The translations under genes and the position numbers were made by a program. From Paraspadella gotoi (lineage: Eukaryota > Animalia > Chaetognatha), in assembly GCA_051294375.1 (NCBI GenBank), contig CM119266.1, positions 15,661,429 to 15,725,428 of the forward strand: DNA of 64,000 nt, read 5' to 3'. Of this stretch, positions 1 through 64,000 are shown piece by piece; the stretch's first letter is position 1, and each line of letters begins with the position of its first letter. Under the pieces are notes generated by a model. The model was not told the origin of the DNA, did not search any database, and saw only the letters and a list, made by a program, of their open reading frames with translations.

Positions 1-177
1 CGAATATCGGAGAAAATTAGTGATTTATGCGAGAAGAAAATTTGAATAACGTCACCTGCGTGTTTTCCCGCGACGACATCGTTTCCACCCTCCCAAAAAA
101 GAACCTTTCACCTGTTCCGCCCCCACTACGGCTCCTCCCTCAGAGAAGCCGATACTGACGACGTTAACATAAAATCG

Positions 178-5114
<4,937 letters not shown>

Positions 5115-6939
5115 CGGCGCTCCTTGGCGGCGTCACCGAACTGTGGGCGCGGCCATCTTTGCCTCGTCGATTCCATTTGTCTCCTATCGTCGAGCTTTGT
5201 CCTTGCAGTGCCAATAAGTTTGTTTTCAAGTTTTCTCTATCGCTGTTATTATTGTTTTGTCTTTGTTTTTCTTCCAGGCGCAAGAAGCCTCATTACCTCT
5301 TTGCATTAACGTTATTAACATTCAACGAATGTTACGAATTTCGGTTTATATATGAATAATTGTTTATTAATCATAATCTATATAAACAATTAATGTCTTT
5401 TTGTGTTTGAGAAGGTTTTTAAAAAAATATCATGTTTCAAATTTCTTGTATAAATACAAGTCTACCTCTTCTTTACCATTTGCCTTTTTTCTATTTTTTA
5501 ATTACATTAGCCACGATCAGAGAAAATCTAATCCTCCTCTTCAACTTCATTTTGTAAGATTTTGTTCTCTTTGAACCCGACACCAGGTGATTGCTAATTT
5601 ATAAAAGGAAAAGAGGTAGACAAAGTAAACTTAGGAGAGAGAGATATAGAGAGAGAGATTATAGATACACACAGACAATTGCAACGCCCCGAACGGCGTC
5701 TCAAAAAAGTCGAAGAAAATCGTTCATTTTCAATTAACCGATCGATCTTTTTGAGTTTCGAGGAAAAAAAAAAGACTAAAGAGGAAAATTTTTTTCTGTT
5801 TCGGGATTTAGATTTTTGGCGACGACTTTCGAACGAGGATCAGGATTAAGAGTCGTTTAAATAAGCGCTTATATGTCCTTAGGGGGAGATAGAGAGTGAG
5901 AGAGAGAGAAGAATGTTTTCGCAAAGGGGGGAAAGAGACCGAGAGGTTTTTGAGAAAGAATGAACTCCAAAAAATGGGGAGCGAACGAGGAAAAGAGTCG
6001 ATTCTCGTGGAATGAAGAAAGAAAATGAGAGGACGACGAGAAAAAAAACATCGCGACTAAAAGTGGCTCATTAACCGCAACTGCACAAAAAGATGCGAAG
6101 GGGGAAGAAAAGGAACGAAATGGAGTTTGTCTGAAAATTTACTCGAGCCGCCCGGTTGTGTTTCTCTCTCCAAATCCTAATTGAATCGGTCGGGAGAAAA
6201 AACCTGGACTCAAAATCTGGAGACGAGACAAATTTGGGTACAAAGACTCGGGGGATTCATTTTGGTCAGAGATTTTCGGTTTCGGCGGCAAAAAAAAAAG
6301 GAACTTTTCCAAAAGAAGGGGAGAAAAAAATTTTCTTCAAATGTCACGCGATGGAATTAAGATTGTTCCCTTTTTTTTCTCCTCTCTCTCTCTGCCTTTT
6401 AATATGTATGTTTTTTTTTCTCCCGGGTGACGGACTATCGACCTTTTCGAGATTGAAGTAAAAAATAGGCCGTCTAGTTTTATATAACTTGGTGACGAGA
6501 AGCTTGACAAACATCAAACGAAGCAAATACAGAATTTTTCAAAACAGAAAATCACAAGAGATAAAAAAAATGAAGAGAAAAAAAAATTTACTCGGAAACC
6601 AGAAAAGGGGTGAGGCTTTTTAGCGAAAAGGGGTGAGGCTCTAAGACGGTGAACAAACTGAAGAAAAGTCGGGGACAAACAAAAGATTCGTCCGCTGGAA
6701 AAAAAGGACGAGACAAAAGGACGAGAGAAGCAGAAGACGAGAAGAAAAAAAAAGATATTACGAACATCGATTAAAAAGAAAAAAAAATTCAAAGAATAAA
6801 GATTTCCCACGTAGTTCGAGTAGTCGGTTCAAAGTTAAATCTATAAATAGAAGACTATCATCTTTTTATAAAAGACGGGATGGAAATGAAAGAAAGGAAC
6901 GAAAAAAAAAGATAGACAAAGACATAAATACGAAAAAAT

Positions 6940-7195
6940 ATAAGAAAAGAAGAAAGAAGAAAGAAAAAAGAAAAAAGAAAAAAGAAAAAAGAAAAAAGAA
7001 AAAAGAAAAAAGAAAAAAGAAAAAAGAAAAAAGAAAAAAATGGAAAAAAATGAAAAAAGAAAAAAATGGAAAAAAATGAAAAAAGAAAAAATGGAAAAAG
7101 AAAAAAATGGAAAAAATGAAAAAAGAAAAAAATGGAAAAAATGGAAAAGTGAAAAAAAGAAATAAAGAAAGAAAGTAAGAAAGAAAGAAAGAAAA
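6940..7195. repeat. Purine-rich (GAAAAAA)n-type simple repeat
   Basis: Tandem gaaaaaa / aaaatgg units. Confidence 0.9.
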
Positions 7196-7427
7196 GCGCC
7201 GAAGAAAAACGGCACGCGATGTTCCAATAACCAAGTTAGTGAGATTCAAACTTCAACGGAAAATCAGCTGATACAATGTCCGATACAAATATATATTACA
7301 GAATGAAATTAACATAAATGTTATTATAATCCTTAAAGAAAAAGAAAAACAAAGAAGAAATTCCCGATGATCGAGGGCCGAAAGTTTTTTTCTTGCCCGG
7401 TCGTAGTCATCATCGTAGTCATCCTCT

Positions 7428-7465
<38 letters not shown>

Positions 7466-9331
7466 TCATCGTTATCTCCTTGGGTCGCGAGAAAGGAATC
7501 CCTTTTTTTCTCACTCACCTTCACTCGTCATTCATCCAGCGTCACTCACCTCATCTTCGAATTCGTCGATGACCTTCGCTTGAAGAAACTCAACGCCCTC
7601 CTTACCCCAATTTGTCCTTAACTTTTTCTACACTCGCGGTTTTTGTTAATCAACTCCGTAAAAGAGCTAAAATTTTTATTCATCTCGTGCTACCGTTTTT
7701 TTCTTCTTCGAATAATATCAAAAAAAGTTTTCATCATCCATATTTTTCACTTTTGTTCGAAAGATGATTTTTTACCCCTGATCCTCAGAACACAATCAGG
7801 TGTGAGATACCTTTTTCGCCAAGTTCTTTTTAACCCCACATTTGCCCTTGGCTCTGTTTGGGTTTCATAAGCCCAAAAAGAAAACTATACCTACCACAAC
7901 ATAAAAAAGTCTCCGTTCTGACTGAATTTAACGCACTTAAAATTTTTTTCATTGAATCATTGAACTGTCAAAATCAAATTGACCTTCATTTTCACTTGTA
8001 CCATCTTTCTTTAACTATTTTTTTAATCAATTATTATTTTTTTACTCTTTCTTTCTTTTTTTTTTAAATGTTTTAATTTCTCCTCCTATTGACCTAAAAA
8101 TATTATTTAGAAATGTTTAACATTCATGTAAAACATTTTGGCGAAGTGTCTCAGCCAAGATTCAATAAAACACGTTCCCAATTTTCTCAAACTCCATATG
8201 CCATTCGCTTCTATTTCAAATTGCCGCTAGTGTTTTCGAGATTTCAATGTCATCCGGGTAATCGCCACCACCGCCGCCTCGACCACCGGTCCCCCACCCC
8301 TAAATCGCCTCAACAAGTCGTTCCCCCCTTCCATTCTCGGCTTCCGCTCCCCCGCTAGAGTCGAGTCTCGAAACCCCGCCCCGAACTCAGTCGTCCGCGT
8401 CGGTCACGACAGGAAACCGAGGGTTCCCTTTCGACGACGACGACGACGACGACGGCGCACGACAGGGCACTCTTACTCTCTTGGCCGTGGTCGTCGTCGT
8501 CGTCGTGGTCCTGGACCTCTGGGTTGCACCTGCTCTACTATTTTGTTGTTTTCGAATCTATCATTAAACCGTCGTCTTTACCGAGGTCACGATCCCATTG
8601 GACAGTTGTTACACTTGCTGCCACCAATTGAACTCACCCACTCTTTTTTACCGGAAAACCACCTTACCCTCTCGGATTCCATCATTGGTTCCGCTTGGGC
8701 TCTTCCTCAGCTGCCCTTACCTTCGCTTCCTCGTCGGGCGGACGGAACATCATTAAGTCTGCAGAAGTCTGGTTTCGTTCTTGGACAGATTTTCGGATTT
8801 TTTTTTAAATACGAATTTTATAACTAAAAACAATTCAAAATACATACAACGAGAGTAAGTCCTGTCTTAACAATATGAACTACTTTAAAATCATTCATTG
8901 ACATCGACATTGACAAGCATCAATTTTGTTCTTCATTTTTTGCTACATTTGAAATCGGTAACAATTTCTAATATTAAAGATTATATTCGTATTTATCGTA
9001 CGTAGCTTTTGCGCAAACATTTTAAATTTTAAAATTACAACTTCGGGCGTCGTCAGTATGATTTATTTTATCTCCACGACTTGCATTTAAAAAAATTAGA
9101 ACTATGTGGTTAAATTTTTTCTAATTTTACATTGTATTACGATATTTTCCGCCTGAATGATTTCATATTGAAGCGATTATGTTTTACGAATGTGGGAAGA
9201 TTCTATCGTTTTCTCGAGTTGTCATTTAAGTAGTTGTTTGTCGGGTGAATCTTACTATTGAGACTTGTCATACGATGAGAAAATACTTTTTGAGATCTGG
9301 CATTAAACGAGTTTTAAATTCGAAAGAGAAA

Positions 9332-9453
<122 letters not shown>

Positions 9454-9898
9454 ACCTTTTGTATCTCGTTTCCATCCAAAAGAAAAAAGCAAAAAGACTT
9501 TCTTTGCGCAAATTAGTCCAACTTAGGATCGTTTTTTTTTCCGCCGGCTCCGGTTAAACTTAAAGAATCCAAAATTATTTTAAGCGTAACGGAACCAAGG
9601 GAAAAAAACAAGTATTCTCTTGATGTAAGGTTAAAATTATTTTATGATCAATTTTAGAATATTACTTCCTGGGAAAACAAGAAACGAAACAAAGTAGTAA
9701 AAAAGAAAAAAAAGTCACGCTTGACGAGTTAACTCACTCTCCGTTACTTTACGTTTTCCACTCCCAGTTTGTGGCTCAAAATTAAAACTAAAAAAAAACA
9801 CCGAAATCTCGAATGAGTCTTTTTGGCAAAAATCGAACGTCATTGTTCGTTATCTTATATCATTGACTTCCTCTAATAATCGCTTATAAACCGTCGCC

Positions 9899-11133
9899 AT
9901 GGAAACCTCGCGACGCACCCCGCCACGCCCCCCGTCCTTTGAAAACCGCGCCTACTTCGACCTCCCCATGCCAGAACCCCCGCCATCCGTGAAAACTTCT
10001 TCGCCTCGTCCCCGACCGACCGGGAATTCGCCGCCCCCTGAAATCGGCGACGGCGTCTCGGCCGGAAGGACCTACCGGCGTTCGACGACTCCCCCTCCTC
10101 CTCCTCCGCCGCCGGAAAGACGCTGCGCTGTGGGCGCCGCCGACGACGAGGAAATCGACGAGATGGGAGGCAAGAAGGACGCTTCCTCCTCCTCTTCCTC
10201 CTTTTCCGACGCGAACAAAAACCGGTTAAACTTTCCCGGGAAATTCCCGACTTCTCAGATCGAAGGAATTCCCGTCGCCGTCGACGACGAGAGCCGAGAC
10301 TCGAACGCGGAACCTCGTCGAGTCGAAGGAAGAGACAATCCCGCCTTCGCCACCGAGGCGCAACAAAAGCAAAGACGTCAGCAGCAGCAAAGACGACAAC
10401 AACAGCATCAGCAGCAGCGACCAACGCGAACGTATCAACGTCCGGCGTCGGAAATGCCGTCGAACGGCGCCGCAGTGGATTTTGGACCGGCGTCGTCGCC
10501 GAGGCGTGGGGAGAAGAATGGCGCCGGCGGTTATAACCTTTACGGTGAGGAAAAGGGGAAGAGTTGGGTCAGACCGATCAATAGAGATTTTTATATACCT
10601 TTACTTTAGGGCCATTTATTTTAGGCTTCCATTTTTTTGGCTTTTTTTTACTTTGATCTTTAAATATTGGATACAACTTACAAAAACGCTATTACGTTAT
10701 GTAACGAATGAAATAACGCAGTGAATAACTGAATAAGTACCACAATAACTTAAAAAAACCAAGAAACCAGAATATGTAAATTTAAAAATGAGACTATCAA
10801 AAAGTTTGCATAAGTGAAGGTAGTAGTTTTATATGTTGATACTTAATATTGGCTTGATTCTTTTTATAAACAAATTTAATTTAATTAGATTGACGTTGAG
10901 CCAAATTATTCTTTTTAGTAGACTCCACCAGCATGGACTCCCTATTTTAAAGTGTTTATAAAAGCTTAAATTATTGCAATTTTTACGAGGCAGAACTCAA
11001 ACGGAGAAACAGAGCAACATTGGAAAATGTCTAAGTCTTAATTCTTAACACACAAAAGCCTTAATACACAAAAGAGTACAATAGATCGTTGGGAAGAAAA
11101 CGTTAAAATTAAGAGAGGAAGAAAGATAGGGAG

Positions 11134-11196
<63 letters not shown>

Positions 11197-12686
11197 CGGT
11201 GTTTGAATTGACACAACATGTGGATTACAGTAGTCATATAAAGGCGGAAGTAATCGATTTTGAAGCTTAAGCTGTTGACTTTCGTTCTTCGTTCGACATA
11301 TAGAAAGTTTTTCACGTAAAGACAGTAAATAAAATGTCGTCAACTCCCTTAGGTAACAAGGCCTACCCCAAAAAGCCGAACGACGACGACGACGACGACG
11401 ACAAAGGATGTTACGTCCGCCATCGACGTTTTCTCGTCCTCGCTGTCTTCATCGGTTTCATCGTCGCTCTCGTCCTCATCATCGTCTGCTCCGTTTTCTT
11501 GACGAAGGTCTCCAAGGGAAGCGGGGATGGAACGAGGTGAGGTCGGGCTTTGGCCGCCTTTTTTTGACTGTAAACAAAGGAAGAAGGTGGGAACTTAGTT
11601 TTGATGTGTTCCATTTCTAATTGCATTTGCCGTCGCGAATGCTCGAGTAAATTGTAAAATCATGTACAACATGTAAATCGCGTAAATCTCATCATTGCCG
11701 CTCTGTTTCATAACATCAGCCCCGTGGACAACAAAACAAAACCAATACCCACGTTCAGGTGAATGGAAAACAATCTCATATGATCATATACTTTTAAAAA
11801 GACTAACCAAATACAGACGTAGCAGGATTACTATCTTAAAAGTACGCATCGAGTTTTTCTATTTGAATTTAAAACGTAAATGTTTCTTTTTTTATCCATG
11901 ACTAATAGGAAAATGATATTAATGAGTCAGCTTAAAGAAGAACTCTTTGCTTCCCTTGCTGAGTAATCGTTGTTTGTTGCGGACCGGTTTTTCTATCCGA
12001 CTTACCTCCTGACCTTTAATCAAAGACCCTAACCAAGATTCTAAAACCGGGTTGAAGACTTTCTTTGACTCAGTTTTATTAAAACTCGTACGTTGACCTC
12101 ACTAATCCTCACCTAGATAGATAATCTTCTAATTTTTCTAACGTGACCCAAAAACCCGAATACCCACCGCACAATTCCGAACCTGCATCTCATCGAAAAG
12201 GCCCATCCTCTCTCCGCAACCACTTCCCACTTTTTTTTCCGAATGATTGTATCTTTTCTATTTCACACTTTGTTTGATCGTAAATATGATGAACGTTTTC
12301 AAATTATGTAGACGCATAATTTTTTTTTTTTTAGCACCATTTTTTTTTTGGAGGGAAAAGGATATGAAAAAAAAAGACGAATGTGACACTTAGGGGATTG
12401 AATCTGAAAAACCGTCTGACAAAAAAGAAAAAAACAGAAGGAAAAAGAGACATAAACTGTAAAAGGAAATAAAGATTGAAAATGATAAAGAAAACATTAA
12501 GAAATGGGGAGAGATACCGATGACAGGAGACGGAAAAGAAGAAAGAAGAAAAAAACTGTGCGACAGAAACAAAAAAAAAGAAAAAAGAAAAAAAAAACCT
12601 GGTAAAAAGAAATGAACGGAAAAAGAATGAATGAAAGAAAGAAAGAAAGAAAGAAAGAAAGCAAGAAAGCAAGAAAGAAAGAAGGA

Positions 12687-12746
<60 letters not shown>

Positions 12747-13073
12747 AAAGCAAGCAAGCAAGCAAAAGAGCCAGAGCCCGAAACCCTAAAAAGAAAAAGG
12801 CTGAGCCCAAATATGTATTCCTCCTCCTTTCGAAATCTCGACACAATGACAAACGAAAAGAAAAAAAAGAAGAAAGATGAAAATAGAGAAACCGTCAGGA
12901 CTTAAGTCAGTTCTTTCATAGAGAAATCACCGCCATCACCGATTTGTGAGGAAAAAGGAAAGAATCGGTCGACGCCAAAAAAGGAGACGGAGATAATCTC
13001 ATCCATAAAATAAGAGAACGAATCGCTAATAAGGAAATGTCCTTTTCTCGACCTTGTTCCCGCTTCCAATCTT

Positions 13074-13104
<31 letters not shown>

Positions 13105-15530
13105 CTCTCTTCTTCTCCTCTTCTCTCTCTCTCTCTCTCTCTCCCAAACCTCGTCCCTCCGCAATCCCCCCATTTAGACCACTTCCGGTCCCGACCCGCG
13201 GGATCCCCGCCATTTGTCGAACATGGCGACCTATGGAGACCCTCTTCCCTCTGACGATTCCTGCTCTGAGGCGTCGGACCCGCTGAATCTGCCCCCCGCG
13301 CCGCTGGAGAGATGGTTCAACAAGGAGATGTTCGACGATTTGTTCCCCAAGGTAGAACGAGTCGTGAGGGGAATCTCGAATCTGTTTTTTTTTTTTTTTT
13401 TGCGCAGGGTATCGGCGTGTCTTTCTCTCCATCTCTTTAAGGCTTAAAATATCTGACGTCTTTCTGTTTTTATGTATTTCTAATACAAAGAATTTGATAT
13501 GAATTTGTAAACAACGATTTTTTGGGGGTATTTCTAATTAAGTGCTTGATGAGAAACCTCCGTCTATTTCTTTGTCAGTCTGTATGTTTCTCGTTTTCTC
13601 TTGATCTGTCTGTCTCTTTATAAGTGTTTTTTTTCTTTCTCATTGTGACCGTTTTTTTCAATTTTCAATTTTTAAATTCTTACGATCTTAGAGGAGTGAT
13701 TTTCTCAGTGAGATCAAGACATCTCGAAAGAGAGAAAATGTTTTAATTCTTTTCTTGATTCATATTTTTTTTTTATTAAAAAAAAAAGGGTTTCAATTTA
13801 AAAATGAAAAAAAAAAAACTTTCTTGCCCTCCTTAAGGCCAACCTCGGTTGGGGACCCAAGAAGTGCGCCCCCTACAACTACCAAGCCTTCGTCATCGCC
13901 GCTCGTTATTTTCCGGAGTTCGGCGACGAGTTCGTCACCCACGACGCCGTCGGCCGGAAGTTGCCCAATTTGAACAACGACAACGACAAGTGGAAGGTTA
14001 ACCGACGCGAGTTGGCGGCTTTCTTCGCTCACGCCATCCAGGTAAAAAATTAAGTTTTTTTTTTCTTGATTGGCTAATGTCGTAAAATGTATGTACATAA
14101 TTCCTAAACAACTGCGACGCCCATCCTCGCCAATTCTACCTCAACCCTCTCTTCCCGCCTTTTCTTCAACAGGAAACGGGTGAGAACAACTTGGACCTGT
14201 TCGAGACGATCGGGAAGAGCGACCCCGTGACGGCGGAGAACTGCTTCTACCGCGGAGGCTTCTTCAATTGGTTCGAGGGCGGCCCCGTCTCGATGCTCGT
14301 CGACAACCGCGGCGCCAGACCCGAGGATGGGGTGCGATGCAATGCGGCCGGATTGTATTGCAGCACTGGAGACAATAAATTCCTGCATCCGTGCAACAAG
14401 GTCATTCCGAGTTCGACGACGACTAACAAAAAAAACTTTTAACAAGAAACAACCGCAACCTAATTTTTTAATAGCTACCTTAGAAAACTCTTAAGTCTCT
14501 CAACTAACTCCAAGAGTCCTTCCTTTCTCCAGGAAATGGACGGAATATATTACCGCGGGTGCTACTTCGGTCGCGGCGCCATCCAGATCTCTTACAACTT
14601 CAACTACGGCCTCTTTACTCGCTGGCTGCAACGTCGTGGCGTGACCCACAATGGGAAGCCTATCGATCTGCTGCGCGACCCCAACCTGGTCATCACCAAA
14701 CGCGACCCTCCGCTAGCAATCCTCGCTTCCATGTGGTTCTTCATGACGCCGCAGCCGCCGAAGCCTTCGATGCACCACATAATCATCGGGAAATACGTGA
14801 GCAAATTTGTGACTGTGATACGAGTGTACGTTTTTCTCTTTATTTTTTCATATTTCCCTTCCCAGGTCAAATAATTTTGTTACTAAAGTTTGAATTCAAT
14901 GTTAATTCAATTCTCGCAATCGACAGCAGGCCAACAGGCCAACAGGAAATGGTTTATTTAAGACCTCCGTCCTTCTTTTATGATAATATAAGATATTGTT
15001 GTTGTTCGTCCACATATTACGATAATAAGTTTTGTTGTTAACCTTTTGTCCATTCCGCCCAGGTCTCCCCCGACCCCGACTACTCCGGCTCCGTCCTCGG
15101 CCCCACCTCCCTCGTCATCAACAACGAGTGCAACGGTGAGGACGCGGGGTTGGCGGGCGGTTCGGGCGAGTCGCGCCGCATCAAGGCCTTCAAGTGGTTC
15201 TCCGACTACTTCAGCGTCGGCATCGAGGAGGATCCCAAGACTCTCTCGTGCAAAGACTTTTCCGTGCGGGACTTTCGGCTGCCCCAGGCGCTGCTGGGCG
15301 GGCGGGAGCAGCACGTGACCTGGGACATGAATTGGCAGCGACCGGCGTATCTTCGTCCGTGCCAGTGCGCGCAAGCGTCGTACCAAGGAATCATTTACGC
15401 GATGGACGAAAAGATTTATCCCGAGTACAGGGAAGTCAACCAGGAGAACCGCCGGTGGTGCGAGGGGATTTTGGATGCTCTATGGCCCAAGAATCAGTCA
15501 TGCGTGGGCGTGCCCAACGGGCCGATTTGA
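9899..15530 (+). CDS. Glycoside hydrolase family 19 chitinase, probably with N-terminal cytoplasmic tail and type II TM anchor
   Basis: Catalytic exons 13178-13351, 13838-14041, 14173-14400, 14533-14796, 15063-15530 join in phase 0 and give MFDDLFPKANLGWGP, AARYFPEFG, RELAAFFAHAIQ|ETGEN, NWFEGGP, YFGRGAIQISYNFNYG, WFFMTPQPPKPSMH, SLVINNEC, RRIKAFKWF (GH19 motifs). Upstream exons 9899-10544 (Pro-rich) and 11353-11536 (TM FLVLAVFIGFIVALVLIIVCSVFL) join each other in phase. Their link to 13178, possibly via 11720-11758, is off by 1 nt. Confidence 0.85.
12630..12765. repeat. (AAAG)n tetranucleotide microsatellite (also 20188-20280)
   Basis: Directly visible. Confidence 0.95.
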
Positions 15531-16125
15531 ATTGGGGGGGAAAAGAGGAACGGGAGGTGGGAGGGAGATGGTAAGACGTAGGAGTGGCAGTCGTGGCGTT
15601 GAAATCGGTTTTGTTATTCAGTTATCGCAGATTAGTTATATCGCGAATTATATTAGTCTTTCTTTATTTAACATGAGTCTGTTGAATAAAAACGAGATGA
15701 TTAATTATATCTTGATTAAAAATTAACTTTAAATTATCAATGATAGATTTTTATTCGACGGACTTTTTTTTTTTGCCTCATTCTATGACGTTTCTTTGTT
15801 ACGCCGTTTTCATATTATTTTTTTGCGAAAGGCTTGTGAAATGCTTCTGCCGACAATTATTTGACCAACGGATTAGGCTCTAATCCTGAGTATTGCTCAA
15901 AATACAAGCTGTAAATCAATTTTCTTTAATTATTTTAAAATATAATAACATATAGCAAAGTAAACTATTATCAGAACGACCGTGGTTGTCCCGGTCGTTA
16001 AATAAGGCAGTTATGGCAATGGGGGACATGTATGAAGCCCTAGGTGTGAGGCATCTCCCGACAGCTGGCGCTGGCTTTGGACCTGCATGTCACTGGCACG
16101 TTTATGCCGACACCTTCACACTTTA

Positions 16126-16241
16126 ACCAGCGTGACTAAGAGGGAATTGAACCCGGAACTCACGGTATTTAGCTGTCCAAGCCAATGGGCCGAGCTGAGT
16201 TTCACCAAGATATACGGGAAGCGAATTTATGATTCGCCACA
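16126..16241 (-). mobile_element. tRNA-related interspersed repeat (SINE-like), copy 1
   Basis: Similar to 37001-37129. Minus strand has A-box-like TGGCTTGGACAG and B-box-like GGTTCAATTCC; this copy has an internal deletion relative to copy 2. Confidence 0.6.
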
Positions 16242-17656
16242 CTGTTCCTCTATGGGAGGGAGCCGAGGGGTGAACCCCCCATGCCCGGCGGAACGCCAAT
16301 TTCCGGTGCCGGTCTTCTTCCATCGGAGACCGGAAGTCGCCGGGGTAGATTTGACCTTATAAATGAACGACGAGAGAAACACCACGAAAAGACCTTTCAC
16401 TTTGAATGGACTTGTTTTAGTGCTGTTGGTCGAGGGTCGAATAAAAAGTGTTGAATATCTAAAATCACTCCAACCAACTGAATATATAACTGTTACAGAG
16501 AAAGATAGATAGCATTGGTAACGTTAATAACGTAGACTTAACTCCTCCGTCTTAGTCATAACAGAACGGTGTTTTTTTTTTCGTGTAAGCTAACGTCGTG
16601 ATCTCCTCATTCTCCATTGCATACAATTCTTATTGACATTCTACACAATGTTGACTCATTTTGGAGAAATTCCATTATTGTCTCGGGCTTCTTCCGTCGG
16701 ATATATCGACACGCAATTTTCGATTCGCGCGATTCCTCGTTGTCGTTGTTGTCTTTTTCTCGGATCCAATCTTTTCGTGTTTTCTCATTGCATTTCTGAG
16801 CGATTGCCTTCGGGATGAGTACGGCGGTTGGATCCACCTCATGACAGATACGTACGCTATAAAACATGGTTTGTTTACGTTAGTGACCTTTATACTAATT
16901 AATACCATATTTTCGTTCACCAATGTTAGTTAGCGTGACTACTAAGAAACCTGCAATTCTTATTAACAGACATAGAACGAAGTATGCTGAGTCAGGGAAG
17001 CAGTAAAATGGAAGATTCGATTCTTCGCGAATAGATTGCATGATTTGCGGTCGCATCGGCAGAAAGGCCTTCGCGCAGATTTATAAAAAAAAAATCCGAC
17101 GGAGGAAGAGATTTGACAGAATCGCGAACATCCTTGAATTTTGAGCAGACGGCGACGAAGATTGCTTGCAAAAGTCAAGTTTCTTTTTTGATTTTAGTTA
17201 TTACAAAGAACCATTTAAAAAGTTGATAAACTGCTATATTACTGCTTTTACCGCTTTTCTTCTGTTGCCTTATGGTGTAATTCGTGCGAGGCATAAAAAA
17301 AATGAAAGAAAAAAAACTATGGGAAAAGCGACGCAATAAAAGAAAAAGAAAAGAAATACGATGGCAGCAAAGACATGAAGATACTTAGCAATGTCCGTCT
17401 CCAAGAGAGAAAAAAAAAAGCAGGGATCAACCAACGTCCAAATTGTCTTTGCCTTCTCTCCACATGAATATCGCATCGAAATGAAGACCGAATGTGTACT
17501 TTACGCTTCATACTACGCCAACTTAATCGTTATATCAACATTATCGAATATCGGAATATGTAATAAATGAGAAATTCCACTTAAACCGTTTTTTCGCTTC
17601 CAACGGAGAAAATTGAATAAACTGCTTGGAGGCGAAGAAAGAAGATCTTGGATCGC

Positions 17657-17687
<31 letters not shown>

Positions 17688-19929
17688 CCGATTTTAAGGT
17701 GAGATTGATGGACGCAAACGGCTTGTATCGTCAGCGATTGATGGTTTAGCGCCGATGGGAATCAGTTTTAGCTCTGGTATAACTTATGGCTTAATAGTTT
17801 GATTAATAAATGAAGCCCGTCGAGATTTACGATCTTTGTCTCATCAATTTAAAATTTAGTTTTAAAACACTTAAAACACGATTGTCGAGGATCTGGTTAA
17901 TGTAATTTTTCTGAGATTTTTCTTTCATGATCTGTTTAGAATTGGAATCTGGAAATACATGTAGTGAGAGACCATAAAATAAACGCATTTTATCAGTGCT
18001 CGAAAAAAGGAATGGCAATATTTTTTCCTTCCACGTTTTCTAGAAAGCATAATTATAGTAGAATGGCCTCATAACCTTTTAATTTTTTTTTGTATGAGTT
18101 GACCTTTTGTCACTTCCTTTCGAAGTTTTTGTTCGTTTTTTTTTCAGTCCACAAATTCCTCCAAAACTTCAGTAAATGGCAAACTCATTCTTACATATGA
18201 ATAATTACATAATTTTTTTGGAGCAAATTTTCATAACTAATTTTTTTTCAATTTTAGGCAACGGATTTTCACAAACTACGAATTCGCCTGAAAAAACACT
18301 TGAATATTAGACATCATTTTACATACATATAAAGAAACGGTAATAATTTTTTCTAACCGAAAATCGGAGATTTCTTTACCCACGCCGCGATGAATTTTCG
18401 GCGACAATTGATGGAAACCTTCTTCGACTTAATATTTCTTTCTAACTGGCGCCAATGGTGCCGACGACGAGTCCAAGACTCCTTTGAGCCGCCACGCCCA
18501 TAAAGCATGCTTTTCAAACTTCTTATTCTGTTTATTTCGGCATGACAGTAAAGTATTAACACTCAGCTACAAAGAAACACCGCAGTATATAACCCACAAT
18601 TATTTACCGAGCTTTGCCAAGTAACTAACAAGGTTTGGAGGACTTGAACAATTCCCAAAAAAGCTAACAAAAAACAAAAATTAATAAAAAAAAACTTACG
18701 TAAGTCTTAGGAAGTCTGGTTCAGTGACAAAGCAAAGACGAGTCTATTAACTCACGATCTAACGATAAAAGGATAAAAGGCGAAAGGCGCCATCACGAGG
18801 GTAAGAATAGAGGCACACTCTACATCGCACGAAGACCCATAACAAAAACTTAAGAGCTATTCGGACAGATAGAAAGTGAGAGAGAGAGTGAGACGGGGAG
18901 AGAGTGAGTCCTGGGAAAGGCGACGACAAAGAAGGGGTCGAGCGACTAACAGCGAATAAAACGATCGAGATTGAGAACGAGACATTAACTCCGACCCCCG
19001 ACGCTTCTCGTCTCTCCCTCTCTCCTCAAATCCGCATCCTCGACGAAGGCACGAGTCCTTCCGGTTTTTCCCTTCGTTTCTTCTCCGCGAGAGTTCACCA
19101 CTAGATTTTTAGCACGTCTCAGCCTCGTTCCTCATCGAACGAAAAAAAAGGAGCATCGACGGGGGGAAAATAGAATCGCGACTCCGACTGAGTTAAATTT
19201 AAATACGAAAAAAGGGCGATTTAAATGGCAACGCTGGAGACAGAAATATTATTTGCCGAAGAGCCCGTGTCAGAAGCAGAAAGCATAGAGTTGAAATTTT
19301 GAATTCGAAAAAAGATAGATGCGGAAATAAACGAATACAAAAAGAGAAAAAAATCGGAAGATTATTAAATAGAGATCTATAGAATATTTGATGGGCGTTC
19401 TTCCTTTTTAGCCGTCACACGTGACGAAGAATGAGAGGCGGTTTGTGTCACGGAATAATCGTCATTAATATCACGAAATTCCTTTTTTAAAAATCGAGAG
19501 ACAAATTAAAAAAAAAGAACAAACTGTGGCGCATGAGATACTAAAAACCTAAAAAACGGAGAAATTAATACAACTAATCGACAAGAAGGTTCAAATAGCA
19601 TTAGAATCACATTAACCTGGTTGACGATCATAAAAACTTACAACCATTAAAAGAAATCTACCTCCTCTTTTACCCCCAAAAAAAATTTAATGGAAAATTG
19701 AGGATTGGAAGCAGAAGAGAGTAATTCCAAAGAAGACCGTCGGAAAAAAAAAACCTTTTTCCATTGCTCTCCTAAAAGGGTCGGCCATTTTTACTTTTGT
19801 GAGTCGTAACCCAACTTCCCTCCCTCTCCTGATTTTTTTTTCTCGAAAGAATCGAGAGAGCGAGAGAGAGAGAGAGGAGGTGGGTCGAATCGTCTCCAAC
19901 TTGACCATAGATTTCAAAACACAGATACG

Positions 19930-20188
19930 ATGGTATTTTCTGTCGAGAAATTGAAGACCCGGTCTTCTATCAATCCGCCCACGCCGACGACAACGACAAC
20001 GCCCACGCGCAGAATTAAATTGGGCGGCAACGTCGGTGTCCGCCCGGCCGCCGCGTTGCTGGTTCTGGCGTCGGCGCTATCGGCGGCCCCGGCGGCCGAC
20101 GGTGAAAAGGGAAGCTCCTGGAAAATCGAATCTGATCGGGTGAATCAATTAATTTTAAAAAAATGTAATCATTTCAGGAAATACAAAA

Positions 20189-20260
<72 letters not shown>

Positions 20261-23200
20261 AAAGAAAGAAAGAAAAGAAATTTTAAAAAAATCATTCCCT
20301 TCCCAGCTTTTCACCCGATGCGAAACCCTTCCTTCTCCCCACGCGGCCGTAGTAGACTTGCCTCCGCCCCCCTCGGGGGTCACCATGTACAGAATCCGAG
20401 CGTATTCGCCCCAGCAGTACGCCCACTTGGTCAAGAACGAGTCTAACGAAATACATTTTCGGTTCGACGAACCCACGACCCCCAACGGCGAAATCCTTCG
20501 CTACGAGGTCACCGTCGACGACGTCACTCGACTGATCATCACGGAATTTACCAGAAGGTTGGTTGTTGTTGAACTGTTCTTTATTCAACTCTAAATTCTT
20601 TTTGACATTACTCTAGTTATCAATGGTCTTCCGATGTGTGAAGAGTTAAATCTTAAATTAATTTTGTGTATCCGCTGTTTTTGTTTGACATTTGTCGGTG
20701 CTAACTGATTTTTGCCTCGGTCGTCTCTGACTGAAAAATACTTCTTTACTAAACCCAAATATTTCTCAAAAGGTCAAACAATGCCTATTTGGTGCAATTA
20801 AAGCCGTGGACGCTCTACTACGTCCGCCTACGGGCGTGCAACGCGGGCGGATGCGGCGAGTCAAAAGTGGAGGCAATCCGGTCGGCGCCTCAAGTACCGG
20901 AGGGATTGCCGAGGCCCTTACTTCTAATGAGATCGGACGCCAGATCAGTTTTGTTCGGGGGGTTGCCGCGAGTGCTCAATAACGCCCTAACGAAAGTCCA
21001 ATTGAGGCGAGTGTGAGACATGATATGGTTACCGTTAAACCACTCAAGAGCATTTGGGGTCATGATTGTAAATTGAACAATGTGCGATTTGTGCATGTGA
21101 AGAGTAGTAATCTTGTAATTGATCATTGATCGTCGACTTACTTCTAGTTACTGGGACTTTTAGAAATAATTAAAAACTTGAAAAGAGAAAGGTTCTTTAA
21201 AATATTTTCCATCATAATTCGTAATCTTGATGTTTTTTGAACTATTTTTTTTCTTTTCGACCTTTTAAAACCTTAATCTCTGAGCTTCTTCAATTTTTAA
21301 ATTCTTCATTAAGGACTAGTAAAAAAATGAAAAAACAATGAATGGAAAAAGTAGGCAATTGAAAAATTGGCGTAAGAAAATAGAGATGAATGGGAAAATT
21401 ATAAAACAAAACAAAAAATACCAAGGTACCTCATAACCAAAAAAAATAAAAAAGCTGAATCTCTTCTGGGAAATTATGAGATTGTGGTTGCCCCAAAAGA
21501 CCCGCTGAGATGGGACATACTAAATAATATTGCCAGTAGTTTGACGCTAATCATTTTTTTCAGACTTTACAAAAGCTTCAGCGGCAACATATTTGGCCAA
21601 AACATGCACACGTTATCGTTTAACAACTTTGAAAAAGGGCACATCATACCAGAGCCTGCCCCGGATTATGGTCAAATGAAACGAGGAGAAAAAAGCATCT
21701 ACTACTTTCAAAGCCGGTTACTCAACAGCAAACCGGCGTGGTCCAATAAGTCCGAAATCATTTATCAGCGAGAAACTTGCTCAGGTGAATAATTGCGCTG
21801 TCGGCGTATCACTGCGTACCCTTTTCTCTTTTGTCACTCTGGGCGCTAACAAAGTTTGAAACCCCCCCCCCGTCCCTATCTCTCGCCCTTCCCAGACCCC
21901 GATGTGGGGTGTACCTCTGTGATCATCCCAAGGCAGACGCCGTCTAAGATTTCGCCGACGACAATTCTCCGCACGACGAAGACGACCATGGACGTGGAGT
22001 GGGGGAAGCCTAATGCGCCCAGAGGAACAGTCGTCAGTTACAATCTATACATCTTCTCCGTCGTCGATGGATTCGTCAAGAAGATTGTATTTCCGCCCGA
22101 TCAAACTTTCACGACCGTCGAGGGTGAGAAACGTCGTCGTCGTCGTCCTCGTTTGAACGTCGTTACATGTAGTTTAATGTCAGAGAATGAGAGGAAATCT
22201 TGAGATCCTCAATGGATTCCATTTAATGAGAAAAAGGCGGAACGAATTCTAAAATTTATTAAACTGAATTAATATTATACGGTTTTTTTTGGTTTTTTTT
22301 ATTTTTGGTTCAAAAATTCCTCAAAACTGTTTTATTTTGCTATGAAAAGAGAAATATTTCTTTATGAAAATAAAGTTAGGANNNNNNNNNNACTGTTTTA
22401 TTTTGCTGTGAAAAGAGAAATATTTCTTTATGAAAATAAAGTTAGGAATAAGAAAGAAATTAAAAGAAATAGCTTTGAAGATTGCGTTTATGTTTTATTA
22501 ATCAAATATATTCTCCATGAAAAAATGTTATAAAAAAGTTATTATTTCTTGATCTAAAATACAGTTCCGACCCTTGTCTACAGGATTGCGTCCTTTTACG
22601 ATGTACGACGTACGACTAGAAACTTGCGTTAAGTTAGATTCTCACTTGGCAAAAGAAAACACAGACATAGGTCTGCCCGAGACCATTTGCTGCATCGGGA
22701 TCGCCGATCAAAACTTGACTCTGAACCTCGGACTGGTGAGAAAGTAGAAAAAAAGAGTTGGGCAATGGGCAATTTGGCATTAAGGCGTAGTTGCAGATCA
22801 AAATTCGAATAGCGAGTACTGAGTAGTAACTATAACAATAGAGAAGAAGAAATAGTTTCATCGGTTTTAGGCGATCACGAAGGAGGACCTTCCGACTGGA
22901 CAGGACCCGCCTATAGCTATTGCGGCCGGTCCAAACAAAGTGCGCCTCTATTGGGGGCCACCGAAAGTAACAAACGGAAATCTCACTCACTACGAGTTGT
23001 ACAGGGATAATCATCTCATGTACCTCATCAACGATGCAATTAATTTAGAAAAGAAAAAGGTTTTCTTAGAGGTAAATTGGGAATACTAGAATCTAAATAC
23101 TGGAATACAAATTAAAATCGTTATTATCAAAATTAACTTACAGGACGACAAGAATCTGCAGCCTAACACTGAATATACTTATTTTTTGGCCGCGAAGAAC

Positions 23201-26200
23201 TTAGAGTCCTACAGAAAAGGTTCCGCGGGTGCGGTCAGTTTAACGGTCAGAGTAAAAACTTTGCCCGGACTGCCCCTCGGCGTTCAACGACCAAGCATTC
23301 TCGTATTGGGTGAGAATTCTAGATGTCACTATATCTACGGGTAATCCATGCGAAACCTTTTTTTTTTCACAGGAGCTCACAGCATCAGAGTAACATGGGG
23401 TGCCAATCCCAACGTCAGTGTGGTCAGGGGACAAGTTGTTGGATTCAGAGTTCAGCTGAGAAAGACACTGGAACCAGACATAAAGGCGGACGAAGCTGTT
23501 TGTCCAGAAATGGATAAACAAGTAGATTTTCTAGATTTGACGGCTTACACTGAATACGAAGCAAGAATTGCGTTGACGAACGAGGTAAGGAAGAGAGAGA
23601 GNNNNNNNNNNAGAGAGAGAGAGAGAGAGAGAGAATGAGACTGAATATTATTATTTTAAATCCAAGGCCGGACATTTTTGGAGTGACTGGGTCGGTGGCA
23701 AGACTCTCATGGCGCCGCCCGTTGGCCTAAAACCTCTTAACATCGACCCATTGGACAGCGGAACGGAAGCTTTGATCACCTGGGGTGAACCGGCAGACAA
23801 GAGAGGTAAATATATAAATCAACATACTCACAACTTAGCTGAAATTATGTAAGTGAGAATTTTTTTACCTACTATTTTTTTCTGTTTTTAACTATTTTCT
23901 TTCCTCCTCTTTTTACGATATGTTATTTTTTAGTCTCTACAAGATTTTGAAATTGTTTAATCAAATCTATTGATTAAGCCTATTGATAAAATTCAAAGTT
24001 TTCCTTTCCTCCTTATTCAGTCAACTACTACTTTCAACATTTTTTGAACTTTCAGGAAAGATCAGCAGTTACAAGATTCATTTCTCGGATACGGAAGTGC
24101 TTGCCTACCTGGGCCTGGCACGGGTGCATGCCATGCGCGGCCTCGAACCCGCCACAGACTATACCATCCGTCTCGTTGCTTGCACCTGCACCGCCTGCTG
24201 CTCACAGGGGAAAAATTTTACCTTCACTACTCGAGAGATTGCCCCAAGAGCGCAACCTGCACCGATCTTACTGGAGCCATCAAAGGCCAACAGCGTTTCG
24301 CTCATTTTTCGCCTCCCCATTATCCCCAATGGATTCGTCATCTTGGTGGAGCTGTGGCGAAGCGAGCGGTCGGATGGAGGGGAGCGGAGACGGCGCTCTG
24401 CAGCGACGGAAGCGGCGGCGCCGTCGACGTGTCTCTCCTCGACGCCGAGTTTGATCTATAAAACGACTGACATTAAAAATGAGTTCAATTGGGTGGATGA
24501 CACCGTGGGACCGGCTAAAGTCTACTCCTATCAGGTCAAATGGACCCAATGCGCCCTTTTTTTTACTACATATTTAATGTTAAATGAATGCAAGTATTTG
24601 AGAGGAAGTCAGTTAGAAACTTTAAATTTGTTTCCTCACTCGTCATTTAGGCAATAAAGATATTGGTTTATCATGATATAGTTTAAATTCTTAAATAGGT
24701 TAGTTTGAAAAACACCCCTTTTTAAATTAATCAAGTATTGTAAACAAAGTTGTTACGTTTACACCCCCCTTCCGCCCGCACAATACAACAAAAACCAGGT
24801 GAAAGCTTTTAACAGCGCTGCCTCAGTGTCCAGTCCCTGCCTCCTCGTCGTCACTCCCGACTCCACACCGCAACATCTCAACCCGCCGCAGGTGTCGGCC
24901 AAGTCCCCGACGTCTTTGTCGGTCAGCTGGAACGCGCCGGCGACGCCCAATGGGAGGATTCTATATTACCAGGTTTTTTTTCCCTTTTTCAAGGGTCTAT
25001 TGAGAATTTTAAAAAGTTAGAATCGTTTTTGTTTCATTTTCATTTGACAAACAATTATAACCCATTTAATCCAGGTGCAACGGAACAACAACGTGCCGCT
25101 CTACTTCGACGCCTCCGCCGCTCGTACATTTGTCGACGAAGAACTCGTCCCTTTCACCAATTACACCTACGTGGTGACGGTCTGTAATGCGGCCGGCTGC
25201 ATCGCCAGTGCGACCACCACGCTGTCCACGCCCATGGACGCTCCAAAGGGCGTCCGCTCGCCGCGCCTCGTCGCTGTCACAATGAATTCGGTTTCTGTCG
25301 GATGGGGTCCACCTCTGATTTCTAACGGGATCGTCGACGCGTACCGACTGCTTGTCGACGGAAAGGTAGAGTTAGGATAAAAATAATAAAAGCTACTTGA
25401 TCTATGTCAATTTGTTTTCACGATATTTCTTTCACTTAATTTCCTTAGGTTATGGGTTTTTAACTCAGTACATTTTCATATTTACTATATTTGATTATAT
25501 ATATCTTTGTTTTGAATTTTCTCATTCTGTGTAACTTTCATTCATTCATTCATTTATTCATTTATTTATTTTTTTCTTAATTCAATCATTCAAATATTCA
25601 TTCATTCATTTCCTTTGTATTTATTTATACAGTCTTTTTTCATTCATATGTTTTTAGAATCACTAATATGATATATATAATTAAATTGTTAAATAAAAAA
25701 CCATTCCAGGTGGAGATCGGCGGGATGATCTTCAGTCACACCGTCATCGACCTTCTTCCCTTTACCTCCTACGATTTTCGCGTCCGCATCTGCACGGACT
25801 CAGGCACGCGCTGCACCACGGGTCCTTCGCTCATAGTCCGCACGTCGGAGGCGGCGCCGCGGGATCTTTCGGCGCCGTTCCTCAACGTTATCAGCGCCGA
25901 GGCCATCGAGGTAACGTGGGCGTTCCCCAAAACCCCAAACGGTGTCATCCGCAAGTGCGAGGTTTTTCGGGACGTCGACGGGATTCCCGTCTACTCTGGT
26001 CTCGAGAAAAGCTACGTGGACAAAGGGCTGGACCCCGGCATTCGCTACTCTTATTGGATTCGATGCCACAACAGCGTCTATCCACCGGCGACCAGCGTCA
26101 TCTCTCGAACCACGACTCTCTCCTCTTCTCCCTTGGGTCAGAATCCCCCGGCGCTGGTCGCTCTTTCCAGCAGCGCCATCCGCGCCCACTGGACGCAGCC

Positions 26201-26677
26201 GTCGACCACCAACGGAGAGATCGTTGCCTACCGTTTGTACAAGAATGACTTGGAGGTTGTCTGCGAAGGACTCTTCTTCCATTGCGTCGTCGAGAATCTC
26301 CAATTCTACACCGAATATCGATTTCGGGTCGAGTCGTGTACGACCGTCGGATGTGTCAGGTCAATCAACGCCTACCGATCGACCGCCGAGGCCGAGCCAG
26401 AGGTGCTGGGGCCGCCCGAACTGTCGCCAATCCGTGCCGGCATCAAGATCCGCTGGCGGCCGCCGGAACGGCCTTATTCCAATCCGATCTCGCTCGTCTA
26501 TGAGGCGGAGAGGCGGGCCATCTTCGACGCAACGGTGGGACCCGACATTGTCGGCGAATCCAAGCGTATCTACAGGGGAATCATGACTTACTACGAGGAT
26601 CACGACCCGAGTCTTCAACCTTACTCCAGGTACAGAGTGTCTTCTTATTTATCATAATAGATCACATAGAAAATATA

Positions 26678-26732
<55 letters not shown>

Positions 26733-27910
26733 TCTCCCTTTCTCTCTCTCAGATACGAATACCGCGTTTCGGCGCAGAACTCCGCCGGTAAGGTCGTTTC
26801 CGACTGGCGTCAAGAGCGCACCTCTCAAGCGCCGCCCGAAACCATCGATTCTCCGGAAGTGATCGACGTCCGCGGGTCACGGGCCGTGGTGAGGATAACG
26901 TCGCCGACAAAACCGAACGGCGTCGTCATATCTTACGGCGTTTACCTCAATGGCACCCGGCGCCCCGTCTCGGCGGCCGGCGCCCTACAGGTTCTCGAAG
27001 GACTTACTCCTTACACTCTCTACTCGGTGGTTGCGGAGGCGTGCACGAAGGGCGGTTGCACCAAGAGCGTTTCGACGAGCCTCTTCACCAACCCCTTGCT
27101 TCCATCCGGCCTCGATCCACCCACTATCATGGACGTTCGTTCGACGTCGGCCGTCGTCTCCTGGGATTTTCCGGCTGAGCGAAACGGCGACGTCTCGAGA
27201 TTCGAGCTTTGGTCCAGGCTCGGCTGCCCACCGGCGCCGCAGCCTGTCCCTGAGGCCTGCCCGACTGACAATCCGCGACGACTGGTTTTCGCCGGCAAAG
27301 AGTTGACACGAACGTTGACGAAATTGAATCCCTATGTCAGTTATGAAGTCGTCCTTCGCGCCTTCAATGACGAAGGCTTTGTGGAGACGGCTTGGGTCGA
27401 CTTTCGGACGAAACCCTCCGCACCGGAAACGATCTCGGCGCCTAAAGTGGGCGTGGGCGCCGAATCGCGCTTCGTCGACGTTGATTGGTCCGGCGTCTTT
27501 CGACTCAACGATCGACTTCAACGCTACGAGGTCAGCGTCGACGGGAAGAGGGTGTTCGAAGGCCTCGACCATCGATTAGTTTACGACTTTGGCGACGACG
27601 ACGACCAAGACGACGATAACTACGACAACATCGTCGAGATCGTCGTCGCCGTAAAAACGGCGTCCGCAACTTCGTTCGTTAAAGCCGCGCCAGTTCTGTA
27701 CGATCGAAGTCGTTTAGCGACTGTGGCGACGCGTCCTCCGCCGACATCGGCGCCGGTGAAAATGTTCTACGAGGAGACGTGGTTCGTCGCCTGCGCTATC
27801 GCTATGGCCGTCTTCGCCGCTGCCGACGCCGTTTGCCTTTTGTTTTACTTCAGATTTCGCGACTCGCCGCGGACGAAAACGAAATCAAAGGTAGGATGAT
27901 AATAATGATG

Positions 27911-27997
<87 letters not shown>

Positions 27998-28054
27998 GGA
28001 AAGCACATATATTTGTTAAATCCCATATATAGCCTTTGACCATATTATATTTCA

Positions 28055-28093
<39 letters not shown>

Positions 28094-28532
28094 TATAATT
28101 CAAATAAATTAAATACAAGTATTTTACACAAAACATTAAAGAATAAAAAATTAAACTAACATCTTCTTCCTCCCTCAGTTGACGCTCGGCACCAAAAAGA
28201 ATAGAACAAAGGCGCCCATCGCATCATCGTCGACGCCCCTTCCGGCCATCGCCTACCCGGCGAGACCGGCGCCGGAACCTCGCGTCTTTCCTGCAGAGAA
28301 GGAACAGGTCCGACGCTTCGTCCGCGATCGGCGCCGGCGAGAGGGGGACAAAGACGACGCGATGACAACGACAGCGACGACGACTTCGTCGTCCCGACGC
28401 CATGAGGTTTTAGGGAGGCGTGGCCGGCCCATTATCGTCGTTGAGAGAGAGGATCCTCGGGAGTTCGACGCCAGGAGGTTGAATCGCGTCGCTATGGAAA
28501 CGCGAAAGATGGAGACGGTGACGCACATTTGA
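19930..28532 (+). CDS. USH2A: Usherin-like protein A (FN3 array, TM, C-terminal PDZ-binding motif), ~1760 aa, 16 exons
   Basis: Exons 19930-20101, 20356-20557, 20773-21006 (GC donor), 21564-21784, 21896-22123, 22584-22735, 22871-23071, 23144-23309, 23373-23584, 23667-23805, 24056-24534, 24799-24972, 25075-25365, 25710-26629, 26753-27890, 28179-28532 total 5283 nt in frame. Usherin-type FN3 repeats (ACNAGGC/ACTKGGC, W..P..PNG.I..Y), CPPAPQPVPEAC loop, FYEETWF before the TM, and terminal VTHI (human USH2A ends DTHL). Confidence 0.85.
22382..22391. other. Assembly gap (10 N) flanked by a ~56-bp duplicated overlap; second gap at 23602-23611
   Basis: N runs; actgttttattttgct(a/g)tgaaaagagaaatatttctttatgaaaataaagttagga occurs on both sides of the first gap. 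Confidence 0.95.
27900..27996. repeat. (AAT)n microsatellite in the last intron of usherin-like A
   Basis: Directly visible; a second run lies at 28056-28093. Confidence 0.95.
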
Positions 28533-29193
28533 TTTCCGTCTTTGCTAGTTTTTCGCGTAAAATAAAAACCAAAATAAACAATGCAACGAAATATACTTTA
28601 ACTTTTATTATCTATTTATTTGTAAATCAATCCGGAACGTCCGTAAATTTTATTTTACATTTTGCTTATGTTTGTCTTCAGTTTCGTGTCTTGCACTTTT
28701 TCGCTTTAAATGGATTTTACCACGTTTTCTAAATTTTTTACAACAGAAAATTTAAATAAAAAACTAAAATTATTACTAATGTCGATTATCGGTTTTCGAC
28801 GAAACTAAAAAAACAAAAAGTCTAATGCTAATCGAGCCGAGTCCTCTCAGTCTTCTTGATCATCATCTTCGTCATCATCATCATCGACATTAGCGAACTC
28901 TCTCGGGAGACGTTTTCGAGTCTTTGCCGCTAAAAACGCAATTTCTTCCTCCATAGATTTCGCGAGAAAAAAAAAATACTTTCGCTAAAATTTGACCTCT
29001 GTTCGTCTTTACAACCTCTTGACTTTTCTTATCCTTCTTAAACTTTCTATCTTCTTCAGTTCGTTTCCACCCTTAGTTTTAACTCATTTTTCCGAATTAC
29101 CGACGTTTCCCTCCATTTTCTTCTCTCCTCCCTGCTATGTCGTCATCTCCCCATTTCTCTTCTTTTCTCATCTCCCCTAAAATTGTGCACAAG

Positions 29194-29481
29194 ATGATTG
29201 TGTTTTCTCTTCGTCATCGTTATAGTCATCGTTGTCGTCGACTCCCCGCCATTTTGTTCATCTTGGCTCGAATCTCCTTTGCCGGTTCGACGTCCGATAG
29301 CGTCATCGTCCGGCCGCTCGCGCCGGAAACGACGTCCGGCGACCCTTCCGTCATATCGAACATGGAAGAGACGTCGTCGAGATGGAAACTCGAATCGTCG
29401 ACGAAGGTTAAAATTAATTGAATACTGCATGGACGTCTAGACCTTTTAAATCTAATCTCTTTTTAAATCTAATCTTTTTAA

Positions 29482-29516
<35 letters not shown>

Positions 29517-31098
29517 CTCCGGTCCCCTAACTTATCATTTGATATTATCTTTCAAAATCAATACCAAACTCTTTTCCAGTGCATTGACATCGCTTCCCCC
29601 AAACTCTTCCCCCTCCCATTTCCACCACCTCCGCCAACCATCACTGAGACGCGCGCCTTCAGCGCCACCGACGGCGAAAGCGGAAGCAACGAAATTCACG
29701 TGAGCTTCGATTCGCCAGAAGCTGGAGGCGTCGACCGATTTGAAGTTCACCTCGACGAAGCGTTTGCGATGAACGTTGATTACACAGAATCCGGGTGAGA
29801 AAATTTTGTTTACAATGAATTAAAGCGTCTATTCTGCATTTGATCCCCACCCCCCAAAATCCACAGAACCCACCGCGCAGTCCTCGCCCACCTAACCCCC
29901 AACACTTTCTACTACGTCCTCGTTCGCGCTTGCAACGCCGGTGGTTGCGGCACCTTCGATATTGCCACGAAGCGTTCGGCACCGGAAGTGTCGCGCGGGC
30001 TGCGAGCGCCGGTCGTATTCATTGGTGGAGGCGGATATCCTGTGGTGATGATGTTCCAACCGCTGAAGATATATCAAAGATTAAAAGATGTGGTCTTAAG
30101 GTACCATGGATATAATTTTTCATTACTCTCCCACTCTCTTCCTTTAATTAATTGCAGTATATTCTAATTTCCTTAAACAAAAAAAAAAAAAGAATAAGAG
30201 CAACAGTACGTAAAAGAACTATTCCCTCTTCTTTCTCCGCAGTCTCTTCAAAGCCACGTCCACCCACCCACGAGGGCGCCACCTGCGCGATGTCTTCTTT
30301 TCAAGTTTTCTCGTCGACGACGCCGGATTTCGTCCGCCATCTGTTGTCGACGATTCGCCGTCGGGCAAAGCCGTCTATTTTGTCAAATCGCGTTTTCCCG
30401 AGGAGATTGGCGCTCCGGAGGCGTGGTCTAATGACAGCGTTGTTGATTTTACCTTGTCGGATGACTGTAGCCGTAAGTTTCAGGAGGATAAATTGATAAC
30501 GTTCTTCGAAGTAATTCACTTTTAATTTCTAATTCTATTATTTTTTTTATTATTATTATTATTTATTGATTTATTGATTTATTTATCGTTTTATTTTTAG
30601 TGCTCTTAGTCTTGCTCAATGCTTTTTTACCGTTTAAAGCGTCAAATTGTTCGTTCTTCTATTTCAGAAAAAAAAATATGATTATAACGTCTATTTTGCT
30701 GCCATCCTTTTAGACGCGTCACGTGGCTGCGCCTCTTTCTTGTTGCCTCCTTCGACGCCCCGTTCGGTAGCGGCGCCCAGAGTTTTTGGCGCCACCGCCG
30801 ACGCTTTCAACGTCAATTGGAATTCGCCGGATGAACCTCACGGCGTGGTCGTCTCATTCGGCGTCTTAGTCTTTTCCGTCGCGAGAGGAAAAGAGAAAGA
30901 GGTGGAGTTTCGCCCAGATCAATTCTCATCCACCATCAAAGGTTAATTGATGGATTTGATTAATTTGATTGTTTCGATCGATTTGATTTAAATGATTAAA
31001 TTTGTTTATTAATTGACGGATTAATGGCTTTGATTTTGATTTCGTAGATAAATTTAATCGATTAATTAACTCATTGGTCGACTGATAAATTTATTTTG

Positions 31099-31131
<33 letters not shown>

Positions 31132-34100
31132 TGTTCCCACTTTAAATTTTTCAGGCCTTTACCCCGCGACCGTCTACGAGATTCGTCTGCGTGTTTGCGT
31201 AGACCTGGCGGAGGCGAAAGTCGTTTGCGTCGTGAGCGAGAAGGGGGCGACGGTGAGGAGAAATGGCTAATATTTACGACTAAATACTCTGCCTTAAGTT
31301 AAGGCTTAACTCGCAGAGTTGAGTTTTTAAAAAAAAATCCTGTTAGCAGTTATAAACGCTCTTTCTCGCACTAAGGTAACCACAGCCGAATCCCTCCCCA
31401 CCGGTCAACCCCCTCCGGTCGTTCTCGCCGCCACGCCCACTTCCGTTCGACTGATGTGGCGCCCCCCCTCTAAACCCAAAGGGCGTCTCGTTGGCTACGT
31501 GGTCTTCCGCGACAATCTCCTCATGCACGAGACGAGCGACGTCGCGACAGAGAAATCGACGATCCTTGATGAAGGATTGGAGCCCTTTTCCGAACACTCT
31601 TATCGCGTGGCGGCGCTCAACGCAGAGGCTAAGCGCCGTAAGGATAAGGGCGCCATTAGTGACTCGGTTGTGGTCAGAACCGCGCCGGGGGCGCCGCTAG
31701 AAGTCGAGGCACCTTTGGTTAGACCGTTGGGTGAGATATAAATTGATTTTAGAACGAATTTGATATATTTATTCGTTTTTAATTTTTTTATTCGTATCAT
31801 TTTCTTTCTTTTCTTTTTCCCTGTGTTTTTTTCTACTTCTCTTTTTTCTAAGCTTTTTTTTTTTACCTTTCTATATATCTTAAGACTCCACGAGCGTGTC
31901 GGTGGCCTGGAACCCCGATCAGTCTTCCAGTTCAGACCTGGTTCGCGGCCACATCGAAGCCCGGCGAGTCCAGATAAGCTTAAAAGACAACGGGCATCTT
32001 ATCAGCGACGTTTTGTGCCCAAATTTTCGTCAACCTGAGGTCGAGTTCAGAGGGCTGTTGCCATACACAGAGTATGCAGTAAGAATTGCAGTGCAAAATG
32101 AGGTGAGTTGTTGGATATTTAAAATTTGAATCAACAAAATTTGAAGAGAGATTTAACAACGATTTTTATTTCATAGTGAAACGGACATGTTTCGACTCAC
32201 ATACGAGTCTTCTTCAGCGCCAATTCAATTTGTGAATTTGAAGAGAATTTTGTGCATAAAGAAAGAGAGAGAGAGAGAGACAGAGCAAAGTTTCCAACAC
32301 AGAGTTTGAGAAAAAGGATAGTGTTCAGTTTTTTATTTTCTCTCTTCAAACTTTGTTCTAAATCAAATCACAACGAAACAGAAAGGAAAAAAACACAATT
32401 TGAATCAAATAATTTAAAAAAAAAAAAATTTTAGTAATAGTATTTTCGATTCCAGGTCGCTCAAAAGTTCAGCGCTGAATCCTTTGTCCGCACAAAAATG
32501 GCTTCTCCTTCAGATCTGCAGCCTTTAAAGGTTGAAACTTTGGACGGCGGAACGGAGGCGCTTGTCTCGTGGGAGGAACCAGAAAATCCGAGAGGTCAGA
32601 TTAAGAGGTCAAAGGTCAACGGAGATAAAAATCCATGGATTATACTAGTTATTGCTAATTTGTTAATTTATAGTTTTTTGCTACTTTATTCTAAATTCGT
32701 AGGGGAAATCAGCGAGTATCGCCTCTTTCTCACGCCCCCATCCGGCGTCGTTTATGCCGTCTATTCCGGGCTTCGCCAACTCACCATGGTTTCCGACCTG
32801 CGTCCGGCCACCTCCTACGACCTCAGCCTCCGCGCCTGCACTTCCGGTGGTTGCTCCGACGGCGACGTCTATTCCTTCGAGACTCGTTCGGCGGCGCCGG
32901 ACGGCCTTTTGGCGCCCCAGTTGGACGAACAGCCAAGATGGAATCGAGTGGCTGTGATGTGGACTCCGCCCTCGATTCCAAACGGAGAAGTTGTCCTCTT
33001 CCGACTCTTAAAGAGTCTTGGAATCGGTCGACAACGTCGGGAGGAGGTTTCGGCGGATTCGTCTGGTTGTTTGCCATCACCTGTTCTCTTATGGAGACTC
33101 GAGAGATAAAGGTAAACAAGCAAATCTCTTGCAAATTTTCCTGTGTTTTCAATTTACCGTTATTTTAAATATTTTTCTAACTTACTTACTTTTCAAATTT
33201 GATACTTAGGATCGCTACGTATTCGTTGACACCGATGTTCAACCCGCGATGGTCTATGCCTACCAAGTAGTCGTTCACAACGCCGACGAATCTTCTCGTA
33301 GTCCGTGCCTTGTGGTGACAACGCCGGATTCGGTTCCAGTAGGACTCGACGCGCCGGAAGTACGTATTCTCAGCTCCTATGAAGTGGAAGTCAAGTGGCT
33401 TCCGCCTCGAAGCGCCAATGGCCGCGTACTACACTATGAACTCCAGCGCAACTCGTATATTCCTTTGTATTTTGACGGCGCCACCCCTCGGTTTTTTGTC
33501 GATACAAATTTGATTCCGTGGACCCAGTACTCTTACCGGCTACGCGCCTGCAATGCCGCCGGATGCGTCAACAGCGGTGCAACTTTCACCCAGACCCCGA
33601 TGGCTGCTCCGGACAAAGTCCCATCTCCGGAAATAGTCGACATCACGTCAGAATCTTTCTCTGTTAAATGGACGCCGACGGAAATTCCTAATGGCATCGT
33701 AGATCAATATCAGTTGCTTGTTGATGGAAATTCGGTCTTTGTCGGAAGCAGCTTAAATGCCACAGTCAAAAATCTAGAACCTTACGTGGTCTACGAACTC
33801 GCTATCCAGGCTTGCACCGACCGTGGGCGCCGGTGCTCAAAGGGGCCCTCAATTAAGACACAAACATCCGGAGCGGCTCCGCGAGAACTCGATGCACCGT
33901 TCCTTAACGTCCTTGGGCCTTTGGCGATTCAAGTTTCATGGTCTCCCCCGCGGCGACCCAATGGACGCTTACTTCAGTATAAACTCTATCGGGATAACCA
34001 ACAAACTCCAATTTTCTCTGGATCTGATCTCAGCTACACGGAGAGAGGCCTGGATCCCGGCGTGGAATACAAATACTGGGTTTCATGTTCCAACGGCGTC

Positions 34101-36258
34101 CCCCCATCGGCTAAAAGCCGCTCCAGCGCCACCACTACATTCGCCTCTGCTCCCGAGGGTCAAGAGCCTCCAGAATTGAGGCCACTGTCGTCATCAACTG
34201 TAAAAGCCTCGTGGAAAGAGCCGAAACTCTCCAACGGCGTCGTCATGACTTATCGTTTGTTCCGGGACGATCGTCTCGTGGTCTGCGAAGGCTTGGTCCT
34301 CAAATGCGTCGTTGACGATCTCAAACCTTTCTCCAACTATCGCTTCCGGGTTCAGTCCTGTACCTCCAGAGGTTGTGTACAATCCTCAAACGCCTACGTC
34401 CGGTCTTTAGAGGCCCCGCCTGATGGCATGGACAAGCCTGTGCTCGTTGCCTCAAGCACAGGGGTCAGGATTCGGTGGAAACTTCCGGCGACACCCAACG
34501 CACCACCACAGTCTCTTTTCTATTGCGTCGAAAGATCAGAAGTGCTTTCTTCTACGGATGACGCCCCTCTCCATTCTCGCCTTATCTATCGCGGTTCCTT
34601 TACTTTTCACGAAGACGCTGCCTTGCCGCCATTCTCTCTCTTTGCCTATCGCGTCATCGTCGAAAACTCTGCAGGCAACGGGACTTCCGGTTGGCAGAAA
34701 ATTCGAACAGCATCAAAGGCACCATCATCGCTCGAGCCTCCACGCGTGGTCCAGGTCACTGTCGGCCAAGTGGTCGTCGAGCTGCTACCACCCAATATGC
34801 CGAACGGTGACATAGTCGCCTCCAATGTTCTCGTCAATGGAGCACGCCGGGGCACTGCGGCCGGGCAACATCTCGTCGTCGTGGATGGTCTCGTTCCTAA
34901 CTCACGCTACGAAATCGCTGCTGAATCTTGCACTTCAGGCGGTTGCGTTCTCAGTTCTCCGACAGTCATAGTGGCTCAGTCCACGCCACCTCAAGGACTC
35001 GTAAATCCGACTGTCGAAATCGTCTCGCCCACTTCAGTCCTTGTCAAATGGCGCCCGCCTCGCAGCGTCAATGGCGTTTTGCAAAGATTCGAACTGCGAG
35101 TCGGCACCGTTTGTCCGCAGCCTCCACAGCCGGTCTCGTCGTCTTGCTCTGCCCCGGATCCGACGCTTCGCTACATAGGAAACCGCCTCTCAACGATCCT
35201 CTCTGATTTGACGCCATACTCTGCCTACTCTCTGTTTATTCGCGTCCACAACACCGACGCCGCCTCTGACTCGGAATCGGTTCCGTTCCGAACGCCGCCG
35301 GCGCCGCCAGCGGCTGTCAAGGCACCTTCGGTGGACCCGGGGCTAACTAAAGACGCAGTTGACGTACAGTGGAAGAACAGCTTCCTACTAAATGATAGGT
35401 TTGATTATTTCATTGGTTCTTATATTACTATTTTTATACGTAATTATAAGTTATAATTGTGTTTTATGCCTTGTTTTTTAAGTGGTTTTTTTTTCTTTTC
35501 TCTTTTTCGTTTCTCCCATATCCTTTCTCTTTTCAGCATATGAAACGCTCTTTCTATCCTTTCCATTTTAAAGTACATTTTTTTTTTAACCGTTCTCCTT
35601 ATCCTCAACCAGGTTGAAACGCTACTCGCTCTACGTTAACGGGGATGAAGTGTTTAAAGGTCTCGTCACAACTTTCGTCCTAAAAGTAGAAGGCGACGCC
35701 GACGACATCCTAGAAATTCGCGCCTCCGTCGAGACAGAGCGGCATCCCGTCGCCGTGACCACGCCCTCTGTCTTTTACGACGTCGCCCTTCGTCGCGTCC
35801 TCTTCGCCGCCCCGAAGACGACTAATTTCTATCGTCAAGCTTGGTTCTTCGTCGTCGTTATCGTCGCTGCTTTCGCCGTCGTCGTCGTCATTGTCGTCGT
35901 CGTAGTTCGACGATGTAAAACTAAAAGAGGGAAATCAACTCCGAGATCAGTTGCGAGCTCGAGAACGAAACTTCCGCTGCCGCCGAGGAAAAGACAGAGG
36001 ACCCTGGCGGACGATCCTGTCGGAGACGCGACTTTTCTTGAAGCTTTTGAAGGCGAGCGGCGGAAAGAGAAGGTCCGGCCCGGGAGACCAAAACCTAGGG
36101 CGAACCGAGCGAACGCCCAGAAGAGAGAGAGAGACGGTGGCGCCCATAACCCTGGCGCTCAGAAGAAGCAGATATATCTTCGAGAAAGCGCCTCGTACAA
36201 ACCCAGAAAACGACGGGATAGAAGGCGGAATGTGCAGGATGCGATAACTCATATTTAA
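29194..36258 (+). CDS. USH2A: Usherin-like protein B, tandem paralog of A, ~1724 aa, 12 exons, one apparent 1-nt frameshift
   Basis: Exons 29194-29406, 29580-29794, 29867-30100, 30243-30472, 30714-30941, 31155-31252, 31376-31730, 31885-32102, 32456-32594, 32703-33111, 33210-35398, 35613-36258. Collinear with A (SPCLVVTTPDS, PLYFD, APRELDAPFLNV, VVCEGL, CPQPPQPVSSSC, FYRQAWF-TM, terminal ITHI). The frame breaks near 33088-33092. Confidence 0.82.
32184..32217 (-). ncRNA. Minimal type I hammerhead ribozyme motif (Penelope-like pLTR remnant)
   Basis: Minus strand reads gcg CTGAAGA A GACTC gtatgt GAGTC GAAA C AT GTC cgt: intact core, 5-bp stem II and palindromic ACATGT stem III. The unit is bracketed by aatttgaagaga direct repeats. 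Confidence 0.7.
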
Positions 36259-36517
36259 ACTGTGACAAGTGCAGTATTTTTGAAAACATGATCCCCTGTT
36301 AATCGGCTTTACATGGTAGATTCACTCGTTAGTAAATACATTTTATATTACGTTTAAAGAAATAAAAAATGTTTATTTTTATACTAATATACTTTTAAAC
36401 CCATATACCCGTTAGTTGTGCACCAAGTAAGAGAGAAAATTCAAACCAGAGAAAGAAAAAAAGAGAGATAATGATGATAAGGAAAACAACATTGAAGCAG
36501 AAATAAATGAATGTTAT

Positions 36518-36587
36518 AAAGTCAAGGGCAAAATAGCTTATTTATTAAATGAATGGATAATTTTTATATTGGTTGTACCAATTTCAT
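36518..36587. repeat. ~145-bp repeat family, truncated copy
   Basis: Matches 2338-2407. Confidence 0.8.
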
Positions 36588-37000
36588 AAACAGAAAGTAT
36601 TCATTTTTGTCTTACGATTTAAAATTAATGCTGCTGAATATAATTAAGAAAGTGTAGTAGCAAAAACTGGTTGTAAATATTAAAATAATAAACAAATCTT
36701 GAACGTTCAACTTGACGTCAGGTGAATTTTTGATAAATTTTTATTAATGATAGATACATACCTTCAGATAATATTTATACCATAGTAGTTACGAATTTCT
36801 TTGGAAAAAAAATAGGGAATAAAATTTATGAAAAAAAAAATCAGAAAATTAAAAAAAGAAAAGTAAAGAATATTCCGAAATCTATCTGTACTCGATTACG
36901 AAAAAAATTACCCAGTTTTAAGCGTGATCGAACAGTTTGTAAATTTTGAAATTCATGTGTGTTGTTTATATCCTAAATTTGCAACTGTGTTTAAGCCGAA

Positions 37001-37129
37001 ACCAGCGTGAACGTGACGGGATTGAACCCGAAACTCACGGTTGAGAGAACGAGTACTTAGCTGTCCAAGCCAATGGAAGGAAGTAACTTTTACTAAGCTT
37101 TACGGGAGGCAAATTTAAGATTCGCCACA
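37001..37129 (-). mobile_element. tRNA-related interspersed repeat (SINE-like), copy 2
   Basis: Minus strand TCCATTGGCTTGGACAGCTAAG...CGGGTTCAATCCCG has Pol III A/B-box spacing; similar to 16126-16241. Confidence 0.6.
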
Positions 37130-39360
37130 AAGTGTTCTTTTTTTCAAGTTGTTGTTGTTCGAAAATCGAAGAGTTTCTTAGGTCGTATCGGTAATCATAA
37201 CGGTTGAGTTGAAGAAAGCATTGGTGTCGAGAGAGAAATGCGGAGTGGAGCTTCGTTAACAGTAAAGAGACAGAAATAAATGTTATGAGTGAGTGTCAGA
37301 ACCATTTAGCATAAGCATTAAGCAGTCCCTGAGATTCGGATCAAACTTTCACACAGTCCCTCTTGACCGGTAGGCGGCCACCGGCCGAGAACCCCGGACT
37401 TTCGAATTAAGAGGCCCAGATGATAAGTCATGATATTACAAAAGGTCATAACATAAAACCAAAAATTCCTAGTATAGTAATTTTGCCAACCTTTTTTATT
37501 TTTAAATAATTTATTGAAAAAAAATGTTAATTCAATATCGTTTTTTCCGAATTTTACAATTTCTGATTGCTAATTCCCAATTATTAAAGCATGTGTTACA
37601 TAAGGATTTTATCGATGCAATGATAACGATTTATTGACGCGATAATACATAATCGATCATCATGACAAGAAAATTCAAAAATAAATAAAGAGAGAGAGAA
37701 GCATAACTAATCATAACTAGATTTTTAATTCATCTACAATTGATGAATTTCAGTTAATACTTAATCAACTTAGTTCTTATTTGGTATGGGAGTAAGTTTC
37801 CAGAAGACTTTAACAGTGCATACGTATCATACTTGTGAAGTCACGTGATCACCTGAAAATACGATCACACATAAACACAGGAACAACGGACTTAAAATTC
37901 AATGCGACCTAAATTCTGTTGCTATTTTTTTAATTTTGACGAACCTCGAATCTGAACGACTGCTACTTTTTGTTTTTAAAGAAATATAGAAAACAAAAGA
38001 TCGAATTCTGATGCAGTGTGTGTCATGGTAGTCACGTAATCACCCGGAAATACAGATAAAATAGAGTCACTGCGGCGCAACACACATTGAAATCACCGTT
38101 CTTGTTTAACGATAAAACTATATCTTGTTTAATTGCAATAGTTGACTGATAGACCCGCATTTCAATTAAATTTTGGATTTGGTTCTACTTCCAAGTAGAG
38201 ACGGGAGAGAGAGAGAAAGAGAGAGAGAGACTTAAAAAATATGATTTCATGCGCCACGTTGGAACTCGAAAATTGTGTCCCATTCGAGGAAGAGGATCGA
38301 GTCGTGATCAGACAAGGGACGGCGAACTTTGGGCGTCAATCCTCGACGGAGAGAGAGAGAGTTTTGTCTGGTTGGATCGAGTAGTGCACGTGGATTTATT
38401 CTGTGTTTGCGTGGACGAGTTAACGCGATCGACTTATTGCCACGGGCCCACGACACTGGGTTTCATCGAATCAGTTTTAAAGCCTTATTTTGTGCTTGAT
38501 ATTGATACTAAGCAACAAATTCATTAAAAAAAATTGCTGCATGAAGTGAAAAAAACAAATGATTTTTAAAGAACAAGGTAAGGTAAATACAAACAATATT
38601 ACTGTTAATAAAGTTGAAATAATCGCTGAATAGCAAAGAAAAAAGATATAAACAAAAAGCATCAAAATAGTTTTTTTTTAAATTTGGCTTTCAGTTCAGG
38701 ACTTTAAAAATATGAATACTACCATGATGGAGAAAAAAATTGTCACGTAAACTTTTCAGCTAATTTTTGGAATTTTAATATAAATTTGAAATTTAAAATA
38801 AAATTTAAATATTGAAAAATTTTTGAATTTATGATTCATATGTGTTGTCTCATTTAAGTAGGATAAAAAAAATGCATCATCATATCATGCATTTATAATA
38901 AAAACTTAGGATGTTTCATAGAAGATCAAGATTTTTTACTTCTTGCCTAAGACCATTTCTTATCATATATCTGATAAAATATATCATATTATAGTTAAAA
39001 TATTAATAATTAGGTAAGTTGTTTGCTCGATTTTAAAAAAATCAAAAAAGTTAGAGATAGCCTCTCTAAGCATTAAATAATTTTATGCAGTTGAGAATGA
39101 ATATTTTTATTCTGTCTTATATATTAAAACCTGATTACTTATAAAAAAAATAACTCATTTTTACAAACCGCGACAATTTTTTTTTCCATCATGGTATAAA
39201 TTATTCCAAAAAATTCAATTTAACCTGAACCCGTTCGCCTCAAAAATGACGGCCTTCTCCAAATCATCGGCGCAAATATTTGCTTCGTTGGAAGTGGAGT
39301 TTGTCAGTTGGAGAATCGAGCGAGAGAAACGTCACCACTCTTTTTTCGAATCTCTCTCTC

Positions 39361-39437
<77 letters not shown>

Positions 39438-40702
39438 CTCTCTTCGGCGTTTTTTAAGCTATTACGTTTTGATAGAAATCGTGTATTTTTCATATTTATA
39501 TTTTAAAATAAAATTTACCACTTAAGACAATAGTTTTGAGACCTAGCTTAAATTTTACATCTTTTTCTTCCGCGCACTCTCTTTAATTATTTAAGTTAAA
39601 AGTTTAAAACAATAGCACAGTTGTAGCCTAAATCATGTAATTGTATTCTATTTTGGGCATTCTAATTTGGTTTTTGGTTGTTTGATTAAATGATTAAGAG
39701 CCTGATTAAACATACGAAATAAAGCTTTGCTGCGTAGTGCGTACGTCCAAAAATATTCTATTCTGAGAAGTTTGATTTGCATATAAAAGCACAGGAGTAG
39801 GAAAAAAAGGAGATAGAGGGGAGAGATTGAGAAAAAAAAAGAGAGAGAGAGAAAGAGAAAGAGAGAGAGAGAGATACAAATTACAATTACAAATTAAATA
39901 CAAGGAACAATTTACCTAAAATTCTTTTAAAGATATTTTAAAGTTTTTTTATTTCTCTCTCTCTCTCTCTCTCTCTCTGCATTGCCAAGTTTGGGGATTA
40001 TTATTATTACCTAGTCAGTAAGGAACAGGTAAAACCGGTATCGTCGGCTGAACTTTTCTTTTTACAGTCAACTTTTTGTTCTAATCTTAAGCAATGGGTT
40101 TTTGTTTTTGAATGATTTTGTCAATCCTCTATTCGCATAAAGTAGGATTGGCAAAAATATTTAAACTTCATTTTTATTTGAAACGTAACATTATAAATAA
40201 AAGATAGAAATATTCAGACATCTTGTCTTCCTTTTTCTCAACTCGTTCGCTTGTCATCTTCTGCGCCTCAAATTCATTTTCCCATTTTCTTCTTTCTTGG
40301 CGCCGGCTCACCATCGTAAACACTTTGGCGACTGGATGTTTGACGTCGTCAAGGAGACGGCTTTTACGATTATTTCCTTGTTTTTTTTTTCGCTGTGATT
40401 CAATCGATTTTATCATTTTTAATTTTTTTTTAGCTCCGAATAGTTTTGTTTTATACTAAACGAAAAGTATTAATGCCGGCGTTGATTAAACTATAACAAA
40501 CGATTCCTCGAAAGGTTTTTTTTAGATAAAAGGAAAAAGACAAACAAGTCACTCCTTTCACCGCGGAATTTTGCGTACGCGGCAGCTTCACCAGGGGCGG
40601 CTTCGACCACTACAGCAACTGCGACGACTGCGGCAGCGACGACAGCCTCAGCTGCGGAGGCGACGCGTCGCGATAAGAGAAGGCAATCGAGTACTGGAGG
40701 TG

Positions 40703-40752
<50 letters not shown>

Positions 40753-42405
40753 TTTGCCTCACCTAGGAGATCGGGTTCGATCCTCGTCAAGGGTCTCGGC
40801 TTCGGCTCCGATCTTCACTTCTCGTTCCGATCCAACTCGGGAAGGCTCTTTTCAGAGACTCACTTTCACAAAATTACAACTTGACAGTAGTAAACTTACG
40901 GTTAATTCTTTTAAAATACAACCGTAACTGTGATTGGTCTCTGCCGTCTCAGGGCAGAGAGACTCGTTCAAAGAAATATATTCCTCTTACTCAACATTTC
41001 TTCTTTTTTTTAATTTTTCGGTGCCTATCATTAAAAAAAAAAATTCAGTCACGAGAAAAATGAAAACATAAAACTTGATTCGGACTTTGAGCCTCTCCGT
41101 CTCTCGTTTGCATAAAGTCAAAGTCACTCGCTCTCGCCGTAGCTCTCTGCTAACATCGGCACAAATTTCAAACATATATCTTAAGTTTGTTCGTCTTAAT
41201 ATTTTAAATTTTCTAACTTTTTTTTTAATTTTCAAAAATTTCGCTGTTATGTCTTTCGAAGATGATTGTTTTGAATTTTGTTAAATCCATAACTCCGTAT
41301 CGGGTTGAAATCAAGTTTAACAATATCATAGTATAATTGAAAATCCTTAAATTTATGATACGAAGCATTTCACTTTCTCAGCGACATTCTATTTTATCAT
41401 CATTCTTTTTTTCTTTTCCGAATAAAATGGCGATCTGTACTACGTGTCCTCGAGAAATTGGTTATCGTGGGTTTTTTTTTTTTTCATTGGAAAAAAAAAA
41501 AAACTCAATTCGTTTTCTATCATCTCTCTATTTCTCTATTTTTCTATTTCTTTTCTTTTCTTTTTATTCATTTCTCCCAACCTTTAAAAAAAATTAATTT
41601 CTTCTAAACTTTGAAAGAAGTTTGGATTACGCACAATAAGAAGTAAGACACTTTAGCAACAATCGCGTTGCCACGACAATTCTTTTCCTTCTTCTCTCTT
41701 CTCTACGTTATTCCTACTCTCATTTTCTACTTCTCTACTCATTCTCCACCTCTTCCTATTTCCCTTCTCACCGCAAATCCCGACTCCACGCGCGATTCTC
41801 CACCGCAAAAAAAAAAAAAAAACGGAAAAAAAAAGAAAGAAAAAAAGAGAAGAAAATAAAGGAAAAAGAAAACCGGTCGTCGAAAGTCCTCTTCCAATTT
41901 TTGTTTCCTTATCTCCTTCGTCGACTTTCGCACCTGAACTGGGTGGCGACGTTGCCGCCGTTTCTTTTTTTTTTCTTAAATAATTTTTTTTTCTCATTTT
42001 AATTTTTGTATTTATACGCTTTTTATGCAGCCAGCGCAACTTATGCCACGCCCCCCCCAAAAAAAAACCTCTACCGAAGTCTCTCAAGGGAGCTCTCTTC
42101 GACAGTTTGACGCGTGGCTCAAATTCACTGTCATGGAGTTGCTCTCTTTAATGACGAGGTACTATCGCCGAAACGGGAGGGAAGGCATTCGTGCTGCTGC
42201 TGCTGCGGTTGCTGCCTCGCCGTGAAGTTTATCAAAAATTTCCGGCAACCTCGTTCCATAATTTTTTTTCCTACGATCGCCCTTATCTTTTTTAATTAAC
42301 TAAACAAGTGAATTAATGAGACACTGACTTATGCAGAATTTCTATTTCATTCGTTGAGCGGAAAGTTCAGAAGTTACACGAAGAGATAATCGTCTTCATG
42401 AAAAT

Positions 42406-44553
42406 TCATGGTGATTTTCTCGATGGCAGAAGCTGAAGTTCTATGGGGTAATGGTCGCTCACGCGAAGAGCCTATTAGAAAAATCATTTTAAAATTAGAT
42501 TAAAAATCAAAAAATTAGTACTAGTAGCAATAGTAGTGGTGGTAGTTGTAATGGTAGTAGTAGTAGGATGTTGTAGTAGTCGTTATATTCGTAGTAGTTG
42601 GTCGGAATGGTAGTAAGAGTTGTAGTAGTAGTAGTAGAAATAGTAGTTGTAGTGTTACATAGTAGTGGATTATAGTTCTAAATAGTAATAGTAGTAGTAG
42701 AAATAGTAGTTGTAGTGTTACATAGTAGTGGATTATAGTTTTAAATAGTAACTAAAAAGAGTTATTTCAGTAATAGAACAAATTTACATAGTAATATTCA
42801 TATTAGAAAAAAGGTATTTGTTGCAGAAAGGACAACTTAACTCTTTACGTTTTATATCTCTCTTCTTTTACGTATGAAAAATTATCCTTTTTTCCCTTTT
42901 TAATAGTTTCACTTTATTAATCGTCCTCCTCCTCCTCCTCCTCCTCCTCCTCCTCCTCCTCCTCCTCCTCCTCCTCCTCCTCCTCCTCACCGTCTCCAAA
43001 TCCAAACCATAAAACTTCCGGAAATCAAAGACGCTGGCGGATTCGCGGATGACGCCGCCGGAAGCGAGACGCCCGCGCCTCGATAGCACGAACCTAGTGG
43101 CGAAAAAATAGAAGTTAAAAAAAATCAAACGATTTCCTTTATATTTATTTTTAATTCAAATGTTTTCATTTGTCGGCTTTTTTTCTTGTTTTGTTTTTTT
43201 ACTTTTTGTTTTGTATTGTCATACATCGAGAGAAGCTTGCTATTAGTTTCTTCTCGTGAAGATAAGAATTTTTTTCCCACCGACATTGCGGGTTCTCGAA
43301 GCTTCACCACCGTTCCCAGTAAAATTTCGCATCAAAATGGTTATTGACCCCAAACGCGAGAGTGAGAGTAAAAGGAAGCAGCCATATATACTCGATTGGA
43401 TGGAGTAAGGGATAAAAGAGATTGACAAATAATTCAATTTATCCCCTAATTTATACTGGATTAAAGAATGTTGACAAATAACAGTTGTCAGTAAAGTTTT
43501 TTTCTTTTTTAACATCTCTCATATCCTCCCTTCTTATCCGAACGGTCGTTAAAACCATGGTTGCCCTCGGGGAATTGAAAGGATACGATCGGTATTAGAC
43601 ATTTTCGAGAACTAATGCCTTGTCGTTGTTGTTGTCTTAATGAAGGGATTTTCTTTGTCAGGGGAGGCTGAGAGAACGGCTGAATAACTTTCCTGGTAGA
43701 TTTTTCTCCTTCGCTGGCTGCTCAATTCGCACACATATATTTGTATATACCAATTTCATAAAATTCAGCTCCTTGTATTTGATGCTAGTGCGGAGTCAAT
43801 AAGTATTCCCCGATCTATATACTTAAGGGAGTGGTCTTTTCATACAATTGAAACATTCTTTGAAATATTTTCCACTTCATTGATAGGGAAGCCAGTACTC
43901 TGGGAGTGAATAAACGGGACTGTGAGAGAGTCTTGTTTTTGAAAGCTTGCAGGGACCTGCTATGTCATTATCTTGTAAGAGTGATGGAGGCCTTAACCAC
44001 CAAAGCCTGTCCAAAGTCAGGGGCAAGATGCTTATTTATTAAATGAATGGGATAAATTTTATATTGGTTGTACCAATTTCATACGAATAGCAATTCATTT
44101 GAGAACGTCAAAAAAGGATGATTGGCGTTTTTTTTGGTTTGTCAGAAACCAACGGACTCGAAACGTCGATAAGGATCCTATGAGCTTAAAACGATAGTAA
44201 TGAATAGCATGGCCCTCCATCTAAGTTACATAATAATTTCAGAGTGATCAATTATTGTATTTTTTTTTTTATTGAACTTTTTATGGACTCAGATACGAGT
44301 CATACGACTACAGAAAAAAAAAAATTTTCAACTATACCACTAGGATTGTTTCTTCATAAACCTCATTTATTACATGTTCGTACAACTTAAAACATTTTGC
44401 TTTTTTCGATTTTCAAATTTGTTGTTGAAACTTGGAGTCTTAATCTGATAAAAAAAAACCGAAAATCTCAACGAAGAAAAAGTCGAGGGAAAGAAGGAAA
44501 ATCAGAAAATCACGCGCGCGGAAACTCCACTTCCGGTCTCTTTCTCCTTTGCA

Positions 44554-44605
<52 letters not shown>

Positions 44606-44606
44606 T

Positions 44607-44639
<33 letters not shown>

Positions 44640-47430
44640 TTCCTTTTCAATCGCCTCACCCATTTCTTTTCTATATCCTTTCACCTCTAATTTTTCCTTT
44701 TCACCCTAAATAACTTCCCCCTCCTTCCTTCAGTTCCAAATTAGCGGGGCGGTCTCTCCATCCCACGCATCCGGTTTCCGAAACTCATTTTGACTTCAGT
44801 TCCAAACGAATTTGTTTTTTCGCCGCCATTTTGTTCCTCGCGCGCGATTCACCTGAGCCCAGATTTTGGCGATAAAACGCGATGTGGAGGGCCTTTCATT
44901 AAAGGGGCTAAATTTTAGAAAGGTAGTATTTGATTAATTTTTTCTTTTTATATTTCGAATAAATAAACAAACAAAGATTTTCAATTAAAGAAATAAGAAA
45001 GCTTTCCTTATCCACGAACGACCTCGGGCGGGAATCCTACGTCTTCATCAATGCCTCTTATTTTCGGGGTTGAGACTGGCAAAGCCTAAGCCGATAGAGA
45101 GAGGAAAACCACAACATAAACATCCCCGTTTTCTTATATTCTTTTGCTTTTTTTCATGTCTGTTTTATTGATTGGCCTCATTCCTGTCTCAGCTTAGCCA
45201 GTCGTGATTCCCGGCAATAAACTCTCCTTTAGTTTTACTTAACTTCATCTACTCTTCCTATTTCTCACCAACCGGTGACATCACGTTCACTACTTCCTTC
45301 TAAAATATCCCTCATCTCCAAAGACGTTATTCGTTAGCCAATCTTTCCTTTAGTCGAGAAAATCAAATTTGGCGCTGACGTCGAAGCGTCGTCATTTCTG
45401 TTTCGCCTGCGTCAACCTCGTTTCCGTCCCGCCCCCCAAACCGTAACCCGACTCCCCCTCTCCCCTCCCTCGGCCCCTTCCCTTTGGCGTGCTTCTTCCC
45501 CCTCTTCTCATCTCGCGACTCAATTTTCTTTCCCTTTGGCTTCATTTTTCCTTCGGATCGGAATTGATCGAATGATTTAAGGTTTTGAGTCGATTTTTTG
45601 ATAGAAAACGAAAATTTCGCTTTTTAACTTTTTTACGTTTTTGAAATTTAAAATGTATATATTTTAAAATGCTAAAATTAACAGCTTTAAATTTTTTTTT
45701 TATCAGGTCTGCGCATCGTTAAAACCTTTATAGAGTCAATCCCTATTTCATTCCCTTGCTAAACGTCTAATCATTAGGAAAATAAACGTCTACCAGGAAA
45801 ATTAATAACGAATTGAGAAAAAAAAATAACGAAAATGAATAAAAATGAATTTCTAAGCAGTGACTTTCGCTTTTACGCTTCCATCCGTTTTCATTCGACG
45901 ACGTCATTTATTTCTCTTTTAGATCCGATCATCCGGGAACATTTATTTTACCCCGAGGTAATTTTATTAATGATTATCCCTCTCGGAATATAATATATAT
46001 CGGTTAACGTTGTTGTCACAAGCGCAGGAAGGATAATGGGTCCGGCTGAGCTTTTTTTTCTTCATTACGCGAGGGGGAAAGTGGACAGTGCACACGGGTC
46101 CGTCGTTGTTATAGTCGTTATCGTTGATATTTGTTGTTATCGCCTTGTCTCACCTGTCGTACGGACAATGACTGTACCCCGTTGTTGTGTCCGCGTTGTC
46201 TGGTATCAACCAGGTCCAGTATCTGAAATGTTTCGGTGCTTTGTAATTGATGCGAAAATACTTGATGCGTTTTTATAACCTTGTGTTTCGCAATCTAATG
46301 TCCGACCAGTACTTCTTTGGAAGATAGTTGCAGCCCGCGTTCAAATCCCCTGTAGATCAATGCTCGATTTAAAAATTAAAAGGTAAGGTCAGACTTGTTT
46401 CCTTTCCACCCGCCCCCCAACTCTCCACACCCGCGATGATGACGTCCGTCCGTCCCCATCGACTCTTCGTCCTGCGGTGGACGTCGACCAAAGCGTCGAT
46501 CTCGGCGACGGCGTTGCCTGGGGAGGCGTGGCACGCGATCACCGCGAAGTCGGAGACGGCTGGAAGATGAAGGAAACGGTGTCGCGAGTCAGAGGAAGAT
46601 GCGACAAAATAATGACAATAACATCTCTGTCGACCATTGATGTCTTAGCAACGTCGGGAATTCTTGTCTTGCTGAAAACACCTAGAGGGCTTCATGTCTA
46701 CTGCGACAAGCTTTGCCAAGAAATCAGGGGAGTTCCGGGATCGAACCCGAGACGCCCGAAGGGGATGCCATCGGTAGATCTTACGAGATCACACAAGATG
46801 GGACGGTCGTGTTTATAGTCCCACCGAAAAGTCGGGAAACAAGATCGGTTCATCCAATGTGTTGCGCCGCAGAGACTTTATTTTCACGTGTATTTCTCGT
46901 GACATGACATGACACGACTACATGACTATAATAACTTTCTTAACCGTCTTATTTTTTATAGATTTAAGGTTTCCTGAACGCGGCGCTAGCAGTCCTTTAG
47001 ATTTGAGGATTTTTCTGTGTTAACAAACTAATTATCAGCAAATTATTATATATTATACCGACCAACCGAAAGACCGACCGAAAAGTGACTTATAGAGTTG
47101 TTCCGCGAGTACTCGAGACGCAACTAAAAATAATGAATTTTCACACAAAACAGAAAACAAAAGCAAAACTTTTTTTTTTGTGAAACCTGTCGTCGGCGAA
47201 GCGAATCGAACCACGAAAGGTTCGCGTTCGAAGGCGTCGACGCAAGCCGGCTTCTTTGAGGCGGTGGCGTCACCGGCGTCACTTTTGTTGCCGGCGCCGT
47301 TTTTATCGCTGCTGCTGTATTCTTCTTTTCTCTCCTTTTTTTTCTTCTTTTCCTTCTTCGTGACGCAATTTTCTATTTCGGGTCCGTCGTCGAAGACGAA
47401 CGAAGATTTCACCGAAAGCAGACGCTTTCT

Positions 47431-47488
<58 letters not shown>

Positions 47489-48029
47489 GAATACATACAG
47501 AGATAGAAATAGGAACTTAAATTAAAGAAGGATTTGTGAGCTGATTATAGTATTAATTATTATTTTATTTAAGGCTAGTGGGATTCTCTAAATTAAGCCG
47601 GTTTTAAGAAAAAAGCGATGGCACCTGTAAAAGAAAGCGTACTGCTCCTTGGAGGCGGAGCGCCCGAGGCGAGGGCTAATGATCGCGTCAAATTGATCGT
47701 TCGTTCCAAGCTGAGAATTTCCAATAAAGACTCAGTGTTTCGGAGGACGAAGGGAAAAAAAGACGAAAAAGGAGTAAAATAAAAAGAGAAAAGGGAGAAA
47801 GAGAAGGAAAAGGGGACGCCAGGGAGTGGGGAGTGGGAAGTGGAGAGTGGGGACGGGGCGAAAGCCGAAATCAGCGAGGGGCGGGACAGACGTTAGGGTA
47901 AGGGGTGGGTGAAGAGCGGGAGGATAAGAAGAGAGATGGATGGAGTGAGGGGCGCTAGAGGATGGGCGTTCTTAGACGGGGAGGATGGCGAAAGTGGTTT
48001 GTGGCGCAGTTTCCTAGGCAGGAACGAGG

Positions 48030-48075
<46 letters not shown>

Positions 48076-48627
48076 CATGAAGTGGAGGAAAAAAAAGGGA
48101 AAAAAAAAAGAAGAAATGTTTTATTCTGTAATCGAGATTCGAGACTTAACTCTTTGGTTGATTCGCTCCAACAAAATCTTGGTCCATTTTTCTTCCGAAT
48201 CCCTGATTTCCTGAATCAGGATCAAATCGTATCGCAGCAAAATCTGTGGAAAATCGGAGAAAGAACTTTTATTGCTCCCTCGTTCTGACTCTCTCTCACC
48301 AGTTCTTCGTCTCCCCTTCTCAGAACGGCGGTTATTAGTATTATTATATTTATCTTTCAGAAAATTAACTGCCAGAAAAGCCAAAAATTTGATTTGCTAA
48401 CAGCTGAGGATGACTAAATAACCGACCTTTTTGAAAAATACTATGTATATCTCGCGCAATTTTCTAAATTAAAGATATACTATTTTCAGAAGAGCGATTT
48501 AGTTGCTTTAAAAAATCAATCAGATTCGATCGCGAAATTCGCAGAGATCTTTTATCGCGGTCGAATTTGTTTGTTCTTCGATAACCCGGAATAACAATCC
48601 CGGTACTTTTCTCTTTCTCTCTCTCTC

Positions 48628-48658
<31 letters not shown>

Positions 48659-50045
48659 TGAAAAATAATGAGACCTTCGAGCGGATTTACTGGTGATTTT
48701 TGTTCCAACTGTGAAGGGCGACCCCGGACAACAAACGCACCGTTAAAAAGCATTATCGACCGATTTAGTCAAAACACCTACCTTTCCTACATACTTTTTT
48801 AACCTGTTAAATTATCAAGTAAGCTTTTTTTGGGGACTATATCTAACTATATCAAATTATATATAGTTTGATCATGACTTGGTATTTGTTATGCATTTTA
48901 ATCTTGATCCTCTCATTGCAGAGAATGATCATAATCAAAAACAAAAAAAAGTGTAAAACTCTTAAGTCTTAACCCACAACTGATGCAAGCTTTTTTTTTT
49001 CATAAATGCTCCATTGGCTATTCATGCAAAACGAATACCGATTTTGCTTTGAACAGAACTGCGGATTCACTTCACTAATTGAGAAAAAATCCCTTTATTC
49101 GACTCCGACGAAATTATCTTGGGAGATTGCGTGAAAGACTCGTAAATTGTGTTTAAAATGGCAAAAAATTTCGTTCTCTACTAATATGTGATGTGATTAT
49201 ATGTGAAAATGTGAGATGTGATGTGATGTGTAATCTATAGTCGGTTTAGAAGCTTTACCGTAATGTAGAACCAGTTATAACTTGATTTATTTAAAACCCC
49301 AACGAACAAAAAACACAATTTTTCTTTTTAAATAATGAACCAATTTAAAACACAAACGAAGCTTTTAAACGAACAAATAAATCTCTGCTATAAAACGAAG
49401 CTCGAAATTCGAGTCAGAGATTCCACGTCGCCTCCATACACCGACGTGGCGTTGCGGCGGACTCGGACGTGACAGGCCGTGACAAATCGACAATAGCGCA
49501 CTTTATTTGACTTTCCCTTTTACGAATGTTTGCTCGAGTCACTCTCTCGGTCTTCGCAGGGGGGCGCTTCGTTCCGAACTCGATATCGGGCATTCAGTAA
49601 AATAAAAAAAAAAAGCTCTTTTGAATTGAACGATCAAATAAATGCGGAGTTGAATAAAATATAATCAAGCCTTTTTTTTTTCTATTTTAAAGTCGGTTCC
49701 CGAAACCGCAGACGCTGCCGGATAAAGCGGCAGCGGCGAAGGCCATCGCGGCTGCAGAGGCCGCAGCCGCGGCTCTGTTCCGCCGACCGCAGATTGTCGT
49801 GAGGCTGGAAGCGGACCACGAGAACGATAAGCACAACCGAGGAAAACTTAATGGAAACCGAAAGACAAAATGGGATTTTGCTGTCGACGGCGTCGCTTAG
49901 GTTCGCCCAGTTTGGAGTAAATGAGACTTTTATTGGTTTGAAAGTGTAAAAAGTTAAAGCCAATATTTGTCAATTCTGAATGTCTTAGGAGATCTAAGAT
50001 TTGGTTAATGAGTAGCACATTTCTTAATGGCTTTTTTCGTGATGT

Positions 50046-50132
<87 letters not shown>

Positions 50133-50529
50133 ATAGACAGACGAACCGACTGAGAGACAAAGTAGAACTTACTTTGATCAAAATTTCGGCGACGTCTGGT
50201 TGTTTCATTTTCTTTTTGCCAAAAATTTGAATATTGAAAGCGGCGAATTTTAAAGGACGATTTGATTTGAAGTTTTGCTCGAAGTCAGAATAGGTTGACG
50301 CGTTGAACGAATCGAAATCACTGAATGTCAGGAATGTGGTTCTTAGTGGTACATGCTTATTTAAATCTTAAAATAATTTGTCTTTCGTGTCTTTTTTTAA
50401 TTAACTTGTTACTGGTTGCTATGAATCCTTCATCCTTTATCTTCACCTTTCTGCAGCACAGTTTGTCGCACCAAGAAAGACCATCACCGCCAAAACGATG
50501 ATGGAATCTCGGTTCCACCCAAAACTCAT
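42406..50529 (-). CDS. DNASE1: Deoxyribonuclease I family protein, secreted, 10 exons
   Basis: Phase-consistent exons 50529-50447 (signal MSFGWNRDSIIVLAVMVFLGATNCAA), 50320-50173 (LKFAAFNIQIFGKKKM), 48243-48151 (RYDLILIQEIRD), 47710-47625 (SPRLGRSASKEQYAFFYR), 47428-47187 (DDG...FEREPFVVRF), 46559-46431 (CHASPGNAVAEIDAL), 46349-46280 (GDLNAGCNY), 46222-46154 (WLIPDNADTT..HCPYDR), 43093-42991, 42471-42406 (SDHYPIEL, TGA). Both catalytic His are present. Confidence 0.93.
42517..42750. repeat. (TAG)n-derived low-complexity tract with a ~50-bp internal duplication; (CCT)n run at 42924-42988
   Basis: tagtagtagtagaaatagtagttgtagtgttacatagtagtggattatagtt occurs twice. Confidence 0.85.
43941..44082. 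repeat. ~145-bp interspersed repeat, copy 3
   Basis: Nearly identical to 2265-2407. Confidence 0.85.
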
Positions 50530-51825
50530 CTTTGGCTTCCAACTCAATTTTTCAAATTAAATCGCCATAATCGTCGAAAAAAAATAGCAATTTTTTTTTT
50601 TGAAATGACGCGAGCTCAACGATCGCGAAAAAAAAGAAGAAGATGTGAGTCGAATCGTTAAAAGAGGATTTTTTTTCTGCCACATCGATCGTCACTTTTT
50701 GCCAGGACGTATTTTAGGTTTTCTCGTCAAAAAAAAATGTCTTTATCACATTAAATTATTTCTTTTTTGTATCGAACGTATATCTGCTTTTTTTTATGTA
50801 AATATTTAACTTAATCATAACTGTTTTTGATAAAATTTAGTAATTACATAAACAAATCCTTTATTTTTATTACAGCAAATCATGGAATAGGACCAGGTGG
50901 CAAGAGACGAGAGAGAGAATGACTGAGAGAGAGAGATAGAGAATGAGAGAAAGAGAGAGAGATTGTGTTGGAACATTTAGTTAGCAACATTAATCACATT
51001 AAAAACGGTAAAAGCCCTTAAAGAACATTCCAAAGGGCTCCTTTTTTAAATTGCTATTTTTAATTAATTAATTCTGTTTGCAGTAAGATTAACGAAGTTA
51101 CGTTAAGCCTTAATAGTAAATAACAAAAAAATAAAGATTGTATTCATTTTTCAAGATAATGTACAATTCAAGCATCGGCCATTTGTTTGCGTGCGCATGA
51201 CAGCCACTGAACATCGATAAATCATTGTTGGGCGGCCTTTTTCTCTCCTTGCAACTAGAAACATTTCGGTAATACTCAATAGCGTTCATGAAAAACTCAA
51301 CGTTTCTTATTTTAATTGTAATGTATTTCGTTTTTGGAATAGCGATACTACGATTTATAAAATCGAGAACGATAGAAAAAAATAAACTATTTTCGGTTTA
51401 CTAGTGAAAGTCGCCCATTTTGTGCGTTTCATTCGATAAAATTATCATTTGCTTAGATAAGTTATAGAGAGTATGATTACCGGTTTAACATGAGTATATG
51501 AACAGAATATTTCACTAATTACTTATTGAATAGATTAAATGCGCTATACAGATTGTAAACTGACGTAAAGTCCCGTTTTCCAACGGGGGATTTTTAAAAT
51601 TATTATATTTATTGCTCGAAAGTACATAACTCATCAAAAAAAAAAAAAAAAAACAATTTCTCCATCAATCTGGCACCCCACACCCGCAATTGGTACCGTA
51701 TCTTTCCGGAAAACGATGCCGAAAAATCGCGGAATAAAAAAATCCTTTTCAAAAATAATTCATAATAAAAAAAAAAGAACAAAAAGAAATAAAAATAAAA
51801 GCCGATTATTCCAAAACAATTAGTT

Positions 51826-54800
51826 TCAATCGTGTCTGTCATGATGCAAATATGGGATGACGAAGAGCATAATCATGGAAGAGATGATGGTCATGAAGAG
51901 ATAGACCCACAGCAGGAGTTTGTCGATCACGTCGGCGACCAACTGCCACTCGGCAAGAACCATCTTCTGCACTTTCTCCGACATGAGAACGGCGCCGGCG
52001 ACCACGACGGCCGAAGGATCCGGCGTCGGGAGTTCGTGTAGGAGGGGCACTTGATCCCTGGGGCCATTCAAAATTCTTTTTATATAAGGTTTTTTTTATT
52101 CACGGATTGTGAAGAGTAATTCATTGTCTTGGGTTGCATATAATAACGTTCTCTTGATGATATATGTTGTGCTTAATAGAAATAAAAAGTCGAAGTACAG
52201 TAGTAACCGATTCCGTATCTCTCCTTAATTGTTAAATCGATCGATAAAGATGCAACTAATAAACACATTTTTTTTCCCTCTCATTAATAATCTATAATAA
52301 TAATAATTAATTCTGCCTCACCTGGACCGCAAAAGGTTGCCGCCGACGCCACCTCCGCCGCCACCGAGTCCGCCTTGACTCGATCTCCGCGGACGCCAAA
52401 CGTCTTCGCATCGATCGTCGAGGTCCTCCACGCGTCGTGTCCGCCTGACGCCACCGTTGAGCGCCAGGCGACGCCCGGTGCCGGCGGAGGAAGCCAAGGG
52501 GGCGTGGCTCGATCGCGGCGTCGACGTGGGCGAGTCGACGTCCGGAGTGTCTTCCGTCACGCTGACCTCGATGCTAGGAGGATTGGCTGGAGTTGTGGAA
52601 TTGAGTGGAGTGGAGTGTTGATTGGGAAGATGAATCGAGAATGTGCGCGAGAACTTTTTTACGAGAACCTTTTCACTCACCCCTTCCCTGCTGCGTTCCG
52701 TTTTCTCCGCGTGGATTTTCCATCGGCGTCAGAGGAAGAACCAGAGCGTCTCGCGGCAGCTTCGGAGAATCTGCTTTAATAGTTTTAGTTACGTAAGATT
52801 TGTCATTTGGCGATCGGCCGCAGCTTCGTTTACCATCGTCGAACACCAAACGTCTCGTCGGGTAAGGGCTCTCTCCCCCGACCGGCGTCCCCATAGACGG
52901 CGCGTTGGTGAAGGAGGTAGTGGCGCTCCCCACCTCGTCGAGGGATGTGTATTGGGTTTCCATGCAGACCAACTGAGAAAAGGAGAGGTTTGTTTTGGGT
53001 AAATTTAAAAAAGAGTGGAGAAAGAGGAAGTTAGAAAAAGAGAAATAGGTAAGTTTGACGTAATAATTACGAGTCGGATTATCAAGTCAATCGTAGATTG
53101 TGAAACTAAGTAGCGGCATTAGTAGCGCGGCGGACACACAGAGGCTCGAATTATAAGCACTACCCTGCAAAATTCCCTAACTCCTCATTCGCCTTATGAT
53201 ATTGACGACAAGAAAAGAGTAAAATCGGAAGTAAAGGAGAGAATGACGAGGGAAGGATTTGTGACAATGACAGTAATTATACGGAAAAGACGACCAACCC
53301 TTCGAACGTAGTCGAGCGTGATTCTGCGCAGCCACTTTGGCGCACGTTGGTTCTTGTATCCTCGGTGGTTGAGGTTGATGAGAAAGACGGCGAGGACGAC
53401 GGAAAGCGACGTCATCGCCATCACCGTCGTCAGGTACATGCCTGTCCAGAAAATAAATGAGGGAAGAAAGACGCGAGTGGTTTAATAATATTAATAATAA
53501 TAATAATAATATTGGTAAGTAAAGAAGTCTTGCGCATTCGAAATAACCTCGACTGTCTTAGAAAGTGGAAAGACAACAGCAGACATGTTTGGGGAAAAGG
53601 GGGGGGACTATGGGGAATAACGGGGATTCGAAAAAAAAATAGTCGGACGAGAAAAAAAAAACGAGGACAAAGGTGAATAAAGACGTGAGATCAGAGACGA
53701 AGTTGCGAAGACGGATTTCGGATGAGGTCATTCGTGGAAGCTTAACTCAAAGCTCAACATTTCTCTCTCTATCCGCGACATCCACGTCTTCTTTTTTTTC
53801 TATTTAATTATTGTCTTGTCGTTTGCGTATGTCATTTTGTAATTAATATGCATTGTACAATTAGCCACAGCCGATGAAATTTAAATGCTAATGTATACAG
53901 CGTTAAAATAATCTATCATGATCATAGATTATGGTACTCAAATATCTTTTGTCAAAAATGATTTTTTCTGAGGGTACTAGCCTAATTAAAAATACTATAT
54001 TACTATAGTCTATATAGAGCAAAATAATTTTTTTGGAAATCTTAAAATTTTTTGATGGATTCTGATAGAGCATACAAAGTTAAACAAAAAATATAATTAC
54101 AGTTTTTCAAAATTCTTACGTTTTCTAAGTGAAAATATAAAAAAACTGATAAAATCATCGAAAGATAATGATGATGATTATTATTTTTTACGGTTTTTAT
54201 TATTTTTGACACACTTATCATAAAAATATTTAAAAAAGAATTATACTTTGGCCTTTCCTATCTATAAATAAATATTAAAAAATTAATTACTAGGGTATAG
54301 AGTAGAGTTCCGATAACCGTTAATATTTTAGGAAATTCGATTAACCGTTAAAACTAACATTTTTAACGGTTAACCGTTAAGATCGGTTAATTTTATAATT
54401 TTATTAAGATTTGAAACAAACTAAAGTATTTAATGATATTTTCTCTTTGTGTATAGACTTTCGATTTCGTTGTTTATGGGCATTAGGAGAAAAACAATTT
54501 TTATTTGTTTTGACAACGAATTTTAGTGACAATTTGACAGACATGTTTCGACTCTGTATGAAGGCTCTAAAAATACAGAGTCGAAACATGTCTGTCAAAT
54601 TGTCACTAAAATTCGTTGTCAAAACAAATAAAAATTGTTTTTCTCCTAATGATATTTTCTCTTTAACTCTGGCTCCTGAATGCGCTGATAAAGACTTGAA
54701 ACAGAGTCGAAACATGTCTGTTTTTTATGTCAAATAAAATTGTAGTTGTTACAAAACAAATATTTTTGCTAATCTCATAACACAACTTAACGAAAGGATA

Positions 54801-57179
54801 CCATCAAATTCTCATTCTATATTTTGTTTTCTCTTTCTCTCTTTTGCTTTCTCTTTTTCTTTCTCTACTTCTTCCTCATTATTTTTGTAGTTGTTAGGTT
54901 CTTAAACGCTTGTTTTCTGTTGTTAGTCTTTCATAAACTATGACCAATGGTCATTGACCATAAATATAAATAAAAATTTTTATTTATTGATAGACTGGTT
55001 GATTTATCGATTGATCAAAAGATTTATTGATTAATAAATATATTTTTCAGTTTAATTAAAAAGTATATAATCATTATTGAAGGATAGTTTTAGTTAATTT
55101 TTAAATTTTTTAAAATAATTTTTTTTATTTGTTTTTTATTAATTTTTTTCATTCATTTGGTTTTATTTCATTTGCTTCTTTGATCGTTTTAAAGAAGGAA
55201 AGAAAAAGAGAGAAAAAGTAAAATAAGAGGGATTATTTCATTTTAGCTATATACGCATTTTAGCTATATTGCATGGAAGGGCAAAAAAAAGGAAAAAGGT
55301 AAAAGTAAAGGCCCTAAAGGGCGAAAAAAGGAGAAAAAAGATAGGGGGAAAGAAAAAGGGGAAAAGTGAGAGAGAAAAAGAAAGGAACAATCGGAGATAA
55401 ATAAAGAGGAAGAAAGAATAAGAGAGAGATTAGGATAGAAAAAAAAAATAAAGGAAAAAAGCAGGAAAAAAGTGGAGAAGAGAGAGATGGGTAAAAATAT
55501 GGTAAGAAGGGGAGAGGAGAATAAGAGAGAACAGGAAATTTTTTTTTTTTTTAATTTAAAGATTTCATGCCAAAAAATGAAAAAAATCACATTTGAAAAT
55601 TAACCGAATTTAACCGTTAAAATAAATATATTAACGGTTAAGTTAAAATTATTTTTAACCGTTAATAACCGTTAACAGTTAACGGTTATCGGAACACTAG
55701 AATAGAGCCATATCACAAATTTTTGTCCATTGAAAGTATTCTTAAAAATGTCTAAATATTCGTTTGAGCATATACTCACTCTAAATTTTTGACTCACCCC
55801 ATTGAGGTGGGCTACCCCAAGTACAATACATTATAAAATTACATGAGAAATCTCACTTATTAAGGGAATAGATTCCGACGTTGAGGGAACTTCGCCGGCG
55901 ATTAGAAGCATAAAGACGGAATAAGCGAGGAAAACCGAGACGCCTAGCGTCACCTGGTGGGAATTAAAAAATTTAAAAAAAAACGTACTAAAAAAAGTTT
56001 ACAGATAAAGTGAAAAATAAATATCAAGGAAAGGGCGAAAATAGTGACAAGAAAAAAAAAAGAAAAAAAAATAGAAGCCCAGGAAGAAAAAAACGCTATT
56101 TCAGTTTTTTTTCTTTAATACAATTTTTTTAAAGCAACCTTTAATCGGACCGTAAACTTTACTAAAACTTCGCCCTAAACGCCACTTCGAAAAAAGAGTG
56201 ATTTGGCCAACGACAAACGAAAGAATATTAATCAAATGCTTGACATTTTTAGCGAGCAAATCGTTACGAGATCGATATAAATCAAATCGTTATGACGTTG
56301 TTATTGTCAGCTCAATTCGCTTCGCTACGGACGGTCTTACTCTTCTCTCTTCCTTCGTATCTCTCTCTTCTCTCCTCTCATCTCTCTCTCTCTCTCTCAT
56401 TCTCTCCTCTCCTCTCTACTCTCTCTTTCTTTTATCTTCTGTCTGTGTCTCTCTTGGAAATAGCGGAAAACGACATTACCATCTTGACGAGAGACGCGGA
56501 AACGATCAATCGCAAGACCAGAAAACAGTTCAAATCTCCTATTCTACTCTTTCTACCCTTTTTCCGCTGTTCCCAAACTACTTAACAAGTTGAAATAGTT
56601 GAATAACTTAATTAGATATGAAGCGAGCGTTTTGGCGCTATTTACCTTTTCTCCCATTTGCGAAGGAAGAGCGAAAGTGAGTAAAGTCAGGATGGAGAGA
56701 AGAACGCAAGGAACGACTACGTTATACCTTTTATGGATTCGTTCCCGGATGTTCCGAGGATAAATGAGCGTGAAATAAATTCATAAACAAAGAGAATTTG
56801 TCTCGATTTATTTGGTCGCTGTCTCAAAATGTGGAAAAAGTTCGCTTAATGTACGTAAGAAAGCGTTCATACTAGGCGAGAAAAGGGGCATGCCGCATGC
56901 GTATTGTGCTTAATTTTAAAATGTTCTCATTAGTTATTATTTCTATTCGGTAGAACTAACTAATTTTACAAAAAATATTTTAAAAATTTAGACTTTTTTT
57001 GCCTTCATTTGAGTTTCTTATTACACGCATTTAAAAATAGAATTTCGTTCCGATTTTGTCTTTTTGACATATCTTGACTTTTTACATATAAAGCGTTTAA
57101 AGTCATTCCCAGTTAATATTTATTAAAAAAATTATACTCTCTCTTTCTCTCTCTTTCTTTCTCTCTCCTCTCTCTCTCT

Positions 57180-57249
<70 letters not shown>

Positions 57250-60200
57250 CGTTTTCATTTTGATCAAGCTTGATATGAACTCTGGGCAATGTGATATAGT
57301 ACTCATTACAACTAAAAAAAATAGAATAAGAGAGGGAAAGCTTAAGTTAAAAAATCATACTTTTTAAAATGACTTGATTTAACTAAAATTAATTAATTAC
57401 CTTATCGCCAGAATCGGATGGAAGAGCAAAAGTGAGGATTGTAAGAATGGACAAGAGCATGCAAGGGATGATCACATTGTACCTGAGACGATTGTGTCAA
57501 GAATCAGGCGTAAAAACAAACGATCGAGGTTAGAGTCAGCATGCTACGTAGTGGTTAATATATTAATTTTACTTTAAATTTCTATAAAATTAGGTTAAAT
57601 TGGGATAGTTTGATAAACAATAACAGACATTTTTTTGTGTATGTGAACAATGACTTACATGTAGTACAAGGAGAGTCGCTTAATCCTCACGGTGTAGATC
57701 ATTTCGGGAAAAGGTTCCGGCCAGGTGTCAAAAAACACCGTCCGATTCTTCATGGTAAAGTTAAGGAGCTTCCATTCGCTGTTGGCTACCAATACCGAGG
57801 TATCGACGGGGTGATCCGAGATCTGCAGGTCGACCACCCACCCGTTGTAGCTCCACGATCCCAGCCTGTTGACGGAAGGTGGTTCAGGGACTCTTTGATT
57901 TTGCTGAACGAACGTGAAACTATTTTTGTGAGGATAAAAAAGCTTCTATCATCAATTCAGGGAAAAAAAATATGGCGAAGTGAAAGAATGAACGAAGGAA
58001 AGAAATCGGTTTGAAATGGAAGGGGAAAATGTGGTGAAATGAGGTGAAAATTCAGCGGAAAGAAAATAAAAAGAAGTAGATTTTACTTTTATGTGATTGA
58101 AAGGCACCAATTTGACTCTTGTTATCTTTAAAATACAAAATAAAGAAAATAAGAGAAATGCAAAGTTAATGGAGGATAAAATACAAAATAAAAGGACCAA
58201 GGACGATAAAAGCGCAACATTAATGGACTAAATGATAACAAAAGAAAAGGAAAACGACTAAAGAGATAATGACTAGGACGAGGACGTCGGGGGCATCGAC
58301 CGCTCGACTGACCTGATGTGACAGGTTTGTCTGTCGAAGGGAAAGAAGCTGATGTCGATATCGCACCTCGTCTGTAGACGAACTGGCACCGGCCAATGCA
58401 CCTGTCCAAAGTTGAGTTTTTACGCTTGAAAAGAAGAACTAATATTGCGAAAGTAATGTTTTTATAGCCGCAATGTTTAATATTTTTGACGAGCGTGTGC
58501 ATGTGGAAGAATCTGTGGAAGAATCACCCTCTCCTACTATAAGCCGTTATAGAAATTTTTTCGCTTCGTGTTTTAAGGAAAAAATTTAAAAAAATACCGA
58601 CAAACAACGACGACAACAACAACAACGAAAAACTGCGTAGTTTCTCTTGAATTTCCACTCGATTCAAGTTGAGCAAAACCGCTGTTTTTGTCCTTCAAGT
58701 TCAAAACGACATTTTCGTCCTTTCGACCCGCGAATTTCCGAGCGAGATTCCCTCGGCGCTGCTCTCTATCGGCGGTCGCATGATCACCGACATCGTTATC
58801 ACTGTCGTCCTGTCACTGATATCCTCATCGCCGATGTCGTTATCACCTCGGTCTTGACCCTAAAGTTTTGACGTCGTCGTGGTCGTCTTCGTCGTCGATT
58901 TCGTCGTCGTTTTCATTGTCGTTCTTGGACATTCTAAAGGAATCTTAGATCAAAAAAAAAAAAAAAAAGCGGAAAAAAACAGAGCTCAGGCCTCGTCTCG
59001 ATAATATTCATATTGAAACATAATTATAAAGGGAATCACTGGTTTGATTATGACTTAAACATTTAACAAAATCAAATCCAAGGGTTTGAGAAAGCAAATG
59101 TATAAATTATAATTCAAAAATATTTTAAAACAGAGAGAGAGAAAGCGAGAGAGAGAGAGAGAAAGAGTATAATAGAAAGAAAAATATTGGAATTATGAAT
59201 AAATAATAGATCTATGTATACAGATTCCATAATTTGATCACTGAAGGAAGATTTCGGAGAATCTTTTTTCCCTTTCTTCCTCGAGTTTAAGCCCTTCAGG
59301 GTGTTGTTGTCGTTGTGGTTGTCGTTGTTGTTGTTTCTGGATTGTAGCGAATGGTTGCTTCTCAATGAGCGGTTCAAAGAAGGTGGAGCGGAGGACCAGC
59401 CCCGGGCTGACGAGGAATGATTAGGTTTTGGTTGAGGAATGAGTACGTAACGAGGCAGAAAAAGGCGGGAAAAGACGGAGGAAAGGCGGGAAAAAGGTGG
59501 GGAAAAGGCGGAAAAAGGTGGGGAAAAGGCGGGAAAAGTGGGGAAAAGGTGGGGAAAAGGCGGGAAAAGAGCGGAGAAAGGCGGGAAAAGATGGAAAAGG
59601 CGGAAAAAGGTGGGGAAAAGGGCGGATAAAGAAGCGGGAAAGGCGGAAAAAGGTGGGAAAAAGGCGGGAAAAGGTGAGTTAACGAGGAAAAAGGCGGGGA
59701 AACGCAGGAATAGGCGGCGAAGGCCGAGATTCGTCAAGGGCCTCCAACAATTTTTTTCGTGATAAACTGAAGGAAGTTAAAATTATAAGAAAATTGTGAT
59801 GGAAGAGAAAAGTTCAGCTGTATTTTTGCTGAAAAGTTGAAAATGTGATAAGTAAATGAAAAGGGACGAAGAAATTGTAAAAAAGTTAAGCGAAAGGGAG
59901 TGCACCCTTCCCTCGCCTTTAAAGGTCACGGAGAGGAAAGAGTCGCTGCGTGGAATCCTTGAGGCGAACGTAAAACAGATTATCCACTTCCGAGACCTCG
60001 AGCGTTTCTTGAATGCGTCATTCTACATTATGTACTGAGATTTTTTTCAGCTTCCTTGACCTGCGCGCTTTTCCTTTGCTTGCTTAACCCTGAGTGTGCC
60101 TTTTTCTTCGGCTTTATAAGCCTGATTATCCTTTTCTGAGATTCTCTTCCGTTTTTCGTCATTTTCTTTAGACAAGCAACATTATTAATCACTTTGCATC

Positions 60201-63200
60201 GGCTTCTTCATGTCGTTATTTTAATAAACGCGATCCTAATCTTTAATCCATTAGCCGCGCGTATTTCTTGCCTCTCCCATTTTCTTGTCTTTCTTATTTC
60301 TTCCTTATTCTTTTATCTTCTTTTCGCAACTTCTCTACTTTTTCAAATCCATCCAATCTTCTTCATCGGTCATCTTTTCCTGTTCACTTCAACGCTCTCC
60401 CCTTTTCCGCCTCCATCCGTAATGAGCTTCTTAATTTTTCTCTTCATTTTTCTTCTCACGCTTCGCGCATCGATTATCTCTTCTGTTCCTATTTTTTTCT
60501 CCTTTACCCTCCACCCTTTTCGTCGTCCATCTTTACCTCGTTTGTTTCTCTTTTTGTCTTTTTCTCCTTCTAATTGTTATTACTCGGTTCCGTGTCTTTC
60601 CCAATGGATCACATTTTTTTTCAGCCACCCACGCTGTACTTTTTTAATACTCTTTATCTTAGGTTTTTTAACTTATCTGAACTAAGTTTTCAATTCTATG
60701 AATACAAAACTATAACATTAAAAAGTTGTGGCAAATTTGATTTGTGTGTCACTCTCTATGTGTGCAAAAGCTTATTATTTTCTATGCCTCGATGGTCGCG
60801 CGTTCGAGGCCGACTGAGGAACTGGCTTTAACATGAAGTAAGGATGTCTAAATCTCGCGACGACGTCAATGTCGAAAAAATGACGAATCAACAAAATAAC
60901 AAAATAATAATAATATTGATTAATGATTATAATACTAACAACATATCTTTCACTATCTTTCAATTTGAACCTTTTTATCTCTTTGCCATCTTCTGTCCTT
61001 GCACGCCAGAAGCCATCTCCCCGACTGTTCCCCACTTGCAACCAGGTCTCTCATCTTACCCGTTTGTTCGCTTCCACCTGCACACCAGGTGCCTTAACCT
61101 CTTGCACCCTGCGTCGACGCCACCTGCGTTTTGAAAAGGCGCGAGAAAGAGGGACCCTCCTCTCTAACCTTCGACCTTAGGTTTGTTCAACGCAGTCAAG
61201 TGACGTTTTTTATGCACCGAGAAACAAATATTTGTTTACTTTTGTTTGTCATGTATTACTTCTCTCCCTATACTATACGTCCATAATTTCCTTTAATAAT
61301 TCTTTTTTAATATTTTTTTCGTGCCATTGTTTAAAAATGAAGATATATCACGGTATGTTTGTTTTGATGAGTTTGACTACTTGAAAAAGCGGCGACAGAA
61401 ACAGAGAAAACGACTCAAACGGACTAAGATGTCGCCTAAGAATCTTAGTAAGAATCTTACTAAGATGGCGCCTACAAAGGAACCCCATAAAACGCTGCAT
61501 GCAGCGGAATAAAAAAATGTCATGGACAAGTTCTTGTCAGGTGGATGAAACGGAGCTTGAGAGAGCGTCTGGTAAGGCGTTTGAGGCCGCGGCGTCTCTG
61601 TCTCTGTCTCGTCTCTCTTTTTTTATTCATTTCCAGGTTTCACGATCTCTCTCTCCCTTCCTTTCACTCCCCCTCCTCCCTCTCTCCCCTTCTCTCTCAC
61701 TTAGTCGTCTGGTTGTCGTCGCGTCGGGTTTTCCTCGCTCGACTGATGAGGATGTAATTGTTTTTGCTTTTCGTTTAATTTCAGTTTTATGTTAGTTAAA
61801 TTAGATTAATTGTTAGAGTTAGAGTTATATTTAGAGTTCCCCTCCAGGTTGTAATGTGTAAAAGTTCTGTAGAATCGTTAGAAAGGTTAGAAAGGTTAAA
61901 AATTCTCGTTTCTCCTATTTATTAAAATAAAAGCACTTAATTATATTTTTTTTTCCATGGCCTTGATGAAGCTTTCATTTCTAGTAATCCATATAATTTT
62001 AAAAAAGTTTTATCGTTCTTAAAGTTTAAACTTGAAAGTTGTTTAGCTTCTACTAACTCTAGCGACTGACTTCATTTTTCAAAGTTTTTTCCTCCGTTTA
62101 GTTCTTGCGACAAATCGCTCTCGACGGCAAAGTTTCATTAATTTCGTCGCGAGTTCATTCGCGTTTTATTCCGTCGCCATTTTGAAAGTTTACGCTCACT
62201 TTAACAACTTTTTTTTTTTGAGCTTGAATCACTTCACTTCATCCTCGTATCACCAATCGGGAAAGCGAATCACAGAGATTTTTACCTAAACTTACTGTAA
62301 ACGAAACTTTTTTTATTATCATCTATTTAATAACGCCCGGTCTAGATATTTTCTTTCTAATTTTTAAAACTCACCCTTTCTTTTTTCTCTCTCTTCAACT
62401 TAACTCACCTCTCCGCTGTCGTTAATTATAACGTTCCCACCCTCGTATCCGGTTATTAATCCGGAGAAGCTTTCGTCCGCGCTGATTAAAAAAAAAAAAT
62501 TATAAATGGAATTAATTCAAATTCAATTAGCAAAAGCTTTAATTGTAGTAAATTCTCGTTTAAGAAGTGATATAAATTATCTTAATAAAAAATACGGCCG
62601 ACGTCAGTTTATAATTTCGGTTCTGACGTCAATTTTCAAGACCTCGAAAGCAGACATGGAAATTTTATGAATAGATTAAACTTTAAAGTCGTTTTGATTA
62701 AAAAAAATATTAATGAACTAAACCTGTGATAATTGTCTGACAAAGCATACTGCTTACATACATGTAAATAATTGAAAACTTTACAACAATAGTTCATACG
62801 ATAGTACTTAAAAAGTTTTTACGAGTTAATATGCAATTTCCCTCACAGAAGATATTTAATCTATCAACATTGTTGAGCGAGCGATAATTTCCGATGACTC
62901 GTAATATGAAGGGTTCGGTCACAAGCCACACTAACTTGTTGTATATAAAGATGTCCGGAAGCCAGATCTTTCCGGCGGGAACATAGATTTCCTTGATGTT
63001 GTTTTCCGATTTGTTCCACTTGAGGCGCTCGTCGGTCCAATACTTAAGAGAATGACAAAAGGGAAACGTCAGGGGGGTGAGGGGAGGGACCGAAGCGGGG
63101 AGGATGACCCGATGTCAAGATGACAAAAAACTGGGATTAAAAAGAAAGAGAGAAAGAGAGAGAGAGATTGGAGAATGGTTTTCTCCTAAATCAGACAAGA

Positions 63201-63884
63201 TAATTGAAATATGACATCTTGCCTCGGAAACTCAATGCGTTTGTTACCAACTGCGTCTTGAACAGATCCTTTCCCCCCCCCAAAAAAAAAAATAATGTCA
63301 CGGAGTCGGAAACTGAAATGATGATCAACGATGCGAGAGACTTGGGCGTGTGAAGGAAATATATTTTCTCAAATTGAGGAAGAATGGACACCGCGTGTCA
63401 AAAGCAGACGGACGAAAAAATGGGGAAGGGGAAGAGAGGAGGGGGGGAAGATTATCGACTTACCATATCGATCCAGACGTTGGTCGTCATGTATTGATTT
63501 CGTTCGTCCTGTTAGATAATGAATAAATTAATAAATTAATAAATAATTAAATAGATAAATAAAAAAATAATAAAAAAATTAAAAAATTAGAAAAATATAA
63601 AATTTAAAAATTTAAAAAAATTAAAAAATTAAAAAATTAAAAAATTAAAAAATTAAAATATAAAAATAAATAAAAAATGAATGAATGAATGAATGAATGA
63701 ATGAATGAATGAATGAATGAATGAATGAATGAAGAGAAAAACCGTCTCACCAAGGAAACGATTTGGGTGAGCACAAGTCCAAACTTGACGGCGAGAGTGT
63801 CGGACGGATCGATCACCGGCCGCACCGACCGGATGTAATTGCCGAAGAGCCGTCGCTGCAGGGAGTGCTCGAAACCTTTGCCGC
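51826..63884 (-). CDS. Nicotinic acetylcholine receptor-like Cys-loop subunit, non-alpha (no vicinal Cys); first exon lies outside the window
   Basis: Exons 63884-63751 (YIRSVRPV), 63508-63464 (DERNQYMTTNVW), 63042-62936 (WTDERLKW..IWLPDIFIYN), 62481-62409 (NADESF), 58401-58313 (Cys loop CDIDISFFPFDRQTC), 57865-57659 (GSWSY, NSEW), 57482-57401 OR 56727-56646 (M1), 55953-55857 (M2 VTLGVSVFLAYSVFMLL), 53441-53299 (M3), 52972-52681, 52586-52322, 52057-51826 (EWQLVADVIDKL, M4). All phases agree. Confidence 0.93.
54303..55699. mobile_element. Non-autonomous hAT-like DNA transposon in the receptor M2-M3 intron
   Basis: TIRs tagagttccgataaccgttaa (54303-54323) and ttaacggttatcggaacacta (55679-55699), one mismatch; 8-bp TSD gtatagag / gaatagag (7/8); clustered subterminal taaccgtt/aacggtta motifs; no transposase ORF seen. 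Confidence 0.8.
54481..54718. mobile_element. Penelope-like pLTR remnant: perfect 79-bp inverted repeat plus tandem hammerhead motifs
   Basis: Arms 54481-54559 and 54573-54651 are exact reverse complements with a 13-nt loop. ATGAAGGCTCT..AGAGTCGAAACATGTC spans the centre; a second motif CTGATAAAGACTT..GAGTCGAAACATGTC lies at 54685-54718. Confidence 0.7.
56646..56727 (-). CDS. Receptor M1 exon, alternative b (YNVVVPCVLLSILTLLTFALPSQMGEK)
   Basis: 82 nt, AG..GTAAAT, phase 2 to 0, same length and phases as 57401-57482. Confidence 0.8.
57401..57482 (-). CDS. Receptor M1 exon, alternative a (YNVIIPCMLLSILTILTFALPSDSGDK)
   Basis: 82 nt, CAG..GTAATT, phase 2 to 0. Confidence 0.85.
59455..59705. 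repeat. G/A-rich minisatellite (ggcgg(g)aaaaaggtggggaaaa variants)
   Basis: About 20 degenerate 10-12 nt units in a receptor intron. Confidence 0.85.
63580..63732. repeat. (AAAAATT)n and (ATGA)n simple repeats
   Basis: Directly visible. Confidence 0.9.
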
Positions 63885-64000
63885 CTGGGGGCAAAGATGG
63901 GTTAAATGGTGGGGAAACTAGATTTAGATATGGAAAAGAAAGGTTGTGGTCGATTTAAAGCTTAAAAATTAAGACGATTCATAGTTGCTGTCGGCGTCAT

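What the first reader, a model, noticed from the sequence alone, without database searches (positions are those of the whole stretch)
9899..15530. GH19 chitinase in an animal, apparently membrane-anchored with a long cytoplasmic tail
Known: animal chitinases are mostly GH18; GH19 is typical of plants and bacteria and patchy in animals (nematodes, some insects via horizontal transfer). Seen: an intron-rich GH19 with both putative catalytic Glu (HAIQ|ET, NWFEGGP). From memory its motifs resemble nematode GH19s, yet it sits beside usherin genes, which I believe C. elegans lacks. Upstream exons encode ~240 Pro/Gln-rich residues with FENRAY and DNPAF sorting-like motifs, a basic RHRR and a 24-aa TM, with no N-terminal signal peptide. 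Inference: a type II ecto-chitinase or chitin/peptidoglycan sensor, either an ancient metazoan GH19 lineage or an old domesticated transfer. Caveat: the junction to exon 13178 is out of phase by 1 nt; one extra A in the A-runs of candidate exon 11720-11758 would fix it.
Basis: partly seen in the sequence, partly recalled or inferred. Interest (0 to 1): 0.75.

Follow-up and report, generated by a model that had tools for sequence, protein, structure and literature searches.

The report
Arrow-worm membrane-anchored plant-type chitinase
An expressed gene of what is very likely an arrow worm joins a long, predicted cytoplasmic tail and a predicted membrane anchor to a plant-type (GH19) chitinase domain whose closest named relatives are jellyfish and hydroid proteins with secretion-type N-termini, so it likely cuts chitin while tethered at the cell surface.

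Summary
The gene is real and expressed. Contigs of one public run splice all four GH19 introns, join exon 1 to the TM exon, and join the TM exon to exon 13178. The frame break is not at 11720-11758: the RNA has one more G behind 13227, which opens a 735/722-aa frame and restores a conserved Cys-Trp. Assembly error versus null allele is unresolved. The 5' end carries the last 10 nt of the chaetognath spliced leader behind an AG at 9658, so the host is very likely an arrow worm and the N-terminus is complete, with no signal peptide. The domain keeps 119 of 125 clade-conserved columns, both Glu and all 13 conserved Cys. It is closer to medusozoan GH19s (about 55%, four shared indels) than to nematode ones (about 50%). 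None of 171 near-full-length homologs shows this long polar tail plus anchor. Trees hint at a cnidarian origin, but AU tests reject no alternative, so transfer is not shown. Verdict: new architectural variant of a known enzyme family in a phylum where my searches found no report of it. The scan had not noted it elsewhere.

The parts
9658..9898 (+). 5' UTR, starting at a trans-splice acceptor (AG at 9656-9657); one short out-of-frame uORF from 9813
   Evidence: contig covers 9658 onward with 10 loose 5' letters equal to the 3' end of chaetognath SL2/SL4; uORF
9899..10544 (+). coding exon 1: low-complexity, predicted cytoplasmic tail (res 1-215) with FENRAY, YFDL and DNPAF motifs
   Evidence: covered by RNA contig, two synonymous differences (9967, 9973), joined to 11353; no Pfam family at threshold; motifs are resemblances only
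11353..11536 (+). exon 2: poly-Asp, RHRR, predicted signal-anchor helix (11430-11501, res 242-265)
   Evidence: 182 loose letters behind 10546 match its length and start; its last 28-30 nt are joined to 13178; hydropathy
11720..11758 (+). optional 39-nt cassette exon in the stalk, adds an N-glycosylation sequon (N281-K-T)
13178..13351 (+). exon with stalk and first conserved Cys pair; the window lacks one base at 13227/13228 relative to the RNA
   Evidence: one G put in behind 13227 in the depth-34 contig (table 4); the RNA frame matches the family's C-x2-W-x2-[YF]G pattern
13838..14041 (+). GH19 exon ending ...AAFFAHAIQ
   Evidence: spliced joints
14173..14400 (+). GH19 exon with E417 (14173-14175, general acid position) and E451 (14275-14277, likely base)
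   Evidence: E451 assignment inferred
14533..14796 (+). GH19 exon with YFGRGAIQISYNFNY and the THNGKP insert
   Evidence: PF00182 E 1.7e-15; joints
15063..15530 (+). last coding exon: end of GH19 core plus a clade-specific Cys-containing C-terminal extension; stop at 15528-15530; 3' UTR runs past 15760

Best explanation
This is one trans-spliced gene of what is very likely an arrow worm, encoding a predicted type II membrane protein whose outer GH19 domain is likely an active endochitinase held at the cell surface or in secretory vesicles. The ~240-residue N-terminus would stay in the cytosol, the 24-residue helix would act as an uncleaved signal-anchor, and the Pro/Thr stalk (with an optional glycosylated 13-residue cassette) would carry the disulfide-bonded GH19 domain outside. 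E417 (acid) and E451 (base, inferred) would hydrolyse beta-1,4 GlcNAc chains by the inverting mechanism established for GH19. The gene most likely arose when a copy of a secreted, medusozoan-type GH19 gained two upstream exons in place of its signal peptide. Its most likely job is to trim or remodel the animal's own nascent chitin (grasping spines, teeth, epidermal matrix) next to chitin synthase, as the membrane-bound GH18 enzyme CHT7 does in beetles; the NPxF/Yxx-hydrophobic-like tail motifs would control its traffic. Shown: exon chain, 5' end, conserved residues, kinship. Inferred: topology, activity, origin by duplication, site of action. My odds: one intact transcript 0.9; type II topology 0.85; active chitinase 0.8; own-chitin remodelling as main role 0.45.
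For: Spliced joints and exon links. Spliced leader match. RNA frame restores conserved Cys303 and Trp. 119 of 125 columns conserved in at least 90% of 54 homologs are kept, including all 13 Cys columns, E417, T418, E451, R506, G507, Y517, N600, R619. A model of the 55%-identical jellyfish homolog (pLDDT 88) matches plant GH19 chitinases at Z 23-24, rmsd 2.3-2.7 over about 235 residues. 127 of 171 near-full homologs have an N-terminal hydrophobic segment and the median N-terminal extension is 23 aa, so the domain normally works outside the cell. A second, 1557-nt GH19 contig in the same run has the length expected of an ordinary secreted form (inference from the position of its match). Chaetognath spine and epidermal cells express chitin synthases and chitinases (PMC12460157, passage read). 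CHT7 precedent (PMC5891080, passages read).
Against: The window's own DNA is frameshifted and no DNA reads could be checked. The branch is long (0.82-1.1) and six conserved columns differ (L313, N338, E406, F562, H574, Y580), which could mean relaxed or changed function. The flanking charge difference is modest (RHRR before, two Lys after). No chitin-binding module is present. There is no expression site, activity or topology experiment. Profile alignments to plant enzymes did not line up the second Glu.
Confidence: 0.6

Rival explanations
1. Same protein and topology, but it is a gut-surface digestive enzyme that breaks down prey (copepod) chitin, working beside the secreted paralog.
For: Chaetognaths prey on crustaceans (general knowledge); the nearest relatives are from plankton-eating medusozoans; type II anchoring is usual for brush-border hydrolases (general knowledge).
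Against: Brush-border hydrolases usually have very short tails (recalled); a secreted-size GH19 contig of greater depth is already in the same run (though depth is a poor measure).
Confidence: 0.22
2. It is a chitin or chito-oligomer capture or sensing receptor, in which the tail drives endocytosis or signalling and catalysis is secondary.
For: A 240-aa tail with NPxF/NxxY-like and YxxL motifs; long branch and a few changed conserved residues.
Against: Catalytic and subsite residues are kept; the tail has no recognised signalling domain; such short motifs occur by chance.
Confidence: 0.1
3. The sequenced haplotype is a null allele or young pseudogene: the missing base at 13227/13228 is real and truncates the product at 327 aa.
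For: The window's DNA reads that way; the RNA differs from it at two further sites, so it is another haplotype or individual.
Against: A single base missing from a GG run is a common long-read consensus error (general knowledge); every other exon is intact; the RNA frame is open. Even if real, an intact allele exists.
Confidence: 0.08

Closest known systems
Medusozoan GH19-domain proteins (Hydractinia XP_057293495, Rhopilema XP_065069413, Hydra LOC100214594 and LOC100197260, Clytia, Sanderia); uncharacterised database entries
   Same: 54-56% identity over about 430 aa; four shared indels; same Cys pattern and C-terminal extension
   Different: They are about 440-465 aa with a signal-peptide-like N-terminus; no cytoplasmic tail, anchor or stalk
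Nematode GH19 chitinase-like proteins (C. elegans, Trichinella 'Endochitinase B', Trichuris, Strongyloides and others)
   Same: Same wider clade and motifs (HAIQETGEN, YRGGFFNWFEGGP, INNEC, ESRRIKAF); 47-51% identity
   Different: Lack the four indels; form their own branch (100/100); mostly secreted, some with PAN or CBM14 domains
Plant 'loopful' class I/II GH19 chitinases (PDB 4j0l, 2baa, 3cql, 7v91)
   Same: Fold and core residues; the best solved relatives (E 1e-35 to 1e-24; Z 22-24 for the homolog model)
   Different: About 25-37% identity; no membrane anchor; lack the long insert between the two Glu and the ~75-aa C-terminal extension
Insect group III chitinase CHT7 (Tribolium TcCHT7, PMC5891080)
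   Same: N-terminal TM, no cleaved signal peptide, catalytic part outside; proposed to trim nascent chitin. A working analogue
   Different: GH18, two catalytic domains plus CBM14; unrelated fold; TM lies near the N-terminus
Rigifila ramosa GH19 (EukProt EP00004 P000466)
   Same: Early-branching member of the same clade, also with a predicted membrane helix
   Different: Signal peptide first and helix at the C-terminal end (predicted type I); about 40% identity to the jellyfish protein

Membership tests
GH19 (PF00182) | Profile match above the curated cut-off | tested here: met
   57.9 bits against cut-off 25.5 on one exon alone
GH19 (PF00182) | General acid Glu (standard position 67) in A-A-F-x-A-H-x-x-[HQ]-E-T | tested here: met
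   AAFFAHAIQET, E417; aligns with plant HET; positions from PMC8547705 Table 1
GH19 (PF00182) | Catalytic base Glu (standard position 89) | tested here: inconclusive
   E451 is 98% conserved in the clade and aligns by MAFFT with the Glu of a distant GH19, but HMM alignments to plant enzymes skip or misalign this stretch
GH19 (PF00182) | G-R-G-x-x-Q-x-[ST]-x-x-x-N-Y motif, I-N at 198-199, Arg 215 | tested here: met
   G505-R-G-A-I-Q-I-S512-Y-N-F-N-Y517; I599-N600; R619; standard Gly200 is Asn, as in the whole clade
GH19 (PF00182) | Two-lobed lysozyme-like GH19 fold | tested here: met
   tested on the jellyfish homolog P0165, not on the window's protein: Z 24.0, rmsd 2.5, 239 aligned
GH19 chitinase subfamily (CHIT) rather than endolysin (ELYS) | Six-position CHIT pattern (C97, C105, F/L/W151, G190, G192, F/Y/L222) | tested here: inconclusive
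   By eye alignments 4 of 6 fit (both Cys, G192, F222); 151 is Ile and 190 is Val. Fold scores favour chitinases (Z 18-24) over endolysins (Z 9-12)
GH19 chitinase subfamily (CHIT) | Chitinase activity | not testable with these tools
   needs an assay
GH19ED group CHIT 15 (Metazoa) | 60% identity network and loop code 0 0 1 0 0 0 | not testable with these tools
   the group's members were not seen; the loop-poor code fits poorly with best matches to loopful enzymes
Nematode GH19 subclade | Nematode-type lengths at four indel sites and placement inside the nematode branch | tested here: not met
   window 33/19/13/13 against nematode modes 21/14/17/15; outside the 100/100 nematode branch
Medusozoan-type GH19 subclade | Four shared indels | tested here: met
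   named medusozoans 30/19/13/13 in 8 of 8, 7 of 8 (1 unscored), 8 of 8, 8 of 8; the first insert is 3 aa longer in the window
Medusozoan-type GH19 subclade | Supported placement with medusozoans in trees | tested here: inconclusive
   sister to them at SH-aLRT 96 and 92/69, but a better-scoring tree puts it one node deeper and AU rejects none of five constraints
Type II single-pass membrane protein | No signal peptide, one TM helix with basic residues on its N-side, luminal Cys-rich domain behind it | tested here: met
   sequence-level only: complete 5' end, single KD peak at 242, RHRR, 14 Cys behind the helix
Type II single-pass membrane protein | Orientation shown in cells | not testable with these tools
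   needs protease protection or surface staining
Insect group III chitinase (CHT7) | Two GH18 domains plus CBM14 | tested here: not met
   single GH19 domain, no GH18 or CBM14 hit; analogue only

The most novel reading that the evidence does not exclude
Arrow worms took their GH19 chitinase from a medusozoan cnidarian by animal-to-animal gene transfer, kept a secreted copy for digesting crustacean prey, and rebuilt a second copy into a membrane-tethered, trafficked enzyme for shaping their chitinous grasping spines: a borrowed enzyme used in a phylum-defining structure.
Probability: 0.15. Interest if true: 0.82.

Novelty: new variant of a known kind. Interest (0 to 1): 0.52.

Why it matters
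Animal chitin metabolism is usually told as a GH18 story, with GH19 noted for nematodes. Here a GH19 clade spans nematodes, medusozoans, very likely arrow worms, and a non-animal flagellate, while no other named animal group appeared among the listed hits. That pattern means either heavy loss of an old gene or transfer between animals, and it can be tested with chaetognath, ctenophore and anthozoan transcriptomes. The anchored form would be an independent invention of the tethered-chitinase design known from insect CHT7, on an unrelated fold, and gives a concrete candidate for how arrow worms build their spines. It also shows a gene that automatic annotation of this assembly would likely miss or split because of one base.

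Tried and rejected
No whole genome is held for this window, so paralogs, copy number and SL genes could not be searched. The run search listed 3 runs of one study, none on record as RNA, 1 holding the stretch; no DNA run was offered, so the missing base could not be checked. Runs X2 and X3 gave only short pieces. An upstream cis exon for the 10 loose 5' letters is rejected: the only match upstream in the window is at 1476, inside another gene, with no GT behind it. Bacterial contamination is rejected: GT-AG introns, spliced leader, animal neighbours. Tree tests: the first free trees were not optimal (one search found a constrained tree 8.85 log units better); a rerun timed out; in the final set (34 rows, LG+G4) p-AU was 0.12 for window + P0163 clade, 0.39 for window + nematodes, 0.06 for window + P0163 clade + nematodes, 0.33 for window + medusozoans, 0.29 for medusozoans without the P0163 clade: nothing rejected, so neither transfer nor vertical descent is shown. 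The site-heterogeneous tree finished only as a quick search. The two Atlas look-ups returned nematode-dominated GH19 clusters and did not name the P0163 clade. Cluster look-ups gave no names for that clade. The profile alignment to a plant-like protein did not place the second Glu. A tblastn look for other frameshifts in the neighbours was too coarse to tell. No homolog search was left for the tail; Pfam found nothing there. Paper searches with no relevant hit; supplements of PMC12460157 held as text (3 files) have no GH19 term, but its gene tables may not be among them. Earlier-findings look-ups by sequence, words and place were empty. No complex prediction was sent: no partner is claimed.
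Full report
OBSERVATION. The window holds eight coding exons on the + strand: 9899-10544, 11353-11536, 11720-11758, 13178-13351, 13838-14041, 14173-14400, 14533-14796 and 15063-15530, all with GT..AG introns. One exon alone passes the Pfam GH19 cut-off.

RNA. One of 3 listed runs (X1) holds the stretch. It is not on record as RNA, but its contigs skip introns. A 1707-nt contig joins the five GH19-side exons at the four predicted introns and carries one extra G behind 13227. Two loose ends run into exon 13178: the last 28 letters of the TM exon, and 14 letters of the 39-nt exon whose A-runs equal the genome's. A 1081-nt contig covers 9658-10546 and goes on for 182 letters that begin as exon 2 and fit its length exactly. 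So tail, TM and GH19 exons are linked, with or without the cassette. With one base allowed at the break the frame is open for 735 aa (722 without the cassette), and the start of exon 13178 now reads ...AICRTWxTYG..., matching the family's C-x2-W-x2-[YF]G. Whether the window's missing base is an assembly error or a null allele cannot be told without DNA reads; the RNA also differs at two synonymous sites.

HOST AND 5' END. The contig starts with 10 letters that are not in the genome there, directly behind an AG at 9656-9657. They equal the 3' end of chaetognath leaders SL2 and SL4 in Table 3 of PMC2481426 (passages read). A stop at 9887-9889 lies in frame upstream of ATG 9899, so no signal peptide can be hidden further up.

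THE PROTEIN. Residues 1-241 are polar and low in complexity, with no Pfam family; 242-265 are the only hydrophobic peak; a Pro/Thr stalk follows; the GH19 region spans 303-729. It keeps 119 of 125 columns that are at least 90% conserved among 54 homologs, all 13 conserved Cys, E417 and E451. A model of the jellyfish homolog P0165 matches plant GH19 chitinases (Foldseek E 1e-12; Z 24.0, rmsd 2.5 over 239 residues), well above GH19 endolysins (Z 9-12); its last ~75 residues match nothing in these rows and were not searched alone. E417 aligns with the plant general acid (numbering from PMC8547705, passages and one section read). E451 as base is inferred.

RELATIVES. Three searches (in one search only 120 of 213 hits were listed and only 7990 candidates scored) gave named close relatives from nematodes, medusozoans (Hydra, Hydractinia, Clytia, Rhopilema, Sanderia) and the flagellate Rigifila, plus many unnamed marine sequences. 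No named annelid, mollusc, arthropod, deuterostome or anthozoan protein was among the listed close hits; that is weak evidence of absence. The window's protein is 54-56% identical to medusozoan and 47-51% to nematode members. At four indel sites its spacings are 33/19/13/13; the 8 named medusozoan proteins have 30/19/13/13, and 89 named nematode rows have modes 21/14/17/15, with the medusozoan state in 1 of 81, 0 of 73, 0 of 74 and 0 of 76 scorable rows. Rigifila has the short state at both inserts and, by eye, the long state at both deletions, so the shared states look derived. The WVSPD deletion is shared only with medusozoans and the unnamed P0163 clade, not with a further unnamed group of 9.

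ARCHITECTURE. Of 171 near-full-length homologs the median N-terminal extension is 23 aa, 127 have a hydrophobic segment in the first 35 residues, and 11 have more than 80 residues in front. Four have a hydrophobic stretch well inside and just ahead of the core (P0161, P0287, P0293, P0189). Three of these follow an unrelated domain in automatic nematode gene models and are probably fused neighbours (inference); the fourth looks like a signal peptide behind a 40-residue overrun. One partial Pristionchus model (P0178) may have a short signal-anchor. None has a long polar tail followed by a helix. Relatives of the tail itself could not be searched.

ORIGIN. Trees place the window's protein on a long branch at the base of the medusozoan group, outside nematodes. 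A second GH19 contig in X1 (1557 nt, depth 173 against 34) has two flanking peptides that fit the unnamed P0163 clade best (median score 68, range 62-74, 14 rows; named medusozoans median 46, best 67; nematodes median 11). That clade nests inside Medusozoa beside scyphozoans with 97/94 support. If it is the chaetognath secreted paralog, this would point to transfer from a medusozoan. But its identity rests on 20 residues, the contig could be contamination, and AU tests reject none of five constrained trees, including one with the clade outside Medusozoa (p 0.29) and one joining it with nematodes (p 0.06). Transfer therefore remains a hypothesis; old paralogy with wide loss fits as well.

MECHANISM. 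The best reading is a tethered endochitinase with a trafficking tail. Membrane-bound beetle CHT7, a GH18 enzyme with an N-terminal TM, hydrolyses extracellular chitin and organises new cuticle (PMC5891080, passages read). Chaetognath spine-associated and epidermal cells express chitin synthases and chitinases named Chi10 and Chit1 (PMC12460157, passages read; family not stated there). I infer a like role here, with gut digestion and ligand capture as rivals.

NOVELTY. GH19 in nematodes is long noted (PMC1945033, passages read), and the GH19 database paper lists a small metazoan group without naming nematodes or cnidarians in its main text. Ten searches (listings seen) and three supplement files showed no report of a chaetognath GH19, of the medusozoan-nematode clade, or of a type II GH19 with a long tail; the library lacks most subscription papers. 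PMC2566580 and PMC11509761 were read as passages and added nothing decisive. Verdict: a new variant of a known kind, interest 0.52.

Noticed in passing
window 19810-28530 and 29844-36255 (+): Two tandem, collinear usherin-like genes built of FN3 repeats, 35-43% identical to each other, each with a TM helix and a tail ending in THI (VTHI, ITHI), a PDZ-type end. They look much shorter than canonical usherin and no laminin-type domains were seen; the name usherin is recalled.
   Followed up: partly
run X1, 1557-nt contig matching 14232-14276 and 15165-15200: A second GH19 transcript of secreted-form length whose flanks fit the unnamed P0163-P0168 clade; organism B (X2) has a related piece. One member of that clade (P0166) carries a C-terminal PF01549 (ShK, name recalled) domain.
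   Followed up: partly
window 42072-42161 (+): Rfam mir-46/mir-47/mir-281 precursor match, 48 bits against gathering score 44.7.
   Followed up: no
window 51829-63114 (-): Cys-loop ligand-gated ion channel gene (PF02931, PF02932); the loop C region reads FFDTWPEPFPE, without vicinal Cys, so likely a non-alpha nAChR-type subunit.
   Followed up: no
window 46-5200 (+): Secreted multi-EGF (cEGF/EGF_CA) gene with acidic linkers upstream of the chitinase.
   Followed up: no
window 48124-48396 (-): Short exon with ILLRYDLILIQEIRD, which resembles DNase I from memory; no Pfam hit.
   Followed up: no
window 15300-15530; model m4152e5fde237 residues 365-441: All members of this animal GH19 clade carry a ~75-aa Cys-containing C-terminal extension that the solved GH19 structures do not cover; it could be a clade-specific substrate-binding subdomain.
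   Followed up: no
P0027 (Rigifila ramosa): A non-animal member of the clade with signal peptide, Thr/Arg-rich stalk and C-terminal helix: membrane anchoring seems to have arisen separately, in the opposite orientation.
   Followed up: partly
window 9813-9866 (+): A 17-codon out-of-frame upstream ORF in the trans-spliced 5' UTR.
   Followed up: no

What the first reader, a model, noticed from the sequence alone, without database searches (positions are those of the whole stretch)
56646..57482. Duplicated, apparently mutually exclusive M1 exons that swap the ion-selectivity rings of a Cys-loop receptor
Seen: two 82-nt exons with identical phases, 673 nt apart, 20/27 aa identical; 12 of the 20 conserved residues use different codons, which suggests both have been under purifying selection. 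Including both or neither shifts the frame. The helix differences are conservative, and the remaining differences cluster in the M1-M2 linker: P-S-D-S-G-D-K vs P-S-Q-M-G-E-K. Known: in nAChRs (alpha7 PADSGEK) the -1' and -4' acidic rings set conductance, Ca2+ permeability and rectification. The mutually exclusive exons I recall in insect alpha4/alpha6 are exon 3 and exon 8 (M2 region), not M1 alone. Inference: splicing switches pore properties (D-4'/D-1' vs Q-4'/E-1') while the ligand site stays the same.
Basis: partly seen in the sequence, partly recalled or inferred. Interest (0 to 1): 0.82.

Follow-up and report, generated by a model that had tools for sequence, protein, structure and literature searches.

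The report
Twin pore-entrance exons, nicotinic receptor subunit
An invertebrate acetylcholine-receptor-type gene carries two old, well-kept copies of the exon for its first membrane helix and inner pore mouth; RNA shows one copy spliced in alone, so the two are likely either-or alternatives predicted to fine-tune, not switch, which ions pass.

Summary
Observation confirmed. Two 82-nt AG/GT exons (57401-57482 = a, 56646-56727 = b, minus strand) lie 673 nt apart: 20 of 27 residues identical, 12 by synonymous codons; codon positions 2 and 3 match 26 and 9 of 27 (dN/dS about 0.12). Either exon gives an intact 587-residue frame; both or neither stop at once. One RNA-type contig splices exon a alone; exon b was not seen spliced, and no relative's DNA was found. 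The gene is a cation-type, non-alpha nAChR subunit whose nearest relative is a Seison protein. 'Swapping the selectivity rings' is overstated: -1' is acidic in both (Asp or Glu), and the charge lost in b is at the minor -4' ring. The oddity is Asp-1' in the spliced form (0 of 238 relatives). Mutually exclusive exons are known in insect alpha4/alpha6. This scan earlier noted loop C+M1 pairs in alpha7-type genes of other genomes, and two crustacean protein models show such a 65-residue unit. This 27-residue unit has other ends, so is likely an independent origin. New variant of a known kind; interest 0.45.

The parts
57401..57482 (-). Alternative exon a: helix M1 and M1-M2 linker ending P-S-D-S-G-D-K (Asp-4', Ser-3', Asp-1')
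   Evidence: AG/GT, open frame; spliced between exon 6 and exon 8 in contig 1 of run X1; Pfam PF02932 26.8 bits
56646..56727 (-). Alternative exon b: helix M1 and linker ending P-S-Q-M-G-E-K (Gln-4', Met-3', Glu-1'); pyrimidine-poor acceptor
   Evidence: AG/GT, open frame, selection signature; PF02932 22.2 bits; no spliced contig seen; acceptor 9 of 22 pyrimidines
57659..57865 (-). Constitutive upstream exon (E6): loop B, loop F, loop C without vicinal cysteines, pre-M1
   Evidence: Spliced in X1; best solved-structure match alpha7, E 6e-12
55857..55953 (-). Constitutive downstream exon (E8): pore helix M2 and M2-M3 loop
   Evidence: Spliced to exon a in X1; aligns to alpha7 240-270
58313..63884 (-). 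Upstream coding exons E1-E5 (63751-63884, 63464-63508, 62936-63042, 62409-62481, 58313-58401): extracellular domain with Cys-loop; the signal-peptide exon was not found in the window
   Evidence: Gene model, all AG/GT; E5-E6 joint and an E4 loose end in X1
51826..53441 (-). Downstream exons E9-E12 (53299-53441, 52681-52972, 52322-52586, 51826-52057): M3, cytoplasmic loop, M4, stop
   Evidence: Open frame to one stop at codon 588 with either M1 exon; E9 loose end in X1; E10-E12 predicted from sequence only
56166..56642 (-). Candidate RNA stem: +3 to +28 after the exon b donor (56642-56617) with 56192-56166; a weak lead only
   Evidence: -24.5 kcal/mol, 0 of 150 and 0 of 100 shuffles, but the best of 24 comparisons and formed in 1 of 7 folding contexts

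Best explanation
An old tandem duplication of the M1 exon gives this non-alpha nicotinic subunit two likely mutually exclusive forms, of which form a is seen spliced and form b is inferred, and the two are predicted to differ modestly in conductance, calcium fraction or rectification while both would stay cation-selective. Shown: two intact exons under purifying selection, frame logic that allows only one, and skipping of b in one contig. Inferred: b is included in some cells or stages (weak acceptor, so probably the minor, regulated choice); double inclusion and double skipping are cleared by nonsense-mediated decay, since both stop far upstream of the last junction; steric exclusion is unlikely (673-nt intron, 76 AG dinucleotides, nearest 76 nt before the acceptor). 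Each copy kept half of the family motif: a kept Asp-4'/Ser-3' and shortened Glu-1' to Asp; b kept Glu-1' and changed -4'/-3' to Gln/Met. Predicted direction: b has the ordinary filter and a slightly higher calcium fraction; a has an altered filter geometry. The effect is diluted if the subunit co-assembles with alpha subunits.
For: Selection signature and neutral simulations. Only 1 of 27 second-position changes, which bounds any neutral phase of b to under about 0.18 substitutions per site against dS about 1.8. Intact frames for both forms. Contig skipping b. Changes fall on both copies relative to the family: Asp-1' in 0 of 238, Gln-4' in 9 of 238, Met-3' in 2 of 238 aligned relatives. The -1' ring governs conductance and calcium entry (PMC2217203, PMC2233820). 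Less negative charge at -5'/-4' goes with higher calcium fraction in a fitted model of human receptors (PMC5447003). Tandem duplicated exons are nearly always mutually exclusive, and minor variants can be missed in cDNA, as for insect alpha6 exon 8c (PMC1919356).
Against: No spliced exon b in the one run laid (contigs drop rare forms, so this is weak). No relative with both exons was found. Net charge at -1' is unchanged. Neutralising -4' had no detectable effect in alpha7, and the nearest alpha-type relatives already have neutral Thr or Ser at -4'. I found no paper on a Glu-to-Asp change at -1'; an effect of side-chain length there is recalled, not checked. No robust docking/selector pairing.
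Confidence: 0.55

Rival explanations
1. Both exons are used, but what differs is assembly, gating or trafficking, not permeation. The four M1 helix changes and Ser/Met at -3' would alter subunit contacts or desensitisation, and the acidic swaps would be nearly silent.
For: 4 of 7 differences are in the helix. -1' is acidic in both. The -4' ring is minor. The Drosophila alpha4 alternative exon was reported to influence assembly efficiency (title of Lansdell and Millar 2000 in the reference list of PMC8505678).
Against: The helix changes are common residues in relatives (Ile, Leu, Val, Met), while the rarest changes (Asp-1', Met-3') sit in the pore-mouth linker.
Confidence: 0.25
2. Exon b was functional for most of its history but is now dormant or decaying, and the gene makes only form a.
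For: Only a is seen spliced. The b acceptor has 9 of 22 pyrimidines and no branch-like motif within 60 nt. b scores lower against Pfam (22.2 against 26.8 bits). A neutral phase of up to 0.1 substitutions per site is not excluded (P 0.25).
Against: Frame, AG and GT are intact. The spliced exon E5 has an equally weak acceptor (9 of 22). The single run is shallow (contig depth 7) and contigs drop minor forms. b, not a, carries the canonical Glu-1'.
Confidence: 0.15
3. One reading: splicing swaps the selectivity rings and gives two channels with sharply different ion selectivity.
For: Both acidic-ring positions differ between the exons; Asp-1' is absent from 238 relatives.
Against: Charge at -1' is kept; no proline insertion; M2, including Val-13', is on the shared exon. 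Charge reversal in alpha7 needs Glu-1'Ala plus Val-13'Thr plus a proline (PMC8011927).
Confidence: 0.05

Closest known systems
Insect nAChR alpha6 mutually exclusive exons 3a/3b and 8a/8b/8c (PMC1919356; PMC8505678 Table 1)
   Same: Tandem duplicated, frame-dependent alternative exons in a nicotinic subunit; one cluster (exon 8) changes the pore region; one variant dominates expression.
   Different: Exon 8 covers M2 and the M2-M3 loop (outer half of the pore) of an alpha7-like alpha subunit. Here the unit is M1 plus the cytoplasmic linker up to 0', in a non-alpha subunit of another clade.
Insect nAChR alpha4 exon 4/4'; Rdl exons 3 and 6; GluCl exon 3 (PMC12309072)
   Same: Alternative duplicated exons in Cys-loop receptor genes.
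   Different: All lie in the extracellular ligand-binding domain.
Loop C+M1 duplicated segment of arthropod alpha7-like subunits (barnacle KAF0300447.1, woodlouse KAL7640434.1; earlier scan notes e1-7495576, e1-8074734)
   Same: Two tandem versions of a segment that includes M1 and the -4' to 0' linker.
   Different: The unit is 65 residues, from before loop C to 4' of M2, and both copies keep acid-4' and Glu-1'. Here it is 27 residues with other ends at both sides, loop C is shared, and the linker acids differ: likely an independent duplication.
Seison nebaliae KAI3381993.1 (P0047)
   Same: Nearest protein found: sister in the tree (100/97), same cysteine-less loop C ending W-P-E-P-F-P-E, 20 of 27 and 18 of 27 identical to a and b.
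   Different: One M1 in the model, linker Asp-4'/Thr-3'/Glu-1'/Arg-0'. Its gene could not be read for a second exon.
Downstream docking-site/selector splicing (14-3-3xi, srp, Dscam exons 4 and 9; PMC4691838)
   Same: A site after the last variant can pair with an element just after exon b.
   Different: No significant partner after exon a for that site (96 of 1000 shuffles) and no conservation data.

Membership tests
Cys-loop (pentameric) receptor, nAChR group | PF02931 and PF02932 domains, Cys-x13-Cys loop, four helices | tested here: met
   Pfam hits for 6 of 6 exons of this gene scanned; Cys-loop and M1-M4 in the gene model; best structures alpha7 and other nAChRs
Cation-selective nAChR | Acidic -1', Gly-2', no -2' proline or PAR motif, hydrophobic 13' | tested here: met
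   G-D-K or G-E-K, Val-13'; by sequence only, no recording
nAChR alpha subunit | Vicinal cysteines (and tyrosines) in loop C | tested here: not met
   Thr-Trp in place of Cys-Cys and Phe at both flanking Tyr positions against alpha7; loop A Tyr, loop B Trp and loop D Trp are present
Mutually exclusive duplicated exons | Tandem homologous exons, same length and phase, intact splice sites | tested here: met
Mutually exclusive duplicated exons | Both or neither breaks the frame | tested here: met
   Immediate stops
Mutually exclusive duplicated exons | Transcripts with each variant alone | tested here: inconclusive
   a alone seen; b alone not seen in 1 run of contigs
Mutually exclusive duplicated exons | Pair conserved in related species | not testable with these tools
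   No genome held; 0 confirmed loci in 2 metagenome scans
Orthologue of the insect alpha6 exon 8 or arthropod loop C+M1 cluster | Same exon boundaries and subunit clade | tested here: not met
   27-residue against 65-residue unit; separate clade from alpha7-like rows
Docking-site/selector RNA pairing | One docking site pairs in competition with a selector for each variant, with covariation | tested here: inconclusive
   b side -24.5 kcal/mol; a side not above chance, 96 of 1000 shuffles and 25 of 82 natural tiles; 1 of 7 folding contexts; covariation untestable

The most novel reading that the evidence does not exclude
The gene uses splicing to exchange the selectivity-filter residues themselves: a form with an Asp-1' filter not seen in any relative examined, and a form with Glu-1' but no -4' ring, giving cells two calcium or rectification settings from one subunit under one ligand site. 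With the separately bounded loop C+M1 pairs in arthropod and worm alpha7-type genes, this would make the M1 exon a repeatedly and independently duplicated switch in nicotinic receptors.
Probability: 0.3. Interest if true: 0.7.

Novelty: new variant of a known kind. Interest (0 to 1): 0.45.

Why it matters
If both forms are made, this is a natural experiment on the two cytoplasmic charge rings of nicotinic receptors, so far studied by mutagenesis, and a natural Asp-1' filter. It would extend alternative exons in Cys-loop receptors from the ligand domain and M2 to the inner pore mouth, in a non-alpha subunit outside arthropods. It does not change the known logic of mutually exclusive splicing, and the physiological effect may be small.

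Tried and rejected
No whole genome is held. One run holds the stretch, guessed to be RNA; no holder is on record as RNA. Contigs were laid on 55800-58500 only, so other junctions are seen only as loose ends. Exon b is covered for just 23 nt by an unspliced piece; lack of cover is no evidence. Two metagenome scans found no locus (115 and 243 pattern matches, 0 confirmed). Three protein searches gave one close fragment (P0001, exon 6 only) and no protein with either linker. The ESM Atlas added only generic ligand-binding-domain clusters. A single-sequence fold of P0047 was unusable (pLDDT 37.5). Docking/selector model: I first read 56880-56858 as the selector for exon a, then dropped it as within chance; a second AU/GA-rich stem, 57333-57313 with 56555-56535 (0 of 60 shuffles), had probability 0 in the one folding context that held it. 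A distant branch point with steric exclusion was rejected (76 AGs in the intron). A remnant of a whole paralogous gene was rejected (no other tested exon duplicated). GA-rich tracts follow both exons, but 20 such tracts occur in the window. Literature searches found no paper on M1-containing alternative exons in nicotinic receptors; searches found nothing of use. The library lacks most subscription journals. No supplements were read.

Full report
Observation. On the minus strand, 57401-57482 (a) and 56646-56727 (b) are 82-nt exons with AG and GT ends and the same phases. They are 673 nt apart, 176 nt after the upstream exon and 692 nt before the downstream one. They share 20 of 27 residues, 12 through different codons. 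Identity at codon positions 1, 2, 3 is 20, 26, 9 of 27; Nei-Gojobori dN 0.22, dS about 1.8 (near saturation, so rough), Fisher p 2e-4. In neutral simulations 1 of 20000 at 0.5 substitutions per site, and 0 of 20000 at 0.8 and at 1.2, kept an open frame with 20 identities. Flanks are unrelated (19 and 20 of 60 nt). The duplication is old and both copies were selected for most of it. A short recent neutral phase of b cannot be excluded: P 0.25 at 0.1 and 0.05 at 0.175 substitutions per site.

The gene. Twelve coding exons with canonical sites run from 63884 to 51826 and give one open frame of 587 residues plus stop with either M1 exon; the signal-peptide exon was not found in the window. Both-included stops two codons into b; neither-included stops at the end of the extracellular domain. 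Of the 10 exon peptides tested (E1-E9), only a and b match each other. Six of six exons scanned hit PF02931 or PF02932. The best solved structures are alpha7 and other nicotinic subunits. Loop C has Thr-Trp for Cys-Cys and Phe for both tyrosines: a non-alpha subunit, which by established knowledge usually needs alpha partners. In a tree of 47 rows (hand-picked from 91, thinned from 183 long matches) form a is sister to Seison nebaliae KAI3381993.1 (100/97), which shares the cysteine-less loop C, and the pair joins a mollusc and a rotifer alpha-type subunit (100/99). The animal may therefore be a gnathiferan-related spiralian; this rests on one gene tree.

RNA. One run holds the stretch (guessed RNA, contigs only). 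Laid on 55800-58500, 3 records matched. A 1650-nt contig (depth 7) joins E5, E6, a and E8 at the predicted GT-AG sites and skips 1447 nt that include b; its loose ends read into E4 and E9. Two unspliced pieces cover 56705-57066 and 55997-56318. No joint into or out of b was seen. Form a is thus shown; form b is not, and contigs cannot show absence. In insect alpha6, exon 8c was likewise missing from silkworm cDNAs while intact (PMC1919356, passages). The b acceptor is pyrimidine-poor (9 of 22), as is that of the spliced exon E5.

What changes in the protein. Exon positions 23, 24, 26, 27 align to alpha7 234, 235, 237, 238, i.e. -4', -3', -1', 0'. Form a has Asp, Ser, Asp; form b has Gln, Met, Glu. 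Among 238 relatives with a complete linker (of 285 aligned, 288 held; partly redundant and picked by similarity) -1' is Glu in 226 and Asp in 0; -4' is Asp or Glu in 211 and Gln in 9; -3' is Ser in 209 and Met in 2. Each copy has kept half of the family motif, and the rarest residue is in the form that is expressed. The four helix changes are residues common in relatives. The -1' ring makes almost all the pore potential and sets conductance; the -4' ring contributes considerably less and its neutralisation in alpha7 had no detectable effect (PMC2217203, passages). Neutralising -1' abolishes calcium permeability (PMC2233820, passages), and charge reversal needs three changes (PMC8011927, passages). 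A fitted model of human receptors links less negative charge at -5'/-4' to a higher calcium fraction (PMC5447003, passages). Since -1' stays acidic and M2 is shared, I expect tuning, not switching. That a shorter Asp side chain at -1' changes conductance is recalled; one search for it was empty. Against a large -4' effect, the nearest alpha-type relatives carry Thr or Ser there.

How exclusion likely works. Steric exclusion is unlikely: the intron is long and has 76 AG dinucleotides, the nearest 76 nt before the b acceptor. Decay of the two frameshifted forms is the default inference. One stem stood out among 24 comparisons: +3 to +28 after the b donor with 56192-56166, -24.5 kcal/mol, 0 of 150 and 0 of 100 shuffles. 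It could mask the b donor or bring it near exon 8, as in downstream docking-site systems (PMC4691838, passages). But the candidate partner after exon a is within chance (96 of 1000 shuffles; 25 of 82 low-GC natural tiles), and the stem formed in 1 of 7 folding windows. It stays a lead.

Comparison with what is known. Insect alpha6 has exclusive exons 3 and 8 (M2 and M2-M3 loop) and alpha4 has exon 4 (PMC1919356, PMC8505678 Table 1, PMC12309072; passages). Searches (listings) found no paper on M1-containing pairs; the library omits most subscription journals. M1-containing pairs are not unique, though. Two of 293 fetched proteins, barnacle and woodlouse alpha7-like models, read through two tandem 65-residue loop C+M1 units, and earlier notes of this scan report such pairs in a springtail and a worm (unchecked AI notes). 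Those units begin before loop C, end four residues into M2, and in the two crustacean models keep acid-4' and Glu-1' in both copies. The 27-residue unit here has other ends in another subunit clade, so it is likely a separate duplication. No DNA of a relative was found to test conservation.

Verdict. A real, old, selected exon pair; exclusive splicing is likely, with one form shown. The pore effect is plausible, probably modest, and untested. New variant of a known kind; interest 0.45.

Noticed in passing
P0005 (KAF0300447.1) residues 88-222; P0011 (KAL7640434.1) residues 403-537: Barnacle and woodlouse alpha7-like protein models contain two tandem 65-residue loop C+M1 units read through: the trace of duplicated exons in crustaceans.
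   Followed up: partly
window 57659 joined to 55953 (minus): Skipping both M1 exons puts a stop right after the extracellular domain, which would give a soluble, AChBP-like fragment if it escaped decay.
   Followed up: no
window 56705-57066 and 55997-56318: The only unspliced pieces in run X1 both lie in the alternative-exon region (depth 3.6 and 5 against 7 for the spliced contig); could be slow splicing there or DNA in the run.
   Followed up: no
window 57659-57865; P0047: A cysteine-less loop C shared with a Seison subunit marks a small non-alpha clade nested among alpha-type spiralian subunits.
   Followed up: partly
P0001 (unnamed ENA fragment): 86% identical to the first 43 residues of exon 6, then unrelated: a close relative that may have an extra intron inside this exon.
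   Followed up: no
window 55857-55953 (minus): M2 has Gly at 20' and Glu at 21' where alpha7 has Glu at 20'.
   Followed up: no
window about 20200-36300 (plus): Long fibronectin-type-III repeat reading frames, apparently two related blocks each ending in a hydrophobic segment; Pfam fn3 for 33213-35453. Usherin-like is a recalled label.
   Followed up: partly
window 14101-15530 (plus): Exons that look like a family-19 chitinase or lysozyme (recalled motif); Pfam found nothing for 15045-15527.
   Followed up: partly
window about 48100-50300 (minus): Exons that look like DNase I just downstream of the receptor gene (recalled motifs); Pfam found nothing for 50008-50367.
   Followed up: partly
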